Assembly: GCA_011191875.1 (NCBI GenBank)
Contig: DUFC01000033.1
Span: forward strand, 11,793-75,792
DNA: 64,000 nt
Source of the DNA: Dehalococcoidia bacterium
Lineage (GTDB): Bacteria; Chloroflexota; Dehalococcoidia; Dehalococcoidales; W498
Direction of reading: 5' to 3'
Part shown: piece by piece, positions 1 to 64,000 of the stretch
Numbering within the stretch: the first letter of the stretch is position 1
How the letters are laid out: each line of letters starts with the position of its first letter
Notes under the pieces: model-generated
What the model was told of the DNA's origin: nothing
What the model saw: the letters and a program-made list of their open reading frames with translations, nothing else
Databases searched by the model: none
Translations under genes and position numbers: made by a program

Positions 1-318
1 GAGCCCTTTGGGGATAGAACCTATCTGGTTCGGGCGGTGCCAGCTTTACTTCAAAACAAAGACTGGGCAGGGACAGTGAGGGAATTATTGGCTTCTTTAT
101 TGGGAAGGGATAAGAGTGATTGGTGGGAAACTATAGCTATATCTATTGCCTGTCACAGTGCAGTGCGAGCTGGGCAAGCATTAACTGATGATGAGATGCG
201 TGAACTTATCCGGCAACTGGAGCAGACATCCATTCCCAATACCTGTCCCCACGGTAGACCGACAATAATTCACATCAGCACCGGGCAGTTGAGAAAGGAA
301 TTTGGTAGAGGCTTTTAG
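1..318 (+). CDS. mutL: DNA mismatch repair protein MutL, C-terminal part (5' end outside window)
   Basis: Frame 1 is open from base 1 (EPFGDRTYLVRAVPALL...). C-terminal MutL-like sequence with TCPHGRPT motif. Stop at 316-318. Confidence 0.8.
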   Translation, partial: EPFGDRTYLVRAVPALLQNKDWAGTVRELLASLLGRDKSDWWETIAISIACHSAVRAGQALTDDEMRELIRQLEQTSIPNTCPHGRPTIIHISTGQLRKEFGRGF

Positions 319-329
319 TATGGTGGAGT

Positions 330-893
330 TTAGCTGCTACCGGGTTTAACTAAAGGGATTTGGGCAGCACACAAAGGGCAATCCGAGGGGCCGTAGGTTG
401 GAGTTATGGCACGATGACAGCTAAAAAGGGGAACTCCAAATTCAAGCTTTTGCTCGGAGCGATCAACCAATACTCCTATACCGACTACTATACCGCCGTG
501 CTTAGTTACTGCCGCCATAACTTCGTCAATGGAGTTACCGGTAGTAAGGATATCATCGACGATGAGAACTCGTTCACCATGGCTAATGCTGAAACCTCGC
601 TTAAAAGTCCTTTCGGTGCTTCCTTCCTTTTCAGCGAATATGCCACGCACTCCTAACTGCCTAGCCGCTTCAAAAGCAAGAATAATGCCACCAGTAGTGG
701 GTCCAGCTACGACCTGGATTTCCTGGTTCTGAAAGTGAGTAGTAATCAGGCGGCAAAGCTGCTCGGTGTAGCTGGGGAATTGTAAAACTCGGAACTTCTC
801 CCAGTAGACAGGGGAATGTAGCCCGGAGGCGAGTAGAAAATGCCCCTTGAGTATAGCTCCTGATTTCTGAAAGATTTCCTCTACACTTTCTAT
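330..893 (-). CDS. pyrE: orotate phosphoribosyltransferase
   Basis: PRTase motif VLIVDDILTTGNS. The conserved N-terminus (SGAILKGHFLLASGLHSP...VVAGPTTGGIILAFE) continues in frame upstream of the track start (GTG 650). No ATG/GTG/TTG occurs back to the stop at 939-941. Best start is ATA at 893 behind GAGGGGG. Confidence 0.75.
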   Translation of the reverse strand: MESVEEIFQKSGAILKGHFLLASGLHSPVYWEKFRVLQFPSYTEQLCRLITTHFQNQEIQVVAGPTTGGIILAFEAARQLGVRGIFAEKEGSTERTFKRGFSISHGERVLIVDDILTTGNSIDEVMAAVTKHGGIVVGIGVLVDRSEQKLEFGVPLFSCHRAITPTYGPSDCPLCAAQIPLVKPGSS

Positions 894-1083
894 TACCCTT
901 ACCCCCTCTCTGAAATAAATCCTAAATCCTAAACAAATTCAAAATTTAAAAGCGTATTGGTTCTTCAGGTTTTAGCCATTAGTGCTTTGTGCTTATTTAG
1001 AGTTTCGTGCTTTAAACTTTGGATTTGACCAAGGATTTCCACCCCCATTTATTGCCGCTTCAACCTACCCCTGATGAATGTAA

Positions 1084-1638
1084 CTAATTACTTATAGAGC
1101 TGGCTAGTTGTTCTTCAAAGGAGTAGTTAGGAGCAAGTCCCCACTTACTTAGCGGCCAGATTGATAACCAGGCTTTGCCAATTATATCTTGGCGTGGCAC
1201 TGTCCAGCCATTATGGGAATCATCAGCATTAGGGCGGTTGTCACCGAGGACAAAATATTCGTTCTCTGGAATATCACGCATGGGGACAGTATAGTTAGCA
1301 TGATTTTTAACATAAGGTTCATATAGTTGCGAACCATCAATATATACCACCCCTTCTTCTATTTCTATAGTATCACCGGGTAAACCAATGATGCGCTTAA
1401 TATAAGGGGGTGTATTTTGGGGTTTATGAGGTGGATAAAATACGATTATATCGCCTCGCTCAGGCTCATGAAAACGATAAACAACCTTACTTATTAAGAG
1501 ACGTTGTCCTTCTTCTTGAAGGGTAGGCTCCATACAAGAGCCTACAATGGGGCAACTCTGGACTGTAGTTTGTATTAAGAAGACGATTACTACTGCCAGT
1601 ACAAGCGTTACTATAATCTCACGAAGAGAAGCCCTCAT
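1084..1638 (-). CDS. lepB: signal peptidase I (S26 family)
   Basis: N-terminal TM helix, SCMEPTL serine box, GDNRPNADDSHNGW box. Confidence 0.9.
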   Translation of the reverse strand: MRASLREIIVTLVLAVVIVFLIQTTVQSCPIVGSCMEPTLQEEGQRLLISKVVYRFHEPERGDIIVFYPPHKPQNTPPYIKRIIGLPGDTIEIEEGVVYIDGSQLYEPYVKNHANYTVPMRDIPENEYFVLGDNRPNADDSHNGWTVPRQDIIGKAWLSIWPLSKWGLAPNYSFEEQLASSISN

Positions 1639-1764
1639 TTAATACTTCCTTTTTAATTATAATTATACATTATCAGTCTTCATTCGGCTAGTATTTATTG
1701 GTGCCTGTTAGCTATAGGTTTTGTGTTGCACTTATTAAAAAGGAGGTGCTAGAATGGCGACAGT

Positions 1765-2856
1765 ATGGACTATATGGAGCAGGCACTTTCCCTGGCTAGA
1801 TTAGCTCTGGGGCAGGTTAGCCCTAACCCGGCGGTGGGGGCAGTGGTAGTTAAGGATGATGTAGTTGTGGGACAGGGCTATACCCAACCACCAGGCTCGT
1901 GGCATGCCGAGGTAGTAGCCTTGAAGCAGGCAGGAGAGGAAGCCCGAGGGGGAGTGATGTATGTTACCTTGGAGCCATGCTGCTATTATGGTCGGACTCC
2001 ACCCTGTAGTGAGGCAATCATTGACGCTGGCATTACTGAGGTTCATTTAGCTATGCTTGACCCCAATCCCTTAGTTTCAGGGCGAGGCAAAGACGAACTG
2101 GAAAGAAACGGCATTAAGGCATATGTGGGTGAGCGTGAAGCTGAGGCTAGAGAGGTGAATGAAGCCTATACCAAATTCATTACTACTGGTATCCCCTTTA
2201 TTACCGCCAAGTTTGCTATAAGCTTGGATGGCAAGATTGCTACAAAAAGTGGTGATTCTAGATGGATTAGTGGTGAAGAGGCAAGGAAGTATGTTCATAA
2301 TCTGCGTTATACCACTGATGCTATTATGGCTGGGGTGAATACTGTACTAGCTGATGACCCTTGCCTCACCACTAGGTGTGGTGGAAAGGGAGGAACAGCT
2401 AGGAAACAACCACTCAGGGTAATTGTAGATAGTAAAGGGCGTACACCACCAACCGCGCGAGTATTTAGTGAGCCAGGCAAAACGCTTCTGGCAGTGGGCA
2501 GGTTGGTTAAGCCAGAAGGGGCAACAGCTTTAGCTCAGGTTGGAGCTGAACTATTAGAATTGCCCTCGGCAGATGGGTTGGTAGACCTGGAGAAGTTGCT
2601 AATAGCGCTTGGGGAACGGGGAATTACCAGCGTCTTAGTTGAAGGTGGTGGCATTCTTCTTGGTTCTCTATTCGACTATAGGCTAGTAGACAAAGTTATT
2701 ATCTTTATTTCCCCTATAATCATTGGTGGTGAGGGGGCAAAGACGGCTGTAGCTGGTAAAGGGGTTGATAAAGTGGTAAACTCATTTAAACTAGAGCGTA
2801 GTAAGGTTGAGAAATTGGGTGAAGATTTGATGGTTAGTGGATATATTAGGGGGTAA
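1765..2856 (+). CDS. ribD: bifunctional diaminohydroxyphosphoribosylaminopyrimidine deaminase / 5-amino-6-(5-phosphoribosylamino)uracil reductase
   Basis: CMP/dCMP deaminase zinc motif HAEV...PCCYYGRTPPC followed by a RibD C-terminal reductase domain. First gene of the rib operon. Confidence 0.95.
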   Translation: MDYMEQALSLARLALGQVSPNPAVGAVVVKDDVVVGQGYTQPPGSWHAEVVALKQAGEEARGGVMYVTLEPCCYYGRTPPCSEAIIDAGITEVHLAMLDPNPLVSGRGKDELERNGIKAYVGEREAEAREVNEAYTKFITTGIPFITAKFAISLDGKIATKSGDSRWISGEEARKYVHNLRYTTDAIMAGVNTVLADDPCLTTRCGGKGGTARKQPLRVIVDSKGRTPPTARVFSEPGKTLLAVGRLVKPEGATALAQVGAELLELPSADGLVDLEKLLIALGERGITSVLVEGGGILLGSLFDYRLVDKVIIFISPIIIGGEGAKTAVAGKGVDKVVNSFKLERSKVEKLGEDLMVSGYIRG

Positions 2857-2858
2857 GA

Positions 2859-3488
2859 GTGTTTACTGGAATTGTCGAGGGGATAGGTAGGATTACTTCG
2901 GCGACACGTGGAAATATTGTTGTCGCCACCAGTGATACTCTCCAAGGAATAGAGATTGGCGGAAGTATTGCTGTTAACGGGGTATGTCTGACAATAACCA
3001 ATATTAATGGTAATTCGTTCACTGTTGACATAATGCCGGAGACATTAGTGAGGACAAATCTTGGACTATTGAAAGTGGGAGATAGAGTTAATTTGGAGAG
3101 AGCTTTAACTTTAGGGGGACGCTTGGGAGGCCATTTAGTCCAGGGTCACGTGGATGATACAGGAAGAGTAGTTTCGGTTACCTGGAGTGGTGAGACAATG
3201 CTCATTGGATTTGAAGCCTCCCCCGGAGTGATGCGCTATGTAGTAGACAAAGGTTTTATTGCTGTTGATGGGGTTAGCTTAACTGTGGTGACTGAAAACA
3301 AGGGCTCGTTTCAAATTTCTGTTGTTAACTACACCCAGAAACATACAACTCTAGGTAGCCGGCAGGTAGGTGACCTGGTTAATCTGGAGGTAGATATTAT
3401 TGCTAAATATGTGGAGCAGCTTATCCAGGCTCATAGCCCAGGGATAACTACCGATTTTTTACAAAAGCACGGGTTTTTAGTCAGTTAA
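2859..3488 (+). CDS. ribE: riboflavin synthase alpha chain
   Basis: MFTGIVEGIG N-terminus and duplicated lumazine-binding repeats. GTG start 2 nt after the ribD stop. Confidence 0.95.
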   Translation: MFTGIVEGIGRITSATRGNIVVATSDTLQGIEIGGSIAVNGVCLTITNINGNSFTVDIMPETLVRTNLGLLKVGDRVNLERALTLGGRLGGHLVQGHVDDTGRVVSVTWSGETMLIGFEASPGVMRYVVDKGFIAVDGVSLTVVTENKGSFQISVVNYTQKHTTLGSRQVGDLVNLEVDIIAKYVEQLIQAHSPGITTDFLQKHGFLVS

Positions 3489-3518
3489 TTTAATCTGGTT
3501 TTGATTGAAGGAGTAAGC

Positions 3519-4745
3519 ATGGGGTTATCAAGTATTTCTGAAGCTATTGAGGATATAAAAGCAGGCAAGTTTATCATTATAGTTGATGATGAGGATAGGG
3601 AAAACGAGGGCGACCTAGCTATAGTTGCCGAGAAGGTTACTGCTGAAGTCATTAACTTCATGACCAAGCATGCCCGAGGACTCATTTGCCTGCCGATTAT
3701 CGGTCAGCGACTGGACGAATTGGGAATTCCGTTAATGGTAGGAGACAACACCTCAAGGTTTTCTACTGCCTTCACTGTGTCTATTGAAGCTAAGCACAGG
3801 GTAAGTACCGGTATTTCGGCAGCCGACAGAGCCGAGACAGTAAAAGCAGTGATTAACCCGGCTACTAAAGCCGAGGATTTAGTTCGACCGGGGCATATGT
3901 TTCCGCTGCGGGCTAGGGAGGGCGGTGTCCTGGTGCGGGCGGGGCATACTGAGGCAATAGTTGATTTGGCCAGGCTAGCTGACCTTTATCCAGCAGGGGT
4001 TATCTGTGAGATTATGAATGAAGACGGTTCTATGGCACGGCTGCCCCAACTTGAGGTAATGTCGGAGAAATATGGGATTAAAATGGTGACTGTAGCCGAC
4101 CTTATAACCTATCGCCGTTGTCATGAAAAGCTAGTGCACCAAATGGCTGAGGCTAAGTTACCGACAAAATACGGTGAGTTTATGACTATCGCCTATAAAA
4201 GTGATATAGACCCCGATGAGCATATAGCCTTAGTGATGGGGGATATATCTACCGAGGAGCCGGTGTTAGTCCGGGTTCATAGTGAATGTGTTACCGGTGA
4301 TGTATTTGGTAGCCTTCGCTGCGATTGCGGTGAACAGGTTGCCCTGGCGATGCAAAGTATTGCTGAGGAGGGGCGAGGTGTTTTCCTGTATATGAGACAG
4401 GAGGGGAGGGGCATTGGTGTCCACAACAAGATTCGTGCTTATGCTCTTCAAGATGAAGGACTGGACACAGTAGAGGCTAATCTCTCTTTGGGGTTCGCTC
4501 CAGACCTAAGGGACTACGGCATAGGTGCCCAAATCTTGGCTGATTTGGGTTTACACACGATTCGACTGCTCACTAACAATCCTAAAAAGGTAATAGGTTT
4601 GGAAGGTTATGGACTAAAGGTGTTAGAAACACTACCTATTATCGCCTCCCCCAATCCGTATAACCGTCATTACTTGGAGACAAAACAGAAAAAAATGGGG
4701 CATCTATTACAAATACCAAATACTGCGGAGAAAAGGAGAAAGTAA
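3519..4745 (+). CDS. ribBA: bifunctional 3,4-dihydroxy-2-butanone-4-phosphate synthase / GTP cyclohydrolase II
   Basis: DRENEGDL (DHBP synthase) plus CDCG...GRGIG (GCH II). ATG at 3519 follows GAAGGAG. The track TTG at 3501 is less likely. Confidence 0.95.
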
Positions 4746-5224
4746 TGAACAAGCATTTTGAAGGTATTTTACTGGGGGAAGGGCTGAAGTTTGGGCTGGT
4801 TATCTCCCGTTTTAACGAGTTTATTACCAGGAAATTACTTGATGGGGCACAAGATGCTTTGCTTCGCCACGGTGCTAGCCAGGAGAATATAGATATTGCC
4901 TGGGTGCCGGGTTCATTTGAAATCCCACTAATAGCTAAGAAATTAGCTGAAACCAAGAGGTATGATGCTGTTATCTGCCTTGGTGCTGTGATTCGTGGTG
5001 GGACACCTCACTTTGAATACATTGCTTCTGAGGTAACTAAGGGTATTGCTAAGGTGGGTTTGGAAACTGGATTACCGGTCATTTATGGTGTAATCACTGC
5101 TGATAGTCTAGAGCAAGCCATTGAACGAGCGGGAACTAAAGAAGGGAATAAGGGCTTTGAGGCTGCAGTGAATGCCATAGAGATGGTTAATCTAACGAGG
5201 AGTATAGCTCTCAAAAAGAAGTAG
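4745..5224 (+). CDS. ribH: 6,7-dimethyl-8-ribityllumazine synthase
   Basis: Typical RibH sequence ([14 protein letters not shown]). ATG overlaps the ribBA stop (TAATG). Confidence 0.95.
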
Positions 5225-5339
5225 CTTATAGTTAACTTCGGTGATTTGGTTAGTAGCGTTTCAATCCTAGGCTCGGTTTCTAGGCGCTGGGGATTACCTG
5301 CCCAAGATTTCCAATCAGAGGAATCTCTGGATATTTGCT

Positions 5340-5594
5340 TCACTCGGTAACCTTATAGACTACATCCCCTCTCCTTACCCGCTCGCTAACCTTGATACCA
5401 ATAGCATCTCCGGCTTTGGCCTCTTTAACATTCACATTATCAATTTGCATTGATTCAACAACAAATTCAAGATCGGTAGTGTGACCTTTAATGTGAAGCT
5501 TATCACCCAGTTTTAGAAGCCCTGTTAACCCAATGCCAGCTACTACAGGTCTGGCGAAGAAGTCGCTTACCTTTCCGATTACTTCCTCAGGCAT
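5340..5594 (-). CDS. small beta-barrel protein resembling translation-factor domain 2 (EF-Tu D2-like); function unknown
   Basis: 84-aa ORF with GDKLHIKG...VKEAKAGDAIGIKV pattern typical of the GTP_EFTU_D2 fold. SD GGAGG sits upstream on the minus strand. Confidence 0.55.
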   Translation of the reverse strand: MPEEVIGKVSDFFARPVVAGIGLTGLLKLGDKLHIKGHTTDLEFVVESMQIDNVNVKEAKAGDAIGIKVSERVRRGDVVYKVTE

Positions 5595-5727
5595 TTGATA
5601 CCTCCTTTATGTTTAATATAAAATGGATTACTTACCTCTAAAAATAGTATAAGTCATCCAACTTGTGTAAATCAATATTAATGGGAAAATATTTTGGTGT
5701 AGGCTAGTAACATTAGCACTTTAATCT

Positions 5728-5756
5728 TTGACATGGCGCCAAATGCCACATATAAT
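5728..5756 (+). promoter_or_regulatory. consensus sigma70-type promoter (TTGACA-17-TATAAT) for the small ORF and bioY
   Basis: TTGACA at 5728-5733, exact 17-nt spacer containing the palindrome TGGCGCCA, TATAAT at 5751-5756. It lies 30 nt upstream of the 5787 ORF. Confidence 0.5.
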
Positions 5757-5786
5757 TAACTGATTATTATTTCTAGGAGTGAAGAT

Positions 5787-6017
5787 TTGGCACAGGAAAC
5801 TGAACCTGATGTAGTAGGTAAGGAAGAAGAGCTGGATATTGGACATATTAAACGGCGTCTGGATATGTTAGACCAGCGTATAGATAGTATTGACTCGATG
5901 ATTACCGCTGTTGCTGAACGAGTAATGGACCAGCCTGTCACCGTTAATATAACCTGTCCCCATTGCGGCAAGAACATTGAGATTGCTCTCATAGGTAAAG
6001 GGAAGCCAACAAAATAG
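5787..6017 (+). CDS. hypothetical small protein with coiled-coil and C-terminal CPHCG zinc-ribbon-like motif
   Basis: 76-aa ORF, TTG start behind AGGAG, immediately upstream of bioY. No recognisable family. Confidence 0.45.
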   Translation: MAQETEPDVVGKEEELDIGHIKRRLDMLDQRIDSIDSMITAVAERVMDQPVTVNITCPHCGKNIEIALIGKGKPTK

Positions 6018-6055
6018 AGCGGATATATGAAATTCTTGAGAATAAGGAGGATAAC

Positions 6056-6715
6056 TTGGAAGTAGCTGCTAGAATTAACCAGACTAAATATAATGTGTTT
6101 CAATGGAGGTATGAGCTTAGCGTATCGAAGAAGCTGGCATTAGCCCTTGGTGTAGCTTGTCTTATTGGGCTTGCTGCTCAAGTTAGAATCCTCCTTCCTT
6201 GGAGTCCGGTGCCAATAACAGGACAGACCTTTGCTGTACTCGTGGCTGGTGTGATATTAGGAAGGTGGTGGGGAGGTATAAGTCTAGCTCTCTATGCCGG
6301 GCTGGGTGCTGCCGGACTTCCCTGGTTTACTGGCTGGTCCGGTGGTTTGGGCTACCTTGCCGGACCCACTGGGGGCTATATTATCGGTTTTATCCTGGCT
6401 GCCATGTTTTTAGGTCACTTTACCGATAAGTATATTAGGTCGAGAAGCTTTTTTAGTATGCTCGGGCTTATGCTTTTTGCCAATTTTGTCCTGATTTATA
6501 TACCGGGTTTGCTCCAACTACACTTTTGGCTAAGCCTGGTTAAAGGGGAAGCGGTCATCCTCTCCCAGCTCCTGATGATGGGAACCCTTCCCTTTATAGC
6601 CGGTGATATAACCAAGGCTCTGGCAGCGGCAGCTATAGCCAGGGGAATAACACCCAAATCAGCCTACAATGGAGAGGTAGATAAAGATAAATGGAGGAGT
6701 TGGCGTCTCCCCTGA
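6056..6715 (+). CDS. bioY: biotin transporter BioY (ECF S component)
   Basis: VPITGQTFAVLVAG...GPTGGYIIGF motifs and multiple TM helices. TTG start 5 nt after AAGGAGG. Confidence 0.85.
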   Translation: MEVAARINQTKYNVFQWRYELSVSKKLALALGVACLIGLAAQVRILLPWSPVPITGQTFAVLVAGVILGRWWGGISLALYAGLGAAGLPWFTGWSGGLGYLAGPTGGYIIGFILAAMFLGHFTDKYIRSRSFFSMLGLMLFANFVLIYIPGLLQLHFWLSLVKGEAVILSQLLMMGTLPFIAGDITKALAAAAIARGITPKSAYNGEVDKDKWRSWRLP

Positions 6716-6780
6716 AAATACTCCCCTGTACCTAAATAGTTACTTGAATGTCACTGAGATATTGGACAAGGACAATAGGT

Positions 6781-6809
6781 TGACGATAGGGGAGGCCTCT
6801 AGTAGAATT
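6781..6809 (+). promoter_or_regulatory. putative promoter of tRNA-Val (TTGACG-17-TAGAAT)
   Basis: -35 at 6781-6786, 17-nt spacer, -10 at 6804-6809. The tRNA starts 12 nt downstream. Confidence 0.45.
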
Positions 6810-6821
6810 GTGGCATTAATG

Positions 6822-6897
6822 GGCGGTTAGCTCAGTTGGTTAGAGCGCTGCGTTGACATCGCAGAGGTCACTGGTTCAAATCCAGTATCGCCCACCA
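6822..6897 (+). tRNA. tRNA-Val (anticodon GAC), CCA encoded
   Basis: Cloverleaf folded by hand: acceptor GGGCGGT/ATCGCCC, anticodon arm CTGCG-TTGACAT-CGCAG, T arm ACTGG-TTCAAAT-CCAGT, 3' ACCA. Confidence 0.95.
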
Positions 6898-6911
6898 TAT
6901 CAGGGGTTTAC

Positions 6912-6942
6912 ATAATGTATTCTATCAGATAGAATACATTAT
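6912..6942 (+). terminator. perfect 13-bp hairpin downstream of tRNA-Val
   Basis: ATAATGTATTCTA-tcaga-TAGAATACATTAT. AT-rich stem with only a weak T tract after it. Confidence 0.45.
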
Positions 6943-7446
6943 TGCTTCTATAGATTCACGTTTTGCGAGGCGGCTGGAGACGAGGCGTATGAGCAACTGT
7001 GACCTCTTCAAGCGCTATTATAGTGAACTCCTGTTGAGACTACACAACAGGAAGTGTAGACCGTCAGCGATAATGGGACACAAATAGGGCCACTATAACC
7101 GTACACTCCAGGTGGGTGGCACAAGAGGTGCTGACTAAGATTAGAATTGATATAAATAGCATTTCCTTGTTCCCTAATGCGTGGGAGGCCTATTATGGCG
7201 GCTAGCATTTGGCCTGGCAATAGGCTTTTTCTTAAGAAAGAGGGAGCATATTCTCTTATAGTCTAAGGCATGTGCTATTATATCTAACTGAACACTTTGG
7301 CTGTCTGTTACTGAATAAAAAGATGAATTTTTGGATGGCCCTGCAGTATAATTGGGATACTCAGGTTGTTGACAATATAAGTAGGAATTACACTGTGTAA
7401 TAAAATCGCAGTAATCAACGAAGCAATTAAATACGTGAGGAGGCAA

Positions 7447-8532
7447 ATGTTAAAAAGAAACATCATTTTTAATCCTGGACCGGCGGCGCTGCCGCTGGAA
7501 GTTCTTAAGATTGTGCAGGAAGAACTCCTCGATTACCAGGGCAGCGGAATGTCAATCCTGGAAAGCTCCCATCGCGCTAAAGAATTTGAGGCGATCAATG
7601 ACCAGGCAATCGCACTGGTACGTGAACTTCTCGGACTGGGCACTGATTACCAAGTACTATTCCTGGGCGGCGGCGCATCTACACAGTTTGCCTTGATACC
7701 GATGCACTTCATTGACGATGGCCAGATGGCCGCTTATGTGGACACCGGCGCATTTGCTTCCAAAGCCCTGAAGGAATGCCAGATTGTGGCCAAAGCGCAC
7801 GTGGCATTCTCCTCCAAAGAGGAGAAGTATCGCCGGGTGCCAAAGATGAGCGAGATAAAGTACCCTGAGAATGTGGCCTATCTCCATATCTGCTCGAACA
7901 ACACCATCGAAGGCACCCAGTTCCAGGAGTTTCCGAATACCGGCAATGTTCCGATGGTAGCCGATATGTCTTCGGATATCGCGTCGCGGCAACTGGATTA
8001 TAGGAAGTTTTCCCTGATCTATGCCGGAGCCCAGAAGAACCTCGGCCCGGCTGGTGTGACGCTGGTGGTCATTCGTGATGATTTTCTGGCGAAGGGTAAA
8101 AAAGGCCTTCCAACTATATTCAGCTACCAGACCCATGTGGACAATAAATCGCTATACAACACGCCTCCGGTATTCGGGGTTTATATCACGAAGCTGGTGT
8201 TAGAGTGGATCAAGAGTAAGGGCGGTCTGGCAGGAATGGAGAAGATCAACGCGGCCAAGAAGGATTTGTTGTACAATGCCATCGACGCTGCTCCTGATTT
8301 CTATAAATGCCCCGCCGAGAAAGACAGCCGGAGCTGGATGAACATCACCTTACGACTGCCTACTGAGGACATGGAGAACAAATTTATCGCTGATGCCAAG
8401 AAGGAAGGCTTGCTAGGCCTGAAGGGTCACCGCTCTGTTGGAGGCATCCGTTTCTCAATCTATAACGCGGTGTCTCTTGAGGACATACAGAAGACAGTTG
8501 ACTTCATGGACAAGTTCCGTAAGTCTTCATAA
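7447..8532 (+). CDS. serC: phosphoserine aminotransferase
   Basis: NFNPGPAALP N-terminus, class V aminotransferase body. ATG 7447 lies behind GAGGAGG, so the track GTG 7435 sits inside the SD. GC looks visibly higher than in the neighbours. Confidence 0.9.
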   Translation: MLKRNIIFNPGPAALPLEVLKIVQEELLDYQGSGMSILESSHRAKEFEAINDQAIALVRELLGLGTDYQVLFLGGGASTQFALIPMHFIDDGQMAAYVDTGAFASKALKECQIVAKAHVAFSSKEEKYRRVPKMSEIKYPENVAYLHICSNNTIEGTQFQEFPNTGNVPMVADMSSDIASRQLDYRKFSLIYAGAQKNLGPAGVTLVVIRDDFLAKGKKGLPTIFSYQTHVDNKSLYNTPPVFGVYITKLVLEWIKSKGGLAGMEKINAAKKDLLYNAIDAAPDFYKCPAEKDSRSWMNITLRLPTEDMENKFIADAKKEGLLGLKGHRSVGGIRFSIYNAVSLEDIQKTVDFMDKFRKSS

Positions 8533-8646
8533 TACGAAGCCATTCTATTACTAGCTTGCTCGCATCAAGAGAGAAGGAACCAAAGTGAACTTTATGGCTT
8601 TCTGTTACATCCGCATTCCTGGGGATTCACTCTGTATTACAGGCTA

Positions 8647-8675
8647 TTGACAAATCAGGGGAACAGCATTAGTAT
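8647..8675 (+). promoter_or_regulatory. putative promoter (TTGACA-17-TAGTAT) of a non-coding leader or sRNA
   Basis: -35 at 8647-8652, 17-nt spacer, -10 at 8670-8675. No ORF follows before the terminator at 8754-8801. Confidence 0.4.
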
Positions 8676-8753
8676 TGTCCGCAGAAGAATAATATATAAC
8701 CGTAGACGAAATACATACTGTAGCGTAATTTCGGAAGGTTAAGGAAATGAAAT

Positions 8754-8801
8754 AAAGGGCACTGGAACCGCTAAGTGATGGCGGTGGCTGGTGCCCTTTT
8801 T
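8754..8801 (+). terminator. rho-independent terminator-like hairpin
   Basis: AAAGGGCAC...CCGC-loop-GCGG...GTGCCCTTTTT. Long GC-rich stem followed by a T5 run, 38 nt upstream of the 8840 start. Confidence 0.6.
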
Positions 8802-8839
8802 GAGTGCCTAAGGGAGAGTACGTAAGGAGGTGCTGACGT

Positions 8840-9610
8840 ATGAAGAAATCATTTATTATATATATGGTTTCATTCCCTTTGACACTATGTGCTCTGCTAG
8901 TAAGCTGTCAGCAATCTGCACCAGCTAGTACAGCAAACGAGATAGCACAGGAAGCAATTGAAGCCATAGCTGAGCTCGACACCTACCAATTTAATATTGA
9001 TAGAATTATTACAATTACTAATGAAGAGGGACAAGCGTCCTATGTATGGGATATATACGGTGCTGTTGATGAGATTGAGAAAGAGATACACCACACTATG
9101 CAAATCAGAGGTAAAGAGGCTTCTGGATATTCTGTGGAATACAACCATGAGGAATATATGGTGGGTAATTGGTTATATGAGAAATTCGACGACGACCCTT
9201 GGAGTAAATCCCAGTCAGAGCATTATTGGCATAATCGCGATTATGCCAGTCAGCAGCTCGATTTACTAACCACCCTTATTCCAGTAGAACTTATCGGTAT
9301 CGATACAGTCGACGGAGTAGATTGCTACAAAGTGCAACTCCAGCCGGACAAGGTGAGTCTCTGGTCATGGATTACATTACAAGGATGGGGTCAGGTACTG
9401 GAGGGACATCAACAAGAGCTGACTGGAGACATCGTAAGTGACTACTCTATTTTCCAGTGGATTACCAAGGATGCATATTTCCTCATCAAGAGCGTGGTAG
9501 ATGTTGCTTTTAAAGTCAATTCAGACACCATAGTTTACACTGAAACCGTATTGTTACATCATTTAAACGAGCCAGTCAGTATAGAATTGTCAACCGAGGC
9601 CGAACCATAA
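8840..9610 (+). CDS. hypothetical lipoprotein
   Basis: Signal peptide with lipobox LLVSC. SD AAGGAGG upstream. No family recognised with certainty. Confidence 0.7.
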   Translation: MKKSFIIYMVSFPLTLCALLVSCQQSAPASTANEIAQEAIEAIAELDTYQFNIDRIITITNEEGQASYVWDIYGAVDEIEKEIHHTMQIRGKEASGYSVEYNHEEYMVGNWLYEKFDDDPWSKSQSEHYWHNRDYASQQLDLLTTLIPVELIGIDTVDGVDCYKVQLQPDKVSLWSWITLQGWGQVLEGHQQELTGDIVSDYSIFQWITKDAYFLIKSVVDVAFKVNSDTIVYTETVLLHHLNEPVSIELSTEAEP

Positions 9611-9736
9611 TCGTTCCCTTATTGTACTTCATAACAAAAAACAAACCTATGTTATGTCCATGTAGATACCCACAATAACACACGTTGGCGTAGGTGTGGC
9701 AGTCTAGCTCAAATCCAGCCGTTGCCACTTTGTTGT

Positions 9737-10099
9737 CTACTCAAACTCATTCTTAGACAATGCAGTAAGTATAGTTGCGGTTATCCCAACAGGAAGCCCA
9801 CCCAACAGTGGGGTCGAAGCGAATATTGCAGAAATTGAGCCAGCGAGGGCTAAACCCCATATCTTTCTTTGTACTGCGAATATACCGCCTACTAAAGACA
9901 ATATTGAACAAATAGCTAGTGGAACAGCTATGCCCGTTAGAAGAGAGGGGACAAATTCAGGTATATGTTCAGTCCCAGGGATATAGAAACCCCCAGTGAT
10001 GCCAATAGCAATAAACAAACCAGCCACAGCAATTAATCCAACAGCTCCAGAGATTATGTTTAAAATACCTGCCGTTGTAGGCTTCCATGTTTTCTCCAT
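9737..10099 (-). CDS. hypothetical membrane protein (about 4 TM helices)
   Basis: 120-aa Gly/Ala/Ile-rich hydrophobic ORF. Confidence 0.55.
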   Translation of the reverse strand: MEKTWKPTTAGILNIISGAVGLIAVAGLFIAIGITGGFYIPGTEHIPEFVPSLLTGIAVPLAICSILSLVGGIFAVQRKIWGLALAGSISAIFASTPLLGGLPVGITATILTALSKNEFE

Positions 10100-10492
10100 T
10101 CATTTACTCCAGTTATAATGTGTTGAAATTTGGGTATATTTTAACACATTTACTATTGAATAACTCAAGAATTTCCATCATATATTTCGATTAGCCTTAG
10201 ATGAATAGAATGTTAGTTAAGAATCCAGCCGCTGCCAATAACTTTTTATCATGGTTGAACATTCATCACGATGTTTGTGCAGTGGTAGATAATTTGAATT
10301 CAGAAATGCTTTAGGGCAATTGGGAGCGTCTAGTAGGAAGCTGGGCGCCTTAGGTTTTCGGAACCAGGGGAGTGTAATATTAATTATTAAGCACTATTTG
10401 TCTCTTGTTAGAGACCAATCAAGGCTTATAAACCAACCAAAGAAAGTTTACCCAAGAAAGATATTAATTACTGTAATCATTATAGAATGGCT

Positions 10493-10804
10493 CTATTCAA
10501 TTCGTGTTATTTTATTACGGTGAACACTGGTCATGTAGCGGATTACCCCACGTAAGGCTTTCCAATCAAGGATTATGTGTATTATCGTTACAGCGACGAC
10601 AGCCACACAAATCCAGAAATGTATCTCCCCCCATTCCTGCTTAGTGATATTAAATAATAACGGTTGCTTCCCAGCTTGGCGTACTTCAGGGGCAAGCCAA
10701 AGGACGAGGCCTGAAAACGCTGATAAAACCCATGCGGTTATCAATGCTATGGCTGTTATTGCTCTAGTGTAAACCTTTACTTTAATTGGTCGTCTGTTTG
10801 GCAT
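10493..10804 (-). CDS. small membrane protein, DUF4405-like
   Basis: 103 aa with hydrophobic helices and a WGEIHFW...IIHIILDW pattern reminiscent of DUF4405. Confidence 0.5.
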   Translation of the reverse strand: MPNRRPIKVKVYTRAITAIALITAWVLSAFSGLVLWLAPEVRQAGKQPLLFNITKQEWGEIHFWICVAVVAVTIIHIILDWKALRGVIRYMTSVHRNKITRIE

Positions 10805-11018
10805 GGTACCCCCTTTGGAACTGGCGTAATTTGCCTTATTATACTTCTAAATGATGATATTTCAACAGGAACACAGACGTCTCGATGTTCATATGGCTAT
10901 TTAACCGCATGTTTAGTAAAAAATAGTATGGTAGGTGTATCAAAATAATCATCCTGTAATTACTACTAAAAACTGATACAATCAGGACGCATACTGTCTA
11001 GGGTAGGGGAAGGAGAAA

Positions 11019-12317
11019 TTAATAGTTAGCCGGCCTATTGTTTCTACGATTGTTAAGTGGCCGTGGACGTCGAAGAAATATTGCGCATGTGAGCCCAAGC
11101 AAGCTGACAGCAGTCACTAACATGAATGCCAGCGTGTAAGCGGTAGTAGTGTCATATATGATTCCAGCTACGACTGGTCCAATAGACTCACCTACTATGC
11201 CCACGGTTAACGCAAAGCCCATGATTTGGGCATAACTGGTACGTCCAAAATATTCTCCGACAATCGTGGGGAAAGCTACCACTATCGCTCCGCCACTGAT
11301 TCCGAAAAGAACAGCGTATAGATATATTAGGATGGGATTTCTTGTAGTCAAGAGGATGATAAATGCACATATCTGTAGTACAAAGCTAGTAATTATGAGC
11401 TTTCTCATGTTGATTCGAAGCGCTAAGGCGCCGAATCCTAATCTCCCGATGATGCCCATTCCCGATACCAAACTGTAAAGCAGTGCTGCTATTATTACAG
11501 AGAAGCCTATGTCTTTAAGATAGGCAATTTGGTGTGCCGTCATAGTCCCAAATGCATAGTAGTTTGTAGCCCCAATGAGCATGATGAGCCACAAAGCAGG
11601 TTCCCTAATGGCTTGCCTTATATGCCAGTATGTAGACTTCGCGTCACTATTACTTTTTATCAGGTCTTCCACCCTAGAGGAACTGCCTGTCTCTACTATC
11701 TTCCCATAAGGAACTTGACCCAAATCTTCAGGCATGTTTTTGATTAGTACCAAACCGCCAATCAGGACAGCAAAGGTGAGATTCATACCGCCAAATACTA
11801 TCCAGGTATTTTGCCATCCCACACTGGCAATCAACCATGCAGCAAGTGGTGGAAAAACAAAGCCTGCCAGCCCATTGACCCCAAACAGAAATCCCATACT
11901 TAATGACCTTTTATCTATGAACCAGTTATTAACGAGTGTGGTGCCGGCCAGATACATTCCGAACCCAGCTCCCAATCCAACCAAGACTCCGAAGAAGAAA
12001 TACAGGTGCCATAATTCGCTACATTGTGACATTCCAAACATTCCGAGAGCAGCAAGTGAGTTACCAAAGATAATGTTTTTTCTGGGACCAAATTTTGCAA
12101 TCGAGGCTCCTATCAATGGGCTAGTTAATCCAAAGGTCAGCAAGCCTAGAGAAAGCCCTGCTCCAACGGCAGCCCGACTCCAGCTAAGATAATCTGACAT
12201 AACAGGAAGGAACACTCCGTAGGAAAAGAAAAACGTACCGCTAGAGGTGAAAAAAACGAGCATAGCTCCCGCTAGAACAAACCATCCATAAAACGAATTG
12301 TCTCTCTGCCGCATCAC
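11019..12317 (-). CDS. MFS transporter (oxalate/formate antiporter-like)
   Basis: About 12 predicted TM helices with a central hydrophilic loop. Start is GTG 12317 or ATG 12314. Confidence 0.85.
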   Translation of the reverse strand: MMRQRDNSFYGWFVLAGAMLVFFTSSGTFFFSYGVFLPVMSDYLSWSRAAVGAGLSLGLLTFGLTSPLIGASIAKFGPRKNIIFGNSLAALGMFGMSQCSELWHLYFFFGVLVGLGAGFGMYLAGTTLVNNWFIDKRSLSMGFLFGVNGLAGFVFPPLAAWLIASVGWQNTWIVFGGMNLTFAVLIGGLVLIKNMPEDLGQVPYGKIVETGSSSRVEDLIKSNSDAKSTYWHIRQAIREPALWLIMLIGATNYYAFGTMTAHQIAYLKDIGFSVIIAALLYSLVSGMGIIGRLGFGALALRINMRKLIITSFVLQICAFIILLTTRNPILIYLYAVLFGISGGAIVVAFPTIVGEYFGRTSYAQIMGFALTVGIVGESIGPVVAGIIYDTTTAYTLAFMLVTAVSLLGLTCAIFLRRPRPLNNRRNNRPANY

Positions 12318-12641
12318 GAGTTTATCCTTATTCTTGAATGGCGCACTTGAGATTATATCACTTATGTTGCTTACATGGTCATAATGTGATAGATAGAGAC
12401 CAATAGTTTGTGATTTATTTACCTCGGTGGGCTAGACAGTTAGACTAAAAGTCACTTAAAAAGTTCTGTCTATCCTCCAGTACCGACCACTTAGTATTAA
12501 CGAGAAACCAAACAGGTCCTCATCGAATAATTACTTCCCTAACTTGGCAGGTCATCAATATTCATAGTCGGCTGGTTCGTCGTACGGTGTGCTTCTACTA
12601 CCTTTTCAAGTATATGATTATGGTGCTGGGATTTTTTATTG

Positions 12642-15053
12642 TCACTGTGGGGTTTTCTCCTCGCCTTTGGTAAAGTCTCTGAGCTTTTCAGCTAGAGTTG
12701 CCAGACGCTTTTGGACTCTATCATTAATGGAATTCGGCTCAAAGCTGCCATCTTCTAGCAATTGTCCCGCCTTTAGCCCGGTAAGTACTTCAATTCCTTC
12801 ATCAATGGTGCTTACCGGATAAATATGAAAATTCCCTGACTCAACTGCTTCCACTACCTCCTCTTTAAGCATTAAATTCCTAGCATTACTGGCAGGGATA
12901 AGAACTCCCTGTTGACCATTCAGACCCTTAGCTTTGCATACCTCAAAAAAACCTTCAATCTTTTCATTCAATCCACCAATAGCCTGCACTTCACCCTTTT
13001 GGTTAACGGAACCAGTAACAGCAATAGCTTGCTTTATCGGTACATCTGTCAGGCGAGAGAAGAGGGCGTAGAGTTCTGTACTTGAGGCGCTATCGCCTTC
13101 TATCTCCTGATAGCTTTGTTCAAATACGAGGCGAGCTGATAGAGACAATGGAATATCCCGAACATATTTTTGAGTTATATAGCCGCTTAATATCATAACT
13201 CCCTTGGTATGAAGGCGACCGCCCAACTTAGATTCTCTCTCAATGTCAATCAGTCCCTCCCTACCTACGCCGACACTGGCTGTTATTCGGGTCGGCTTGC
13301 CAAAGGAAAAATCGCCGAGGTCTATTACCTCTAGACCATTTACCTGCCCTATATTCTCTCCCGCGGTATCTATAATAATCATGCCCTTATCTATCATCTC
13401 GTTAATACGATGCTGGATGAGATTTGAGCGATATACTTTCTCTTCTATCGTCTTTTCCACGTGCCTGGCTTCTATAAGCGACGTGCCCTCCTCCCCTGCC
13501 CAGAAGTTGGCCTCACGGATAATATCGGCTATATCGGCAAATAGGGTAGACAGCTTTTCTTGGTCACCGGCTAGTCGTGAGCTATGCTCTGTGATTTTAG
13601 CCAGGGCCGGACTGGTCAGATGTTTTAGATTTTCCTCCGTGCACAACCGGCAAATAACAGATGTGTAGTTTTTCAGATTAACCTCTGTATTATCCATGCG
13701 GGTATCAAAATCAGCCTTAACCTTGAATAATTCCTTAAACTCCAAATCCAATCGCCATAACAGATAGTAAAACAATGGCTCTCCGATAACCACTACCTTA
13801 ATATCCAGCGGAATGGGTTCTGGCTTCAGGCTCTTTGTGGCTAGGGAGCCGAGCCGTTCACCTAGCTCTTCAATAACAAGCTTGCCATCGCGAAGGGTTC
13901 TTTTCAACCCATCCCAAGACTGAAAGTTTGTCAGGATATCCTCAACCCTCACCACAAAATAACCACCGTTAGCTTGGTGCAGAGAACCACCTTTAATCAT
14001 GGTAAAATCGGTAAATAAAGCTCCAAACTGGGCTTCCTTCTCAATACGACCAAGCAGATTGTTAAAAGTAGGATTCAACTCTAGAATCACTGGTGCTCTC
14101 TGTAACTCTGAGTTATCAACCAGAACATTTACCTCATATTTCCTGAAAGATTGTTTCCTGACCACCTCCTGTATGGCAGCTGAGACATCTGAATCTGATA
14201 CGCTCGGTTCTGCCCTGAACTGCTCAAAGTTCTCAATTACATCCTGCTCAACTTCATTTAGGTAATCAATCACCTGTGGAAGCTGGTTGTATTTATTATG
14301 CAGTTCTCCAAATAGGGGACTAATAGAGTAATTTGCCACATCGCGGTCAATATCTTCCAGCTGTTTCTGAACATTACGTTCCTCAGTCTTTACTTTGGCA
14401 TTTTGCTCCTGTACCTCCGTAGCTAATCCCATTCGCCTCTCTTCCAACTCCTCTTTGTCTGTGGCACTTAACTTTGTATACTCCTCCGCAGTCATTGGTT
14501 CACCGTTAGAGGCTGGTATAAGAACTAGTCCTACCGGTGTAGTTTGCAGCAGAAGCCCATTATCGATGGCCTTTTTATTAAGGGCGTGGAATACTGCCCT
14601 TTTCTTTTTGTTGAGAGACTCGGTTAATTCACTCCGCCGGTCAAAATATTCCTTACTAGTAAAGGCCTGGGCAATACTTCGGTGCACATTATCTATAGTG
14701 CGTTTCAAGTCTTTTTGTATACCTTGCCCCATGCCGGCTGGCATCTTTAATGCTCTAGGGCAATATGAATCACGAAAGTTATGTACGTAACACCAGTCGG
14801 GCGGGGTTTCCTTCTTGGCAGCCAGTGTCTCCAGAAAGGACTTGATCGCCGTAGTTCTGCCGGTTCCTGCTGGTCCTGAAACGAAAATGTTAAAGCCTAG
14901 TTTCGGGATATTGAGTCCAAATTTAAGAGCGCTGAGGGCTCTATCCTGACCAATAATGCCTTCTATAGGCTCTAACTCCTCGGTTGAATTGCATTTAAAT
15001 ACCGAGGGGTCATTCCTTTTTCTTACTTGCTCCGCAGATAGTTCATTAGCCAT
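12642..15053 (-). CDS. Lon-like (LonC-type) protease with degenerate AAA-like domain
   Basis: C-terminal S16 Lon protease domain (GDSASSTE...VTGSVNQKGEVQAIGGLNEKIEG). N-terminal P-loop GPAGTGRTT (Arg where the Walker A Lys is expected), followed by a long helical insertion. Confidence 0.8.
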   Translation of the reverse strand: MANELSAEQVRKRNDPSVFKCNSTEELEPIEGIIGQDRALSALKFGLNIPKLGFNIFVSGPAGTGRTTAIKSFLETLAAKKETPPDWCYVHNFRDSYCPRALKMPAGMGQGIQKDLKRTIDNVHRSIAQAFTSKEYFDRRSELTESLNKKKRAVFHALNKKAIDNGLLLQTTPVGLVLIPASNGEPMTAEEYTKLSATDKEELEERRMGLATEVQEQNAKVKTEERNVQKQLEDIDRDVANYSISPLFGELHNKYNQLPQVIDYLNEVEQDVIENFEQFRAEPSVSDSDVSAAIQEVVRKQSFRKYEVNVLVDNSELQRAPVILELNPTFNNLLGRIEKEAQFGALFTDFTMIKGGSLHQANGGYFVVRVEDILTNFQSWDGLKRTLRDGKLVIEELGERLGSLATKSLKPEPIPLDIKVVVIGEPLFYYLLWRLDLEFKELFKVKADFDTRMDNTEVNLKNYTSVICRLCTEENLKHLTSPALAKITEHSSRLAGDQEKLSTLFADIADIIREANFWAGEEGTSLIEARHVEKTIEEKVYRSNLIQHRINEMIDKGMIIIDTAGENIGQVNGLEVIDLGDFSFGKPTRITASVGVGREGLIDIERESKLGGRLHTKGVMILSGYITQKYVRDIPLSLSARLVFEQSYQEIEGDSASSTELYALFSRLTDVPIKQAIAVTGSVNQKGEVQAIGGLNEKIEGFFEVCKAKGLNGQQGVLIPASNARNLMLKEEVVEAVESGNFHIYPVSTIDEGIEVLTGLKAGQLLEDGSFEPNSINDRVQKRLATLAEKLRDFTKGEEKTPQ

Positions 15054-15188
15054 TGTCTACCTCCTTACTCCAGCATAAATGCATAATGCGATAAGTATTA
15101 TGTATTAAATGGCTTACAACATTCTACACTTCCTGAGCTAATATGCTCCAGGGGTTGTCTCCATAATTACCACTTCTATTTTTGCTTG

Positions 15189-15497
15189 TTATTCTTCTTT
15201 GTCCCAGTTTTGCATCATTTCCTTTAGGCGCTGGGCAAGCTTGGGCTTGGTACGCAGGCGTTCAATGAAGATAGGACAGCCCTCGAGCAACGAGTTCTGA
15301 GCAGCAGTTGCCATACTTGACAAAAGGTTTTGTATGCTGAGGTCAGCCTGTTGCGAAGTATTCATTCCCGGTGCTGATGACTCTAGCTGCCGGCGGATGT
15401 CATCAGCAGTGAACCTCATTGGCATCACACAGGATTTATACCACGGGCACTCCTTGCACTGGACTACTGCATATGCTTCATCTAAAACATCACTCAT
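15189..15497 (-). CDS. hypothetical Cys-containing small protein
   Basis: 102-aa ORF with CKECPWYKSC and GCP motifs and a strong SD (GAGGAGG). Lies downstream of tlpA/ccdA on the same strand. Confidence 0.55.
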   Translation of the reverse strand: MSDVLDEAYAVVQCKECPWYKSCVMPMRFTADDIRRQLESSAPGMNTSQQADLSIQNLLSSMATAAQNSLLEGCPIFIERLRTKPKLAQRLKEMMQNWDKEE

Positions 15498-15526
15498 GTC
15501 TAACCTCCTCTTAACAAATGTATTAA

Positions 15527-16036
15527 CTATGGCATAATTTTACTAAGTCTACTCTCTATTTCAGCCACACTAAGAAAAGCACCAACCTTCAAATCTTGAA
15601 TAATACCATCTTTATCAATAAAGAAGGTGGTAGGGAGGCCTACGATATTGTAATTTTGGGTTATGCTCCCTCTTGTATCCAGTAGCACTGGAAAGGAAAA
15701 ACCCTGGCTTTGCATAAACTCCCCCACTTGGGAAGCGCTATCACCATTATTAATAGCCAGAAACACCAGTCCATTGCCTGACCATTCAGTATACACTTGT
15801 TGTAGATAGGGCATTTCCACACGGCAAGGGGAACACCACGTTGCCCAGAAGTTAATTAACACTGGTTTACCCCGAAGGTCACTGAGGGAAACAGATTGTC
15901 CATCGGTATCCTGATAGTGGAAGTCAGGGGCTGGCTTACCTATCACAGGGTTTTGATTGGTCCCCGTGGAGCAACTGGCTACAAATAGCCCTGAGACCAT
16001 CATTAGTAGCAGTGTTACTTTTAGAATTTTATTCAT
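15527..16036 (-). CDS. TlpA/ResA-family thiol-disulfide oxidoreductase (lipoprotein)
   Basis: Signal peptide with Cys, thioredoxin motif WATWCSPC. Confidence 0.85.
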   Translation of the reverse strand: MNKILKVTLLLMMVSGLFVASCSTGTNQNPVIGKPAPDFHYQDTDGQSVSLSDLRGKPVLINFWATWCSPCRVEMPYLQQVYTEWSGNGLVFLAINNGDSASQVGEFMQSQGFSFPVLLDTRGSITQNYNIVGLPTTFFIDKDGIIQDLKVGAFLSVAEIESRLSKIMP

Positions 16037-16083
16037 AATTAACCACCAAGCATAATTCTACCTCTAAATTATATATGAAACAA

Positions 16084-16134
16084 AGTCAGATTATTAGTAA
16101 AGTCAGATTATTAGTAAAGTCAGATTATTAGTTA
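16084..16134. repeat. 17-bp tandem repeat x3 (AGTCAGATTATTAGTAA)
   Basis: Units at 16084-16100, 16101-16117 and 16118-16134 (last unit has 1 mismatch). It overlaps the ccdA stop and encodes its last residues. Confidence 0.9.
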
Positions 16135-16789
16135 GGATAAGTATACCTACGGCTATAAGCAGCGCGCCACTGACAATATAGACTACACGGGAATAACGGT
16201 TGATACGCTTTATTAAGGGGGTCATAGAATCAAAGGCGGCTCCTATTATTAGGAAAGGAAGCCCCAGTCCCAAAGAATAGATAGCTAGCAGGTAAGCACC
16301 GCTCCGGGCTGTCTCAGAAGCCCCAGCAAGAGTCAAGATGCTTCCTAGTAACGGACCAGTGCAAGGAATCCAGGCTATGGGGAAAATAGCTCCGATTATA
16401 AAAGAGCGCAGGTAACCGGTAGTATTGCCCGGTGAGGCAGATAGACGCTTTTCATAATTTAACCAAGGAATTTTCAGAGCAGCCAACATGAACAAGCCAA
16501 AGGCTATTAGCAAGCTACCAGCTATATTACGCATTAACCCTAGATGAGGTCCGATGGTAAATCCTAGCAGACCAGCACTGACTCCCATAAAAATAAAGAC
16601 TATGGAAAACCCGATAACAAAGCTAAGCGAATGAAGGAATATGGGGAGACGGCTTCTATTTATTTTAGCCTCAAATATTTCAGGCCCAGCAAGGCTAGCG
16701 AGATATACTGGTACTAGAGGCAGCACGCAGGGTGAAAAGAAAGATAACAACCCGGCGATGAAGGCGCTTAAAAAGGATATGTTTTCCAT
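16103..16789 (-). CDS. ccdA: cytochrome c biogenesis protein CcdA (DsbD-family thiol-disulfide transporter)
   Basis: Six TM helices with conserved FSPCVLP and WIPCTGP motifs. Confidence 0.85.
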   Translation of the reverse strand: MENISFLSAFIAGLLSFFSPCVLPLVPVYLASLAGPEIFEAKINRSRLPIFLHSLSFVIGFSIVFIFMGVSAGLLGFTIGPHLGLMRNIAGSLLIAFGLFMLAALKIPWLNYEKRLSASPGNTTGYLRSFIIGAIFPIAWIPCTGPLLGSILTLAGASETARSGAYLLAIYSLGLGLPFLIIGAAFDSMTPLIKRINRYSRVVYIVSGALLIAVGILILTNNLTLLII

Positions 16790-16912
16790 TACCTACCTTT
16801 AACAATAACCTTAATATTAATCAGTTTGATTCAAAATATCAAGTTAATCAGCATTTGATAATTAGCTTGCGTTTTCTCTTCAATTTTGATATACAAAATA
16901 AGAGGAGAACTA

Positions 16913-17653
16913 ATGAACATCTACCACATTGCCTATGCCCCAATGATTAAAAGCGTTCACCTTTACTTGTGGGGATGCAATTTGAACTGCCGGGGTTGTG
17001 TGCTGAAGAAAGAGATATATGACCCCCACTTGGAGGAGACCAAAGATGCTCTCTTCAAAGAAGAAAGGAAAACTGCTCAAACACCACAAAGTTTTTTGGA
17101 TTTAGAACAAGCTATGGAAATTTTGGGAGGGTTGGAGGTAAAGACAGTTATTTTCACCGGGGCTGAGCCTAGCCTCGACCCCCAGTTGCCTCAACTGGCT
17201 GAGTTCCTACACAGGGAATTCAGGAGCTGTAATATTCTCTTTACCAATGGGTTCAACCTCACTGACCTTGAGCACATAGATAAGGTGGTGTTCGGTATAC
17301 CAGCTGTTACCGATAGTCTCTATCGTCATTACACAGGGAAATCCAATAACACAGTCCTGAACAACTTTGTCAGGCTCAATCAGTCAGGCACAAAGTTAGG
17401 AGTCCAGAGTATTTATATTCCTGAATATATTGACTCTTTGGAAATTGAGAACATCGCTAAATTCATCGCTGAGGTAGATGAAGGCATCCCTTATATTATA
17501 AATGCCTATATCCCGGTTGGTGGTAACCCATGGCGGCAACCCACTGCCGAAGAGGTGGAAGAGGCAGCCACCAGAGCGAAAAGGCATCTGCTTAATGTCT
17601 CCTATTTAGCAGGGAGCGCAGAGGTGAAATTTGAGGTGTTGAGGGTTTTTTGA
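16913..17653 (+). CDS. radical SAM protein (function unknown)
   Basis: CNLNCRGC (CX3CX2C) near the N-terminus. ATG 16913 follows AGAGGAG. The track TTG 16886 is less likely. Confidence 0.8.
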   Translation: MNIYHIAYAPMIKSVHLYLWGCNLNCRGCVLKKEIYDPHLEETKDALFKEERKTAQTPQSFLDLEQAMEILGGLEVKTVIFTGAEPSLDPQLPQLAEFLHREFRSCNILFTNGFNLTDLEHIDKVVFGIPAVTDSLYRHYTGKSNNTVLNNFVRLNQSGTKLGVQSIYIPEYIDSLEIENIAKFIAEVDEGIPYIINAYIPVGGNPWRQPTAEEVEEAATRAKRHLLNVSYLAGSAEVKFEVLRVF

Positions 17654-17731
17654 TTATGAGCCTTGTGTCAACTTGAACTATCTTTTGTGGAGCAAGCCAT
17701 AATCGAAGCTTGGTTCACTAGAAAATATGGT

Positions 17732-17760
17732 TTGACTTTTCCTCTCAATTCTAATATACT
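17732..17760 (+). promoter_or_regulatory. putative promoter (TTGACT-17-TATACT) of the riboswitch-controlled cobamide operon
   Basis: -35 at 17732-17737, 17-nt spacer, -10 at 17755-17760. Confidence 0.45.
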
Positions 17761-17799
17761 AAAATAAAGTTGAATAAACTAATAGATAATTGAATAAGT

Positions 17800-17925
17800 A
17801 GCCTAGAGGTGCCTGAACGCGAGTGAAGGTATAAGTGGAGAGCAAATCGGTGAAAATCCGGGGCGGCCGCGCCACTGTGACTGATGAATAAAACCGTCAG
17901 AAGCCAGAACGCCAGCCTCTAAGTA
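17800..17925 (+). promoter_or_regulatory. cobalamin (B12) riboswitch aptamer
   Basis: Conserved elements AGGTGCC, GGTGAAAATCC, GCCACTG and a B12-box-like GTCAGAAGCCAGAACGCC. P1 pairs TAGAGG with CCTCTA. Lies upstream of a btuF-like gene. Confidence 0.8.
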
Positions 17926-17977
17926 TCCTACATTACTCCGCGGGGGAGGGGTAGGATGTTTTATTGGATTCTATTTA

Positions 17978-18003
17978 CCCTCACCTCCAGGTGAGGTTTT
18001 TTT
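17978..18003 (+). terminator. intrinsic terminator (riboswitch expression platform)
   Basis: CCCTCACC-tcca-GGTGAGG followed by T7. It is preceded by a second hairpin, ATCCTAC...GTAGGAT, at 17925-17957. Confidence 0.75.
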
Positions 18004-18030
18004 GTTCAATTTTGTAACAGAGGTGAAAAA

Positions 18031-18975
18031 ATGAGAAGCAAACTGTGGAGATTGGGGACGCTTTATTTGGTTTTAGTTATGGTGGTGAGTCTTATTATGG
18101 CTTGCGCACCACCTGACGAAGATGAGGTACCATCTCCGATAGAAGTGACAGACCAACTGGGCAGGGTAGTTAAATTAGAGAAATTCCCGGAAAGAATTAT
18201 TTCTCTTGCCCCAGGCAATACTGAGATACTGTTTGCGTTAGGGTTGGGTGATAAAGTAGTAGGGGTGACTGACTTTTGTAATTACCCAACAGAGGCTCAA
18301 GAGAAGCTTAAAATAGGTGGTTTTAGTACGCCGAATATAGAAGAAGTGGTTGCCCTTTCTCCAGAACTGATATTAGCTACCGAACGACATGAAGCGAGCA
18401 TCATTCCAGCGCTTGAGGGAAAGGGACTGGCTGTTTTCGCTTTAGACCCCAAAACCCTTGATGAGATATTGGAAGCTGTCACCCTGGTTGGAGATATTAC
18501 TGGCAACGAAGAGGTGGCTTCCCAGTTGGTGACCGAGATGAGTAACCGAATTAAGGCGGTAACTGACAAGACAGACAATCTGCCCGAGGCTCAAAGACTA
18601 AGAGTTTTGTATATCTGCTGGCATGACCCCTTGAAGACAGCTGGGGGAGATACCCATCATGAGGAACTAATTGTAAAGGCAGGCGGAATAAATATTGCTC
18701 ACGACCTAACTGGTTTTCCGATGATTAATTTAGAGACAGTCATTGACGCTAATCCCCAGGTGATAATTACCGGTGCTGGTATGGGCACAGGTGAAAACAA
18801 GCCTCTTCAGCTTGCCCTGACCGAGCCGAGACTAGCGGATGTTGATGCCCGCATTAATAACCGGATATATGCGATATCTACTGACTTGTCTGGTCGTGCT
18901 GGACCTAGAATAGTTGATGGGCTGGAGAAGTTTGCTGAATCCATACACCCGGAACTATTCGTTTCAGTTGAATAG
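18031..18975 (+). CDS. ABC transporter periplasmic substrate-binding protein, cobalamin/siderophore (BtuF-like) family
   Basis: Signal/lipoprotein N-terminus (IMAC), PF01497-like sequence (RIISLAPGNTEILFALGL). Directly downstream of the B12 riboswitch. Confidence 0.85.
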   Translation: MRSKLWRLGTLYLVLVMVVSLIMACAPPDEDEVPSPIEVTDQLGRVVKLEKFPERIISLAPGNTEILFALGLGDKVVGVTDFCNYPTEAQEKLKIGGFSTPNIEEVVALSPELILATERHEASIIPALEGKGLAVFALDPKTLDEILEAVTLVGDITGNEEVASQLVTEMSNRIKAVTDKTDNLPEAQRLRVLYICWHDPLKTAGGDTHHEELIVKAGGINIAHDLTGFPMINLETVIDANPQVIITGAGMGTGENKPLQLALTEPRLADVDARINNRIYAISTDLSGRAGPRIVDGLEKFAESIHPELFVSVE

Positions 18976-19074
18976 ACAAACTTGATAGATAACACGGGTG
19001 CGCTATACTGCCACTGTATCTAGCAGGATGGTAATTGTAAAAATTAGAAATTTCCTGCTTGAGGGACTAAGGAG

Positions 19075-19173
19075 ATGGGGGAAGTGGCGGGTGTAGCTGG
19101 AAGACATTTTGCCAATGTCTCTTGCTTAAAGGGGAATGAAGACCTGAAATATGAGGTGTTAAGGAATTTCTGA
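19075..19173 (+). pseudogene. relic of the C-terminus of a radical SAM paralog
   Basis: The 32-codon ORF ...RHFANVSCLKGNEDLKYEVLRNF* aligns with the end of the 16913-17653 protein (...KRHLLNVSYLAGSAEVKFEVLRVF*). Both end in the same TGATTATG junction. Confidence 0.6.
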
Positions 19174-19175
19174 TT

Positions 19176-20267
19176 ATGGCTCTGGAACAACTTAAACCAT
19201 CTTCTACGGGGCAAGCTATACCAATCCATCTGCCTCACTGGCGTAGTCGTATATATGGTATTTTAGGACTTCTCATCTTGCTTACGGTGGTAGTGGGATT
19301 TGCCACCACTTTTGGTAGCGTTCAAATTCCTTTCTCAACCATATTCGGCACACTACTTTCGAAATTGCCCTTGGTTGACATAACTCCTGTCTGGCCGAGC
19401 ACTACAGAGACCATAATTCTGGACATACGCTTGCCAAGGGTGATTCTGGCAGGTCTTGTCGGGGCTGCCCTGGCTGTAGCGGGGGCTACGTATCAGGGGT
19501 TGTTTCGCAACCCATTAGCTGACCCTTACCTTATCGGCGTGGCTCAAGGAGCATCGCTAGGAGCAGTCATTGGCTTCTTACTCCCATTTAACTGGCAGGG
19601 AATGGGGTTTGGGCTTATTCCTCTACTCGCCTTCGTCGGAGCACTGTTGAGCGTAGCCATTGTTTATAATCTGGCTCGAGTAGGCAAAGCCCTGCCTGTG
19701 ACTACCCTTATCCTGGCCGGTGTGGCTTTGGGAGCCCTTTTAGGGTCAATTGTTTCTTACCTGATAATCACCAGTGGAGAAAAGATGCACGGAATTCTAT
19801 TTTGGCTTATGGGTAGTTTCTCCTTAAGCGAGTGGACGGAGGTAAAGGTTGTTCTTCCCTATATAGTGGTGGGGGTAGTCATCATTCTGCTTTACTCTCG
19901 CTCGCTTAATATAATGCAGCTTACCGAGGAGCAGGCTCAACAGCTAGGAATCAATGTAGAAAAGGTCAAGCTTATTCTTCTTGCTGCTGCTACCCTGATT
20001 ACTGCTGCCGCTGTTTCTTTCGTAGGCACTATCGGATTTGTTGGCATCATTATACCTCATGCCGTGCGCCTGGTTTGGGGAGCGGATTACCGTTTCCTAT
20101 TACCCTTGTCCATTCTCACCGGTGCCGTCTTTCTAATTCTCGCCGACCTTGTAGCTCGTACCGCTTTAGCGCCTACGGAGATACCGATAGGGGTAATAAC
20201 TGCCATCTGTGGAGCGCCCTTCTTCCTTTACTTATTGCGGCGCAAGAGAAAAGCAGTATTCTTTTAA
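19176..20267 (+). CDS. FecCD-family ABC permease (BtuC-like)
   Basis: Typical FecCD/BtuC sequence (LRLPRVILAGLVGAALAVAG, PIGVITAICGAPFFLYLL). Confidence 0.9.
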   Translation: MALEQLKPSSTGQAIPIHLPHWRSRIYGILGLLILLTVVVGFATTFGSVQIPFSTIFGTLLSKLPLVDITPVWPSTTETIILDIRLPRVILAGLVGAALAVAGATYQGLFRNPLADPYLIGVAQGASLGAVIGFLLPFNWQGMGFGLIPLLAFVGALLSVAIVYNLARVGKALPVTTLILAGVALGALLGSIVSYLIITSGEKMHGILFWLMGSFSLSEWTEVKVVLPYIVVGVVIILLYSRSLNIMQLTEEQAQQLGINVEKVKLILLAAATLITAAAVSFVGTIGFVGIIIPHAVRLVWGADYRFLLPLSILTGAVFLILADLVARTALAPTEIPIGVITAICGAPFFLYLLRRKRKAVFF

Positions 20268-20279
20268 GGATAGCCTAAA

Positions 20280-21107
20280 ATGATTAAACTAGAACTACAA
20301 AGTGTCGGAGTTGCCTACGGTCATAATCTGGTGGTGAAGGATGTGACCTTTCAGGTGATGCCTGGGGAGATGGTGGGACTTATTGGGCCGAACGGTTCTG
20401 GTAAGTCAACCATTATTAAGGCAATAAGCCGCGTTATATCACTCCACTCGGGGAAGATACTCTTAGATGGGAAAGATGTATTCAAGATGCCAAGGGGAGA
20501 TTTGGCTCGCTCGCTCGGCGTAGTTCCTCAGATGTCAATACTTCCCAGCGCCTTTACCGCCTTTGAGATAGTGCTCATGGGGAGGAATCCCCACCTTGGA
20601 CTTCTTCAGTATGAAAGTAAGAAAGACATGGCTATAACTTGGCAAGCTATGGAGAGGACAGCAACCCAGCCACTCGCTGAACGAATAGTGTGCGAGCTTT
20701 CAGGTGGGGAGATACAGCGTGTAGTCGTTGCTCGTGTCCTGGCTCAAGAGCCGAAGTCAATCCTTTTAGATGAGCCGACGGCGAATTTGGATATCAGGCA
20801 TCAGATTGAAATCCTTGACCTGATTAAGAGTCTGTGCCTGGAAAAGAATTTAATGGTTGTGATTGCTCTTCATGACCTAAACCTTGCCTCACAATATTGT
20901 GACCGGTTAATCCTGATAAATAACGGGACGGTTCATGCTCAGGGGACTCCAGAGGAGGTCATCAATTCTCAGAACATCAAGGAGGTCTATGGAGCTGATG
21001 GCTGCGTCTATGCCCATCCGGTTAATGGACTCCCTGCCGTCATACTCAAGGCAGGTAATAGCCGACATGCCAATTCCAGAGATACGATAGAAGGGGGTAT
21101 AATTTAA
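20280..21107 (+). CDS. ABC transporter ATP-binding protein (BtuD/FepC-like)
   Basis: Walker A GPNGSGKST, signature LSGGE, Walker B ILLDEP. Confidence 0.9.
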   Translation: MIKLELQSVGVAYGHNLVVKDVTFQVMPGEMVGLIGPNGSGKSTIIKAISRVISLHSGKILLDGKDVFKMPRGDLARSLGVVPQMSILPSAFTAFEIVLMGRNPHLGLLQYESKKDMAITWQAMERTATQPLAERIVCELSGGEIQRVVVARVLAQEPKSILLDEPTANLDIRHQIEILDLIKSLCLEKNLMVVIALHDLNLASQYCDRLILINNGTVHAQGTPEEVINSQNIKEVYGADGCVYAHPVNGLPAVILKAGNSRHANSRDTIEGGII

Positions 21108-21234
21108 CAGTTGTGGAGATTCCACTTCTATTGTCTCTAGCTCTAGTTATTAGTTTGGTTTGGGATGAACTGCCTGGCGATATTCACCCCAAACTCTTCT
21201 TATAGCCAGCTGGAATGCACAAAGGAGAACAATT

Positions 21235-21960
21235 ATGAAACATGCCGTTGTCAAGGAAGGAGAGCTCTTAGTATCTCTTGGTGGGGGCTATTTCGGGGTT
21301 AAAGCGGCAAGGCTTGGCAAGGAATGTAAAGCCAGGACAATGATACTAGATACAAATCCAGATTGCGCAGCTCGGGAAATAGTTGATGTTGTATTGACTG
21401 GGCAAGAAGCTATAGAAGCGGGACTAGTATCGCTCATCATTGGTGATGCAATGGAAATCTTGTTCAGCATCTTGGAAAGAGAGGTACCACAGTGGATTAT
21501 CCCTGCTGTCCCGGGGCATGCACTGGGTAAGGTAGTTAAAAGTTGGTTAACGATGAAGGGGCATAAAGTAGCTAGTGGCGGAGGTTTGATGAGAGAGGTC
21601 TTAGCCGATTTACCTAATAGATTGGTTCTGAGCGCCGATGAGGAGTCCGGTATTGTCATGTCGAGTTATATGCCCGAGGGGATGAGGTGCCAGGATAACT
21701 GTTCTCAGCTTGGAATATGCCCGGTGACCAAGCGAAAGAAGCCGGCTGCTATGTATGAACTTCTTGAATTTTCAGTCTTCGAGGCAGTTGATTACTTTAA
21801 GATTTTTGCAAGTCGTCAATTTGAAGGAGTGGGAGGAGTACCGGGTCCAGTGGTGAAAAAGACATTAGAGCATCTGGCGAGTCTCACACCACCCTATTCG
21901 TTAGCTATCGGCACTTCGTGTCGGTGCCATGGTATATTGAGTCTCTTTAAAGTGGAGTAG
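21235..21960 (+). CDS. hypothetical protein, Rossmann-like N-terminus plus Cys cluster
   Basis: 241 aa with a GGGYFG glycine loop, CQDNCSQLGIC (CX3CX5C) and a C-terminal CRCHG. SD AAGGAG. Sits between btuD-like and cbiZ. Confidence 0.6.
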   Translation: MKHAVVKEGELLVSLGGGYFGVKAARLGKECKARTMILDTNPDCAAREIVDVVLTGQEAIEAGLVSLIIGDAMEILFSILEREVPQWIIPAVPGHALGKVVKSWLTMKGHKVASGGGLMREVLADLPNRLVLSADEESGIVMSSYMPEGMRCQDNCSQLGICPVTKRKKPAAMYELLEFSVFEAVDYFKIFASRQFEGVGGVPGPVVKKTLEHLASLTPPYSLAIGTSCRCHGILSLFKVE

Positions 21961-21970
21961 GAGCTTATCT

Positions 21971-22738
21971 ATGAAAATGACCAAGGGTGTAACAAGACAA
22001 CTGCTGGGAGAATTCCATGGGATTAGGGGAGAAATCGTTAGTCATCAGGTTTGGGGAATCCCAGCCAATGCTCTGGCTTTGTATCTACCGGAAGCCCGGA
22101 ACGCCTTAAGCGGGCGACAGGGGTTCAAAGAGATAGAGGCGGTTTGTAACTGTCATCTCCCCAAGCCTCTTTGTCAGTCACTGCACGAACGATATCGTGA
22201 CTGGGAAACATATTTTGGAGAACTCCTGACAGAAGTTCTTATTGAACTTAACCTATCCCCGGATAGGGTGGCCGTTTTATCCACTGGGGTAAATATGGAG
22301 CATCTAGCCTGGGCGGAGGAGGTTTATAAAGAGCTTTGGGCGCTGGCTTTCGTTACTGCTGGGATTAAAACAAACGCTATGAGGATAGGGAAAGACAGGG
22401 CAAGTACCATTGAGCGGAATGGACAATTTGAAGAGGCAGGAACCATAAACATAATCGTACTTACCAATGCCTCATTTGACCAAGCTGCCTTAGCCTCTTC
22501 ATTCATCACTATAACTGAAGCTAAAATTATTGCCTTGCAGGAGTTGAATGTAAGAAGCTCTTATAATCCCGACTGGCAGGCAACAGGCACCGGTACTGAC
22601 CAGATTATAGTGGTGTCAGGGAGGGATACCAAACAGACCTATGTTGGTGGACATACTAAAATAGGTGAACTAACGGCACGTGCAGTTACCCGAGCCACCA
22701 TTGATGCCATCAATAAGAGGCTCAACGTTTCTGATTAA
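21971..22738 (+). CDS. cbiZ: adenosylcobinamide amidohydrolase
   Basis: CbiZ-like sequence (GTINIIVLTN...ITITEAKIIALQE...ATGTGTDQIIV). Located in the cobamide operon. Confidence 0.8.
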   Translation: MKMTKGVTRQLLGEFHGIRGEIVSHQVWGIPANALALYLPEARNALSGRQGFKEIEAVCNCHLPKPLCQSLHERYRDWETYFGELLTEVLIELNLSPDRVAVLSTGVNMEHLAWAEEVYKELWALAFVTAGIKTNAMRIGKDRASTIERNGQFEEAGTINIIVLTNASFDQAALASSFITITEAKIIALQELNVRSSYNPDWQATGTGTDQIIVVSGRDTKQTYVGGHTKIGELTARAVTRATIDAINKRLNVSD

Positions 22739-22806
22739 GATTATTAAAGATGGATTTCTAAACGATAGGTAGTTAATATTGTATATAGTTTGGAGTTTAA
22801 GAAGGC

Positions 22807-23775
22807 GTGGATATATTATTAATACTGTTCCTGGCACTGGCTATTGATTTAGCTTTGGGTGAACCACCTCCTATCATACACCCCGTGGTATGGATGGGAA
22901 AGGTCATTTCATTCCTGGAAAGGGTTAATATTGGTCGTTCCCCATTCGTTCAGTTTCTCTATGGGTTCGTGATAACCGTGGCCATTATGGGGTTGTTTAC
23001 CGCCCCTGTTTATTTCATGCTCTTTTATCTAAAGAGCCTTAGCCTTAGCTTTGACTGGGCGTATGTAATTGCAGGAGCTGTGCTCCTCAAATGCACCTTT
23101 TCCCTGAGAGAACTGCGGCAGGTAGCCATCAGGGTCAAGAGACTTCTCCTGAAGGAGAAACTGGATGATGCCCGCTTTGAGCTGTGCTTATTGGTCAGTC
23201 GTGATACCCAGAATTTACCCAAGCCACTGTTAGTATCGGCTACCGTAGAATCAGTGGCAGAGAGCACCTGCGATAGCTTTATTGCACCCATCTTCTATTT
23301 TCTGCTCCCTTTGCTCTTTGGTGTTCCAGGGTTCTTTGGCGTTATAGGAGCTGTTGCCTATCGGGTAGTCAATACCCTAGATGCTATGGTAGGCTATCAT
23401 GGGAAATATGAGTATTTGGGGAAGTTTGCCAGCAAGTTGGATGATGTGCTTAACTTTATACCAGCTAGACTAACGGCGCTACTCTTGGCTTTAGCTACTT
23501 TTTTATCGAGAAAGGGTACTCGAACCTCGTGGCAGGTTGTACTCGGTGAGCATTCTAAAACTGAGAGCCCCAACGCTGGTTGGCCTATAGCGGCCATGGC
23601 AGGTGGGCTCGATGTACAGTTAGAGAAGGTGGGGTATTATAAATTAGGTAAGGCAAACGCCCAGCTAGTGCCAGAAACCATTGATGCTGCGTTGAAGCTG
23701 GTGCAGGTAGCGGTGTTGTCCTGGGTCTTGATATGTTTCATAGCGGGGGTAATTCGCTTTGCCGTTACGACCTAA
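22807..23775 (+). CDS. cbiB: adenosylcobinamide-phosphate synthase (CobD/CbiB family)
   Basis: Membrane protein with HPVVWMG and SPNAGWP motifs typical of CbiB. GTG start. Confidence 0.9.
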   Translation: MDILLILFLALAIDLALGEPPPIIHPVVWMGKVISFLERVNIGRSPFVQFLYGFVITVAIMGLFTAPVYFMLFYLKSLSLSFDWAYVIAGAVLLKCTFSLRELRQVAIRVKRLLLKEKLDDARFELCLLVSRDTQNLPKPLLVSATVESVAESTCDSFIAPIFYFLLPLLFGVPGFFGVIGAVAYRVVNTLDAMVGYHGKYEYLGKFASKLDDVLNFIPARLTALLLALATFLSRKGTRTSWQVVLGEHSKTESPNAGWPIAAMAGGLDVQLEKVGYYKLGKANAQLVPETIDAALKLVQVAVLSWVLICFIAGVIRFAVTT

Positions 23776-24868
23776 ACCTGAGATAGAAAAGCTGGAAGCC
23801 TGTCCTCATGGTGGACCAAACTGGGCTGAGTTATCGGCTATGGGTCTTATTCCTGAGGAAGTTATTGACTTTAGTGTCAGCACCAACCCATTTATGCCCC
23901 CGCCGGCAGTAAAGGAAATCTTTAATACTATCGACATTGACCACTACCCTGATTCAGAGGCAACCGAACTTAGGCAGTGTCTTTCGGAAAAACTGGGGGT
24001 GGCATCGGGTAACATTCTGGCGGGAAGTGGTGCCATGGAGCTTATTCGCCTTATCGCTTTGACTTACTTCGGGCACGGAGATTCCGTCCTGATTCTGGAG
24101 CCAACCTTTGGTGAATACAAAGTCGCTTGCCGAATAATGGGTTCGGAGGTTTTTGAGCAATGGGGGAAGGCAGAGGAGAACTTTGCCCCGAGAATAGAAG
24201 AGACAGTCGGCCTTATCAGGCAACGCCGCCCTAAGGGGGTTTTTATCTGCAATCCTGGCAATCCTACTGGGCAATACCTCTCCAGAAAGGAGGTTGAGGC
24301 AATATTAGATGCCTGTGTTGATTGCCTGCTCGTTCTGGATGAGGCATACATTGCCTTCACTGAGGGAAGCTGGTCTTCTACTGACCTAGTTTCCCGGAAC
24401 AATGTGATTATTATGCGTTCTATGACTAAGGACTATGCTTTAGCTGGACTGCGTTTAGGCTATGCTATCGCCAATGAGGAGATTATCCAGAATCTAAGTA
24501 AGGTCTGTCCTCCGTGGAATGTCAATGTAGTGGCTCAAAAGGCAGGGGTTATCGCGCTAAAGGATACAGAATATCTCAAGCGGTGTGAGACAAAGATTAG
24601 ACAGGTAAAATATTTTATGATAGATGAGCTTGGCCGAAGCGGCTTCAAATTAGTGCCATCAAAGACGAATTTTTTCTTGGTAAAGGTGGGCGATGGTAAA
24701 AGCTTCCGAAATGCTTTGTTACGGTATGGCATCATGGTTCGCGACTGTGCTTCCTTTGGATTGACGGAGTATGTCCGTATTGCGCCCCGCACCATGCCGG
24801 AGTGCCAAAAGCTCATCACTACCATCAAGGCGCTAAAGCGTGAGGGGGAACTAAATGTCAGTATCTAA
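23759..24868 (+). CDS. cobD: threonine-phosphate decarboxylase (class II aminotransferase fold)
   Basis: HGG...DFSVSTNP N-terminus and PLP-lysine region SMTKDYALAGLRLGY. Overlaps the cbiB stop; start approximate. Confidence 0.85.
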   Translation: MPLRPKPEIEKLEACPHGGPNWAELSAMGLIPEEVIDFSVSTNPFMPPPAVKEIFNTIDIDHYPDSEATELRQCLSEKLGVASGNILAGSGAMELIRLIALTYFGHGDSVLILEPTFGEYKVACRIMGSEVFEQWGKAEENFAPRIEETVGLIRQRRPKGVFICNPGNPTGQYLSRKEVEAILDACVDCLLVLDEAYIAFTEGSWSSTDLVSRNNVIIMRSMTKDYALAGLRLGYAIANEEIIQNLSKVCPPWNVNVVAQKAGVIALKDTEYLKRCETKIRQVKYFMIDELGRSGFKLVPSKTNFFLVKVGDGKSFRNALLRYGIMVRDCASFGLTEYVRIAPRTMPECQKLITTIKALKREGELNVSI

Positions 24869-25832
24869 TACTTTGGAGTCTGCTTTCAATTATACAACCG
24901 TTGTCCAAGCCCTTGAAGAAAGTGTGAGGCGTAATCTAACCGATGGGCTTCTCTTATCAGGTGGGCTGGACACAGCTATGCTTGCCTACCTAACTTCAAA
25001 GTGGGTCAAACCAGGCTGTATTACAGTAGCCCTGCGCGATGCCCCGGCACCGGATGTTGACTACGCCAAGCTAGTAGCCAGCCGTTTGGAACTGAAGCAT
25101 CATGTCCACTATTTTGGAAATGAGGAACTGGACGAGAATATTCAAGATGTAATTAGGATTCTGAAATCCTTCGACCCTATGGAAATTCGTAATAGTGTAG
25201 CTATCTATATTGCGCTGAAGGTAGGGAGAGACCAGGGTATATCGACTTTTATGACGGGGGACGGGTGCGACGAACTTTTCGGTGGTTATAGCTTCCTCTT
25301 CGGACTGACCGAAGAGCAACTGGACAAGGCACTGAATAAAATATGGAGCAATATGAGGTTTTCTTCAATACCCTTAGCTAAGGCTCTGGGGGTGGAAGTT
25401 AGACTTCCATACTTAGACCCACAGTTCAGAGCTTTCGCTACAGGGTTAGATACAGGTCTGAAGATTAGAAGTGAAAAGGGAGAGGTGTGGGGCAAGTGGA
25501 TTCTGCGCAAGGCTTTTGAGAATATTATGCCACAGGAAATAGTATGGAGGGTTAAAGCCCCAATAGAGGTAGGAAGCGGCACCACTATACTCCCGTCCCT
25601 TTTCGATTCAAGAATCTCAGACCTTGAATTCAACGAAAAGAAGATAAGATACCTCAATGAAGATAGAGTTGTCATTAGAAGTAAGGAGCATCTTTTCTAC
25701 TACGAGATTTACCGAAGTGTGATTGGCGTTCCTTATAGGGATGCCAGTAACGCCAAGAACTGCCCGGATTGTGGTTCAAATGTTGAAGAGGGAGCCTCGT
25801 TTTGTAAGACATGTGGTGCTTACCCTGTATAG
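24855..25832 (+). CDS. asparagine synthetase-like PP-loop ATP pyrophosphatase lacking the glutaminase domain, with C-terminal zinc ribbon
   Basis: SGGLDT PP-loop, MTGDGCDELFGGY, no N-terminal Ntn-glutaminase domain, C-terminal CPDCG...CKTCG. ATG overlaps the cobD 3' end behind GAGGGGG. Confidence 0.8.
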   Translation: MSVSNTLESAFNYTTVVQALEESVRRNLTDGLLLSGGLDTAMLAYLTSKWVKPGCITVALRDAPAPDVDYAKLVASRLELKHHVHYFGNEELDENIQDVIRILKSFDPMEIRNSVAIYIALKVGRDQGISTFMTGDGCDELFGGYSFLFGLTEEQLDKALNKIWSNMRFSSIPLAKALGVEVRLPYLDPQFRAFATGLDTGLKIRSEKGEVWGKWILRKAFENIMPQEIVWRVKAPIEVGSGTTILPSLFDSRISDLEFNEKKIRYLNEDRVVIRSKEHLFYYEIYRSVIGVPYRDASNAKNCPDCGSNVEEGASFCKTCGAYPV

Positions 25833-25938
25833 AGCCTCACCAGGGGGTTCTCGCTTTATGATAGGAGACAGTGATGAGGTTAGAGTAGGTCTTTCTGGAA
25901 GGGCTAAGGTTGACAAATAACTGATACAGGAGGTAGAA

Positions 25939-27000
25939 GTGACGGAAGTCTTATCCAATATAATTGAAATGATAAAGCCTCTAGATGAAGGGGCAATGGC
26001 TCAAGCTCGAGCACGGCAGGACATGTTGACCAAGCCACAGGGTGCCCTGGGTAGGCTGGAGGAACTGTCCATTCAACTGGCTGGCATTCAGGGTAAGCCC
26101 ATACCTCAAATCAACCACAAAGCTATTATCACTATGGCTGGCGACCACGGGGTGGTAGCGGAAAAGGTAGGTAACTGGCCTCAGGAGGTTACCACTCAGA
26201 TGGTTTATAATTTCCTCGGTGGTGGGGCAGGAATAAATGTGATTGCTCGCCAGGCAGGAATTAGAATTATTGTGGTTGATATGGGGGTGGCATCTGAGAT
26301 AGAAACTAACCCTCAGCTTTTATCCAGGAAGGTTGCTCCTGGTACCCAAAATATGTGTTTAGGTCCAGCTATGACCGATGAGCAGGCGATGAGGGCAGTA
26401 GAGACAGGGATTGAAATAGTGAGGGATGAGGTGGCTAAGGGTCTGGATATAGTGGGCACTGGTGATATGGGCATCGGTAATACTAGTGCCAGTAGCGCTA
26501 TCTGTGCCGTTATCACTGGAAGACCGGTAGCTGAAGTAACAGGTAGAGGTACTGGTATAACTGATGAGCAGTTGGCGCATAAAGTGGAAGTAATAACTAA
26601 AGTCCTGACAGTGAACCACCCTGACCCGGCTCAGCCTTTGGATGTACTGGCAAAGGTGGGTGGCTTTGAGATTGGTGGGCTGGTTGGGGTGATGTTAGCA
26701 GCCGCCGCTCACCGCATTCCGGTAGTTGTTGATGGTTTTATCTCTGGGGCGGCAGCTCTCATTGCCACGGCATTGGCACCGGGGTTGAAGGACTTCATTA
26801 TATCGGCTCATGTTTCGGCTGAGGCTGGTCACAAATCATTACTCAACTATCTGGGGCTTACACCCTTACTGGATTTGGGCATGCGTCTGGGTGAGGGCAC
26901 CGGTGCTGCCTTGGCAATATTTTTAGCTGAGACTTCAGCCAGGATTTTGGCTGAGATGGCTACCTTTGCCGAGGCTGAGGTGTCAGAAAAGGAAGAGTAA
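25939..27000 (+). CDS. cobT: nicotinate-nucleotide--dimethylbenzimidazole phosphoribosyltransferase
   Basis: Typical CobT sequence (MAGDHGV, GDMGIGNTS, LGEGTGA). GTG start behind AGGAGG. Confidence 0.95.
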   Translation: MTEVLSNIIEMIKPLDEGAMAQARARQDMLTKPQGALGRLEELSIQLAGIQGKPIPQINHKAIITMAGDHGVVAEKVGNWPQEVTTQMVYNFLGGGAGINVIARQAGIRIIVVDMGVASEIETNPQLLSRKVAPGTQNMCLGPAMTDEQAMRAVETGIEIVRDEVAKGLDIVGTGDMGIGNTSASSAICAVITGRPVAEVTGRGTGITDEQLAHKVEVITKVLTVNHPDPAQPLDVLAKVGGFEIGGLVGVMLAAAAHRIPVVVDGFISGAAALIATALAPGLKDFIISAHVSAEAGHKSLLNYLGLTPLLDLGMRLGEGTGAALAIFLAETSARILAEMATFAEAEVSEKEE

Positions 27001-27005
27001 TAAAA

Positions 27006-27770
27006 TTGGCGTTACTGGTAGCGATAAGGTTTCTAACCACTATTCGATTACCCTGGAGGCGTGAAGCTAGCCATGAGGAATTTGTACGTTCCGTGGGTTA
27101 TTACCCTGTGGTCGGTTTCCTTATTGGTCTAATTCTATATGGGCTCTGGTGGCTTCTTAGTCCTTTTTTACCTCCGTCTATTGTTAATATATTATTGATT
27201 ATTGCCTTAGTGGTGATTAGTGGCGCATTGCACCTTGACGGCTTTGTTGATACCTGTGATGGGATAGGTGGGCACAAGACTCCTGAAGAAAGATGGCGAG
27301 TATTGCATGACAGTCGGGTCGGTGGTTTTGGTGTTATTGGTGCTTGTTGCCTACTGCTGGTTAAATTTATCACACTGAATAGTGTGCCTGAGCCTTTACT
27401 GATGATGACCCTGATATTAATGCCAGTGGTAAGTCGTTGGGCAATGGTCTATGCTATTTTTATCTATCCCTATGCCCAGCCATCAGGTTTAGGGAAGGAG
27501 CGTAAGCAGGCTACTGATTTACCAAGGTTCATCGAGGCAACAATAATAGCTTTGGCGGTAGCTGTAGTCTTAGCTTGGCCAGCTTGGCTAGCAGGCTTGG
27601 CGATAATGGCAGGCATCTGGGTTGTAGTGATGGTGATGGGAGCCTATTTTAAGGGTAAGTTTGCTGGTCTTACTGGTGATACCTATGGGGCTATAAATGA
27701 GGTAGCTGAGGTTTGTGTGCTCATCCTTATTTGTTTGCTGGCTCACAACCAGTGGTTGGGATTGACCTAG
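27006..27770 (+). CDS. cobS: adenosylcobinamide-GDP ribazoletransferase (cobalamin synthase)
   Basis: Polytopic membrane protein with HLDGFVDTCDG motif. TTG start. Confidence 0.9.
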   Translation: MALLVAIRFLTTIRLPWRREASHEEFVRSVGYYPVVGFLIGLILYGLWWLLSPFLPPSIVNILLIIALVVISGALHLDGFVDTCDGIGGHKTPEERWRVLHDSRVGGFGVIGACCLLLVKFITLNSVPEPLLMMTLILMPVVSRWAMVYAIFIYPYAQPSGLGKERKQATDLPRFIEATIIALAVAVVLAWPAWLAGLAIMAGIWVVVMVMGAYFKGKFAGLTGDTYGAINEVAEVCVLILICLLAHNQWLGLT

Positions 27771-27783
27771 TTCGGAGATATAA

Positions 27784-28389
27784 TTGTCTAGATTATTTCT
27801 GGTGAGACATGGCGAGACTGAATCAGGCAGTACTCTAAGGTACTGGGGACAGAGTGATGTTAAGCTAAGTACCCTTGGACTCAGCCAGGCTGAGAGATTA
27901 TGCAACCGGCTGGTAACAGAGAAGTTTGATGCAATTTATACCAGTAACCTTAGGCGGGCTTCAGTAACCGCCGAGATTATTGCTGCCAGGCATCAGTTGG
28001 ATATTGTCAACTGTGCCGAGTTGAACGAGGTTAACTTTGGTAAGGTTGAGGGACTGACATTTGACGAGGTTAGTCGGTTTTATCCTGAAGTTGCTAAAAC
28101 GTGGGTTAGCCGGAGCCTCAGTCTTGAGTTTCCCGATGGTGAAAATTTTGAAATGTTTAATAGCCGGGTAAGCAAATTCCTGAGCAGACTGGACAAGCAT
28201 ACCCCGGAGGAAACGATACTTATTGTGGCTCATGCTGGACCGTTACGGTTACTGGTATGCTATCTTCTAGGCTTAGACTTACGACACTGGCGGCAGTTTC
28301 GCCTTGATTTGGCTTCGCTTAGTATAATTGAGACCTATTCCCAGCAGGCAATTCTGAGCCAGTTAAATGATGTTTCCCATCTGGAATAA
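27784..28389 (+). CDS. cobC: alpha-ribazole phosphatase (histidine phosphatase family)
   Basis: LVRHGET catalytic motif and a second His region (VAHAGP). TTG start. Confidence 0.85.
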   Translation: MSRLFLVRHGETESGSTLRYWGQSDVKLSTLGLSQAERLCNRLVTEKFDAIYTSNLRRASVTAEIIAARHQLDIVNCAELNEVNFGKVEGLTFDEVSRFYPEVAKTWVSRSLSLEFPDGENFEMFNSRVSKFLSRLDKHTPEETILIVAHAGPLRLLVCYLLGLDLRHWRQFRLDLASLSIIETYSQQAILSQLNDVSHLE

Positions 28390-28401
28390 TAGGAGGTTAA
28401 T

Positions 28402-29079
28402 ATAAACCGGGTTTTCGCTTCGTGGAGTGGGGGGAAGGACTGCTGCCTTGCCTGTTACCGGGCGGTAGTTAACGGTCTAAAAGTTGGTTATCTAGCTAAT
28501 ATGGTAACTGAAGACGGCAAACGCTCGCGTAGTCATGGACTGTTGGCTGAGGTATTACAGGTGCAGTCGCAGGCTATTGGAATTCCTCTAGTTCAGCGGC
28601 GGACTACCAGGGGCAACTACGAAGCTGAATTTAAAAATATGCTCCGCACTTTCAAGCAGGAGGGGATTGGGGGCGGTGTGTTTGGTGATATTGACTTTAA
28701 TGAACACCGGGTTTGGATTGACAGGGTGTGTCAGGAAGTTAGTATTACTCCCCATTTGCCCTTGTGGGGGGAGAGCCATGATAGAATAATGAGAGAGTTT
28801 ATAAATTTGGGGTTTGAGGCAATTGTAGTTGCGACCAAGACTAACCTGCTTGGAGAGGAATGGTTAGGGCGGAGGATAGACCTGGATTTCCTTGGGCGGA
28901 TGGAAGAACTAAGTGAGACAAGGAACATTACACCCTGTGGTGAAGCCGGGGAATATCATAGCCTGGTTATTAATGGACCTCTGTTTAGGCAGCGGTTAGA
29001 AATTCTGGAAACAAGTAAAGTCTTAAGAGATGAACACTGGTTTTTAGAGGTTTTGAAGTATGATTTGAGAACTAAGTGA
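28402..29079 (+). CDS. Dph6/MJ0570-like PP-loop ATP pyrophosphatase (diphthine-ammonia-ligase family), paralog 1
   Basis: The frame is open from 28393 and encodes NRVFASWSGGKDCC (PP-loop) upstream of the track ATG 28501. No canonical start exists there. ATA 28402 lies 5 nt after AGGAGG. C-terminal GEAGEYHS motif. Confidence 0.7.
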   Translation: MNRVFASWSGGKDCCLACYRAVVNGLKVGYLANMVTEDGKRSRSHGLLAEVLQVQSQAIGIPLVQRRTTRGNYEAEFKNMLRTFKQEGIGGGVFGDIDFNEHRVWIDRVCQEVSITPHLPLWGESHDRIMREFINLGFEAIVVATKTNLLGEEWLGRRIDLDFLGRMEELSETRNITPCGEAGEYHSLVINGPLFRQRLEILETSKVLRDEHWFLEVLKYDLRTK

Positions 29080-29118
29080 TACTCAGTTTCTCATTTAGCA
29101 TAGAAAGGTAATACTTTA

Positions 29119-29805
29119 GTGAATAATATGTCTCAAGTCTTTGTCCCGTGGAGTGGTGGGAAAGATGGCTGCTTTGCCTGCTATCTAGCGGCTAGTAGTG
29201 GTTTAAAAGTTCGTTACTTAGCAAATATGCTAAATGAGGATGGTAAGCGGTCATGGAGTCATGGACTATCGGCTGAGGTATTGCAGTTGCAGGCACAGGC
29301 TATTGGAATTCCACTAGTTCAGCGACGAGTCACTGATCGCAACTATGATGCTGATTATAAAAATATGCTCCTTTCCTTCAAGCAGGAGGGGATTGAGGGT
29401 GCGGTCTTTGGTGATATTGCCTTTGTTGGGCACCAGCAGTGGATTGAGAAAGCGTGTCAGAAAGTGAATCTCACTCCCTATTTCCCCTTGTCGGGACAGG
29501 CTCAAGAGAAAGTGTTAAGAGACTTCATAGACTTAGGGTTTGAGGCAACTATAGTTGTGACTGAGGCTGACCTAATTGACGAGAAATGGCTAGGGAGGAA
29601 AGTAGACCTGGATTTCTTAACATATTTATCTGAATTAAAGCAGACAAATGATATTCACATATGTGGTGAAGCTGGAGAGTATCATACCTTTGTTACTGAC
29701 GGTCCTTTGTTTAAGCAGCGGATAGATATTCTGGAAACCAATAAGGTTCTGAGGAAGAGACACTGGTATTTAGAAATATTGAAATGTAACTTGGAGGCAA
29801 AGTGA
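29119..29805 (+). CDS. Dph6/MJ0570-like PP-loop ATP pyrophosphatase, paralog 2
   Basis: VFVPWSGGKDGC PP-loop and GEAGEYHT motif. Roughly 60% identical by eye to paralog 1. An alternative start at ATG 29128 gives the same length as paralog 1. Confidence 0.8.
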   Translation: MNNMSQVFVPWSGGKDGCFACYLAASSGLKVRYLANMLNEDGKRSWSHGLSAEVLQLQAQAIGIPLVQRRVTDRNYDADYKNMLLSFKQEGIEGAVFGDIAFVGHQQWIEKACQKVNLTPYFPLSGQAQEKVLRDFIDLGFEATIVVTEADLIDEKWLGRKVDLDFLTYLSELKQTNDIHICGEAGEYHTFVTDGPLFKQRIDILETNKVLRKRHWYLEILKCNLEAK

Positions 29806-30377
29806 GTAAAAAGTGCATCTTATTAATTGGTGGTACCCGTAGCGGTAAAAGTAGCTTTGCTCAAGAGCTTGCTCTAAAGTTAGACAAGCCAGTGCTTTTT
29901 GTGGCTACAGCCGAGGCTAGTGATGAAGAGATGAGGCACCGCATTGAAGAGCACCAAAAGGTAAGACCATCAACCTGGAGCACCCTTGAGGTTACCACCC
30001 ATATAGGTAGTCAGATTGAGCAAGAAATTGGTGGGGCTCAGGTGGTAATTATAGATTGTATCACCCTACTGGTTAATAATGTCTTTGGTAAATATAGCCA
30101 CCAGGCTGGCGAGCAAGTTGATGCCTCTCTTATAGAGGAAAAGCTTACCAGTGAGATTAGCGAGTTGGTAGAGTGCATTGACCACACTCATGCCAGCTTC
30201 ATTATTGTTACTAATGAGGTTGGTATGGGTTTGGTGCCGACTAATAGGGTGGGCAGGTTGTATCGTGATTTGCTGGGGAAGGCGAACCAGAGACTAGCTG
30301 AGCGTGCCGATGAAATTTATCTGATGGTTGCCGGTCTACTAGTGCCAGTAAAACCAGCCAAGGATTTTTCAATATAA
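29802..30377 (+). CDS. cobU: bifunctional adenosylcobinamide kinase / adenosylcobinamide-phosphate guanylyltransferase
   Basis: P-loop GGTRSGKS, CobU/CobP-like body. GTG overlaps the upstream stop. Confidence 0.9.
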   Translation: MSKKCILLIGGTRSGKSSFAQELALKLDKPVLFVATAEASDEEMRHRIEEHQKVRPSTWSTLEVTTHIGSQIEQEIGGAQVVIIDCITLLVNNVFGKYSHQAGEQVDASLIEEKLTSEISELVECIDHTHASFIIVTNEVGMGLVPTNRVGRLYRDLLGKANQRLAERADEIYLMVAGLLVPVKPAKDFSI

Positions 30378-30387
30378 GCCTTCCTAG

Positions 30388-31152
30388 CTATAGTTTTGGT
30401 CTCCGACGCAATGTTTCCTCTAGATTTAGTGGCACAACCTCTGGTCTTGGCGCTTGATAGACATTTACCACTTCCAGTCCAGTAAACTCCGTTTCTATAG
30501 CTGCCATCTCATCTGGTGCTAACGGTTTGATAGGGCAGGGGCGTAGTGGGGTATTGAGTTGCACTTCATCAGGTAAAAGTCGCCTGGCTATGTCTGCCAT
30601 TTGTCTGGCGTAATCCTTATTTATAGCCATGAACATCATTTGTAGAGCTAGCTTTTTTTTAAATCTTTTTCTGAAGTGTTCTATGGAGTGGAGTAATTGG
30701 TCAAGGGAATAGCTGACTACAGGGTTATTAATCTGCCGGAACGTTTGTTCAGTAGCCGCATCTATTTTGGCTATTACCACATCTGCCTGTGCCAAGTCAT
30801 CGCACACATCCTCCCTGGGCATAAGGGAAGAATTGGTCAGGACTGCCACTGGCAGTGGTAGAATTGACTTGGCTATTTTGATGGCTTCTCCCAGATTGCT
30901 TGCCAGAGTTGGTTCCGCCATACCGGAGAAGGTAACATAATCAGCCACTGTATCTCTTACTGCATCCAGCTCTTTAGCTAGCTGGGTAATTGTAACAAAT
31001 TCTCGCCGTTCCACCCGAGGATTTATTGTTCTACCCAGTTGACAGTAGATGCAGTCAAAGGAGCAGGTCTTACCCTTAGTAGAGACTAAATCCACACCCA
31101 AAGACTTACCTAACCGCCACGAAGGAACAGGACCATAGATTATAGATTTCAC
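30388..31152 (-). CDS. radical SAM protein (function unknown), last gene of the minus-strand operon
   Basis: IYGPVPSWRLGKSLGV N-terminus and CSFDCIYCQ (CX3CX2C). Confidence 0.8.
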   Translation of the reverse strand: MKSIIYGPVPSWRLGKSLGVDLVSTKGKTCSFDCIYCQLGRTINPRVERREFVTITQLAKELDAVRDTVADYVTFSGMAEPTLASNLGEAIKIAKSILPLPVAVLTNSSLMPREDVCDDLAQADVVIAKIDAATEQTFRQINNPVVSYSLDQLLHSIEHFRKRFKKKLALQMMFMAINKDYARQMADIARRLLPDEVQLNTPLRPCPIKPLAPDEMAAIETEFTGLEVVNVYQAPRPEVVPLNLEETLRRRPKL

Positions 31153-31168
31153 TTTCTATGCCCTTGGG

Positions 31169-31621
31169 TCAGTATTTGCGATAAGCTCTTTTCCACGGCT
31201 CCTTCTTCAGGTCTAGGTAATCCTTAATTGCTTGCTTAAGAGTATTAACTGCTAGCAGTGCACAGTGAATACTTTCCTCAGGGAGACTGCCTAAGGCATT
31301 CAAAACATGTTGTTTGTTAATCTTCATAGCTTCAGGAATACTCTTTCCCCTAGCTATCTCGGTGACCGTGCTACCTGTGGCAATGGTGGCTCCACAGCCA
31401 TCGGTCAGAAAGGTAGCATTGGTAATTATGCCCCTTTTCACCTTGAGCCATATCTCCATAGTATCCCCGCAGGGACCGGTCACCTCGCCAAAACCATCAG
31501 CATCTTGCATGTTCCCTACATTCCTTGGGTTCACCACATGGTCAATTGTCGTCTCGGTATAGACCCCCTTCATGCTTTCCCTGATAAGTTGTTCAAGCGG
31601 CTCGAATTCTGAAGTCATCAC
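31169..31621 (-). CDS. IscU/NifU N-terminal-type Fe-S cluster scaffold protein
   Basis: GPCGDTM, DGCGATIA and HCALLA motifs supply the three conserved Cys of an IscU-type scaffold. Confidence 0.85.
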   Translation of the reverse strand: MMTSEFEPLEQLIRESMKGVYTETTIDHVVNPRNVGNMQDADGFGEVTGPCGDTMEIWLKVKRGIITNATFLTDGCGATIATGSTVTEIARGKSIPEAMKINKQHVLNALGSLPEESIHCALLAVNTLKQAIKDYLDLKKEPWKRAYRKY

Positions 31622-32646
31622 TCTAACTCCTGTTGAAGGTCTCTTTGTTTTATCTTGGGCAATGCCTGTACAAAGGCTTGACTAAGAGCGGCAAAGTCGT
31701 CAGAGTTGTAGTTTTCTATAGTGCCTTCATCACATAACCTGGCTAGCTTTGGGTCTATGGGCAGCTGTCCCAGAAAAGGTGCACTAGCTACCCGTGCCAT
31801 CTCCTCTCCTTTACTCTCGCCAAAGAGTTCAATTCGCTTATCTATTTCGGGTATATATAGGTAGCTCATATTTTCAACTACACCCAGGATAGTTTTATCC
31901 ATCTTCTGTACCATATTCACTGCTTTTCTAACCACCATGGCTGTCAAATCTTGTGGGGTAAAAACGATGACTACGCCGGATATGGGAAGTGTTTGCAGCA
32001 CAGTAAGCGGCACATCAGCAGTGCCCGGTGGTAAGTCTATTATTAGGTAATCGAGTTTACCCCAGACTACATCTTCCCAGAATTGCGTAATAGCCTTGGA
32101 GATAAGAGGACCACGCCAGATAACAGCCTCACTCTCCATAGGCAAGAGCAGGTTGATGGATATAACCTCAACTCCCGACCTTGACAACACTGGCAGGATT
32201 CCAGTATCACTGCCACCAAGGTGGGTGGTGATACCAAACATTTTGGGGATGCTGGGGCCAGTAATATCAGCGTCTAGAATACCTACCTCGTTTCCCTGGC
32301 GGCTGAGGGCAATAGCTATAAGGCTGGCTACTAGGGATTTACCCACTCCCCCTTTACCGCTCATTACGGCGATGGTATGGCTAATCCGGTTTAGCATTGT
32401 GGGCTTGTACAATATGAATTCTACCTCTACTTTGTTTACCTCAGGCAGTTTCTCCATAACTGCTTTTGTCTTAGTTCTAATCCAGTCTTGTGAACCTGGG
32501 CTCAAAGCAGTGGCGGCAAGGGTAACCTTGACTATATTATTTATAATCTCAATCTCCCGCACCATATTTAGCTGGGTTATACTACGCCCAACTCCAGGAA
32601 CGAGCACCCCACTGAACGCCTGTTCAACCTGTTCTTTTGTAGTCAT
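31618..32646 (-). CDS. Mrp/NBP35/ApbC-family Fe-S cluster carrier ATPase with N-terminal DUF59 domain
   Basis: Deviant Walker A SGKGGVGKS, DUF59-like N-terminus. 4-nt overlap with the iscU-like start. Confidence 0.9.
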   Translation of the reverse strand: MTTKEQVEQAFSGVLVPGVGRSITQLNMVREIEIINNIVKVTLAATALSPGSQDWIRTKTKAVMEKLPEVNKVEVEFILYKPTMLNRISHTIAVMSGKGGVGKSLVASLIAIALSRQGNEVGILDADITGPSIPKMFGITTHLGGSDTGILPVLSRSGVEVISINLLLPMESEAVIWRGPLISKAITQFWEDVVWGKLDYLIIDLPPGTADVPLTVLQTLPISGVVIVFTPQDLTAMVVRKAVNMVQKMDKTILGVVENMSYLYIPEIDKRIELFGESKGEEMARVASAPFLGQLPIDPKLARLCDEGTIENYNSDDFAALSQAFVQALPKIKQRDLQQELE

Positions 32647-32672
32647 TAACTGTCACTTCCTTTCTATCACTT

Positions 32673-33503
32673 TTATATTGACCAACCTAACCAGCCAAAG
32701 ACGCCAAGCATCTTTAGACCCATGTAGAACATTACGGCGATGAATATATATCTTAGTTGCTTGGCTGGTAGCTTATGTGCAGTTATCGCCCCAACCTGTG
32801 CCATACCAACACTGGTAACCGCCAGTAGAAACCATGATGTCAAGTTAACAAAGCCGATAGTATAATCCAAATTTGCCAATTCAGGAACACCCAGACCATT
32901 TGTAATATAACCGATAACACCACCGATGCTGGTAAATATCATTATAGCTAAGGATGTAGCCACAGCATTGTGCATTTTAAACTTGAGTGCCAGCACTAAT
33001 ATAGGAACCATCAACACGCCGCCACCAATTCCAATGGTACCAGTTATAATGCCGATAAGGATAGACCAGGCAACCCATAGCCAGGGATTATCCTTGGGCT
33101 CCTGCTCAACCTTTGGTGTTCTGGCAGTGAGCATCCATATACCACCGGCAAGAATTACCGCTCCAAAAGCAATCTTTAGTCCTGCCCCGGGGAGGTGGGT
33201 AGCCAGGGTGGCTCCACCAAAGGCACAAATTAGACCACAGCTACCCATAGTAATGGCTGGTTTCCACCACACTGCCCCCTTTTTACTATGTCTCCAGGCA
33301 CCGCTTATAGCTGTAGGTAAAACAACCAGCAAATTTGTTCCAAATGCCAGTTTTATGGCTATGTCTGCTGGAATGCCTATGTTAGTGAATATCATGTACT
33401 GGATGGGGGTCATAATGAAGCATCCGCCAACACCCAGAAGACCACCGGCAAAGCCAACACCTACACCAGTTGCCAAAAGGATAGCAGCATGAGCTACTGT
33501 CAT
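32673..33503 (-). CDS. TauE/SafE-family anion exporter-like membrane protein
   Basis: Eight hydrophobic helices with duplicated GxGGG motifs (GLLGVGGCF, IGIGGGVLMVP). Confidence 0.8.
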   Translation of the reverse strand: MTVAHAAILLATGVGVGFAGGLLGVGGCFIMTPIQYMIFTNIGIPADIAIKLAFGTNLLVVLPTAISGAWRHSKKGAVWWKPAITMGSCGLICAFGGATLATHLPGAGLKIAFGAVILAGGIWMLTARTPKVEQEPKDNPWLWVAWSILIGIITGTIGIGGGVLMVPILVLALKFKMHNAVATSLAIMIFTSIGGVIGYITNGLGVPELANLDYTIGFVNLTSWFLLAVTSVGMAQVGAITAHKLPAKQLRYIFIAVMFYMGLKMLGVFGWLGWSI

Positions 33504-34210
33504 TTGGTTATCTTCTCCGCATTTAGCTTCACGCCTAGAAATGCACCGAAGGGGTTGTTAGCAGAAGGCAAGAGTCTGTCCAGCCAGCGAGTATATTTGT
33601 GCCAGCTTAGTGGGAAAAATAAGGTAGTCCGCCAGTCAAGAGGCACCTTCCCGATTGCTGCTCTGACTACTGCCTCTATCTCCCAAATGCTATAAAACTT
33701 TGCTTGGTTATAAGTGGAATCCCGAAATTTGCCCTTGATTCGGCGATTTATTCCAAGCAGTGAAATTTTATTTAATATCCCTAGATAAATTTGCGCCCGC
33801 GTTACCCGACCTGCCTCCTTGAGCACTTTTATTGGGTCAGAAACAAACTCTAGCACGGTGATTAAAGTGACGATGTCAAAGGAGTCGTTATTAAATGGCA
33901 ATTCCTCAGCATGTCCCCAATGGAGTTCAGCATCGGTGTTAAGTTTCTTGGAGGCGATGTCCAACATTGGCTTAGACGCATCAATGCCAGCAGCCTTCAG
34001 CTCCAATTCCTTAAAGAAAGCCAGATTATGTCCAGTGCCACAGCCGATATCAAGCACACTCTGACCGGATTTAGGTTGGACTAGCTTAAGAAACAGCTCC
34101 TTTTCTAAGGTATTGGCGTATTGCCCCTCTGGTGTCTGATACCAAAGCTCATATTGCCCAGCCCGGTCATTAAAGAGTGCTTTCTTCATCATTGAGTCAT
34201 ATGCCATCAA
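33500..34210 (-). CDS. class I SAM-dependent methyltransferase
   Basis: SAM-binding motif VLDIGCGTG, Methyltransf_11-like. Overlaps both neighbours. Confidence 0.8.
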   Translation of the reverse strand: MMAYDSMMKKALFNDRAGQYELWYQTPEGQYANTLEKELFLKLVQPKSGQSVLDIGCGTGHNLAFFKELELKAAGIDASKPMLDIASKKLNTDAELHWGHAEELPFNNDSFDIVTLITVLEFVSDPIKVLKEAGRVTRAQIYLGILNKISLLGINRRIKGKFRDSTYNQAKFYSIWEIEAVVRAAIGKVPLDWRTTLFFPLSWHKYTRWLDRLLPSANNPFGAFLGVKLNAEKITK

Positions 34211-34499
34211 ACCAACCGTAGTGGTATTTCCTCAGGTACTCATCGTGTGGATATGTTCTTCTCACATCTTCTTCACGAAAAGGATAGCTATATTCAGCGC
34301 AATATTTCGTTATTAGCTCATACGCCTCATTAATCTTTTTCATCATCTCATCACACTTTACCTTATCTACCTCTTTGTACCTATCAGGATGGTAGCGATT
34401 AGCTATCCTTTTGTAGGCTGCTTTAACCTGCTTTAGAGTAGCCGTTTCCCCTGTGCCTAACAATCGTCGTGCTTTGTCTATTTGGTTAAAATTAGCCAT
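34197..34499 (-). CDS. J-domain (DnaJ-like) protein
   Basis: 100 aa with KAAYKRIANRYHPDR (HPD motif). Confidence 0.8.
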   Translation of the reverse strand: MANFNQIDKARRLLGTGETATLKQVKAAYKRIANRYHPDRYKEVDKVKCDEMMKKINEAYELITKYCAEYSYPFREEDVRRTYPHDEYLRKYHYGWFDGI

Positions 34500-34501
34500 A
34501 T

Positions 34502-34807
34502 TTAATGCCCCAACTGTTTCTTCAGTGATTCCATTTTACTACTTATGCTTGAAGGCTTATCTCGTCGGTCGTCAATCTTAATTGTAGTTACTACCCTCAT
34601 AATTCCGGCATTAAAGACAGCTTCGTGCATCTTCCGAACTAAGGTCAAGACCTGTTCCAAATCACCCTCAATAATCGTTCCCATTGTTGTTAGCTCATAC
34701 TTTATGTCTTTCTCGCCCTCAATTACCTTTACTGCCTGGGCTATATATTGACTAACCGAAGGTGTTGACGTGCCCATAGGAATTACACTAATTTCAACCA
34801 GTGCCAT
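34502..34807 (-). CDS. MTH1187/YkoF-family protein
   Basis: MALVEISVIPMGT... ferredoxin-like family sequence. ATG 34807 lies behind GAGGT. The track TTG is at 34822. Confidence 0.75.
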   Translation of the reverse strand: MALVEISVIPMGTSTPSVSQYIAQAVKVIEGEKDIKYELTTMGTIIEGDLEQVLTLVRKMHEAVFNAGIMRVVTTIKIDDRRDKPSSISSKMESLKKQLGH

Positions 34808-34853
34808 TTGTCTAGACCTCAACTTTCTCTTTTAGCGAATGACCTGGAGACTG

Positions 34854-35252
34854 CTAGTGCAAGCGCTCCATTAGGTTGGTTAGTTTATCATCAAGATAGA
34901 GCTGCACTGCTTCATCAATACTATTTACATCAGTGACGATAGGTTCAATATTATAGCTCTGCATACTCTCATAGGCTCCCCAACCCATACCTCCAGCGAG
35001 GAGGACCTGGCAGTCAGAGATAGTCTCAGCCATGCTTTGGTGCCTTATTTGTGAACCGGCATCGTAGCCATGGCGCTCACCAGGGGCTAAATCAGAGGGT
35101 TGGTGGGCAGCAAAGGTGTGGTGCCCGGTCTTGGCTCGAGTCTCTTTGCTTATAATCTTACCATCTTCCACTGATACTACCACATAGAGTGGTGCCCGAC
35201 CAAAGTGCTGGCTGATAGTTGTTTCATCGTCGGATATAGCTGCAATCTTCAT
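34854..35252 (-). CDS. NifX/NifB-C-terminal (dinitrogenase FeMo-cofactor-binding fold) domain protein
   Basis: MKIAAISDD...ISQHFGRAPLYVVV...LLAGGMG pattern of PF02579-type proteins. Confidence 0.8.
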   Translation of the reverse strand: MKIAAISDDETTISQHFGRAPLYVVVSVEDGKIISKETRAKTGHHTFAAHQPSDLAPGERHGYDAGSQIRHQSMAETISDCQVLLAGGMGWGAYESMQSYNIEPIVTDVNSIDEAVQLYLDDKLTNLMERLH

Positions 35253-35285
35253 TATCTACTCACCTCCATTGGCATCTCTACCTCC

Positions 35286-36152
35286 TTATTTGTTTTCAAG
35301 TAATCCTATAATAGATAGCCATAGTTTCTTTATTTGTTGCGTAACACTATTATTACTATATTCCACCACTGGTAGTCCTTGTACCAATGCCTCGGTTACC
35401 ACATTATCGAAGGGAATTTTGGAAGCAACCTCTATTCTCTGGCTGTAGCAGTAGTTCTCAATTTGGTGGCTGTTGTCTTCATTGAGGTCATATTTGTTAA
35501 TACATACTATAACTGGAACATTGAAGTGCTGGCAAACGCTAATAGCTCTATCCAGGTCGTGTATCCCGGATAGGGTTGGCTCGGTGACGATAACTGCCAG
35601 ATTTACTCCAGATATGGAAGAAATAACCGGGCAGCCAATACCTGGTGGTCCATCGCTTAATATATAGTCAACCTCTTGCTTTTCAGCGATGGATTTAGCC
35701 TGTTGCCTGACCATAGATACCAGCTTCCCTGAGTTTTCCTGGGCTATACCCAATCTGGCGTGAACCAGGGGTCCATATCTGGTATCAGAAGTGAACCAGC
35801 TCCCTGATAGGTTTTCCTGCATAGTGATAGCCTCTTCAGGGCAGACACGGTAGCAGAAGCCGCAGCCCTCACAAGAGATAGTATCAACCTGGAAATCGTT
35901 TATGGCATCAAATCGGCACAAATCCTGACAAAGACCGCACTGGGTGCACTTATCTTTATCTATAACTGCCTTATATCCGCTCCAGAACTCCTGCCTCTCT
36001 TGTGTAACTGGCTGGAGGAGGAGGAAGAGGTCAGCCGCATCAACATCGCAATCTACCATTACCTTACTTTTAACCAAGACAGCTAGGGAGGCTACAATGG
36101 TAGTTTTGCCAGTGCCTCCCTTGCCACTAATAACCACAATCTCCTTCATCAT
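35286..36152 (-). CDS. MinD/ParA-type P-loop ATPase with 2x[4Fe-4S] ferredoxin insert
   Basis: SGKGGTGKT P-loop, CTQCGLCQDLC and CEGCGFCYRVC ferredoxin motifs. Confidence 0.85.
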   Translation of the reverse strand: MMKEIVVISGKGGTGKTTIVASLAVLVKSKVMVDCDVDAADLFLLLQPVTQERQEFWSGYKAVIDKDKCTQCGLCQDLCRFDAINDFQVDTISCEGCGFCYRVCPEEAITMQENLSGSWFTSDTRYGPLVHARLGIAQENSGKLVSMVRQQAKSIAEKQEVDYILSDGPPGIGCPVISSISGVNLAVIVTEPTLSGIHDLDRAISVCQHFNVPVIVCINKYDLNEDNSHQIENYCYSQRIEVASKIPFDNVVTEALVQGLPVVEYSNNSVTQQIKKLWLSIIGLLENK

Positions 36153-36155
36153 TGT

Positions 36156-37010
36156 TTAACCCTTGGTCTGGTGTGCTATCTGCTCAATATCATTATAAAG
36201 CCTGAGGAATGCTTCCTGCCACTGTGGTATTCCTTCCACCAAGGTTACCCCTCTGGAGTAGAGTCGGGCAATCTCAATATCCAGCGGTATCCGCAACAGA
36301 ATGGGGATACCTTCCTTGCGGCAATACTCCTCAACCTTGCTATCTCCAACACCATCTCGGTTAATAATTACACCATAAGGGATATTCAGCTTGCTTACCA
36401 TATCTACCGCTAGAGCCAGGTCATTGAGACCGAAGGGGGTAGGTTCAGTCACCAGCAAGCAGAAATCACTACCCTTTACTGTTTCAACCACCGGGCAGGA
36501 CGTTCCCGGGGCAACGTCAATAATTGTGAGCTTTTCTCGACTAATATGCCTCTTTACCTCCTTGATTACAGGGGGAGCCATAGCCTCACCGATGGTAAGC
36601 TCACCATGGATGAGTTCAATCCCTTTTGCCTGGCCTGTCTCCAGGATTCCCGTCTCCTTGTTTATCTCAAAGAGGGCATCTTCAGGGCAGAGGTAAGAGC
36701 AGGCACCACAGCCATGACAAAGCTCTGGGAAAATTAAAACATGTTTGGGGAAAACAGCGATAGCGTTATAGACACAGACCTCGGCACAATTGCCACAATA
36801 GGTGCACTTTTTCTCATCTAGCTGGGGGATAGGGATAGAAACCGTCTCCTTATGGTTAAATGATGGATTTAGGAAAATATAAGCATTAGGCTCCTCTACA
36901 TCACAGTCGAGAAGCTGCACTGGTATTCTATTTGCTAATGATAGAGCCAAGCTGGTGGCGACTAGGGTTTTTCCAGTGCCACCTTTACCGCTGGCAACAG
37001 CTATTATCAC
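36156..37010 (-). CDS. MinD/ParA-type P-loop ATPase with 2x[4Fe-4S] ferredoxin insert (paralog)
   Basis: SGKGGTGKT P-loop, CTYCGNCAEVC and CHGCGACSYLC motifs. Confidence 0.85.
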   Translation of the reverse strand: MIIAVASGKGGTGKTLVATSLALSLANRIPVQLLDCDVEEPNAYIFLNPSFNHKETVSIPIPQLDEKKCTYCGNCAEVCVYNAIAVFPKHVLIFPELCHGCGACSYLCPEDALFEINKETGILETGQAKGIELIHGELTIGEAMAPPVIKEVKRHISREKLTIIDVAPGTSCPVVETVKGSDFCLLVTEPTPFGLNDLALAVDMVSKLNIPYGVIINRDGVGDSKVEEYCRKEGIPILLRIPLDIEIARLYSRGVTLVEGIPQWQEAFLRLYNDIEQIAHQTKG

Positions 37011-37011
37011 C

Positions 37012-37236
37012 TCATCCCCTTATCATATTGGTGCCGCACTGAGGGCAACTAAGGTTATAGCAGGGAGTTCCGACTTGATGGGGAACTTTCGCCCCGCAAC
37101 TAGGGCAGACACAACTACCACTGGGTCCAGCTCCGGGACGCGTGCCTCTCATCCTGCCTCTGCCTCCTCCCCCTTGACCAATACCTCTTCCTGGACCACT
37201 GCCTGATGGTAGTCCTGTTCTATCTCTTCTAGGCAT
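37012..37236 (-). CDS. DUF5320-like Gly/Arg-rich protein with C-terminal zinc ribbon
   Basis: MPRRDRTGLPSGSGPGRG... N-terminus typical of DUF5320, then CPSCG...CPQCG. The track start at 37317 adds an implausible extension. Confidence 0.65.
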   Translation of the reverse strand: MPRRDRTGLPSGSGPGRGIGQGGGGRGRMRGTRPGAGPSGSCVCPSCGAKVPHQVGTPCYNLSCPQCGTNMIRG

Positions 37237-37268
37237 AATAATATCTCCGATAAAGAACTGACTGTCTT

Positions 37269-37493
37269 TTACATCATTGGCGGCAGTCCACAAGTGCCTG
37301 TGCTGCAAGTGGGGCAACTTGTTTCCGAAGGCTCAGTTGTACTTGAACCCGGGCTGTAGAATGAGGAGAACAGCCGTTTTGGACTTTGAGTGCTACACTT
37401 GGGACAGATTAACTTAGAGCCGTCCTCACCAATGGATTGAATAACCTCAAACTTCTCACCGCACTGGGTGCACTGGTATTCGTAGATTGGCAT
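37269..37493 (-). CDS. FmdB-family zinc-ribbon protein
   Basis: [16 protein letters not shown]...CPKC, the signature N-terminus of the CxxC_CxxC_SSSS family. Confidence 0.8.
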
Positions 37494-37496
37494 AAT

Positions 37497-37670
37497 TTAT
37501 CTCTCCTTCGAGTCTTTTAAAGCCTTTAACTCTTCTATTAATTGAAAAATGGAGCACTCATCAGTATGATTTATCTTACCACACTTAAAGCAAGCCTGTG
37601 CCGCTGCGTTAATAGTCCTGTCTATCTCCTCCTCACTCACTTCCTTGCTTGCGTATTTCCAGATGGGCAT
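37497..37670 (-). CDS. unannotated 57-aa Cys/His ORF
   Basis: Below the track length cut-off. ATG preceded by GAGGAGG. Translation: MPIWKYASKEVSEEEIDRTINAAAQACFKCGKINHTDECSIFQLIEELKALKDSKER. It fills the gap between two operon genes exactly. Confidence 0.5.
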   Translation of the reverse strand: MPIWKYASKEVSEEEIDRTINAAAQACFKCGKINHTDECSIFQLIEELKALKDSKER

Positions 37671-37691
37671 AATGCATCCTCCTCTTCATCT

Positions 37692-38390
37692 TTAATCTTT
37701 TCCCAGTTCTTCAATACGGCGCTGGATGTCAGTCAATTGTTGCGCCAGAATCTGTGATTGGGCTTTGAGCGCTTCTATCTCATGTTCTGGGCTTGCCGGC
37801 TGGGGTGCCGGTCCAGTCATAGGCATCATCCCGGCTCCCATGCTACCCATTCCCATGCCACGACCCATTCCTCTACCCATACCACAGCCCATTCCTCTAC
37901 CCATACCGCGGCCCATTCCTTTACCCATACCACGACCCATTCCCATGCCTCGTCCCATACAAATACCTCGCTCCATTCCTCCCCCGCTCTTACCAAAACC
38001 TGTGCCAGCTCCCATACCGGGAGTAGCACTCATACCAAAGTGGGCGTCTACGGTAGGTTGTGGGGTAGTTTGAAGTTGCCCTGATTTGTATGCTTGAATG
38101 GCATCGCTGATTTTCCCAGAAACTCCGGTGATTACCTGAATTCCAGCGGCTGGTAATACCTCGTAGGCATTGGGACCGCAGTTACCAGTGAGCACCACCT
38201 GCACCCCTGAGTTGGCAATCATCTGGGCAGTGGAAATGCCAGCTCCACCGCCAGCAACGATGTTTTGGTTTTGCATAGATTTAAATTGCATCGTGTCCGG
38301 GTCGGCAATAATAAGATACTGACATCGCCCAAAGCGGGGGTCTACCTCATCATCAAGACTTGGACCTGTGGCTGATATAGCAATTTTCAT
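37692..38390 (-). CDS. NifX-like domain fused to a Met/Gly/Arg repeat and a DUF5320-type C-terminal coiled coil
   Basis: N-terminus MKIAISATG...PRFGRCQYLII (PF02579-like). The middle is (GMGR)n. The C-terminus, HEIEALKAQSQILAQQLTDIQRRIEEL, resembles that of the adjacent DUF5320 protein. Confidence 0.8.
   Translation of the reverse strand: MKIAISATGPSLDDEVDPRFGRCQYLIIADPDTMQFKSMQNQNIVAGGGAGISTAQMIANSGVQVVLTGNCGPNAYEVLPAAGIQVITGVSGKISDAIQAYKSGQLQTTPQPTVDAHFGMSATPGMGAGTGFGKSGGGMERGICMGRGMGMGRGMGKGMGRGMGRGMGCGMGRGMGRGMGMGSMGAGMMPMTGPAPQPASPEHEIEALKAQSQILAQQLTDIQRRIEELGKD
37840..37965. repeat. in-frame 12/24-nt tandem repeat encoding GMGRGMG units
   Basis: Repeating CCCATTCCTCTACCCATACCNNNG-type units on the plus strand, encoding GRGMGKGMGRGMGRGMGCGMGRGMGRGMGMG on the minus strand. 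Confidence 0.85.
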
Positions 38391-38392
38391 AC

Positions 38393-38743
38393 TTATCTCT
38401 CCTTCACTTCTAAGTCGCGCATTCTGGACTCAATCTGCTCCAGTTGCTCTCTTATTGCCTGAGCCTGATTTTTCAGGGAATCAAGCTCTTGCTCTGGGGT
38501 TATCCCTGGGGCAGTTGTCGGTGCTCCTCCATGAAAGGGATAGGGAGTTTGTCCTGCTTGCATTGCCTGCCAGTGAGCCTGAGCTTGTGGCGTCGGCCAT
38601 TGACCAGTCATAAGATAGGTTGCTCCAGGACCCAGCCCTGACGGACTTTTCCCCGACCAGCCTGGGCTGAAGCCAAATCTCATCCAGCCGGGAAGCCCCG
38701 TTAGTTGGTACATCCATCTGTATCCTCCCCCTCCGTTAGGCAT
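38393..38743 (-). CDS. DUF5320-family protein
   Basis: Gly/Pro/Trp-rich N-terminus and C-terminal coiled coil LDSLKNQAQAIREQLEQIESRMRDLE. Confidence 0.75.
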   Translation of the reverse strand: MPNGGGGYRWMYQLTGLPGWMRFGFSPGWSGKSPSGLGPGATYLMTGQWPTPQAQAHWQAMQAGQTPYPFHGGAPTTAPGITPEQELDSLKNQAQAIREQLEQIESRMRDLEVKER

Positions 38744-38779
38744 AATGTAACCTCCTTTACATAAAATATTATATCTTAG

Positions 38780-39253
38780 CTAGCGCCATCGGCGACCAGG
38801 GTATCTTCTCCATCCTCCTCTGCCGAAGCCAATCCCCGGTGGATAGACAGGCTGTATATTCGGGCTGTTGCACACAGGGCAAACTAAGGGAGGATTAGCC
38901 GTCATTCTTTCAAAGGGCACATCCCATTGATGACCAGCATCGTCGCACCGGAAGTGGCTGGTAGCCATCTCAAAATTGCCGCCATCAATTCTAATCGCTT
39001 TACCGTTAATCAGCGAATCAGCTACCGTCTTTCTGGCTGATTCCAGTACCCTGTGGAAGGTAGGGCGTGAGATATGCATCCTTTGGGCACATTCTTCCTG
39101 CTCCAGCCCTTCTAGGTCTCTAAGCCGGATAGCTTCAGCCTCCTCTACTGAAAGGCATACCTCCTTGAGTAAGGCGAGGGGTACTCCTGCTGGCTTGAAG
39201 TATGTTATCTGTGGCATAAAATTAACACAGCGCCATTTAGGTGGTCTAGGCAT
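38780..39253 (-). CDS. DUF134 (UPF0251) putative HTH DNA-binding protein with C-terminal Cys/His and RG-rich extension
   Basis: MPRPPKWRCV...FKPAG...LSVEEAEAIRLRDLEGLEQEECAQRMHISRPTFHRVLESARKTVADSL is the DUF134 signature. Tail CPVC...GFGRGGWRRYPGRRWR. Confidence 0.85.
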   Translation of the reverse strand: MPRPPKWRCVNFMPQITYFKPAGVPLALLKEVCLSVEEAEAIRLRDLEGLEQEECAQRMHISRPTFHRVLESARKTVADSLINGKAIRIDGGNFEMATSHFRCDDAGHQWDVPFERMTANPPLVCPVCNSPNIQPVYPPGIGFGRGGWRRYPGRRWR

Positions 39254-39274
39254 AATTAGTATTCCCTTTGAATA

Positions 39275-39317
39275 ATGAACTTATGTTCATAATAATAAAG
39301 TATTTTAAAATTGTCAA
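39275..39317 (-). promoter_or_regulatory. putative operon promoter (TTGACA-17-TATTAT, minus strand) with overlapping palindrome ATGAAC-N4-GTTCAT
   Basis: On the minus strand the -35 is at 39317-39312 and the -10 at 39294-39289. The palindrome at 39275-39290 abuts the -10 and covers the likely TSS, 22 nt upstream of the DUF134 ATG. Confidence 0.4.
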
Positions 39318-39341
39318 GTTTTACAAGCTCACTCAGGTAAA

Positions 39342-39370
39342 TTGCGAATAAGCCTCGCTATTGTTATAAT
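39342..39370 (+). promoter_or_regulatory. putative promoter of tRNA-Ala (TTGCGA-17-TATAAT)
   Basis: -35 at 39342-39347, 17-nt spacer, -10 at 39365-39370. The tRNA starts 13 nt downstream. Confidence 0.5.
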
Positions 39371-39383
39371 ATTTCTGAAAAAC

Positions 39384-39459
39384 GGGGCTGTAGCTCAGCT
39401 GGGAGAGCGCCTCCTTTGCACGGAGGAGGTCAGGGGTTCGAGTCCCCTCAGCTCCACCA
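39384..39459 (+). tRNA. tRNA-Ala (anticodon TGC), CCA encoded
   Basis: GGGGCTG acceptor with the G3:U70 identity pair, anticodon arm CCTCC-TTTGCAC-GGAGG, T arm CAGGGGTTCGAGTCCCCT, ACCA end. Confidence 0.95.
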
Positions 39460-39484
39460 TATATTAAAAGGAGCTTTTATGGTT

Positions 39485-40576
39485 TCACCTTGTAAACCAG
39501 GTGAAGAAGTTGGTTCCCACGAGCACCATAACGGCTGCCAAGTAGAACACCGAGTTAATGTCGGCGAAATCGGCTATTATCCCGCTTAAAAGAGGTCCTA
39601 TAGCCATGCCGATACTGAATGCCATAGCAAATACGCCCATAGCTGAGCCCATACCGAATTTCCTGCCTTCATTTACAGTCAAGGCTAAGGCGGCTGGCAT
39701 GGAAATGGCACCACCAAGACCGCTGAGGGCACACACCCCCAATAGATACCAGAAGTTATGCGTCATAGGAATCAAAGCCAGGAAGGTAAGGTTGATGAGG
39801 TTGCCTACCACTACCATGGCTCTTCTATTGAATCTATCAGCAATCTTGCCTGTGAAAGGCTGAAGTAGTGACATCAGCAGCATATTGGCTGCCAGTAGTA
39901 TGCCGATAAGAGCTGGGCTCAGGCCAAGGCAGGTAGCGGCGAAAATAGGGATGAAGCAAGCAAAAGCTCCCCTTCCCAGGGAGAACGATAATCGGTAACT
40001 AAGAAGACCCTTTATTATGCTGCTGGTGCTCATCTTTATAAAGGAGAGATGATGGCTTGCTGGTGTTTTTCTCTGTCTAATTTTGGGGAGGAGAAGTGTA
40101 ACTACCAGGAAAGCCAGCAGATTAAGAGCACCCATGGTGGAGAAGGCAACAATAATCCCAAAGTGCTCAGTTAGTGCTCCACCCATCAAGGGTCCGAAGC
40201 CAAAACCGGTGAAAAAGGCAGCATTGAAGTAGCCCATCCATTTTCCCTCTTCACCCTCTGGAGAAATATCGCCAACATAAGCCTGCGCGATAGGAATAAT
40301 CATACCAGCAGCAGCACCGTGAAGGAGGCGGATTAAAATTAGCTGAGAGACACTACTTGTCCATATATAGCCCAGTGAGATAATGGAGTAGAAGAGAAGA
40401 CCAATGCAGATGAACTGTTTTCTGCCTCTGCGGTCAGAGAGTCTGCCGAAAATAGGCATAAGCATGGTCCGGGAGATAGAAAACCCGGAAAAGATGATGC
40501 CCAGCCAAATTCCAGTGGCTCCTAGGTTATCGGCATAAAGGGGTAAGAGGGGTGCTATTATCCCGACGCCTAGCAT
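39485..40576 (-). CDS. MFS transporter (possibly N-terminally shortened)
   Basis: MFS motif GRLSDRRGRK after the first helices. The in-frame stop 14 codons upstream of the ATG leaves no room for a full TM1. Confidence 0.75.
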   Translation of the reverse strand: MLGVGIIAPLLPLYADNLGATGIWLGIIFSGFSISRTMLMPIFGRLSDRRGRKQFICIGLLFYSIISLGYIWTSSVSQLILIRLLHGAAAGMIIPIAQAYVGDISPEGEEGKWMGYFNAAFFTGFGFGPLMGGALTEHFGIIVAFSTMGALNLLAFLVVTLLLPKIRQRKTPASHHLSFIKMSTSSIIKGLLSYRLSFSLGRGAFACFIPIFAATCLGLSPALIGILLAANMLLMSLLQPFTGKIADRFNRRAMVVVGNLINLTFLALIPMTHNFWYLLGVCALSGLGGAISMPAALALTVNEGRKFGMGSAMGVFAMAFSIGMAIGPLLSGIIADFADINSVFYLAAVMVLVGTNFFTWFTR

Positions 40577-40677
40577 AGAGGAAAGATGGAAAGAGCTAGG
40601 ATAGGGAAAACTTTTTTATCATGCCGGTATCTGAAATATTATAGCGCCTTGCTAGTGAACCTATCAACTTAAGGAAA

Positions 40678-40706
40678 TTGCGATTATAGCTTGTAGCTGG
40701 TATAAT
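40678..40706 (+). promoter_or_regulatory. putative thrS operon promoter (TTGCGA-17-TATAAT with TG extension)
   Basis: -35 at 40678-40683, 17-nt spacer ending in TGG, -10 at 40701-40706. Confidence 0.5.
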
Positions 40707-40742
40707 CAAGAGGTTTTCCATTTAGTAGACAGGGAGGATTCC

Positions 40743-42506
40743 GTGGTGGTTTCTGGCAAAGGGCAAGCCGAAGCTAATAGTGAAAAGTTGGAGATAGTAC
40801 GGCACTCGGCAGCTCATGTCATGGCAGAGGCGGTTCAGTCCATCTTTCCTCAGGCTAAGTTTGGTATCGGTCCAGCTATTGAAAATGGTTTTTATTATGA
40901 TTTTGATTTACCTCGCTCATTGACTCCCGATGATTTACCACTTATTGAGGCGAAGATGAATGAGATAATCGCTTCAAATGTGCCTTTTGTCAGGCAGGAA
41001 GTGACCAGGGAAGAAGCACGACAGTTGTTTGCCGCTCAGCCCTACAAACTGGAATTGATTAATGAAATTGCGGATGAGAAGGTTAGCTTGTATCAGCAGG
41101 GTTCTTTTATTGATTTGTGCCGTGGTCCTCATGTGAGTTCTGCTGGTGAAATTAAGGCATTTAAGCTGGTTAGTATTGCTGGAGCCTACTGGCGGGGTGA
41201 TGAGTATCATCCTATGTTACAGCGAATATATGGCGTTGCTTTTGACACCAAAGAGGCTTTGGCAGAATACCTAGAAAAACTAGAAGAGGCGGCTAAGCGT
41301 GACCATAGGAAGTTGGGTAGAGACCTTGACCTATTTAGTATCCATGAGGAAGCTGGCCCAGGGCTGGTTCATTGGCACCCTAAGGGGGCGGTAATACGCT
41401 ACATTATAGAGGGTTTCTGGAAGGACGAGCATATAAAGCGTGGTTATGATATTGTATATACCCCTCATATTGCCAAACTGGACTTATGGAAAACTAGCGG
41501 GCATTGGGAGTTTTATCGTGATTACTTATATAGCCCTATGGAGGTGGAGGAACAGGAATATATTATTAAACCGATGAACTGCTTAGGTCACATCCTAATT
41601 TATAAAACAAGACTGCATAGTTACCGGGAGCTGCCACTGCGTTACGCTGAGTTAGGTACTGTTTATCGCTATGAGCGCTCCGGAGTGTTGCACGGTCTAT
41701 CAAGAGTCAGGGGCTTTACTCAGGATGATGCCCATATTTTTTGCCGCTTTGACCAGTTAGAGGATGAGGTAGTGGGGGTATTAGATTTAGCTCGCTTTAT
41801 GATAGACACCTTCGGTTTTACTAATTACCAGGTGTTGCTTTCTACCCGACCTGAGAAATATGCCGGGACCATTCAGGTCTGGGAAGAGGCTACAGAAACG
41901 CTAGGGCGAGCTCTAACTCGGATAGGGCTCGATTATCAAATAGACCCGGGAGAGGGTGTATTTTACGGACCTAAGATAGATATTAAGTTCGAGGATGCCC
42001 AAGGAAGGGCATGGCAAGGTCCCACAATTCAGGTTGATTTTAACCTTCCTAAGCGCTTCAACGTTACCTATATTGGTGAAGATAACCAGGAACACTTGGT
42101 GGTGATGATACATCGTACTGTGCTGGGTAGTATGGAACGGTTTCTAGCTTCGCTTACTGAACATTATGGAGGCGCCTTCCCGGTGTGGCTAGCACCACTT
42201 CAGGTGAAGATAATTCCGGTGGCTGACCGTCACCTTTACTATGCTCGTAAGTTAGAGGCTGAACTTAAGAGTGAGGGGATGCGTGCCGAGGTTGATACTC
42301 GCTCAGAAACGGTAAACCACAAAATTCGGCAGGCGCAACTTGATAAAATACCATATATGCTGGTTGTAGGTGATAAAGAGGTAGCTAGTTCTACCGTTTC
42401 CGTCCGTTTGCGTAGTGGAGAGCAACTAGCCTCTCAACCTTGTGATAACTTCAAAGAAATTGTTAAGTCAGCTATAGTAAATAAGGTAAAGGAATTAAGT
42501 TTATAA
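40743..42506 (+). CDS. thrS: threonine--tRNA ligase (no N-terminal TGS domain)
   Basis: Starts at the editing-domain HSAAHVMAEA motif, followed by a class II core and anticodon-binding domain. GTG start behind GGGAGG. Confidence 0.95.
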   Translation: MVVSGKGQAEANSEKLEIVRHSAAHVMAEAVQSIFPQAKFGIGPAIENGFYYDFDLPRSLTPDDLPLIEAKMNEIIASNVPFVRQEVTREEARQLFAAQPYKLELINEIADEKVSLYQQGSFIDLCRGPHVSSAGEIKAFKLVSIAGAYWRGDEYHPMLQRIYGVAFDTKEALAEYLEKLEEAAKRDHRKLGRDLDLFSIHEEAGPGLVHWHPKGAVIRYIIEGFWKDEHIKRGYDIVYTPHIAKLDLWKTSGHWEFYRDYLYSPMEVEEQEYIIKPMNCLGHILIYKTRLHSYRELPLRYAELGTVYRYERSGVLHGLSRVRGFTQDDAHIFCRFDQLEDEVVGVLDLARFMIDTFGFTNYQVLLSTRPEKYAGTIQVWEEATETLGRALTRIGLDYQIDPGEGVFYGPKIDIKFEDAQGRAWQGPTIQVDFNLPKRFNVTYIGEDNQEHLVVMIHRTVLGSMERFLASLTEHYGGAFPVWLAPLQVKIIPVADRHLYYARKLEAELKSEGMRAEVDTRSETVNHKIRQAQLDKIPYMLVVGDKEVASSTVSVRLRSGEQLASQPCDNFKEIVKSAIVNKVKELSL

Positions 42507-42589
42507 TCTCTATAATTTGATTAGCCTAAGGAAATGTGTTATAGTCACTTTCTGTAGGATGTTCATGCTTGGAGGAGGTAAATAAGGAC

Positions 42590-43138
42590 ATAATTAAGAA
42601 GCTGCGTGTCAACGAAAGAATTAAAGCCATGGAAGTTCGCCTCGTAGGCGAGAAAGGGGAGCAGCTAGGTATTATGCCCTTGTACCAGGCGCTGGAGATA
42701 GCCAGAAAACAAAACCTTGACCTGGTTGAGGTTGCGGCTAGTGTAGCGCCTCCAGTGTGCCGTCTCCTTGACTATGGTAAGTATAAGTATGAGCAAGCTA
42801 AGAAAGAGCGTGAAGCGAGAAGAAACCAGAAGGTTTCTCTGCTGAGGGAGGTCAGATTACGACCCAAAATTGGTGAGCATGATTTTGAGGCTAAGGCTAG
42901 GTTGGCCAGGAAACTGCTGATCGGTGGGGACAAGGTTAAAGTATCAGTATTATTCAGAGGACGTGAAATCACCCACCCCGAGCTTGGCTGGAGATTACTG
43001 AAGAGGATGGCTGAGTCGGTAGAAGAAGTAGCTTCTGTTGATGGGCAACCGTCGATGGAGAGGAATAGGATGAATGTAATTCTGTCTCCGGTAGTTACTC
43101 AGAAAACCAAAATAAAAGAAGAAATAAAGGAATCTTAG
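42590..43138 (+). CDS. infC: translation initiation factor IF-3
   Basis: RVNERIKAMEVRLVGEKGEQLGIM N-terminus. GGAGGAGG at 42571-42578 points to ATA 42590 or ATT 42593 rather than the track TTG 42569, which overlaps the SD. Confidence 0.9.
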   Translation: MIKKLRVNERIKAMEVRLVGEKGEQLGIMPLYQALEIARKQNLDLVEVAASVAPPVCRLLDYGKYKYEQAKKEREARRNQKVSLLREVRLRPKIGEHDFEAKARLARKLLIGGDKVKVSVLFRGREITHPELGWRLLKRMAESVEEVASVDGQPSMERNRMNVILSPVVTQKTKIKEEIKES

Positions 43139-43339
43139 ATGCCAAAAATCAAAACTCATAAGGGGGCACAGAGCCGCTTCCATATTACAGGCAGCGGCAA
43201 AATTATGCACGTTAAGGGTGGAAAAAGCCATTTGCGCCGCCGAAAGAGAAAGCAAGCTAAACGTCTTTATGATGAGACAATACCAGTAAGCCCTAGTGAT
43301 AGGGCTCGGATAAAAAGGCTCTTACCCTACGGGGTGTAA
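43139..43339 (+). CDS. rpmI: 50S ribosomal protein L35
   Basis: MPKIKTHKGAQSRF... sequence. ATG overlaps the infC stop. Confidence 0.95.
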   Translation: MPKIKTHKGAQSRFHITGSGKIMHVKGGKSHLRRRKRKQAKRLYDETIPVSPSDRARIKRLLPYGV

Positions 43340-43352
43340 TAGGAGGGGTATT

Positions 43353-43712
43353 TTGCCACGAGTGAAGAGGGGTGTAACCACACATAGGCGACACAAGAAG
43401 GTGCTAGCCCTGACCAAGGGGCATAGGGCAACCAGGCACTCGCTTTATCGTCGAGCTCATGAATCTATGCTCAAGTCGCTAAGTTATGCTTATGCTCACC
43501 GTCGGGAGCGAAAGGGTGACATGAGGCGACTGTGGATTCTGAGGGTTAATGCAGCTAGTAGAGCTCAGGGACTAACCTATAGTCAATTCATGGATGGTTT
43601 AAGAAAGTCTGGAGTTGAAATCGACCGCAAGATGCTAGCCGATATGGCAGTTAGGGAGCCTGAGTCCTTCGCTAATCTGGTAACCATAGCTAAAGGCAAA
43701 GTCCAAGACTAA
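43353..43712 (+). CDS. rplT: 50S ribosomal protein L20
   Basis: MPRVKRGVTTHRRHKKVL... sequence. TTG start. Confidence 0.95.
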   Translation: MPRVKRGVTTHRRHKKVLALTKGHRATRHSLYRRAHESMLKSLSYAYAHRRERKGDMRRLWILRVNAASRAQGLTYSQFMDGLRKSGVEIDRKMLADMAVREPESFANLVTIAKGKVQD

Positions 43713-43850
43713 ACATGAGTAATTTGAACCTCGTCCTCTTTGAGCGCTCGTAAAAACCTTCAATCTTCCCTGGGAACCCGCTTTATCGTCCCATCCTTTG
43801 AATTTGCCTTGACCCCTTTGCTGCTAATAGCCTATAATTTCAAAACGCCA

Positions 43851-44891
43851 ATGATAAAGCAACTTGAGGAAATAGAATCAAGTGCCCTACAAGAGCTAGG
43901 AAGTATTGACAATATTAAACAGTTGGAATCCTGGCAGGTTCGTTATTTGGGTAAGAAGAGCCAGCTAACCAAGATTCTGCGTAGCTTAGCTACGCTGTCT
44001 CTTGATAAGAGGAAGACTGTTGGTGCTTATGCTAATGAGGTTAAGGGCAATCTAGAAAATAGGCTAGAGCAAAAAAGGCAAGTTCTTCGGGAGGTAGAGC
44101 TAGCGGCATCGGCTAGGAGGGAAGACATTGATATTACCCTACCTGGTCGTCCCTTTCCGGTAGGTCATTTACATCCTATTACTCAAACGCTATATGAAAT
44201 ATGTGATATATTTGTCTCTATGGGCTTTCAAGTAGTTGAGGGTCCGGAAGTTGAGTGGGACTATTACAATTTTGAGGCATTAAACATACCTAAAGAACAC
44301 CCAGCTCGTGATACCATGTCAACATCCTGGATTGATTCTGGGACTGAGGGCGGTGAAAGACCTATGCTACTGCGCACTCATACTACCTCAGTTAGTGCCA
44401 GGATTATTGAGACTATGCACCCTCCAATAAGAGTAGTTGAGCCAGGCAAGGTTTATCGCTATGAGGCTAGCGATGCTACCCATACCCCTATGTTCTATCA
44501 AATTGATGGTCTGGCTGTAGATAAGGGCATTACTATGGCTGACCTGAAGGGAACACTCTACGAATTTTCTCGTCGTTTCTTTGGTGAGGATAGGAAGGTG
44601 CGTTTCCGCTGTGATTACTTCCCATTTGTCGAGCCTGGCATTGAGATGGCCATAGAATGCCTGGTTTGTAATGGAAAAGGTTGCCGCTTATGCGGCAACA
44701 GTGGCTGGATTGAAATATTGGGTGCTGGGATGACTCACCCCCAGGTGTTGCAATGCGGCGGCATTGACCCAGAGGTCTACCAGAGTTTTGCCTTCGGTAT
44801 AGGTATTGAACGCCTGCCTATGCTTCGCTATGGGATTGATGATATCAGGCTATTCTATGGTAGCGACCTTAGATTCTTAAGGCAGTTCTGA
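43851..44891 (+). CDS. pheS: phenylalanine--tRNA ligase alpha subunit
   Basis: Class II motifs ([26 protein letters not shown]). ATG 43851 ([10 protein letters not shown]) gives a typical length of about 346 aa. Confidence 0.95.
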
Positions 44892-44895
44892 CAAG

Positions 44896-47295
44896 ATGAA
44901 GATTCCGCTTAAGTGGCTCCAGGAATATATTGGGATTACCCTAACCCCGGCTGATTTAGCCAACAGACTGACTATGGCTGGCACCGAGGTCAAGGGGATG
45001 CAGGATATTGGTGGTAGTTGGGCAAATATCGTTGTCGGTCAAATAACGGCTATTAATCCTCATCCTAATGCCGACCGCCTTAGTTTGGCGACTGTAGATT
45101 TAGGCACAGAGCAGCAGACTGTTGTTACCGGGGCACCGAATCTTAAAGTTGGTGACAAGGTAGCCTTTGCCTATGTCAGGGCTCAACTTGTAGATGGGCA
45201 TAGTGGGCGACTATTTCGCTTGAAGTCAGCTAAGATTCGTGGTGTTGTATCTAATGGTATGGTCTGCTCGGAGAAGGAGTTGGGTATCTCTGATAACCAT
45301 GAAGAAATTATAGTTTTACCAATGGGGGTAGAGGTAGGCGCATCAATAGCTGATTATCTAGGTGATGTTATTCTTGACTTAGATATTACACCTAATCGCC
45401 CCGATTGCCTGTCTGTAATTGGAATAGCTAAAGAGGTCACTGCTCTGACTGGACAAGGTTTAGATCTGCCTGAGGTAAGCTATGAAGAATCGATATCCCC
45501 TATAGACCAGCAAATATCAGTAGAAATTGCTGCTCCTGACCTATGTCCCAGATACTGCGCTAGCCTAATCACCGGGGTAAAAATAGCTGAATCTCCAAAA
45601 TGGATGCAACAGCGGCTTTTAGCTTGTGGCATGCGTCCGATAAGTAATATTGTAGATATTACCAACTATGTTATGCTGGAATATGGGCAACCCCTGCACG
45701 CTTTTGATTATCACCAAATTAGAGGTAAAAGAATCATTGTTCGGCGGGCTACTGATGGTGAAGCCATAGTTACTCTGGATGGAATAGAGCGAACTCTCTC
45801 TGAGTATATGCTGGTTATTGCTGATGAGGAAGGAGCCGTGGCTATCGCTGGCGTCATGGGTGGTGCTGGTAGTGAGGTGGGGGAAGAGACTACCTCAATA
45901 CTGCTGGAATCAGCTAATTTCAATCCAGCCAGCATTCATTATACCGGTAGAACCTTGCGTTTACCTAGTGAGGCCTGTATGCGATTTGAGAGGGGGATTC
46001 GCCCTGAACTTACTTTACCGGCCCTCAAACATGCTACTCAGTTGATAATCCAGATAGCTGGTGGTCAAGCAGCTAGGGGGTTGGCAGACGAGTATCCCGG
46101 CAAGCTAGAGCAGAAGCCCATTTTACTATCAACTAGCCAGGTAGAGCGGCTTTTAGGTATTGAGTTTAGTCTTGACCAGATAGTAAGCGTGCTGACTTCC
46201 CTGGGCTTTGACTGTAAGATAAGAGAATCAGAAGTTTGGGCTACCCCTCCTTATTGGCGGAGCGATATACATCAGGCGGTTGACCTTATAGAAGAGGTAG
46301 CCCGTATTATCGGCTATGATAAAATTCCGACTACTATGCTTAGCCAGCCACTGCCTAGACCAGACCCTGACTCTATCATTAGGCTTAAGCAGAAAACGAG
46401 GTGCAGCCTCGTCGGCTATGGCTTCCAGGAAGTGATTACCTATTCATTAACCAGTCTAGAAATGCTGAATAGGCTGTTACCTGAACCTCATCCCCTTGAA
46501 CCTATGCCTCTACGTGTGGCTAATCCCATGACCGCTGACCAGGAGTATCTTCGCCCAAACCTGCGAGCTAACCTTTTAGCTGCCCTTTGTGCCAATCGGA
46601 GACACGAAGACGGTGGTATCAAGCTTTTTGAGCTGGGTAGAATATATCTACCTCGGCAGAAGGACTTACCTGAGGAGCCAGAGATGCTGTGTGGTATACT
46701 AAGCGGCGACAGACTTGAAAAGTCGTGGCAGGGTGGGGACGAATTACTTACTTTCTTTGATGCTAAGGGGGTGATGGAAGGCTTACTCAACCGGTTAGGA
46801 GTGGAAGCTAGCTTTGAACAAGGCTCAGAGGAAAGTCTGCACCCAAATAAACAGGCAGCTTTAGTCATAGCTGGTAATAGACTGGGTGTTGTTGGTGAGC
46901 TACACCCTAAAGTATCACAGGCTTTTGAAATTGGTGAGACTGTCTGCCTGTTTGAGATTAATCTGACAGCCCTTCTATCCTTAACTATTGGTCATAAGAT
47001 TTTCCAGCCAATACCAAAGTTCCCGTCTATAGTTAGAGATTTGGCTATAGTAGTTGATGCCGAAATAACCCATCAAGAAGTGCAGAATATTATTAAGGGC
47101 TACCCATTAGTAGTTCAGGTTGCTTTATTTGATGTCTATTCTGGTGAGCAGGTGCCACCGGGTAAGAAATCCCTCGCCTATAGAATTACCTTCCAATCCC
47201 CAACCCACACCCTGACTGATGAAGAGGTTAACCGGGTTCAACAGCAAATCCTGAGTAAGCTAACTAGTGAGTTTAGCGCTACCCTGCGCGGTTGA
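44896..47295 (+). CDS. pheT: phenylalanine--tRNA ligase beta subunit
   Basis: [12 protein letters not shown]-terminus with tRNA-binding, B3/4, B5 and FDX-ACB domains by sequence pattern. Confidence 0.95.
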
Positions 47296-47310
47296 TACTT
47301 GGTAAGTTGG

Positions 47311-47339
47311 AAGGGGTGAAGCCCCTCTTTCAAAAATTC
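47311..47339 (+). repeat. hairpin repeat AAGGGG-TGAAGCCCCTCTTT...AATTC (copy 1), possible pheT terminator
   Basis: Near-identical motif at 51789-51815 (AAGGGAGGCGAAGCCTCTCTTTAATTC). Short GC stem followed by CTTTC. Confidence 0.5.
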
Positions 47340-47415
47340 CAAGCTCTAAACCCTAAATCCTAAACTTTAGGAATTTGAATTTGTTCTTGAAATAAGAAAG
47401 CCTCTGCTATATTGT

Positions 47416-47494
47416 GTCATTCTGAGTAAAGTGAAGAATCTCTACATCTCTAGGTGACGGAGATTCTTCAGTCGCTTCGCTCCCTCAGAAGGAC
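47416..47494. repeat. imperfect palindromic element (GTCATTCTGAG...GAAGAATCTC / GAGATTCTTC...CTCAGAAGGAC)
   Basis: Both arms share the 11-nt outer block GTC[A/C]TTCTGAG and the exact 11-nt inner block TGAAGAATCTC. The right arm carries about 8 extra nt. Located in the convergent pheT/proS spacer. Confidence 0.7.
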
Positions 47495-47616
47495 AACCTG
47501 TTTTTATGATTCTTTGGTGGGCAACCGCCTAGAAGAGTTTGTTTAGAGTTTAGTCCTTCTTTGAGGGATAGTATTTAGGATTTCGTAGAAGTTATGGGGG
47601 GGGGTGAGGTAAATAG

Positions 47617-49314
47617 TCAATCTTTAATAAGCTCCTCAAGTCTGGTTGCTATCCCCTCTATCGGCACAAGCTCGGATTCTTTTTCCGAGCGCCTTTTTAC
47701 CTCTATACTATTAGTCTCCATGGTTCGGGGGCTAATGATAACCCGGATAGGTATCCCTAGGAGGTCAGCATCATTGAATTTAACTCCAGGGGATTCCTTG
47801 CGGTCGTCATAAAGAACCTGTAAACCTTGAGATTCCAAATCAGCGTAGAGATTTTCAGCAGTAGTCGCTACCTGAGGACTTTCCATATATAACGGGCAAA
47901 GGTAGATAGGATACGGGGCGATAGCTAATGGCCAGATAATGCCTTTATCATCGTGGTTCTGTTCTATCACTGCTGCCAGCAACCTGCCGAGACCTATACC
48001 ATAGGAGCCCATGACAATTGGGCGAGATACGCCATTGGGGTCAATAAAAAATGCTCCTAACTTCTGGCTGATAAAAGTGCCAAGTTTGAATATATGCCCC
48101 ACCTCAATCCCACGGGTAGATGATAATTTGTCGCCACACTTAGGGCATTCTTCTCCGGCACGAGCTCGGGCTATGTCAGCTAAGAGATTAACCTTAAAAT
48201 CTCTGGGGTAATTGACATTTCTGAAGTGAGTATCTGGTTTATTGGCGCCAGCAATAAAGTTTGCCCCTGAGGTTATGGATTCATCAGCAACGACGTTTAT
48301 ACCCATCATACCTATCGGAGACGCTGAGCCAGCTACTATACCGGCGTCTATCACCTCTGCTTCGCTAGCTAGGCGAAGTTCAGAACAGTGCAGAACATTT
48401 TTTAACTTTACCTCGTTTACTTCAATGTCGCCTCTAATAACCACAAAGACTAGCTTGCCATCAGCAACATAGAATACTGCTTTAAGGGTGTGGTTCTGAT
48501 GCACCTTTAAAAAATTTGATACTTGTTCAATAGTGGCAGCCCCTGGTGTGGCAACCTCTTCCAGAGGTAATGGCTCCTGGTCTTCTGTTTTGCTTTTGAT
48601 ACTTTGAGCTTTATCGGCATTAGCTGTATATTGGCAATTGGGACAATTTATTATTTCATCCTCACCGCTTTCAGTGATAACCATAAACTCGTGGGAATCC
48701 TTGCCACCAATGGCACCACTATCGGCTTCAACCAAGAGAGCAGGCAGTCCACAGCGAGCATAGATATTCTGATATGCCTGGAGCATTTTATTATAGCTTT
48801 GGTTTAGTCCGTCTTTGTCGGTGTCAAAGCTATAGAGGTCCTTCATAGTAAACTCACGAACCCTAATCAACCCGGCTCTGGGGCGGGGCTCATCACGGAA
48901 CTTGGTCTGGATTTGATACAGAAGTAGAGGCAGGTCACGGTAGCTCTGTACATTATGGCTGACCAGTTCAGCCATGACTTCTTCATGGGTTGGTCCTAGG
49001 GCTAACTTACGGTCTCTGCGGTCGGAGAGGATAAACAGTCCTTTGCCAAAAGCCAGGTCTCGTCCTGTTTCCTGCCATAATTCCAGAGGCTGGAGAGCCG
49101 GCATCATTAACTCCTGTCCGCCGACTTTGTCCATCTCATCGCGGATTATATTTTCTATTTTTTTAAACACTCTCCAGGCTAAAGGCAAATAGGAATAAAC
49201 ACCAGCCGCTACCTGATGTATCATCCCGGCTTTCAGTAGTAGCTGGTGGCTAATAGTGTCAGCCTCGGCGGGTATCTCACGTTGTGTCTTTCCAAAAAGC
49301 TTTGATATACGCAC
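47617..49314 (-). CDS. proS: proline--tRNA ligase (bacterial type with INS editing domain)
   Basis: Class II motifs, 565 aa, typical N-terminus MRISKLFGKTQRE. Confidence 0.95.
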   Translation of the reverse strand: MRISKLFGKTQREIPAEADTISHQLLLKAGMIHQVAAGVYSYLPLAWRVFKKIENIIRDEMDKVGGQELMMPALQPLELWQETGRDLAFGKGLFILSDRRDRKLALGPTHEEVMAELVSHNVQSYRDLPLLLYQIQTKFRDEPRPRAGLIRVREFTMKDLYSFDTDKDGLNQSYNKMLQAYQNIYARCGLPALLVEADSGAIGGKDSHEFMVITESGEDEIINCPNCQYTANADKAQSIKSKTEDQEPLPLEEVATPGAATIEQVSNFLKVHQNHTLKAVFYVADGKLVFVVIRGDIEVNEVKLKNVLHCSELRLASEAEVIDAGIVAGSASPIGMMGINVVADESITSGANFIAGANKPDTHFRNVNYPRDFKVNLLADIARARAGEECPKCGDKLSSTRGIEVGHIFKLGTFISQKLGAFFIDPNGVSRPIVMGSYGIGLGRLLAAVIEQNHDDKGIIWPLAIAPYPIYLCPLYMESPQVATTAENLYADLESQGLQVLYDDRKESPGVKFNDADLLGIPIRVIISPRTMETNSIEVKRRSEKESELVPIEGIATRLEELIKD

Positions 49315-49344
49315 TTTCTTTCTCTTAATCGGGAGTTGCTGAAT

Positions 49345-49743
49345 TTACCAATTCTTAATGAGTTTACCTTCCTTATCTTTCATATTTCCTGGAACGGCAA
49401 ATATAAAATCAATTAGGGTCCAGATTCCTAGTCCACCTAGAGTAAGAAGCATCGCAATTCCGGTTCCAATCTTACCTAAGTAAAATCGATGAATACCAGC
49501 TATTCCGACAATCCAGGCGGGAAGAATGCAAAGAAAAGTAGTGGCAAGTCTTGATTTTGGTGAAATGTCCACTACCTCTGCTTTAACCAGCCGTGCCCCG
49601 CATTTAATACATATTTCAGCTAGGGGGTTTGTCTCAGCACCACATGCCTGGCAAAAGCTATTCCCGGCTAAAGGCTTGGCTCCACAGCCCATGCAAATTT
49701 CCGGTGTTCCTACTAGCTCTTTGCCGCAGTTTCTACAAAACAT
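49345..49743 (-). CDS. double zinc-ribbon / TM2-domain membrane protein
   Basis: CRNCG...CMGCG...CQACG...CIKCG, followed by a TM2-like GIHRFYLGK...GIWTLIDF. Confidence 0.75.
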   Translation of the reverse strand: MFCRNCGKELVGTPEICMGCGAKPLAGNSFCQACGAETNPLAEICIKCGARLVKAEVVDISPKSRLATTFLCILPAWIVGIAGIHRFYLGKIGTGIAMLLTLGGLGIWTLIDFIFAVPGNMKDKEGKLIKNW

Positions 49744-49830
49744 TTCAGTCTCCTTGTTTAGTGTATTTTAGGAGGTTTAAATTATAATAACATCCTATTA
49801 ATCCACTTAACTTTATCAGGAAGCTTAAAA

Positions 49831-49875
49831 ACTCTAAACATTAAATCATATTGAACAGGTTTGTTCCATTAGCTC
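49831..49875. repeat. 45-bp dispersed repeat, copy 1 (AACTCTAAACATTAAATCATATTGAACAGGTTTGTTC...)
   Basis: About 80% identical by eye to 50552-50596, in the same orientation. It lies about 88 nt upstream of the 49743 start on the minus strand. Confidence 0.7.
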
Positions 49876-49956
49876 AAATTTTATATTGTTTATCAACCTA
49901 ACCTACTCAAGTCCCCCGATAAGCAACCGGCTACGGTGGCGAATATACTGGATTTG

Positions 49957-50508
49957 CTAGTCTTGGTTGACCTCTTTGGGTTGCCAGTTATCAGCAGCCA
50001 CAGCGACTGCAGCCTCATTGAGTAATTTCTGTACGGTATTACCGTTTAGCCCGAGGCGGTCTATGAATTTATTTCCCTCGGTCCTTGCTATATTTCGGGA
50101 CTTTTGAAATTGTGAAGCCAGTTTCAGCACCTGTCTAGCCGGTGGTTCTATGTCACTAGCTATCGCCTCTATCGCGGCGGATAGTGCACTGACCCAGGCT
50201 GAGTAATCCAAATACGCCAACTGCCATGCAGAATATGCTGCGGAGGCTGCATCCGGTATAGGTTCTATTCTATATCTACGGTTAACAATTTCACCTGCTG
50301 CCTGCGCCAGTCGGTTGGCAGCCCGACATCTTTCTTTGGGAGCAAGGTTGTCTGTGAGGGGTGCGTCAATATATTTTGCTGATGCATTTTTATAGAGGGT
50401 TGCCTCTTTGTCTTGGAAAGCAGCTAGTTTCAACTCTTCTTGCAAGTAGTCCAAGCATTTCTGAAGTTCATCACCCTCAATTCTTGGTTCACCAGAAGCA
50501 GACTCCAT
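49957..50508 (-). CDS. hypothetical protein
   Basis: 183-aa Ala-rich helical ORF behind GAAGGAGG. No family recognised. Confidence 0.6.
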   Translation of the reverse strand: MESASGEPRIEGDELQKCLDYLQEELKLAAFQDKEATLYKNASAKYIDAPLTDNLAPKERCRAANRLAQAAGEIVNRRYRIEPIPDAASAAYSAWQLAYLDYSAWVSALSAAIEAIASDIEPPARQVLKLASQFQKSRNIARTEGNKFIDRLGLNGNTVQKLLNEAAVAVAADNWQPKEVNQD

Positions 50509-50551
50509 TTCTATTTTCCTCCTTCATTGCTCAGACTACGGACAGATCAAG

Positions 50552-50596
50552 AACTCTAAACATTAAACCACACTGGACAGGTTTATTCTAGTAGTT
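50552..50596. repeat. 45-bp dispersed repeat, copy 2 (AACTCTAAACATTAAACCACACTGGACAGGTTTATTC...)
   Basis: See copy 1. It lies about 44 nt upstream of the 50508 start on the minus strand. Confidence 0.7.
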
Positions 50597-50640
50597 AGAT
50601 TTATCTACCTCACCCCCCGTATTCTCCTTCCCCTTGATAA

Positions 50641-51693
50641 TTAGTCAGTCATAGCCTCTATCTCACTCATCAAAGCTGCTATCAAATCTTTTTCCTGGAT
50701 GGTTCTAATCTTTTTACCTCTTTTGAAGAGGACGGCTTTGCCCCTCCCGCAGGCGATACCAATATCGGCATCCTTGGCTTCGCCGGGTCCGTTGACCACA
50801 CAGCCCATCACGGCTACCTTTATCGGCTTGTTAATCATTAATAGCTCTTCTTCTACCGCTTCGGCTAATTTTGCAATGTCAACCTCAGCCCGCCCACAGG
50901 AGGGGCAGCTGATTAATATCGGACCGTGCTGGCGCAGGTTCAGGCTCTTTAGGATTTCATAACCAGTAATAACCTCTTCTCTGGGGTGAGCGGTTAATGA
51001 AACCCTTATGGTATCACCAATGCCTTGGTAGAGAAGGGTGCTGATGCCTACAGCACTGCGGATAATGCCCCTTTTTGGTGTGCCGGCTTCAGTAATACCG
51101 ATGTGTAAGGGGTAGGGTATTCTTTGGGCAATATCCTGATAGGCGTCAATAGTAGTCGGAACATCAAACGCCTTGAGAGAGACCTTAATCAGGTCAAAGC
51201 CAAGGTTTTCCAGTAGTTGTATCTGCTCTAAGGCAGCCTCTACCATTTGTTGGGCGATGGTTAATTGCGGATTGGCTGTTTTAAGTAGACTGCCAGCGTT
51301 TACTCCGATACGAATAGGGACATTTCTTTCCTTAGCAGCACGAGCCACAGCCGAAACCTTCTCCGGTTCGCTGATATTGCCGGGATTTAGCCGCAGCCCA
51401 TCGCAACCAGCCTCCAGCGCTATTAAAGCAAGACGGTAATTAAAGTGAATATCGGCAATTATGGGTATGGAAATGCCCCTTTTTATGGCTGATATAGCCT
51501 GGGCGGCTTCGGCATCAGGCACAGCTACTCGCACTAGTTCACAGCCATAGTCCTCGAGCTCCTTGATTTGGTGGATAGTTGACATAACATCACGAGTATC
51601 GGTTTTGGTCATGGATTGCACCACGATAGGGGCATCACCACCAATGGTTACATTACCAATTTGAATGGGTTTACTTGTTCTTCGCGGATTCAT
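50641..51693 (-). CDS. ispG: 4-hydroxy-3-methylbut-2-en-1-yl diphosphate synthase
   Basis: GcpE sequence (VVQSMTKTDT, ISCPSCGR, MGCVVNGPGE). Confidence 0.95.
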   Translation of the reverse strand: MNPRRTSKPIQIGNVTIGGDAPIVVQSMTKTDTRDVMSTIHQIKELEDYGCELVRVAVPDAEAAQAISAIKRGISIPIIADIHFNYRLALIALEAGCDGLRLNPGNISEPEKVSAVARAAKERNVPIRIGVNAGSLLKTANPQLTIAQQMVEAALEQIQLLENLGFDLIKVSLKAFDVPTTIDAYQDIAQRIPYPLHIGITEAGTPKRGIIRSAVGISTLLYQGIGDTIRVSLTAHPREEVITGYEILKSLNLRQHGPILISCPSCGRAEVDIAKLAEAVEEELLMINKPIKVAVMGCVVNGPGEAKDADIGIACGRGKAVLFKRGKKIRTIQEKDLIAALMSEIEAMTD

Positions 51694-51788
51694 AGGATTA
51701 TTTTATCACCTCACCACTTTACATATTTGTTAGCAACCTAACAGCATTTATACTTCTCCCTTACCGGGGAATGGGGCATTAGTTATAT

Positions 51789-51815
51789 AAGGGAGGCGAA
51801 GCCTCTCTTTAATTC
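51789..51815 (+). repeat. hairpin repeat, copy 2 (AAGGGAGGCGAAGCCTCTCTTTAATTC)
   Basis: Matches 47311-47339. Located in the rseP-ispG spacer. Confidence 0.5.
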
Positions 51816-51832
51816 TACATTACTAAAAAGAT

Positions 51833-52897
51833 TCACGGTATTAAGCCCTCTCCACTTATAATACGTATAATATCCTGATAGGTGATTGCCAAAATTGCTG
51901 CCATTAGTAAAATAAAGCCAATAGCATGTATCAAACCTTCCGTCTTGGGTGAAATGCGCTTACCCCGGCGGACCCACTCCAAGAGGACAAACATGATTCT
52001 GCCCCCATCTAGGGCAGGGAGAGGGAAAATATTGATTATAGCTAGGTTTATACTAAAAAAGGCAGCAAATTGTAATAATGGACTAATTCCAGCCTTAGCC
52101 ACCTCTCCGGTGATTTGAGCGATACCTACTGGACCTGTTAGCTCCACTGGTATTGCCCCAATAATCATACTGATTATCCCGTTCTTAAATAAAACAAAAG
52201 TTTCTATGCATTCCTTTACTCCCATGGGTATTGCTTCCCAGAAGGGATAATGTTGGATAACAATGGTTGGATTTGACATACTGGATAAAATACCAATTGC
52301 CCCTTGACCTTCTGGAGGCTTCCATCTAGGTATTACTTGAATCTCCTCATTGGTAGAATCACTGTGTTTGACAAGGATAGTAATCTCATTACCTAGGTTA
52401 AGCTGGATATAGCGGCTCAGGTCTATGATATTATTTACTGTTCTTCCATTTATACTGATAATTATATCTCCGGATTCAATGCCAGCCATGGCGGCTGGTG
52501 AGTTTGGAGCTACCTCTTCCACGAATACCTCATCGATTACCACATTATGAGGAATCATAAAAGCAATTGAGAATAGAAGGAGGGGCAGTAGGGCATTCAT
52601 TAACGAGCCAGCACTAAGAACCAACAACCGGGTGCCGATGCTCTTACTGGCTAAACTTCCTGGCACCTTGGGGTCTTCTTCACCAGCCATTTTAACAAAT
52701 CCACCCAGGGGTATCGCATTTAGTGAGTATAGTGTTTCACCTCGCCTTACCGATAATATGCGAGGGGGAAAACCCAAGCCAAATTCATCCACCCTCACCC
52801 CGCAAGCTTTAGCCGTAATGAAGTGTCCAAGCTCATGAGCGAGGATAAGCACTACTATGATACCGAGGAAGGCTACTATGGAAATCAGTATTGTCAT
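51833..52897 (-). CDS. rseP: RIP metalloprotease RseP (M50 site-2 protease)
   Basis: HELGHF zinc motif, PDZ region, multiple TM helices. Confidence 0.9.
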   Translation of the reverse strand: MTILISIVAFLGIIVVLILAHELGHFITAKACGVRVDEFGLGFPPRILSVRRGETLYSLNAIPLGGFVKMAGEEDPKVPGSLASKSIGTRLLVLSAGSLMNALLPLLLFSIAFMIPHNVVIDEVFVEEVAPNSPAAMAGIESGDIIISINGRTVNNIIDLSRYIQLNLGNEITILVKHSDSTNEEIQVIPRWKPPEGQGAIGILSSMSNPTIVIQHYPFWEAIPMGVKECIETFVLFKNGIISMIIGAIPVELTGPVGIAQITGEVAKAGISPLLQFAAFFSINLAIINIFPLPALDGGRIMFVLLEWVRRGKRISPKTEGLIHAIGFILLMAAILAITYQDIIRIISGEGLIP

Positions 52898-54033
52898 AGA
52901 TTATCTCCAGAAGTAAGCTGCATGACTTTTTGTCTGGCCCAGGCATCAGCCGCTATAATTTCTTCCAATGTAGGGTGAGCTATGGCTTGGTGCTGTTCCA
53001 GTGCCTGTTCTACAAGATTGGTAATATCAGTAAATTTGATACGCTGCGACAGGAAGAGTTCAACAGCCAACTCATCAGCGGCACAAAGCACTGTGGAATA
53101 AGTTCCTCCCTTTTTCCCTGCCTCAATAGCTAACCTGAGGCTGGGGAAGGTGTCAAAGTCAGGTTGGTTAAAGGTCAGGTTGTCAATATTGGCCCAGTCA
53201 AGCCTGGGAAGCTGAGGGTTGTTTAAGCGTTCAGGATAAGACAGGGCATATTGAATGGGTAAGCGCATGTCGGGGTAGCTTAGTTGGGCTTTGATTGAAC
53301 CATCTACAAATTCTACCATAGAGTGGATAATGCTCTGAGGGTGGATTAGAACCTCGATGTTATCGTAGGGAGTATCAAATAGCCAGTGAGCTTCAATTAC
53401 CTCAAGCCCTTTATTCATCAGGGTGGCTGAGTCAATGGTAACCTTTCTTCCCATCTGCCATGAGGGGTGTCTTAGAGCCTGCTTAACGGTAACCATCTCT
53501 AACTGTGCTGCTGAATAACGGTAGAAGGGACCGCCTGAGGCGGTTAGAATAAGTCGGGTTGCCTTTTGTGATTCACTATTGAGACATTGCCATATAGCAC
53601 TATGCTCGCTGTCAATAGGCAGAATCTGGGCTCCAGTTAGTTTTGCCTCATTGGTGATAATCTCACCGGCCATAACCAATGATTCTTTATTGGCAAGGGC
53701 AACATTCTTGCCAGCTTTTACCGCAGCCAGTGTCGGATTTAGCCCTGATTTTCCCGAAGTAGCTATAACAACAATATCCACCTGGGGATGACGGGCAATA
53801 TCTTCCAGTGATAGGAACTCGTATTTGGCATTAGCTAACTGAGCCTTTTTATCAGGGTAATAAACAAAGCTCGGCTTGAACTCATTGATTTGACTTGCCA
53901 ATAAATCGGTGTTCTTGCCTGCTGCCAGACCGACTATATGAAATCTATGAGGGAAGGCACGGACTACTTGGAGGGTTTGCTGTCCTATGGAGCCGGTTGA
54001 ACCTAAAACAGCTAATTTTTTTATACTGCCCAT
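52894..54033 (-). CDS. dxr: 1-deoxy-D-xylulose 5-phosphate reductoisomerase
   Basis: LGSTGSIG NADPH motif, LANKESLV, DSEHSAI. Confidence 0.95.
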   Translation of the reverse strand: MGSIKKLAVLGSTGSIGQQTLQVVRAFPHRFHIVGLAAGKNTDLLASQINEFKPSFVYYPDKKAQLANAKYEFLSLEDIARHPQVDIVVIATSGKSGLNPTLAAVKAGKNVALANKESLVMAGEIITNEAKLTGAQILPIDSEHSAIWQCLNSESQKATRLILTASGGPFYRYSAAQLEMVTVKQALRHPSWQMGRKVTIDSATLMNKGLEVIEAHWLFDTPYDNIEVLIHPQSIIHSMVEFVDGSIKAQLSYPDMRLPIQYALSYPERLNNPQLPRLDWANIDNLTFNQPDFDTFPSLRLAIEAGKKGGTYSTVLCAADELAVELFLSQRIKFTDITNLVEQALEQHQAIAHPTLEEIIAADAWARQKVMQLTSGDNL

Positions 54034-54845
54034 ATAACATAATAGTATACCACTATGCCAGCAAAGACAATGCTGTCTATCCGGTCAAGGAACCCCCCAT
54101 GTCCCGGTAGTAGCTTACCAGAGTCTTTTACTTCCATATTGCGTTTGAGCAAGGATTCTACCAGGTCACCGAGTTGACCAAAAATGCTGACCAGTAGGCC
54201 GAGAAGTATTGCCTGCCAGTAGCTGAAATCTTGAAGGTAAAGAGAATTGGGTAAAGTAAAGAGTGTAGGCAGAGTAAAGAGCAGGCTAACTATAATGGCA
54301 CCAAATATTCCACCTATTGCTCCTTCCCAGGTTTTACCGGGGCTAATACTTGGGGTAAGGCGGTGTCTACCTAGTGCTCTACCAATGAAAAAGGCGGCGG
54401 TATCGGAGCCGAAGGTGGCAAATAAAGCCAATAATACCCAGTTTCTGCCATCATCTAAACCTCTTAATGCCACCAAATAGCTTAGGAGCCAGCCTATATA
54501 GAGAATTCCAGCCATTGTCCATGCCCAGCCGATAAAAGATTCTTCTTTCTGTCGACGCAATAGAAGCCAAATTAGAGATAGCATCACCCCCGAGGTTAAT
54601 AAGGACTGGGTAAGGAAGTCATAGTTTAAGTGTGGGCTTAGGATAAATAGTAGGGTCCAGATTAGTCCAAAGCAGGTAAGCGGTGCTATCTTTGAGGCAG
54701 TAACCATCCTATAGAATTCAAAGGCAGCCAGTAGACCCCAGATAGCCACTATAATAGTAAACCAAGGTAATGGTTCCTCAAACCAGACAGCGGTGATTAG
54801 GAGAGGGATTCCCCAGAGTGCAGTTATAGCCCTTTTCTTAAGCAT
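54021..54845 (-). CDS. cdsA: phosphatidate cytidylyltransferase
   Basis: CTP_transf_1 signature (SLLKRNMEVKDSGKLLPGHGGFLDRIDS). Confidence 0.9.
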   Translation of the reverse strand: MLKKRAITALWGIPLLITAVWFEEPLPWFTIIVAIWGLLAAFEFYRMVTASKIAPLTCFGLIWTLLFILSPHLNYDFLTQSLLTSGVMLSLIWLLLRRQKEESFIGWAWTMAGILYIGWLLSYLVALRGLDDGRNWVLLALFATFGSDTAAFFIGRALGRHRLTPSISPGKTWEGAIGGIFGAIIVSLLFTLPTLFTLPNSLYLQDFSYWQAILLGLLVSIFGQLGDLVESLLKRNMEVKDSGKLLPGHGGFLDRIDSIVFAGIVVYYYVIWAV

Positions 54846-54943
54846 GCGATTGTCTATTACCTTAAGGAATAGCTACCATAGCTATGGATATAATTATTGG
54901 GTGAGATAAAGTAGAGACTATGGTTAATTAAATAATCTCCTGA

Positions 54944-55660
54944 CTATAGTCCGCCGAAGCGCCTTTGCCTCTGGCTATAGGAGAGCAGCGCTTTCTCAAT
55001 TTCTTTTTTACTGAAGTCAGGCCATAGAACCTCAGTGAAGTAATATTCGCTATAGGCTGTTTGCCATATTAAGAAATTGCTCAGGCGGAGTTCATCACCA
55101 GTGCGAATTAATAGGTCGACATCAGGTAAACCGTCGGTGTAGAGATAATTGCTAAATAGTCCTTCGTCTATATTTTGATGTGAGACGCCTTCAGCTATAA
55201 GACGACGTACTGCATCCAAAATCTCAACACGCCCTCCGTAGTTGAAAGCGACGTTAAGTGTCATCCCGTTATTATTCTTGGTTAACTCTACCGCTCTATT
55301 TATTGCTAGTTGGAGACCTTGTGGAAGTTCATTAAGTCGCCCAATATGACGAAGCTTGATACCTCTCTTATGAATTTCCAGGACATATTGATTTATAAAC
55401 TCTTCTAATAGACTAAATAAGCCTCTAACCTCATCTTCAGGACGGCTCCAATTTTCTGTAGAGAAACCATAAAGCGTTACATACTTTATTGGGTATTCGC
55501 TGAGATATTCAACCATGTGGCGCATGTTTTCTGCCCCAGCATGGTGACCACTAAGTCTGGGTAGTCCACGGAGTTCTGCCCATCTACCATTACCATCCGG
55601 TACAATGGCTACATGGGTGGGTAAACGAGCATTCTTTCCTATCATAGAGGTAGTCATCAT
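54944..55660 (-). CDS. uppS: isoprenyl transferase (undecaprenyl diphosphate synthase)
   Basis: HVAIVPDGNGRWA and RTGDELRLSNFLIWQ motifs. Confidence 0.95.
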   Translation of the reverse strand: MMTTSMIGKNARLPTHVAIVPDGNGRWAELRGLPRLSGHHAGAENMRHMVEYLSEYPIKYVTLYGFSTENWSRPEDEVRGLFSLLEEFINQYVLEIHKRGIKLRHIGRLNELPQGLQLAINRAVELTKNNNGMTLNVAFNYGGRVEILDAVRRLIAEGVSHQNIDEGLFSNYLYTDGLPDVDLLIRTGDELRLSNFLIWQTAYSEYYFTEVLWPDFSKKEIEKALLSYSQRQRRFGGL

Positions 55661-55700
55661 TATGCCACTTGATTTTAGATAGTGAGCCTCTTTATTTTGG

Positions 55701-56988
<1,288 letters not shown>

Positions 56989-57049
56989 CTATTTTATCTG
57001 CTCTCAATATGCTTAGGTAGCCTTCAATCGCAGCCGTCCTCTGCCTAAC

Positions 57050-57553
57050 TTACCCTCCTAGTTCGAATCTGGTAAATCTACTTACTTTGATATTCTCTCC
57101 TACCTTAGCAATGGCTTCGGTAATAATGTCTTGAACAGTTTTATCGGGATACTTAATATGAGGCTGAAGAAGCAGGCAAGCTGTCTCGGGTTCTATATCA
57201 GCTTCCTCAGGAATTTCTTCCTTTGAGATAAATTTAGGCTCTTGAGCGGCAACTTGCATTGCTAAGTAGTGAGCCAGCTCCTTGAATTCGTCACTGCGGG
57301 CGATAAAATCAGTTTCGCAGTTAACCTCAACCATAGCCCCAATACGCCCTCCAGTATGGATATAGGCTTCAATTATACCCTGGGTAGTAGAGCGGCTTGC
57401 TTTTTTCTGTGCCTGGAGAAGGCTGCTTTGTTTTAGAATCTGTAGCGCCTTTTCCATCTCTCCTTCGGCTTCAAGAAGAGCATTCCGGCAAGCCATAATG
57501 CCAGCTCCAGATTGGTCTCTTAACTCTTTTACCCTAGCTGTCGGAATTTTCAA
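57050..57553 (-). CDS. tsf: translation elongation factor Ts (short form)
   Basis: [22 protein letters not shown]-like N-terminus. TTG 57553 lies 6 nt after GGGAGG. The track start at 57619 lies inside rpsB. Confidence 0.85.
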
Positions 57554-58352
57554 TCTTTTCCTCCCTGTCTTCCTCATCAGGAGTGTAAATAAGAGGTTCG
57601 GAAACTTCAGTAACCTCAATCCCCTCCAAACCCTCTTCTTGTCCTTCCTCTATTGGTACTCCTACTTCGCCAGTTTTGCCTTCAATAAATGAATCAGCAA
57701 TTCTACTGCATATCAGTTTGATGGTTTTAATAGCATCGTCGTTAGCTGGAATAGGGTAGTCTATCTCATCAGGGTTACAATTGGTATCTACTATAGCAAC
57801 CACTGGTATTCCTACACGTTTAGCTTCAGCTAAAGCAATTCTCTCTTTTATGGGGTCGATAATGAATAGCGTACTGGGCAGGCTGGTCATCTCTTTAATA
57901 CCGCCTATTTGTCGGTTGAGACGCAAAATCCCATCTTCTAGTTTTAGAGCTTCCTTTTTAGGTAGGCGATTAAAGTCTCCTTTAGCTTGGCGGTCTTCCA
58001 AGCGAACTAGATAATCTATGCGGGCTTGAATAGTAGCGAAATTAGTTAGCACTCCACCTAACCAGCGCTGGTTAACATAATACATACCACAGCGTTGCGC
58101 CTCTTCGATTATAATCTCTTGAGCTTGCTTTTTGGTGCCAACAAAAAGAATATTGCCGCCCTCGGCAGCCACTTGTCGAATAAAGTCGCAGGCTTTATCC
58201 AACATAGTGACAGTTTGTTCCAGGTCAATGATATGAATGCCGTTGCGTTTAGTAAAGATGTAAGTCTTCATACGAGGGTGCCAGCGGCTGGTCTGATGAC
58301 CGAAGTGAGCTCCAGCTTCCAAAAGTTGCTTAATAGAGACTGTATCCTGCAA
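57534..58352 (-). CDS. rpsB: 30S ribosomal protein S2
   Basis: [17 protein letters not shown]... sequence with an acidic C-terminal tail. Confidence 0.95.
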
Positions 58353-58445
58353 GTTTTAATCCCCTCCCTTATAAACCATTAATAACAGTTGATTTAACAG
58401 TATAGCATACCATTTAGTATGCAGCAACAGTAGACAAATAGGTGG

Positions 58446-58489
58446 TTGACAAAGATATTTTGATGTGCTATGATAGGAAAACGGTTGCC
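58446..58489 (+). promoter_or_regulatory. putative nrpR promoter (TTGACA-17-TATGAT) with adjacent GGAA-N6-TGCC inverted-repeat-like site
   Basis: -35 at 58446-58451, -10 at 58469-58474, GGAAAACGGTTGCC at 58476-58489. Confidence 0.4.
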
Positions 58490-58509
58490 TATTTCAATAG
58501 TTGAGTTGA

Positions 58510-59514
58510 ATGATGATAGGTTACGATAGTCACGAGGTTGAAAGAAAGGTCATCTCTATTCTGAAAATTCTCAGTGAGTCGCCTCAGTCGCTAGGCGCCA
58601 GGCTAATCAGCCGTCAGTTGAAGGAGGAAGGGATAGAACTAGGCGAGAGGGCAGTAAGGTATCACCTTAAGCTAATGGATGAGCGGGGGCTAACAAGACC
58701 TATGGAGAGGTGGGATGGAAGAGAGATTACACCACTGGGGATAGAAGAAATGAATAATGCCTTAGTTACCGATAAGATTGGTTTTGTGCTGGAAAAAATA
58801 GAGCTTTTAGCTTTTCGCACTTCCTTTAATATAGACAAAGGCACCGGTCTAGTGCCAGTTAACATATCTCTGTTTCCCAAGGAGAGATTTAATGAAGCTA
58901 TTAAGGTGATGGCGGAAGCCTTTAAGGTTGGGCTTTGTGTCAGCGACTTGGTAGCTGTGGCATCGGAGGGGGAGAGATTAGGTGAAGTGCTTGTGCCTAG
59001 GGGTAAAGTTGGTTTAGCTACTGTCTGTAGCATCATAATTAATGGCAGTTTACTCAAGGCAGGTATTTCCACAGACTCTAGGTTCGCCGGAGTGCTTCAG
59101 ATACGGAATAACCAGCCGTTACGCTTTGTAAATCTTATTAATTATGCTGGTTCCACCTTGGACCCATCAGAGATGTTTATCCGAGCTAGAATGACCGATG
59201 TCCAGGGTGTGGTTAGAGGGGGAGAGGGGAAGATACTGGCTAACTTCCGTGAGATACCAGCCCAGTGCCAACCTTTGGTAGAGAAGGTTACCAACCAACT
59301 AAAAAGGGGGGGGTTAAACGGGCTGATTATGATGGGTAGTCCCAGCGAAGCGGTGTGTGGTATATCAGTGGCTTTAAATAGAGTGGGAATGATACTTATC
59401 GGCGGGCTTACCCCCATCGCTGCCGCTGAGGAGGCAGGGATAGAAACAGAAAATCACGCTATGAGCACCTTGTTTGAGTATCAGGATTTGGTAAAATTTC
59501 AGAGCTTTGTATAA
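58510..59514 (+). CDS. nrpR: NrpR-like nitrogen regulatory repressor (winged HTH plus DUF128 domain)
   Basis: N-terminal wHTH (ILKILSES...RAVRYHLKLMDERGL) followed by a DUF128-like region. The neighbouring gdhA fits a nitrogen-regulation context. Confidence 0.75.
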   Translation: MMIGYDSHEVERKVISILKILSESPQSLGARLISRQLKEEGIELGERAVRYHLKLMDERGLTRPMERWDGREITPLGIEEMNNALVTDKIGFVLEKIELLAFRTSFNIDKGTGLVPVNISLFPKERFNEAIKVMAEAFKVGLCVSDLVAVASEGERLGEVLVPRGKVGLATVCSIIINGSLLKAGISTDSRFAGVLQIRNNQPLRFVNLINYAGSTLDPSEMFIRARMTDVQGVVRGGEGKILANFREIPAQCQPLVEKVTNQLKRGGLNGLIMMGSPSEAVCGISVALNRVGMILIGGLTPIAAAEEAGIETENHAMSTLFEYQDLVKFQSFV

Positions 59515-59522
59515 GGAGAGAG

Positions 59523-60293
59523 ATGAAACAGATAAAAATTATACCTTGCCTTGATGTAAAGGATGGTAGAGTAGTTAAAGGAGTCAATTTTGAAAACCTC
59601 AGGGATGCCCGAGACCCAGTAGAAGCGGCAGTTGCCTATTGCCGTGAGGGTGCTGACGAGCTTGTTTTCCTTGATATCTTCGCCACTGTAGAAAATAGAT
59701 CGACACGACTTGAATGGGTAAAAAGGGTGTGTGATGTAGTTACTATTCCCTTTGCTGTAGGTGGTGGAATAGGCAGTATTGAGGATATGAAGGCTTTACT
59801 TGACCTTGGTGTGGATAAGGTCTCGATAAACACCGCTGCCGTCAGGACTCCCGAGTTGATAGGAGAGGCAGTCAAAGAGTTTGGTAGAGAGCGGCTGGTG
59901 GTGGCTATTGATGGAAGGAAAAATCCGGTAGGAAGTGGATTGCATAGACTAGAGGTAGTAGTAAGAAGTGGCAATGAGGCTACTGGAATAGAGATTGTTG
60001 ATTGGGCAAAGAGGGTGGAAGAGATGGGGGCTAGTGAGATTTTACTTACCAGTAAGGATGCTGATGGAACCAAGGAAGGATATGATTTGGAGATGACCAG
60101 GGCAGTAGCTGAAGCGGTCTCTATTCCGGTTACTGCTTCCGGAGGAGCGGGAAAATTGGAGCACCTCTATGACGCTGTGGTAACAGGTAAAGCAGCGGCA
60201 GTTTTAGCCGCTTCGGTCTTTCACTTTGGCGAGATTTCAATTTCTGAGGCAAAGCAATATCTGAAAGAGAGAGGTATACCAGTAAGAACATAA
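59523..60293 (+). CDS. hisF: imidazole glycerol phosphate synthase cyclase subunit
   Basis: [18 protein letters not shown] and ADELVFLDI motifs. No other his gene is adjacent. Confidence 0.9.
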
Positions 60294-60312
60294 AAAGTGC
60301 AAGGAGGATATT

Positions 60313-61566
60313 ATGGGCAACAAGCCGTCGAATTTATTTGAAATGGCCCAAGCACAGCTAGATGGGGCGGCCAGTATATTTAATCTAGAGCCTGGTATTC
60401 ATGCTATTCTCAGAGAACCGATGAGGGAGTTACACATATATATACCAGTGAAAATGGATGACGGGCAGACTAGAGTTTTTAAAGGATTTAGGGTTCAGCA
60501 TAACAACGCTTGCGGTCCCTTTAAAGGGGGTATCAGGTTTCATCCTGAAGAGACGATTTATGTTGTTAAAGCTTTAGCTACTTGGATGACTTGGAAATGT
60601 GCTGTAGTAAATATCCCTCTCGGGGGTGGTAAGGGGGGTGTTATTTGCAATCCTAAAGAGATGTCGAGCTGTGAATTAGAAAGATTGAGCCGAGGCTATA
60701 TAGATGCAATATGGGAGTTTATTGGTCCTGACAGGGACATCCCAGCGCCAGATGTATATACTAATCCCCAGATAATGGGATGGATGATGGATGAGTATTC
60801 AAAATTGAGAGGACAATATACTCCGGGCGTAATAACAGGAAAGCCGTTAGCTATAGGCGGTTCACTTGGTCGTGGCGACGCAACAGCTCGAGGCGGAGTA
60901 TATACCATAATAGAAGCTGCCAGCCATTTAGGGGTTGATTTGTCATCAGCAACAGTGGCAATACAAGGCTATGGTAATGCTGGCTCAAATGCAGCTCTTA
61001 TACTATATGACACACTGGGAAGCAAGATTGTAGCTATAAGTGATTCTAAAGGTGGTATCTATAATAAACAGGGCTTAGACCCACACAGGGTCTTACAACA
61101 TAAGATAGAAACTGGCTCAGTTATAAACTTCCCCCAGGCTGAAAATATCAGTAATGCTGAACTACTGGAAGTGGGTGTTGATATATTATGTCCATCGGGA
61201 CTGGAGACCGTTATAACTGAGACGAACGCCGGTAACATCAAGGCAAAGATAGTAGCTGAATTAGCCAACGGACCAACTACTCCTGAAGCAGATGAAATAT
61301 TATTCAGTAGTGGAATATTTGTTATCCCTGATTTTCTGTGTAACGCTGGCGGGGTTACTGTTTCCTATTTTGAGTGGGTTCAAAGCTTGAATAGATATTA
61401 TTGGGATGAGAGTGAGATTCACCAACGGCTGGGCAAAATTATGAAGAAAGCATTCCAGGCTGTCTTAGCTGAGTCCCTGGAGCGTAAGATTAACATGAGA
61501 TTGGCTGCTTATGTAGTTGCTGTAGCCCGTGTGGCAGAAACGATGAGATTGAGGGGTTGGGCATAG
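60313..61566 (+). CDS. gdhA: Glu/Leu/Phe/Val-family (glutamate) dehydrogenase
   Basis: [11 protein letters not shown] catalytic-Lys region and GYGNAG dinucleotide motif. Confidence 0.9.
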
Positions 61567-61592
61567 AGTATTAAATTATTCACTATCCAAGG

Positions 61593-61630
61593 AAGGCTGT
61601 TCTTCAACGAAGAACAGCCTTTTATTTTTA
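61593..61630 (+). terminator. rho-independent terminator after gdhA
   Basis: AAGGCTGTTCTTC-aac-GAAGAACAGCCTT followed by TTATTTTT. Confidence 0.8.
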
Positions 61631-61760
61631 TGCAGTAAGTAAAAGGTAGAATGAATTAGTTAATTTGACATAAGGTTACTACCTTGACAAAAATCGGCAA
61701 AGGTTTATCATAAGACTATCAATAATGAAAACAGAAGAGATAGTATAGGAAAGGGGAGAG

Positions 61761-62108
61761 ATGCAGATTAGGAAAACATATAAAGATGTTAACCCTGAGT
61801 TGCTTTATGATGAGGTAAGAGATTTTATTCTGAAACAGGGGACGATTTTAGATGAGGCAAAGCTGGAAACATACTCCATGGCAAGTGATTCGTCATCATT
61901 TATTTCTCGCGGCATGCTAACATTCAAGATTCCGGGTGAGCCAGGTAAGGCTGAAAAGGAGTGCCTCACGGTACACATCGTAGGTTCAGCTAAAGGCGAA
62001 ACCAAAGTGATGCTTGATATAAATGAGGAGCTTTTTACTCAGGAGAAGGTCTCTGCTTTGCAAGAAGACCTGGACTTTATTTTTAGCTCATATGAAGTAA
62101 AGTCCTAA
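61761..62108 (+). CDS. hypothetical protein
   Basis: 115-aa ORF behind AAGGGGAG. No family recognised. Confidence 0.5.
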   Translation: MQIRKTYKDVNPELLYDEVRDFILKQGTILDEAKLETYSMASDSSSFISRGMLTFKIPGEPGKAEKECLTVHIVGSAKGETKVMLDINEELFTQEKVSALQEDLDFIFSSYEVKS

Positions 62109-62127
62109 TAGAGGTTTACAGTTTAGA

Positions 62128-62198
62128 AAGCGTCCCTCGATGGATTCGAACCCACGACCCGCTACTTAGAAGGTATATGGCTCTAAGCGGTGTGGCAC
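62128..62198 (-). pseudogene. decayed tRNA-Arg(TCT)-like pseudogene or att-site remnant
   Basis: The minus strand reads ...CTTCTAA-GTAGC-GGGTC-GTGGGTTCGAATCCATC-GAGGGACG. The 3' half is tRNA-like, but the acceptor (5/7), anticodon (3/5) and T stems are mismatched and the D arm is collapsed. Confidence 0.45.
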
Positions 62199-62261
62199 AG
62201 ATACGAGAAGGGTGAGCGAAAAGCTTTCAGTTATAAAGCTGGAAATTTGCATAAACTTTAA

Positions 62262-62295
62262 ATAAAAAAAACGCTAGCGGTAACATGCTAGCGTT
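62262..62295 (-). terminator. orphan minus-strand rho-independent terminator
   Basis: AACGCTAGC-N8-GCTAGCGTT preceded on the plus strand by an A8 run, which is a U tract on the minus strand. No minus-strand gene lies upstream of it. Confidence 0.55.
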
Positions 62296-62557
62296 GTCAA
62301 TATTCTGGTGGAGACGGGGGAGTCCCAATATACTGGTTTTAAAATAGAAATTTAAAATTAATATAGTGTATTTTTCAGTAGGGCGATAATACTTTACATA
62401 ATCCTTTATGCTAATAAATTAGATTACCTGACTGTGGATTAAACTAAATTTACAGGAATGTCGAATTCACTTTTATTGCCATTTAACAAACATCTTGATT
62501 TGACTGTTTAGGTATTACTTCAATAATATATTTAGAAACACTAGGTATAGATAGTAA

Positions 62558-63415
62558 ATGGACAATAAAGTTATCGTTGTCACTGACAGTATGGCTAATA
62601 TCCCCAGGCAAATAGTGGAGCGGTATGAGATTATGATTGTGCCTGTTATGCTTCTAGTCTAGGGCAAGCTCTATAGAGATGGGGTGGATATTAGCCCCTC
62701 TGAGGCCTATGAGATGTTTTTGCAAGACCCCGAAAGTTACAAAACTTCACCAGCCTCACCCGGGCACTATCTTGAAGCCTACCGTGAGGCAACTAAGCGA
62801 GCAAAGAATATTCTTTGTATTACTCTTTCGTCTAAGATAAGCACAGGGTATGATGTGGCTTGCGCAGCCAAGGAGCAAGCCAAGTCTGAACTTCCTGAGG
62901 CTCTTATTAAGGTAATGGATTCTCAAAATGTTATTGCTGCTGAAGGTTTTATCGCTTTAGCAGCCGCTAAGGTAGCAATGCAGGGGAAGAACTTAGCCGA
63001 GGTAGAAAAGGCAGCTGAGGAAGTGAGAGATAAAGCCACCTTTCTTGTCCTTCTGGATACAATCCAACATGTATACCGAACAGGTCGTATACCTAAAGTT
63101 GCGTCCCAGATAGGCTCTATGCTTAACGTCAAGCCGATACTCACCAGCTCCTCTGGGTTGGTGCGCTTTCAGGGGATGGTGAGAAATAGAGAAAAAGGCA
63201 TAAAGCACATGCTTGAGATATTGAAGGATAGGATTGGACAAAGCCCGGTGCATGTCGCTGTGATGCACGCCTATGCGCTGGATGAAGCTGAAAGGTTGAT
63301 GGAACGAATTTCCTCTGAATTCAATTGTGCCGAGCTGTTTATTACTGAGTTTAGCCCGGTAATGGGCTATGCTACTGGAACAGGGACTCTGGGGTTCGCC
63401 TTCTATAAGGATTGA
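62558..63415 (+). pseudogene. DegV-family fatty-acid-binding protein interrupted by an in-frame TAG
   Basis: MDNKVIVVTDSMANIP...VPVMLLV*GKLYRDGVDI. TAG at 62660-62662 sits at a position that aligns with a conserved Gly before the YxDGVD motif. The rest of the frame is intact to 63415. Confidence 0.75.
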
Positions 63416-63450
63416 GCTCAATTGCTACTACTACCTGAGTGGGGGTGTAA

Positions 63451-64000
63451 ATGATAATTAATGAGGTTACTAGCATATTCATAGCTATTATTATTGCCTA
63501 CCTCCTCGGCTCGATTCCATTTGCTTATATTTTCACTCGTATGGCAACTGGCAAAGACATACGGCAGTTAGGGAGTGGTAACGCTGGCGGTAACAATGTC
63601 TTCCGGGAAGTTGGTCTGAGAGCCGCTATTCCTACAGCATTTTTTGATGTGGGTAAGGGAGCTCTGGCAGTAGCCATAGCTCACTGGTTATTAGGTGTGC
63701 CCCTACACGAGCCGGAGCTATTTGTACTCTTGGCAGCGGTAGCTGCAATAGCTGGGCATATGTGGTCTGTATACTTAAAATTTCGTGGTGGAAACGGACT
63801 GAGTGCTACCATTGGCGCTTTAGCCATCTTAATGCCTTGGGAGCTACTAATTGTCATAGGCTTAGTACTAATATTAAAAGTTGTTACCCACAATCTTGTA
63901 CTGTCGGTAAATATAAGCCTTTTATCTGTGCCGATATCGGCTTGGTTTCTGGAGAGATCATGGTTGCTCGTTGGCTTCTCTATTATTGTAGCACTATTAC
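63451..64000 (+). CDS. plsY: glycerol-3-phosphate acyltransferase PlsY (3' end outside window)
   Basis: Hand translation gives MIINEVTS...LLGSIPFAYIF...GSGNAGGNNVFREVG...AGHMWSVYLKFRGGNG. It is absent from the ORF track because no stop occurs in the window. Confidence 0.9.
   Translation, partial: MIINEVTSIFIAIIIAYLLGSIPFAYIFTRMATGKDIRQLGSGNAGGNNVFREVGLRAAIPTAFFDVGKGALAVAIAHWLLGVPLHEPELFVLLAAVAAIAGHMWSVYLKFRGGNGLSATIGALAILMPWELLIVIGLVLILKVVTHNLVLSVNISLLSVPISAWFLERSWLLVGFSIIVALL

Follow-up and report, generated by a model that had tools for sequence, protein, structure and literature searches.

What could three PP-loop enzymes contribute to an operon for the uptake and salvage of cobamides? 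AsnB, Dph6, NadE and QueC all turn a carboxylate into an amide by way of adenylation, and corrinoids have seven side-chain carboxyl functions. In the Dehalococcoidia window analysed here (the whole stretch of DNA, 64,000 nucleotides), a plus-strand operon at 18031-30377 lies under a cobalamin riboswitch and reads btuF-btuC-btuD-unknown-cbiZ-cbiB-cobD-AsnB-like-cobT-cobS-cobC-DUF71-DUF71-cobU. Pfam assignments bore out the gene order, strand and coordinates given in a preliminary description of this operon, and placed the AsnB-like protein in Asn_synthase (PF00733) and both tandem paralogues in PF01902. The overlaps or very short spacers reported at most junctions amount to an overlap or a spacer of at most 13 nt at 8 of 13, with wider gaps at btuF/btuC (200 nt), btuD/unknown (127), cbiZ/cbiB (68), AsnB-like/cobT (106) and DUF71/DUF71 (39). 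The features are as follows.

16886-17653, plus strand: small radical SAM gene, 255 aa (Pfam Radical_SAM and Fer4_12), just 5' of the riboswitch promoter
17732-17760, plus strand: promoter-like site TTGACT-17-TATACT (consensus match only), preceding the riboswitch
17790-17934, plus strand: cobalamin riboswitch aptamer (Rfam RF00174, 35.2 bits; gathering score 31.5)
17979-18006, plus strand: terminator-like hairpin and T-run 3' of the riboswitch, probably its expression platform
18031-18975, plus strand: btuF-like periplasmic corrinoid-binding protein (Peripla_BP_2, 1.8e-31)
19176-20267, plus strand: btuC-like permease (FecCD, 9e-97)
20280-21107, plus strand: btuD-like ATPase (ABC_tran)
21235-21960, plus strand: AF_1314_C (PF27252) family protein, 241 aa, Rossmann-like N-terminus; PF27252 is on record for homologues
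21971-22738, plus strand: cbiZ, adenosylcobinamide amidohydrolase family (CbiZ PF01955, 7.5e-49)
22807-23775, plus strand: cbiB, cobinamide-phosphate synthase family (CobD_Cbib PF03186, 2e-83)
23759-24868, plus strand: cobD-like PLP enzyme, threonine-phosphate decarboxylase type (Aminotran_1_2)
24855-25832, plus strand: AsnB-like PP-loop enzyme, 325 aa (PF00733, 5.5e-39, and Zn_ribbon); 14-nt overlap with cobD
25939-27000, plus strand: cobT (DBI_PRT, 1e-137)
27006-27770, plus strand: cobS (CobS PF02654)
27784-28389, plus strand: cobC, alpha-ribazole phosphatase (His_Phos_1; TIGR03162, ribazole_cobC, 165.9 bits, cutoff 162.9)
28402-29079, plus strand: DUF71-B12-type PP-loop enzyme, copy 1 (PF01902, Diphthami_syn_2, 3.4e-57)
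29119-29805, plus strand: DUF71-B12-type PP-loop enzyme, copy 2 (PF01902, 2.4e-50); 4-nt overlap with cobU
29802-30377, plus strand: cobU (PF02283, 3.7e-57)

The top NCBIfam match of the cobD-like enzyme was TIGR01140 (262.5 bits, under the cutoff of 290.6), and the 241-aa protein had no match in the Pfam/NCBIfam copy searched. As described earlier, neither CbiA nor CbiP was found in the window; the scan covered 10 ORFs outside the operon, each 365 aa or longer, all housekeeping genes. The AsnB-like and both DUF71 genes are under purifying selection (pN/pS 0.18-0.25, against 0.14-0.37 for neighbouring cob genes; window versus locus L085).

Judged by their sequences, the three genes encode intact PP-loop (ATP-pyrophosphatase) enzymes of two families. 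The translation of the AsnB-like gene contains LLLSGGLDTAM and CPDC...CKTCG and, with Pfam, agrees with the SGGLDT PP-loop, synthetase domain and zinc ribbon reported before. The absence of an N-terminal glutaminase domain was confirmed by its alignment to E. coli AsnB (1ct9, E=2e-24), which covers residues 211-509 only; its AF2 model (pLDDT 95.6) has a TM score of 0.73 to 1ct9. With AsnB (AsnB/ASNS, EC 6.3.5.4) it shares the synthetase-domain fold, an intact SGGxD PP-loop, residues K449 (Lys234 in the AsnB-like protein), K429 and R433, and an acidic cluster, D136/D139/E140, equivalent to E348/D351/E352. Apart from the missing domain, it differs from AsnB in an extra C-terminal ribbon of four cysteines, C303/C306/C317/C320, invariant in the family (alignment A1), in having Asp in place of E348, and at the D384/R387 positions, which are not conserved in the family and read M-x-F-S-S instead. 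Against the equivalog models NF006949 and TIGR01536 it scores, in bits, about one third and one half of the respective cutoffs. Beta-lactam synthetase, carbapenam synthetase, lasso-peptide cyclases and TsnB9 have the same synthetase domain and act on substrates other than aspartate, and structural matches included 1mc1, 1q19 and 7ylz. Unlike the AsnB-like protein, that group keeps the N-terminal domain, often inactive, and has neither the C-terminal zinc ribbon nor the link to corrinoids. We found no published account of the AsnB-like family, of its fusions or of its occurrence together with DUF71-B12 as a pair.

The two DUF71 copies are 61% identical, and the SGGKD and GEAGEYH motifs ascribed to them are present as SWSGGKDC and PWSGGKDG and as CGEAGEYH in both. 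Copy 1 has no ATG, GTG or TTG upstream of its PP-loop; codon 28402, after AGGAGG, is ATA, and this position is ATG in the 95%-identical relative L085 and GTG in the L002 orthologue. SGGK[DE], H48 and GE.GEYH are invariant. Copy 2 matches PF0828 (3rjz) at E=2e-33, with GEAGEYHTFV replacing GEGGEFETFV. The window proteins share fold family and PP-loop with Dph6 (MJ0570/PF0828) and presumably, by analogy, its chemistry of adenylation followed by amidation, but they have His in place of the catalytic E188, their scores (142-147 bits) lie below the TIGR03679 cutoff of 197, and their host is a bacterium, a domain not known to make diphthamide.

The preliminary description held that no function of this kind had been described for these families. 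For PF01902 this is wrong, as a DUF71-B12 subgroup with an ENGE[FY]H signature, clustered with btuCDF/cbiB, was predicted in 2012 (de Crécy-Lagard, Biol Direct 7:32, PMC3541065). In both window proteins the PP-loop is accompanied by the E-x-G-E-[FY]-H that replaces EGG[ED]xE of Dph6, and their genes lie in a btuFCD/cbiB cluster, the defining context of the subgroup. The Asn of the signature is Ala in the window copies, a position at which K, E, R, L and N also occur in the analysed loci. The window departs from the 2012 account in its tandem pair (two copies are rare, in 1 of 80 loci), in the presence of cbiZ, against the strict anticorrelation reported for bacteria, and in the AsnB-like partner, which is absent from that report.

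The association with cob genes is not peculiar to this genome; synteny is conserved across phyla. In a species-level genome collection, 15 of 17 bacterial AsnB-like loci, from at least six phyla, carry btu/cob genes, among them loci of Syntrophaceae, Desulfobacterales, Omnitrophota, Clostridia, Nitrospirota and Dehalococcoidia. DUF71 lies directly 3' of the AsnB-like gene in 11 bacterial loci, and the pair is also present in three archaeal loci (L016, L057, L066); the AsnB-like genes of several archaea likewise stand in btu/cob clusters. Scanning reciprocally from DUF71, we found an AsnB-like gene in 15 of 80 loci, directly 5' in 10 and with a radical SAM gene between in 2. Other Dehalococcoidia operons have cobD-AsnB-like-cobT as in the window (L001, L085, L096, L119) or cobC-DUF71-cobU (L002, L085 and many of L087-L112). 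Riboswitch regulons with the same families, which the preliminary description had proposed looking for, do exist, with a cobalamin riboswitch 5' of the pair on the same strand in 6 of 8 loci tested as well as in the window. AsnB-like proteins are fused to a CobY-like NTP transferase (P0244, P0295), MMACHC/CblC (P0327, P0365) or a BtuF-like domain (P0372), and DUF71 to a BtuF-like domain in L040. Both PP-loop families are a conserved accessory component of the riboswitch-controlled clusters with which anaerobic bacteria and some archaea take up and salvage cobamides, and they usually occur there as an adjacent pair. The earlier suggestion that the three enzymes may act on salvaged corrinoids is upheld as to their membership of the salvage system, by synteny, riboswitch units and fusions to corrinoid domains; as to the reaction itself, it stays tentative.

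Two further families recur in AsnB-like/DUF71/btu clusters. The AF_1314_C-type family, with invariant C152, C156, C162, C229, C231 and H232, appears as X in btuF-X-DUF71-btuCD-cbiB... (L167) and btuF-rSAM-btuF-X-btuCD (L169). Homologues of the small radical SAM protein occur within such clusters in L169 (65% identity; btuF-rSAM-btuF-AF_1314_C-btuCD), L135 (46%; btuF-rSAM-btuC), L147 (45%; AsnB-like-rSAM-DUF71), L122 and L059. The window's radical SAM gene lies outside the riboswitch unit but is probably associated with the salvage cluster.

We tentatively propose, at rather less than an even chance, that the AsnB-like and DUF71 enzymes amidate corrinoid side-chain carboxylates with ammonia, by a route independent of CbiA and CbiP. 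Each enzyme would bind an imported corrinoid, adenylate a side-chain carboxylate to give acyl-AMP and PPi, and convert it to the carboxamide with free ammonia, the likely nitrogen source because the enzymes have neither a glutaminase domain nor such a partner. In this way corrinoids that were incompletely amidated, or had been deamidated, would be raised to the cobyric-acid, cobinamide or cobamide level and become usable by CbiB, CobU, CobS and CobC; the side chain served would differ between the families and between the two DUF71 copies. If so, the net reaction (corrinoid carboxylate to carboxamide, with ATP) would be that of CbiA/CobB and CbiP/CobQ, whose fold is unrelated (MinD/dethiobiotin-synthetase-like ATPase with Triad glutaminase) and which activate the carboxylate by phosphorylation (ADP + Pi) and rely on glutamine, whereas the window proteins are predicted to be AMP-forming and have no glutaminase. 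Weak support comes from L086, where an operon with an AsnB-like gene has a gene for an AhbD/NirJ-like radical SAM protein between btuF and btuC; this protein is related to enzymes that act on the acetate and propionate side chains of tetrapyrroles.

Several observations count against amidation of side chains. In AsnB the acidic cluster holds the alpha-amino group of the substrate, and its retention may be a sign that the substrate carries an amine and is not a bare side-chain carboxylate. A RiPP precursor and maturase (CbpA/CbpB) stand beside or between the pair in three loci. About a quarter of DUF71 loci with GE.GEYH have no btu/cob gene nearby, in some cases across complete 8-kb flanks; the closest non-Chloroflexota relative of the window AsnB-like protein (L005, 58% identity) sits after gatA-gatB; and in Nitrososphaeria the AsnB-like family has no B12 genes around it, with Dus among the neighbours. 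Nitrososphaeria are reported to have cbiA and cbiP (PMC4303638), so the AsnB-like protein cannot simply replace CbiA/CbiP there.

The retained acidic cluster D136/D139/E140 could hold a protonated amine, which would suit an unlikely alternative, a linker step. Here the substrate of one or both enzymes would be (adenosyl)cobyric acid, activated by adenylation at its f-propionate carboxylate and then coupled to aminopropanol, aminopropanol-phosphate or a different linker amine, in a reaction alongside or ahead of that of the membrane protein CbiB. Beta-lactam synthetase and lasso cyclases offer an analogy, with an organic amine in the place of ammonia. The CobY-like fusion ties the AsnB-like protein to an enzyme that uses the CbiB product, and the AsnB-like gene is directly 3' of cobD and/or cbiB in the window and eight other loci (L001, L038, L059, L072, L083, L124, L136, L137) and adjoins them in L113, L149 and L165. 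However, CbiB is genetically sufficient in Salmonella and Halobacterium, neither of which is known to have either family, the AsnB-like/DUF71 operons already contain cbiB, and in L043, L084 and L086 the enzymes occur with neither cbiB nor cobD close by. A further point for the linker step is that DUF71-B12 adjoined cbiB in 18 of 102 cases in the 2012 study (PMC3541065).

That study proposed that DUF71-B12 is the functional analogue of CbiZ; in this scheme, which we consider quite improbable, DUF71-B12, perhaps with the AsnB-like protein, yields adenosylcobyric acid from cobinamide or pseudo-B12, by the net reaction of bacterial CbiZ or another route. In it, CbiB-containing genomes have CbiZ or DUF71-B12, which in bacteria are anticorrelated (PMC3541065); cbiZ was present in only 1 of 80 loci in our reciprocal scan, and L002-type operons have cbiB and DUF71 without cbiZ. 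The two families share gene neighbourhoods and a type of fusion, BtuF::CbiZ (L044) and DUF71::BtuF (L040). Yet cbiZ and DUF71 stand in one operon, often adjacent, in the window, L085, L016, L044, L059 and L165, and are thus not simply redundant. CbiZ is unrelated to DUF71 and ATP-independent, and its amide hydrolysis reverses all known PP-loop chemistry.

There is likewise only a small chance that the enzymes amidate or isopeptide-link a CbpA-type ribosomal peptide or a corrinoid-handling protein, or join a peptide amine to a corrinoid carboxylate. The gene orders AsnB-like-CbpA-CbpB-DUF71 (L059, L122) and CbpA-CbpB-AsnB-like-DUF71::BtuF (L040) suggest it. CbpB matches TIGR04163 at 686 bits, and the CbpA peptides score 46-54 bits with TIGR04164, above its cutoff of 35. 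A protein side chain is also the Dph6 target, AsnB-like enzymes cyclise or amidate peptides, and a zinc ribbon at the C-terminus is typically a module for binding macromolecules. On the other hand, no CbpA-like peptide turned up in the window or elsewhere among about 170 loci, most pairs have only 10-130 nt between the two genes, and the fusion partners are corrinoid-binding or -processing domains, not RiPP recognition elements.

That these are housekeeping enzymes merely lying within the operon (ammonia-dependent asparagine synthesis, or modification of tRNA or a translation factor) is very improbable, for although the AsnB acidic cluster and catalytic lysine are kept and the Nitrososphaeria and L005 contexts (Dus; gatA-gatB) would suit it, it is opposed by the cross-phylum placement, riboswitch control and CobY-, CblC- and BtuF-like fusions, the wide margins by which all AsnB and Dph6 NCBIfam equivalog cutoffs are missed, the unconserved D384/R387 positions, the change of Dph6 E188 to His and the absence, to our knowledge, of diphthamide from bacteria. 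The three enzymes are assigned to cobamide salvage and not, as the preliminary description had allowed, to tRNA or diphthamide-type modification, nor to asparagine metabolism. Amidation of corrinoid side chains is our tentative candidate for their reaction, and the recurrence of AsnB-like and DUF71 proteins in B12-uptake clusters points to a further chemical step in B12 recycling.

ORF listing and Pfam/NCBIfam scans of the window placed all genes of the operon in the same direction on the plus strand, behind a Cobalamin riboswitch found with Rfam. These scans confirmed the gene order, the PP-loop families and the operon that had been read from the sequence in the preliminary description. Genes were assigned from ORFs and Pfam/NCBIfam matches.

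Features of the operon and its leader
17732-17760, plus strand, promoter-like site upstream of the riboswitch
17790-17934, plus strand, Cobalamin riboswitch (Rfam, 35.2 bits, barely over the gathering score)
17979-17996, plus strand, terminator-like hairpin with a T-run, shortly 5' of the btuF start
18031-18975, plus strand, btuF-like gene
19176-20267, plus strand, btuC
20280-21107, plus strand, btuD
21235-21960, plus strand, 241-aa protein between btuD and cbiZ, without a match in the Pfam copy used
21971-22738, plus strand, cbiZ
22807-23775, plus strand, cbiB
23759-24868, plus strand, gene for a cobD-type PLP enzyme
24855-25832, plus strand, AsnB-like gene
25939-27000, plus strand, cobT
27006-27770, plus strand, cobS
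27784-28389, plus strand, cobC
28402-29079 and 29119-29805, plus strand, two PF01902 genes (DUF71 copies 1 and 2)
29802-30377, plus strand, cobU

Ten of the larger ORFs elsewhere in the window (at least 365 aa) were scanned and all encoded housekeeping proteins, so the earlier observation that the window has neither cbiA nor cbiP held. The best homologues of the AsnB-like and DUF71 proteins were from Chloroflexota MAGs. Compared with L085, a 95%-identical locus, the three PP-loop genes had pN/pS values of 0.18-0.25, inside the range of the adjoining cob genes; all three are intact genes that remain under selection. DUF71 copy 1 has ATA at its start position (28402-28404), with no ATG, GTG or TTG from the upstream stop to the PP-loop. 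The same position is ATG in L085, after an identical AGGAGG, and GTG in the orthologue from another Dehalococcoidia operon, L002. The ATA is either a start-codon mutation lowering expression or a sequencing/base-calling error. We rejected the possibility that copy 1 is a pseudogene, as its ORF is intact, its pN/pS is 0.25 and the start codon alone is affected.

The AsnB-like protein (325 aa) aligned to the synthetase half only of E. coli AsnB (1ct9 residues 211-509, E=2e-24), and its AF2 model (pLDDT 95.6) had a TM score of 0.73 to 1ct9. Like AsnB, it possesses the PP-loop S35-G-G-L-D-T40 and K234 (E. coli K449), which are invariant or nearly so in 52 family members, as well as equivalents of K429 and R433. 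Of the aspartate-pocket residues of E. coli AsnB, the acidic cluster E348/D351/E352 is retained as D136/D139/E140, with Asp in place of E348; the D384/R387 positions hold no conserved Asp or Arg, and the family carries M-x-F-S-S there. In human asparagine synthetase the aspartate pocket is formed by E364/D367/E368 together with D400/R403, and the acidic cluster grips the amino group of the substrate (PMC6748925). Unlike AsnB, which has an N-terminal Ntn-type glutaminase domain with Cys1, the AsnB-like protein lacks this domain and gave no GATase Pfam match. It missed the NCBIfam equivalog cutoffs for AsnB widely (NF006949, 164.5 bits v 499; TIGR01536, 125 bits v 267), and its C-terminus reads CPDC...CKTCG. 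CbiA and CbiP combine a CbiA-type ATPase with GATase_3 domains, whereas none of the three window PP-loop proteins gave such Pfam matches; they are at most analogues of these corrinoid amidotransferases.

The two DUF71 copies, which are 61% identical to each other, matched the Dph6 structures 3rjz and 2d13 (E ~1e-33) and share the Dph6 PP-loop SGGKD (SWSGGKDC and PWSGGKDG). Unlike Dph6, they lack the EGG[ED]xE motif: where PF0828 has GEGGEFETFV they have GEAGEYHTFV, which puts His in place of the catalytic E188 (PF0828 numbering), as in 13/13 cluster-linked DUF71 proteins. Both scored below the Dph6 equivalog cutoff (TIGR03679; 142.3 and 146.9 bits v 197.3). Nor does the host fit, being a Dehalococcoidia bacterium, as diphthamide, the Dph6-dependent modification of EF-2, is lacking in bacteria (PMC3541065; also established knowledge). 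De Crécy-Lagard et al. (2012) distinguished two groups within DUF71, Dph6 and DUF71-B12; they defined the latter by ENGE[FY]H replacing EGG[ED]xE and by its gene clusters with btuCDF (75/102) and cbiB (18/102) (PMC3541065). Both window copies carry E-A-G-E-Y-H and share their operon with btuFCD and cbiB; the second position of the signature varies among B12-cluster DUF71 proteins (A, K, N, E, R, L), while G-E-x-G-E-Y-H is invariant. The same authors reported a strict anticorrelation between DUF71-B12 and CbiZ in bacteria, and they cautiously proposed a CbiZ-like role. They also recorded five DUF71 genes in Dehalococcoides CBDB1 and, in a few archaea, full-length AsnB fused to DUF71, which they interpreted as supplying Dph6 with ammonia (PMC3541065). 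In contrast to the reported exclusion, the window operon holds cbiZ together with two DUF71 genes, and cbiZ also shares an operon with DUF71 in L085, L044, L059 and L165.

We sampled the AsnB-like family from a library of 50%-identity cluster representatives and obtained 208 at E<=1e-30, most of them ~320 aa and matching the query through its final residue. Aligned, 52 representatives sharing 28-54% identity with the window protein showed the family traits, all of which the window protein has: a C-terminal C-x2-C...C-x2-C-G, TGDGxDELFxGY, M-x-F-S-S and no glutaminase domain. The four ribbon cysteines, E140, Y145, K214 and R218 were invariant. A scan limited to one genome for each species gave 80 loci, which were annotated with the window operon proteins. 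Btu/cob genes were present in 15/17 bacterial loci, so the synteny of the PP-loop genes with cob genes extends beyond this genome; the hosts were Syntrophaceae, Desulfobacterales, other Deltaproteobacteria, Omnitrophota, Clostridia, Nitrospirota and Dehalococcoidia. A DUF71 gene directly followed the AsnB-like gene in 11 of these bacterial loci, and the pair also occurred in archaea, at L016 (Thermoproteota), L057 (Thermoplasmata) and L066 (Bathyarchaeia); btuF adjoined the AsnB-like gene in archaeal L006 and L073. Typical orders were riboswitch - TonB-dependent receptor - AsnB-like - DUF71 - btuFCD and cbiB - cobD - AsnB-like - DUF71. A same-strand Cobalamin riboswitch lay upstream in 6/8 clusters checked, placing the same families in B12-riboswitch regulons elsewhere.

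Most archaeal AsnB-like matches came from Nitrososphaeria, where no B12 genes were seen among 106 neighbouring proteins scanned through an alignment; the neighbours were HTH_3, DUF6659, Dus, aldo-keto reductase and similar proteins. These loci are neutral on a corrinoid role, speaking neither for nor against it. One Nitrososphaeria MAG (L005, 7030-10921) has an AsnB-like gene directly after gatA and gatB (tRNA-dependent amidotransferase), and its product is the nearest relative of the window protein outside Chloroflexota (58% identity). A neighbour-joining tree, a rough guide as it carries no support values, set a Nitrososphaeria clade apart from a mixed clade with pervasive B12 context, and contained two Dehalococcoidia lineages, each adjoining cob genes. 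The idea that the AsnB-like protein replaces CbiA/CbiP in Thaumarchaeota was dropped, since cbiA and cbiP are used as thaumarchaeal markers (PMC4303638).

In the reciprocal scan, metagenome contigs were searched with the alignment of cluster-linked DUF71 proteins (invariant SGGK, H48, GD, H105, W108, C113 and GE.GEYH), giving 80 loci. Neighbours included CobU (30), CobS (24), CobC (22), BtuD (21) and BtuF (20); btu/cob neighbours were found at ~55 loci and none at about a quarter. The AsnB-like gene was present in 15/80, directly upstream of DUF71 in 10; among the 15, two had a radical SAM gene in between and two the window-type arrangement. Thus, DUF71-B12 is the more widespread partner and the AsnB-like protein a frequent companion. 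CbiZ was present in only one of the 80 loci, and two DUF71 copies likewise in only one. With its cbiZ, AsnB-like gene and two DUF71 genes the window has an unusual gene set, which L085 shares and which L016, L044, L059 and L165 resemble.

Both families also occurred fused to other domains. Two AsnB-like representatives (P0244, P0295) have an N-terminal MobA-like NTP-transferase domain whose best named NCBIfam matches, all sub-cutoff, were TIGR00454 and methanogen-type CobY, ahead of MobA. Two others (P0327, P0365) carry an MMACHC/CblC domain and one (P0372) a BtuF-like domain. Single ORFs join DUF71 to a BtuF-like domain in Omnitrophota (L040, 4962-6398) and a BtuF-like domain to CbiZ in Deltaproteobacteria (L044, 5214-7277); in these two the periplasmic-binding-protein fold seems to serve as the corrinoid-binding domain of a cytoplasmic-type enzyme. 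The fusion partners all appear to be corrinoid-binding or -processing, and of the in-silico evidence this points most strongly to a corrinoid as what both families handle.

Further families recurred in these clusters. A radical SAM gene of the window (16886-17653), shortly upstream of the riboswitch promoter and with weak activase-like NCBIfam matches only, has homologues embedded in btu/AsnB-like/DUF71 clusters: 65% identical in L169 (between two btuF), 46% in L135 (btuF-rSAM-btuC) and 45% in L147 (between AsnB-like and DUF71), with further members in L122, L059 and L153/L154. Another radical SAM/SPASM gene (L086, 6986-8047) separates btuF from btuC in an operon of Chloroflexota type (btuF-rSAM-btuCD-AsnB-like-cobT-cobS-cobU); the top NCBIfam matches of this gene, which are weak, were the tetrapyrrole side-chain enzymes AhbD, NirJ and AhbC. 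The 241-aa protein belongs to PF27252 (AF_1314_C), with 79 homologues in Dehalococcoidia and archaea and a 100%-identical copy annotated in a Dehalococcoidia MAG. Its homologue is X in btuF-X-DUF71-btuCD-cbiB-cobD-cobA-cobT-cobS (L167) and in btuF-rSAM-btuF-X-btuCD (L169), unlike L168, where the gene was not found in this arrangement. Five Cys and one His are invariant (C152/C156/C162/C229/C231/H232), and the model (pLDDT 92) gave no PDB fold match past its N-terminal Rossmann-like part. It is probably a further corrinoid-salvage component, perhaps metal- or Fe-S-binding.

Three loci (L059, 1274-2855; L122, 5279-6883; L040, 2349-3949) encode a RiPP-like peptide and a SPASM radical SAM protein next to, or in between, AsnB-like and DUF71. 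NCBIfam assigned the peptide to CbpA (TIGR04164, above cutoff; 34-35 aa, basic, with conserved …VIA.RKKC…GTGL[AS]HYILLDK[KR]) and the maturase to CbpB (TIGR04163, 686 bits, above cutoff). A six-frame regular-expression search found CbpA-like peptides in these three loci only, and none in the window or the other loci examined; small ORFs in the window's intergenic gaps showed nothing conserved.

The surroundings of the Dehalococcoidia operons also recur. Downstream of cobU and convergent with it on the minus strand (30388-33503) are genes for a radical SAM protein (254 aa), NifU_N, an Mrp/NUBPL-type Fe-S carrier ATPase and TauE, a conserved block that L085 also has; a TauE gene comes after cobU in L086 and before the AsnB-like gene in L009 (Bathyarchaeia). 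A DsbD_TM and thioredoxin/redoxin pair lies upstream in the window (15189-16789), L001, L002 and L086, and a PD-(D/E)XK gene also flanks salvage operons upstream in relatives. These operons are otherwise constant, with cbiZ, AF_1314_C, AsnB-like, DUF71, cobC and radical SAM genes coming and going at fixed positions.

Both PP-loop families are thus conserved parts of cobamide uptake and salvage clusters, where they often lie side by side, come under B12 riboswitches and are joined in fusions to corrinoid-handling domains. Of the earlier reading of these proteins as corrinoid enzymes, the corrinoid link stood, borne out by conserved clusters, riboswitches and fusions, whereas the statement that no such function had been described was wrong for DUF71, the DUF71-B12 prediction having been published in 2012 (PMC3541065). 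New here are the AsnB-like/zinc-ribbon family as a component of B12 salvage, the fact that it pairs with DUF71-B12, the fusions, and the additional families that recur in these clusters. In the literature, of which our coverage is incomplete, we found no experimental follow-up of DUF71-B12 and no paper tying an AsnB-like enzyme to B12 salvage.

We infer that the canonical PP-loop reaction, carboxylate adenylation followed by attack of ammonia or an amine, takes place on a corrinoid. Ranked first, as plausible if short of probable, is ammonia-dependent amidation of corrinoid side-chain carboxylates: it lets the chemistry known for these families run forwards, agrees with the lack of a glutaminase, and fits the co-occurrence with CbiZ. 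It would also account for the presence of either CbiZ or DUF71 in salvagers that have CbiB, as each would supply cobyric-acid-level substrates. A rival is linker attachment through activation of the f-carboxylate, favoured by the position of the AsnB-like gene next to cobD/cbiB and by the CobY fusion. A peptide substrate or peptide-corrinoid coupling is another, suggested by the CbpA/CbpB loci. The CbiZ-like role proposed in 2012 is weakened by both the presence of cbiZ in the same operons and the chemistry; the pairing, the fusions and this co-occurrence argue against a simple "CbiZ substitute". A housekeeping role unrelated to corrinoids is unlikely for families so placed.

Returning to amidation, we propose tentatively that the AsnB-like and DUF71-B12 proteins might form the core of a corrinoid-processing module in anaerobes, amidating or otherwise derivatising side-chain carboxylates of scavenged corrinoids via acyl-adenylates. 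Optional partners would be the Cys-rich AF_1314_C protein, the small radical SAM protein, the AhbD/NirJ-like radical SAM protein and CbpA/CbpB. Such a module would provide a second route to corrin carboxamides, AMP-forming, ammonia-dependent and independent of CbiA/CbiP, and could serve to upgrade or repair environmental corrinoids.

Cobamide salvage and remodelling settle which microbes grow in anoxic sediments, aquifers, dechlorinating consortia and guts, and the known salvage toolkit consists of BtuBFCD, CbiZ, CbiR, CbiB, CobU/Y, CobT, CobS and CobC. Two widespread B12-riboswitch families without an assigned reaction imply that at least one corrinoid-recycling step is missing from current models. 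The AsnB-like partner, the BtuF-, CobY- and CblC-like fusions and the co-occurrence with CbiZ turn the 2012 prediction for DUF71-B12 into a concrete two-enzyme problem. If corrinoid carboxylate amidation is the true function, incompletely amidated or deamidated environmental corrinoids would be usable vitamin sources, and the B12 auxotrophy and salvage predicted from genomes would need revision.

Follow-up and report, generated by a model that had tools for sequence, protein, structure and literature searches.

Why should several proteins of a single operon carry low-complexity tracts rich in Met, Gly and Arg? The question is raised by a minus-strand locus (37012–39253) in the 64,000-nucleotide stretch of Dehalococcoidia DNA analysed here, hereafter the window. 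All four tract sequences quoted in the original prediction were found where it had placed them, on the minus strand, and the tracts exceed chance expectation: among 79 proxy genes in the window, the three 16-residue segments richest in Gly and Arg (13, 11 and 11 of 16) all lie in the operon, the best elsewhere reaching 8. The four carriers do belong to one operon, but they are not strictly consecutive as had been supposed, because two small tract-free proteins separate the 232-aa fusion from the 74-aa protein at the distal end. One, of 57 aa (37497–37670), pairs a CxxC...H..C knuckle with a C-terminal helix and is rare, being present in just 4 of 80 related loci; the other, an FmdB-family zinc-ribbon protein of 74 aa (37269–37493; Pfam Zn_ribbon_8, E 6e-17; NCBIfam TIGR02605, E 5e-18), occurs in 55 of the 80.

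Domain searches delineated a 16-gene cluster, all on the minus strand. A candidate sigma-70-like promoter, a consensus match only (TTGACA-17-TATTAT, 11/12; 39289–39317), lies directly upstream of the leading DUF134 gene. The tract-bearing genes are followed by two Orp3/Orp4-like MinD/ParA-type P-loop ATPases (36156–37010, with Pfam ParA, CbiA and Fer4, and 35286–36152), each with an inserted 2×[4Fe-4S] ferredoxin domain and a net charge of −11, and by a second, tail-less NifX-fold protein of 132 aa (34854–35252; Pfam Nitro_FeMo-Co, E 2.4e-16) with a His-rich insertion and a net charge of −9. A co-directional block of seven genes (30388–34822) continues downstream, encoding a Thiamine_BP/MTH1187-like protein (34502–34822), a J-domain protein (34197–34499), a SAM methyltransferase (33500–34210), a TauE/SafE permease (32673–33503), an Mrp/NUBPL Fe-S carrier ATPase (31618–32646), a NifU_N/IscU-like scaffold (31169–31621) and a radical SAM protein (30388–31152). 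Among the 80 related loci that we fetched, the order DUF134 - DUF5320 - ORP::DUF5320 - (FmdB) - RGZn74 - 2x MinD-Fer4 is kept; dozens of genomes of Dehalococcoidia and a handful of other anaerobes share it. In most loci, three operon proteins besides the fusion carry similar cationic Gly-rich tracts. Its predicted gene content marks the operon as an orange-protein (ORP) cluster for Fe-S trafficking, a point that the original prediction had missed.

The 232-aa protein (37692–38390) combines an orange-protein/NifX-fold domain, an 85-residue disordered (Gly-X)n arm and a DUF5320 coiled coil of about 3.5 heptads, an architecture proposed from the sequence and on which Pfam, BLASTP and hhalign agree. 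Pfam assigns Nitro_FeMo-Co to aa 13–102 (E 2e-24) and, above threshold, DUF5320 (PF17253) to aa 137–229 (E 4e-10, model positions 8–99 of 99). The N-terminal domain (aa 1–112; 38055–38390) bears the conserved Cys23 (FGRC) and Cys71 (GNCGP), is modelled by AlphaFold2 with a pLDDT of about 90, and matches the PDB sequences of the Desulfovibrio gigas orange protein (2WFB, E 4e-19) and MTH1175 (E 7e-18); Foldseek aligned it to 2WFB with a TM of 0.87, an rmsd of 1.2 Å and 41% identity. Since the DUF5320 match spans aa 137–229 and its model takes in the helix as well as the low-complexity part, the GMGR tract lies inside the DUF5320-model region; it does join the NifX domain to the coiled coil, as had been claimed, but not as a linker outside DUF5320. 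The same pairing of NifX and DUF5320 is already precomputed for thousands of database proteins. DUF5320 itself is a family without assigned function, and our full-text literature search returned no biochemical evidence for any member, only two incidental mentions.

The arm (aa 113–197; 37800–38054) has a (GMGR/GMGM)n core, a pI of 11.6 and a charge of +6.5, and AlphaFold2 gives it a pLDDT below 50 and no secondary structure, in agreement with its description as a flexible tether; counted over 81 aa (aa ~119–199), the linker contains 32 Gly, 18 Met, 7 Arg, 2 Lys and 2 Cys. Its core is encoded by a DNA tandem repeat (37852–37958), in which Tandem Repeats Finder confirmed the reported 12/24-nt periodicity (37852–37943: period 12, 7.7 copies, 68% matches; period 24, 3.8 copies, 88% matches) and detected a further period of 18 nt at 37924–37958. 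Five identical RGMG units specify Arg by CGT, CGC or AGA and use varied Gly codons. An assembly artefact was ruled out, because the repeat keeps the reading frame and fits within a single sequencing read, and because an independent metagenome protein that is 89–91% identical (P0001) has the arm as well, 4 residues longer. Across 187 orthologous fusions the arm ranges from 22 to 87 aa, and the arms of close relatives differ from that of the window by +4, −11, −19, −29 and −46 residues, which bears out the anticipated hotspot of length variation. Composition is steady over the same set (40% Gly, 20% Met, 7% Arg+Lys, ~1% acidic) and tightly kept across phyla and into archaea. Orthologue alignments showed no positional conservation inside the arm; as repeat number varies, the Met periodicity is kept, with Met–Met spacings of 4 in 49% and 2 in 24% of cases. 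At G-x-G-[RK] positions, Met fills ~390 of 480 in ORP-linked arms, and sister tracts have Phe, Leu, Tyr or Trp there; electrostatics alone does not account for this preference. A typical orthologous arm has 3–4 cationic residues and a weaker charge than that of the window, and the R+K counts of the different tailed proteins showed no co-variation across 41 loci. Among the best 150 representatives at 50% identity, 95 have a Gly-rich cationic segment after the NifX domain; 57 of these 95 are Met-rich, 54 are capped by a DUF5320 helix and 17 end on the tail. One locus (L032) encodes an ORP-(GMGR)n-zinc ribbon protein, and some other relatives append 2×[4Fe-4S] ferredoxin domains.

Beyond the arm, a Pro-rich hinge leads into the coiled coil (aa 198–232; 37695–37799), modelled as a helix at residues 201–231 (pLDDT 76–88) whose conserved hydrophobic columns follow the heptad-type spacing 3-7-4-3-4-3. 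This helix matches the C-terminus of the neighbouring 116-aa protein (38393–38743; BLASTP 40% identity, E 6e-8), and at family level the fusion and stand-alone helices align with 98.6% hhalign probability (E ~1e-16). The neighbour has a low-complexity N-terminal arm with a conserved TGLPGWMRFG, a Pro-rich hinge and a C-terminal coiled coil; its arm, which had been counted among the Met/Gly/Arg segments, is rich in Gly, Trp, Pro and Met, not in Arg. Because its Pfam match lies below the cutoff (E 0.0095; 17.5 bits versus 27), its DUF5320 membership rests on helix homology. One or two stand-alone DUF5320 genes precede the fusion in 54 of 80 loci, and the “type C” sequence of the 116-aa protein also occurs in L003, L023 and L045.

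The remaining two tracts lie at the ends of the set. The first gene (38780–39253) encodes a DUF134/UPF0251 predicted DNA-binding protein (Pfam DUF134, E 3.8e-24) with a Sigma70_r4-like HTH, an FmdB-like zinc ribbon (Zn_ribbon_8, E 4e-5) and an Arg/Gly/Trp-rich C-terminal tail (VYPPGIGFGRGGWRRYPGRRWR, ~nt 38783–38848, charge +5.7); ribbon and RG tail are present in most of the 62 loci having a DUF134 gene. The last is the 74-aa protein RGZn74 (37012–37236), of a family mostly without Pfam assignment and present in 62 of 80 loci, in which an N-terminal MPRxDxTG motif and a Gly/Arg tract (aa 1–40, ~nt 37117–37236, charge +6.5) precede a C-terminal Cys-rich zinc ribbon. Like the 116-aa protein, RGZn74 falls below the Pfam DUF5320 threshold, and its tie to that family is the partial homology of its N-terminal motif, the first 22 residues aligning with the type-A DUF5320 N-terminus (hhalign 50% identity, E 3e-5). 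The RGZn74 gene ends on a stop codon that runs into the start of the first MinD-type ATPase; in 47 of 57 loci this stop is placed within −60 to +5 nt of the ATPase start, suggesting translational coupling and a stoichiometric partnership.

Judged by its published description, the closest characterised analogue of the tracts is the tail of the archaeal iron-sulfur storage protein A, IssA (PF2025), from Pyrococcus furiosus, rather than a copper-binding motif. IssA consists of an IPR003731 domain and a 70-aa unstructured, cationic, Gly-rich and aromatic-rich tail (pI 10.7) for which electrostatic binding of anionic thioferrate “without precise positioning” was proposed; the protein forms Fe-S nanoparticles of 20–300 nm, MTH1175 was assigned to the same clade, and an uncharacterised “IssX” clade from non-thermophiles also has Gly-rich tails (Vaccaro et al. 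2017, PMC5524996). The fusion likewise pairs an N-terminal IPR003731/PF02579 NifX-fold domain with a long unstructured, Gly-rich, net-positive segment, conserved in chemical character and not in sequence; its hosts are also anaerobes, and its relatives include proteins with Pro-rich hinges and (GGWGRG)n C-terminal tails (P0313, P0358, P0384) that fit the published description of the IssA tail. The original idea of a multivalent, assembly-forming module has in IssA a real precedent, one that the original prediction had not recognised. The differences are also clear. The fusion arm contains 18 Met and 1 Phe against 14 aromatics in the 70 residues of IssA, and its position is internal, with a DUF5320 coiled coil as cap, whereas the IssA tail ends the protein; two Cys are conserved in the fusion domain, against a single one in IssA, which lies in the tail; and the fusion is set in a MinD-Fer4/DUF134/DUF5320 operon. 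It also falls outside the heuristics of the IssA paper, because the pI of the whole protein, 8.39, is below the 9 required and Gly makes up only 5% of its last 40 residues. The physiological role of IssA itself is unsettled.

The second point of reference is the ORP system of Desulfovibrio, in which Orp3, Orp4, Orp5, Orp8 and Orp9, known from D. vulgaris, form a physical complex to which MrpORP delivers Fe-S clusters (PMC6345978). Besides the match of the N-terminal domain to 2WFB, its best by both structure and sequence, the window shares with this anaerobe-specific system two adjacent MinD-like ATPases with 2×[4Fe-4S] motifs (compare Orp3/Orp4), small Cys-rich proteins beside them (compare Orp5, by position) and a nearby Mrp-family Fe-S carrier. 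In contrast, Desulfovibrio Orp8/ORP is described without a Gly-rich tail or coiled coil, the Mrp of the window lacks the fused NifX-like domain of MrpORP (35–59 bits against the NCBIfam cutoff of 450), and a DUF134 gene leads the operon instead of a sigma-54 enhancer-binding protein such as OrpR.

By analogy with both systems, we tentatively favour, at somewhat less than even confidence, the reading that the Met/Gly/Arg tracts, disordered, cationic, Gly-rich arms, would belong to a multi-protein Fe-S (metal-sulfide) assembly of the ORP/IssA type and hold a polyanionic partner. Compatible with it, though unlikely, is a role as ATPase adaptor or activator, in which cationic disordered segments, chiefly the conserved N-terminal MPRGDGTGP...GRG peptide of RGZn74 and type-A DUF5320, would dock on and stimulate the two MinD/ParA-type Fe-S ATPases, with coiled coil or zinc ribbon as scaffold and the ORP domain as cargo or client. 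The N-termini of McdB, PomX, MinE and ParB offer the analogy: a cationic disordered segment with an oligomerising coiled coil or interaction module, encoded by and coupled with a MinD/ParA-type ATPase, and McdB is described as joining a disordered region to a coiled coil and as phase-separating. The opposite charges of the RGZn74 N-terminal 40 aa and the ATPases, the proximity of their genes, and a shared motif at the extreme N-terminus, unlike the variable tracts, are consistent with such docking. However, the window proteins have no sequence homology to these systems, the tract of the fusion is internal and not N-terminal, known activator peptides are not Met-enriched, and ATPases with ferredoxin inserts look as much like Fe-S maturation or NifH-like factors as like positioning ATPases. 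We consider it decidedly unlikely that the (Gly-X)n tract is an entropic linker that merely sets the reach from ORP domain to coiled coil, its Met and Arg arising by slippage of a tolerated unit with no binding role. The roughly four-fold length variation, seen even in close relatives, the period-24 DNA repeat, the absence of positional conservation and a few short or Met-poor linkers (6 of 187 orthologues with ≤3 Met) suit a spacer; the constancy of composition across phyla, the divergent codons of identical units, the near exclusion of acidic residues with lasting net positive charge, which a neutral spacer would not lead one to expect, and the tracts on three other operon proteins argue against it.

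A nucleic-acid role, in which the Arg-Gly tracts would bind RNA or DNA and cause the operon proteins to co-condense with the DUF134 protein, is improbable. RG runs do lie 2–6 residues apart, much like tri-RG motifs, and DUF134 has a sigma-70 region-4-like HTH with a basic tail, but an aid to DNA binding is explanation enough for that tail locally and carries no implication for the other proteins, and domain searches of the cluster found no nucleic-acid-related domain besides DUF134, the remaining genes being Fe-S themed. PDB sequence matches to the RG-rich tails of trypanosomatid ribosomal protein eS10 reflect low-complexity, compositional likeness only. The Cu(I)/Ag(I) reading of the original prediction fared worst, and we regard it as highly improbable. 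The Mets motifs of Ctr1, CusF, CopC and PcoC are clustered Met residues with MxM/MxxxM spacing, and the arm, with its specific Met preference and regular 2/4 spacing, resembles them; thioethers so arranged could ligate Cu(I) and perhaps feed a Mo-Cu cluster such as the [S2MoS2CuS2MoS2]3- with which the D. gigas orange protein, the closest solved homologue, was isolated. GroEL also has a flexible Gly-Met tail of GGM repeats, but that tail is short, uncharged and at the extreme C-terminus. Cu(I) sites built of Met alone typically belong to oxidising compartments outside the cytoplasm, whereas this protein resides in the cytoplasm of a strict anaerobe. The arms lack His, Asp or Trp co-ligands (His 0.15%, Cys 0.19% and acidic residues 1.2% in 187 orthologues), their Arg flanks would repel a cation, sister tracts place Phe, Tyr, Trp or Leu at the equivalent position, and the 6 Met-poor orthologues retain no more than 3 Met. 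Domain searches of the cluster found no genes for transport of, or resistance to, copper or molybdenum, and no riboswitch was found ahead of the operon. Purified IssA did contain 0.68 Cu per monomer (PMC5524996, Supplementary Table 2). The interpretation originally offered is, taken as a whole, partly supported.

In the Fe-S assembly that we favour, the NifX/orange-protein-fold domain would be the cluster-binding part, tied through the 85-residue arm to the short coiled coil, which most likely zips ORP domains into homo-oligomers or into hetero-oligomers with DUF5320 partners. The cationic arms of the fusion, RGZn74 and the DUF134 tail may then retain a polyanionic partner by numerous weak contacts that do not depend on position, as proposed for the IssA tail; the DUF5320 protein, whose arm is weakly cationic and rich in aromatics, could contribute contacts like those of IssA's aromatic tail residues. 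Candidates for the polyanionic partner, singly or together, are the strongly acidic MinD-type Fe-S ATPases and an anionic Fe-S species assembled on, or borne by, the NifX-fold domain; particles may also form, as they do with IssA. Selection would act on composition and Gly-X alternation, not on length, so that repeat number would drift by replication slippage.

The 232-aa protein ORP::DUF5320 (37692-38390, minus strand; hereafter the fusion) joins two annotated families. Pfam places Nitro_FeMo-Co (PF02579) at aa 13-102 (E 2e-24, 86.2 bits) and DUF5320 (PF17253) at aa 137-229 (41.1 bits, E 4.3e-10, model positions 8-99 of 99), the latter above the family's gathering score of 27 bits, and these profile matches assign the fusion to both PF02579 and PF17253. 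Since the DUF5320 match spans aa 137-229, the GMGR tract is part of what the DUF5320 model describes. According to a PDB sequence search, the N-terminal domain is nearest to the D. gigas orange protein 2WFB (E 4e-19), followed by MTH1175 (E 7e-18). 2WFB is also the best Foldseek match of the fusion model (TM 0.87, rmsd 1.2 Å, 41% identity), and the domain matches the NifX/NifB-C/NafY fold (PF02579/IPR003731) in both sequence and structure. In the AlphaFold2 model, built on 24 homologues, residues 1-112 are predicted with a pLDDT of about 90, residues 113-197 fall below 50 and lack secondary structure, and residues 201-231 form a helix (pLDDT 76-88). The disordered arm (residues 113-197) has a pI of 11.6 and a charge of +6.5, and is flanked by an acidic domain and an acidic helix; its 81-aa linker contains 32 Gly, 18 Met, 7 Arg, 2 Lys, 2 Cys, 1 Phe and neither Trp nor Tyr.

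The C-terminal helix carries conserved hydrophobic columns in a heptad-type spacing (3-7-4-3-4-3). Its proposed resemblance to the C-terminus of the neighboring 116-aa protein was borne out by BLASTP between the two (40% identity, E 6e-8), and hhalign aligned it with the stand-alone DUF5320 families at a probability of 98.6-98.7% (E about 1e-16). An amphipathic coiled-coil helix at the C-terminus is thus a feature that the fusion has in common with DUF5320 members. Within the globular domain, Cys23 (FGRC) is kept in 119 and Cys71 (GNCGP) in 70 of 150 diverse representatives (window 38055-38390). Neither the D. gigas orange protein nor MTH1175 has these two cysteines of the clade; Cys23 sits at the position of the cysteine in the HFGHCE motif described for the NifX-like domain of MrpORP.

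The operon, on the minus strand, begins with a DUF134/UPF0251 protein (38780-39253), followed by the 116-aa stand-alone DUF5320-type protein (38393-38743), the fusion, a 57-aa protein (37497-37670) with a knuckle CFKCGKINHTDEC and a C-terminal amphipathic helix, a 74-aa FmdB-type zinc ribbon (37269-37493) and a second 74-aa protein, the Gly/Arg and zinc-ribbon protein RGZn74 (37012-37236). The 57-aa protein has no family match and is present in only 4 of 80 related loci. The original prediction described Met/Gly/Arg tracts in four consecutive proteins of this operon. Every sequence it quoted is present in the window, but the proteins are not consecutive: two small proteins devoid of such tracts separate them. 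The DNA tandem repeat it reported was recovered by Tandem Repeats Finder at 37852-37943, with periods of 12 (68% matches) and 24 (88% matches, 3.8 copies), along with a period-18 repeat at 37924-37958. Its description of the 116-aa protein as a DUF5320 protein holds for the C-terminal helix, which is homologous to that of the fusion, but the match to the DUF5320 HMM (17.5 bits, E 0.0095) lies under the 27-bit gathering score. When 79 proxy genes in the window are ranked by their Gly+Arg count per 16 residues, the top three values (13, 11 and 11) belong to RGZn74, the DUF134 tail and the fusion, and the next-best count outside these operon proteins is 8; because the operon tops the ranking, these tracts are no compositional accident of the genome. 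Two plus-strand ORFs overlapping the repeat (37726-38073 and 37758-38084) were dismissed as mirror images of the low-complexity repeat (PIPRPIPLPIP… and HSHATTHSSTH…), and a third ORF in another frame of the same strand (37826-38029, minus) as a low-complexity artefact. Weak matches of the GMGR tract to the RG-rich tails at the C-terminus of ribosomal protein eS10 from trypanosomatids (PDB 4v8m_AD, 8a3w_SN, 5opt_n) are purely compositional.

Downstream same-strand genes follow with overlaps or gaps of at most about 40 nt. Two MinD/ParA-type ATPases with an inserted 2x[4Fe-4S] ferredoxin module (MinD-Fer4; 36156-37010 and 35286-36152, minus; ParA, CbiA and Fer4 domains) carry a charge of -11 each, and a second NifX-fold protein (34854-35252, minus) one of -9. 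The latter has a His-rich insertion (…KTGHHTFAAHQPSDLAPGERHGYDAGSQIRHQSM…) that is missing from the fusion's domain and may be a metal-binding loop. Further along the minus strand lie genes for a Thiamine_BP/MTH1187-like protein, a J-domain-only protein with weak HscB similarity (E 0.005) followed by a class I SAM methyltransferase (both within 33500-34499), a TauE permease, an Mrp/NUBPL Fe-S carrier ATPase (31618-32646; 299 bits; N-terminal FeS_assembly_P plus ParA), and a NifU_N/IscU-like scaffold and a radical SAM protein (within 30388-32646). Just 6-7 of the 80 loci contain the J-domain and methyltransferase genes; in eukaryotes, RG tracts are well-known targets of arginine methylation. 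Once the genes at 30388-32646 are counted in, the locus is a 16-gene Fe-S-themed cluster. A sigma-70-like promoter match precedes the operon at 39289-39317, and an Rfam scan upstream of the operon returned no riboswitch or other RNA element. On the opposite strand, tRNA-Ala(TGC) (39384-39459, plus) is situated between an MFS transporter gene and this promoter-like site. Elsewhere in the window, a cobalamin riboswitch (17790-17934, plus) scores 35.2 bits, just over the Rfam gathering score of 31.5, and ORFs at 25939-30377 (plus) presumably encode CobT-, CobS-, CobC- and CobU-like lower-ligand/cobalamin-salvage enzymes.

A word-indexed protein search with the 232-aa protein yielded 7369 matches; 118 of the best 120 carry PF02579 plus PF17253 and are 181-238 aa long. 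We compiled arm statistics from 187 fusions drawn from the search matches and the genome loci. Their linkers range from 22 to 87 aa (median 46), which places the window's 81 aa at the 98th percentile, and consist of 40% Gly, 20% Met, 7% Arg+Lys and 1% acidic residues, His and Cys being nearly absent. From one Met to the next the distance is 4 in 49% and 2 in 24% of cases, reflecting Gly-X alternation, and more than three Met are found in 181 of the 187, six having three or fewer. Relative to the window, the arms of close relatives differ by +4, -11, -19, -29 and -46 residues. The anticipated length variation therefore exists between populations, and the ortholog comparison suggested at the outset finds repeat length varying over a maintained Met spacing. 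Within the window, five identical RGMG units encode Arg as CGT, CGC or AGA and use mixed Gly codons; codons this divergent for identical units indicate that the amino-acid pattern has been kept beyond recent slippage.

An exhaustive search over 1.84 billion 50%-identity representatives matched 4879 clusters at E <= 1e-3 and 177 at E <= 1e-30. In 95 of the best 150 representatives, a Gly-rich cationic segment follows the domain, and a DUF5320 helix caps that segment in 54 of these 95; 17 of the 95 end with that tail, and 15 representatives add 2x[4Fe-4S] ferredoxin domains. At least 10% Met is found in 57 of the 95 tails and at least 10% aromatic residues in 5. Named relatives belong to Methanosarcinales, ANME-2, Methanophagales, Lokiarchaeota, Thorarchaeota, Phycisphaerae, Armatimonadetes and Deltaproteobacteria. 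Some possess a Pro-rich hinge and a (GGWGRG)n tail, and aromatic tail versions occur in the relatives P0313, P0358 and P0384 as well as in neighboring stand-alone DUF5320 proteins. In the relatives P0199, P0210, P0223, P0242, P0311, P0317 and P0321, 2x[4Fe-4S] ferredoxin domains come after the coiled coil. One genome locus (L032:3188-3814) encodes a natural fusion of an ORP domain, a (GMGR)n arm and an RGZn74-type zinc ribbon with no coiled coil; this protein shows the arm to be a portable connector between modules.

The gene neighborhood is conserved across 80 loci from species-representative genomes, mostly Dehalococcoidia, with a minority of Thermodesulfobacteriota, Acidobacteriota, Syntrophaceae and Desulfotomaculum MAGs. 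The recurring order is DUF134, one or two DUF5320, ORP::DUF5320, optionally FmdB, RGZn74 and two MinD-Fer4 ATPases, with DUF134 retained in 62 loci, DUF5320 in 54, RGZn74 in 62 and the ATPases in 62-68. The DUF134 proteins of these loci almost always have an extra zinc ribbon and a (G/F/W)GRGxGRRxRGGRxW tail. Stand-alone DUF5320 proteins fall into three types with a common C-terminal coiled coil: type A starts MPGFDGTGPRGMGPMTGGGRGFC..., type B starts MPNGFGRGFGRG...PPWPYVGxGRGGLPRCGYF, and type C, the window's own type, reads ...RWMYQLTGLPGWMRFGFSPGW... The RGZn74 N-terminus, MPRGDGTGPxGxGPGTGRG, matches that of type A over 22 columns (50% identity, E 3e-5, hhalign), and apart from this alignment the RGZn74 family lacks annotation. 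Between families, hhalign aligned only the helix and this N-terminal motif, never the low-complexity tracts, and the likeness among the tracts of different operon proteins is, as judged from these alignments, compositional. At G-x-G-[R/K], the fusions have Met at x (390 cases), and elsewhere this position is occupied by Phe/Leu/Ile/Tyr (stand-alone DUF5320), Trp/Tyr/Arg (DUF134 tails) or Thr/Arg/Leu/Met (RGZn74). Across 41 loci, the numbers of Arg plus Lys in the ORP arm, at the N-terminus of RGZn74 and in the tail of DUF134 are uncorrelated (Spearman -0.13, 0.02 and 0.16), leaving quantitative co-evolution of the tails unsupported. In 47 of 57 loci, RGZn74 terminates between -60 and +5 nt relative to the start of the first MinD-Fer4 ATPase, and in the window (37010-37012) its stop overlaps or abuts that start, an arrangement that suggests translational coupling. 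In the two loci most like the window, which come from related lineages and are anecdotal, the tails are jointly reduced: L034 (6582-8200) has in-frame stops in the tract region, a DUF134 fused to the DUF5320 helix end and an RGZn74 stripped of its cysteines, and in L017 (199-1856) neither a DUF134 tail nor a stand-alone DUF5320 nor an RG tract is present. Co-loss or poor MAG quality could account for this.

We compared the fusion with the published description of IssA of Pyrococcus furiosus (PF2025), in which an IPR003731 domain precedes an unstructured tail of 70 residues that is Pro-rich, then cationic, aromatic and Gly-rich (pI 10.7; PMC5524996). The tail has been suggested to wind electrostatically around anionic thioferrate (FeS2-)n, IssA assembles into particles of 20-300 nm, and the chemical character of the tail, not its sequence, is conserved (PMC5524996). 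IssX is an uncharacterised clade of non-thermophile homologues with Gly-rich tails; the operational criteria are pI >= 9, <5 Cys and >= 20% Gly in the last 40 residues for IssA, and pI >= 8, <10 Cys and >= 10% Gly for IssX (PMC5524996, Supplementary Fig. 7). IssA homologues are more highly expressed in pyrite-grown Methanococcus voltae and common in Methanosarcinales. The fusion likewise has an N-terminal IPR003731 globular domain followed by a long unstructured, Gly-rich, cationic region. Its pI of 8.39 exceeds the IssX threshold only and its 4 Cys are below both limits, whereas Gly in the last 40 residues (2 of 40, 5%) falls short of both because the coiled coil caps the tail. Moreover, the IssA tail is aromatic-rich with a Trp/Gly/Arg pattern, in contrast to the arm of the fusion with its Met residues and single Phe. 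Judged against IssA's published description, the fusion would be classed as IssA-like in architecture, yet its pI and its Gly content over the last 40 residues put it outside the published operational limits for IssA. A homologue search that started from the Trp/Gly/Arg-tailed relative P0313 returned no named Thermococcales protein.

The operon also resembles that of the ORP complex of D. vulgaris, which comprises Orp3 and Orp4 (MinD-like, two [4Fe-4S] motifs each), the small Fe-S protein Orp5, the orange protein Orp8 and Orp9/MrpORP; the complex has a putative role in cell division and receives Fe-S clusters from MrpORP (PMC6345978). RGZn74 is at most a candidate homologue of Orp5 (DVU2105/Dde_3197). 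The orange protein (D. gigas ORP/DvH Orp8) binds a [S2MoS2CuS2MoS2]3- cluster non-covalently. The ORP domain together with two Orp3/Orp4-like ATPases is kept in 62-68 of the 80 loci. MrpORP fuses an Mrp/NBP35 domain to a NifX-like domain, whereas the window's Mrp/NUBPL protein lacks PF02579, and the NCBIfam MrpORP model scores only 35-59 bits against the window, far under its 450-bit cutoff. Furthermore, the Desulfovibrio operon is controlled by sigma-54/OrpR, while the window's operon is led by the DUF134 gene and a sigma-70-like promoter match, with no enhancer-binding protein gene adjacent.

The observed fold, disorder, charge, helix homology, synteny, Fe-S context and a composition conserved at free length are best explained if the tracts serve an ORP/IssA-type assembly that handles Fe-S, as Gly-rich arms that are disordered and positively charged. 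We infer that the coiled coil would join the ORP domain to DUF5320 partners by oligomerisation, and that the arms would contact a polyanionic partner through many weak, position-independent contacts. If IssA is a guide, that ligand could be an anionic Fe-S species; the acidic ATPases and second NifX-fold protein are further or alternative candidates, and particle formation would likewise follow the IssA precedent. A purely passive spacer is less likely because the composition is conserved, acidic residues are excluded and codons are divergent. A rival that is compatible with the assembly reading would make the cationic N-terminal peptides, RGZn74's above all, activators or adaptors of the MinD-type ATPases, in the manner of McdB, PomX, MinE and ParB. 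The N-terminal 40 aa of RGZn74 carry a charge of +6.5 and its stop overlaps the first ATPase start, although the fusion's tract is internal, unlike the N-terminal extension of ParA/MinD ATPase-activating proteins.

One option raised by the original prediction was soft-metal binding by the arm as a Cu(I)/Ag(I) Mets motif, for which we find little support. The orthologues do keep clustered Met in MxM/MxxM/MxxxM spacing, as in Mets motifs, and electrostatics alone leaves the marked Met preference of ORP-linked arms unexplained, so the copper reading stays alive at low probability. An extracytoplasmic location is nevertheless at odds with an N-terminus that forms strand 1 of the NifX fold (pLDDT 94) and has no signal peptide or membrane segment, pointing to a cytoplasmic protein. 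The arm is cationic and almost free of His, Cys and acidic co-ligands, the sister tracts have aromatic residues where ORP-linked arms have Met, and no copper genes are present within the 16-gene cluster.

The reading of the tracts as arms of an Fe-S handling assembly can be extended to a 'split IssA', which we consider improbable. Here, the shared DUF5320 coiled coil would unite the NifX/orange-protein domain with several Gly-rich arms from separate genes, those of the fusion being of the Met type and those of the stand-alone DUF5320 proteins of the aromatic type. Domain and arms together would seed a particle or condensate of protein and inorganic Fe-S (thioferrate-like or thiometallate), which the two MinD/ParA-type Fe-S ATPases might load, unload or position, acting through the cationic N-terminal peptide of co-translated RGZn74.

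To our knowledge, IssA is the sole characterised Fe-S 'storage' protein, and the storage and trafficking of iron and sulfide in strict anaerobes are poorly understood. The Met/Gly/Arg tracts are real and conserved, and they belong to a protein that combines a NifX fold with an IssA-like tail and is encoded in an ORP-type operon. Domain databases already catalogue the family. Literature searches gave only incidental mentions of DUF5320, with no paper discussing the family, and for DUF134 only irrelevant matches to DUF134x families such as DUF1349. Several thousand functionally uncharacterised database proteins, from Dehalococcoidia, Methanosarcinales/ANME, Asgard archaea and other groups, unite the IssA and ORP themes: in each, a cationic Gly-rich arm of the IssA kind, which here is Met-rich and coiled-coil-capped, extends an ORP/NifX-fold domain, in a gene context of MinD-type Fe-S ATPases, Mrp and an IscU-like protein. 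Because the IssA heuristic counts Gly in the last 40 residues, it would miss capped forms, and surveys of Fe-S storage capacity may undercount them. With Met or aromatic stickers, arms of 22-87 residues and coiled coils present or absent, the family is a natural series suited to asking what the arms bind and whether they drive particle formation. The stakes are moderate, and would be high only if a split IssA serviced by MinD-type ATPases proves true; it would then represent a storage body for iron and sulfur, tended by ATPases and found widely in Dehalococcoidia, Methanosarcinales/ANME and other anaerobes.
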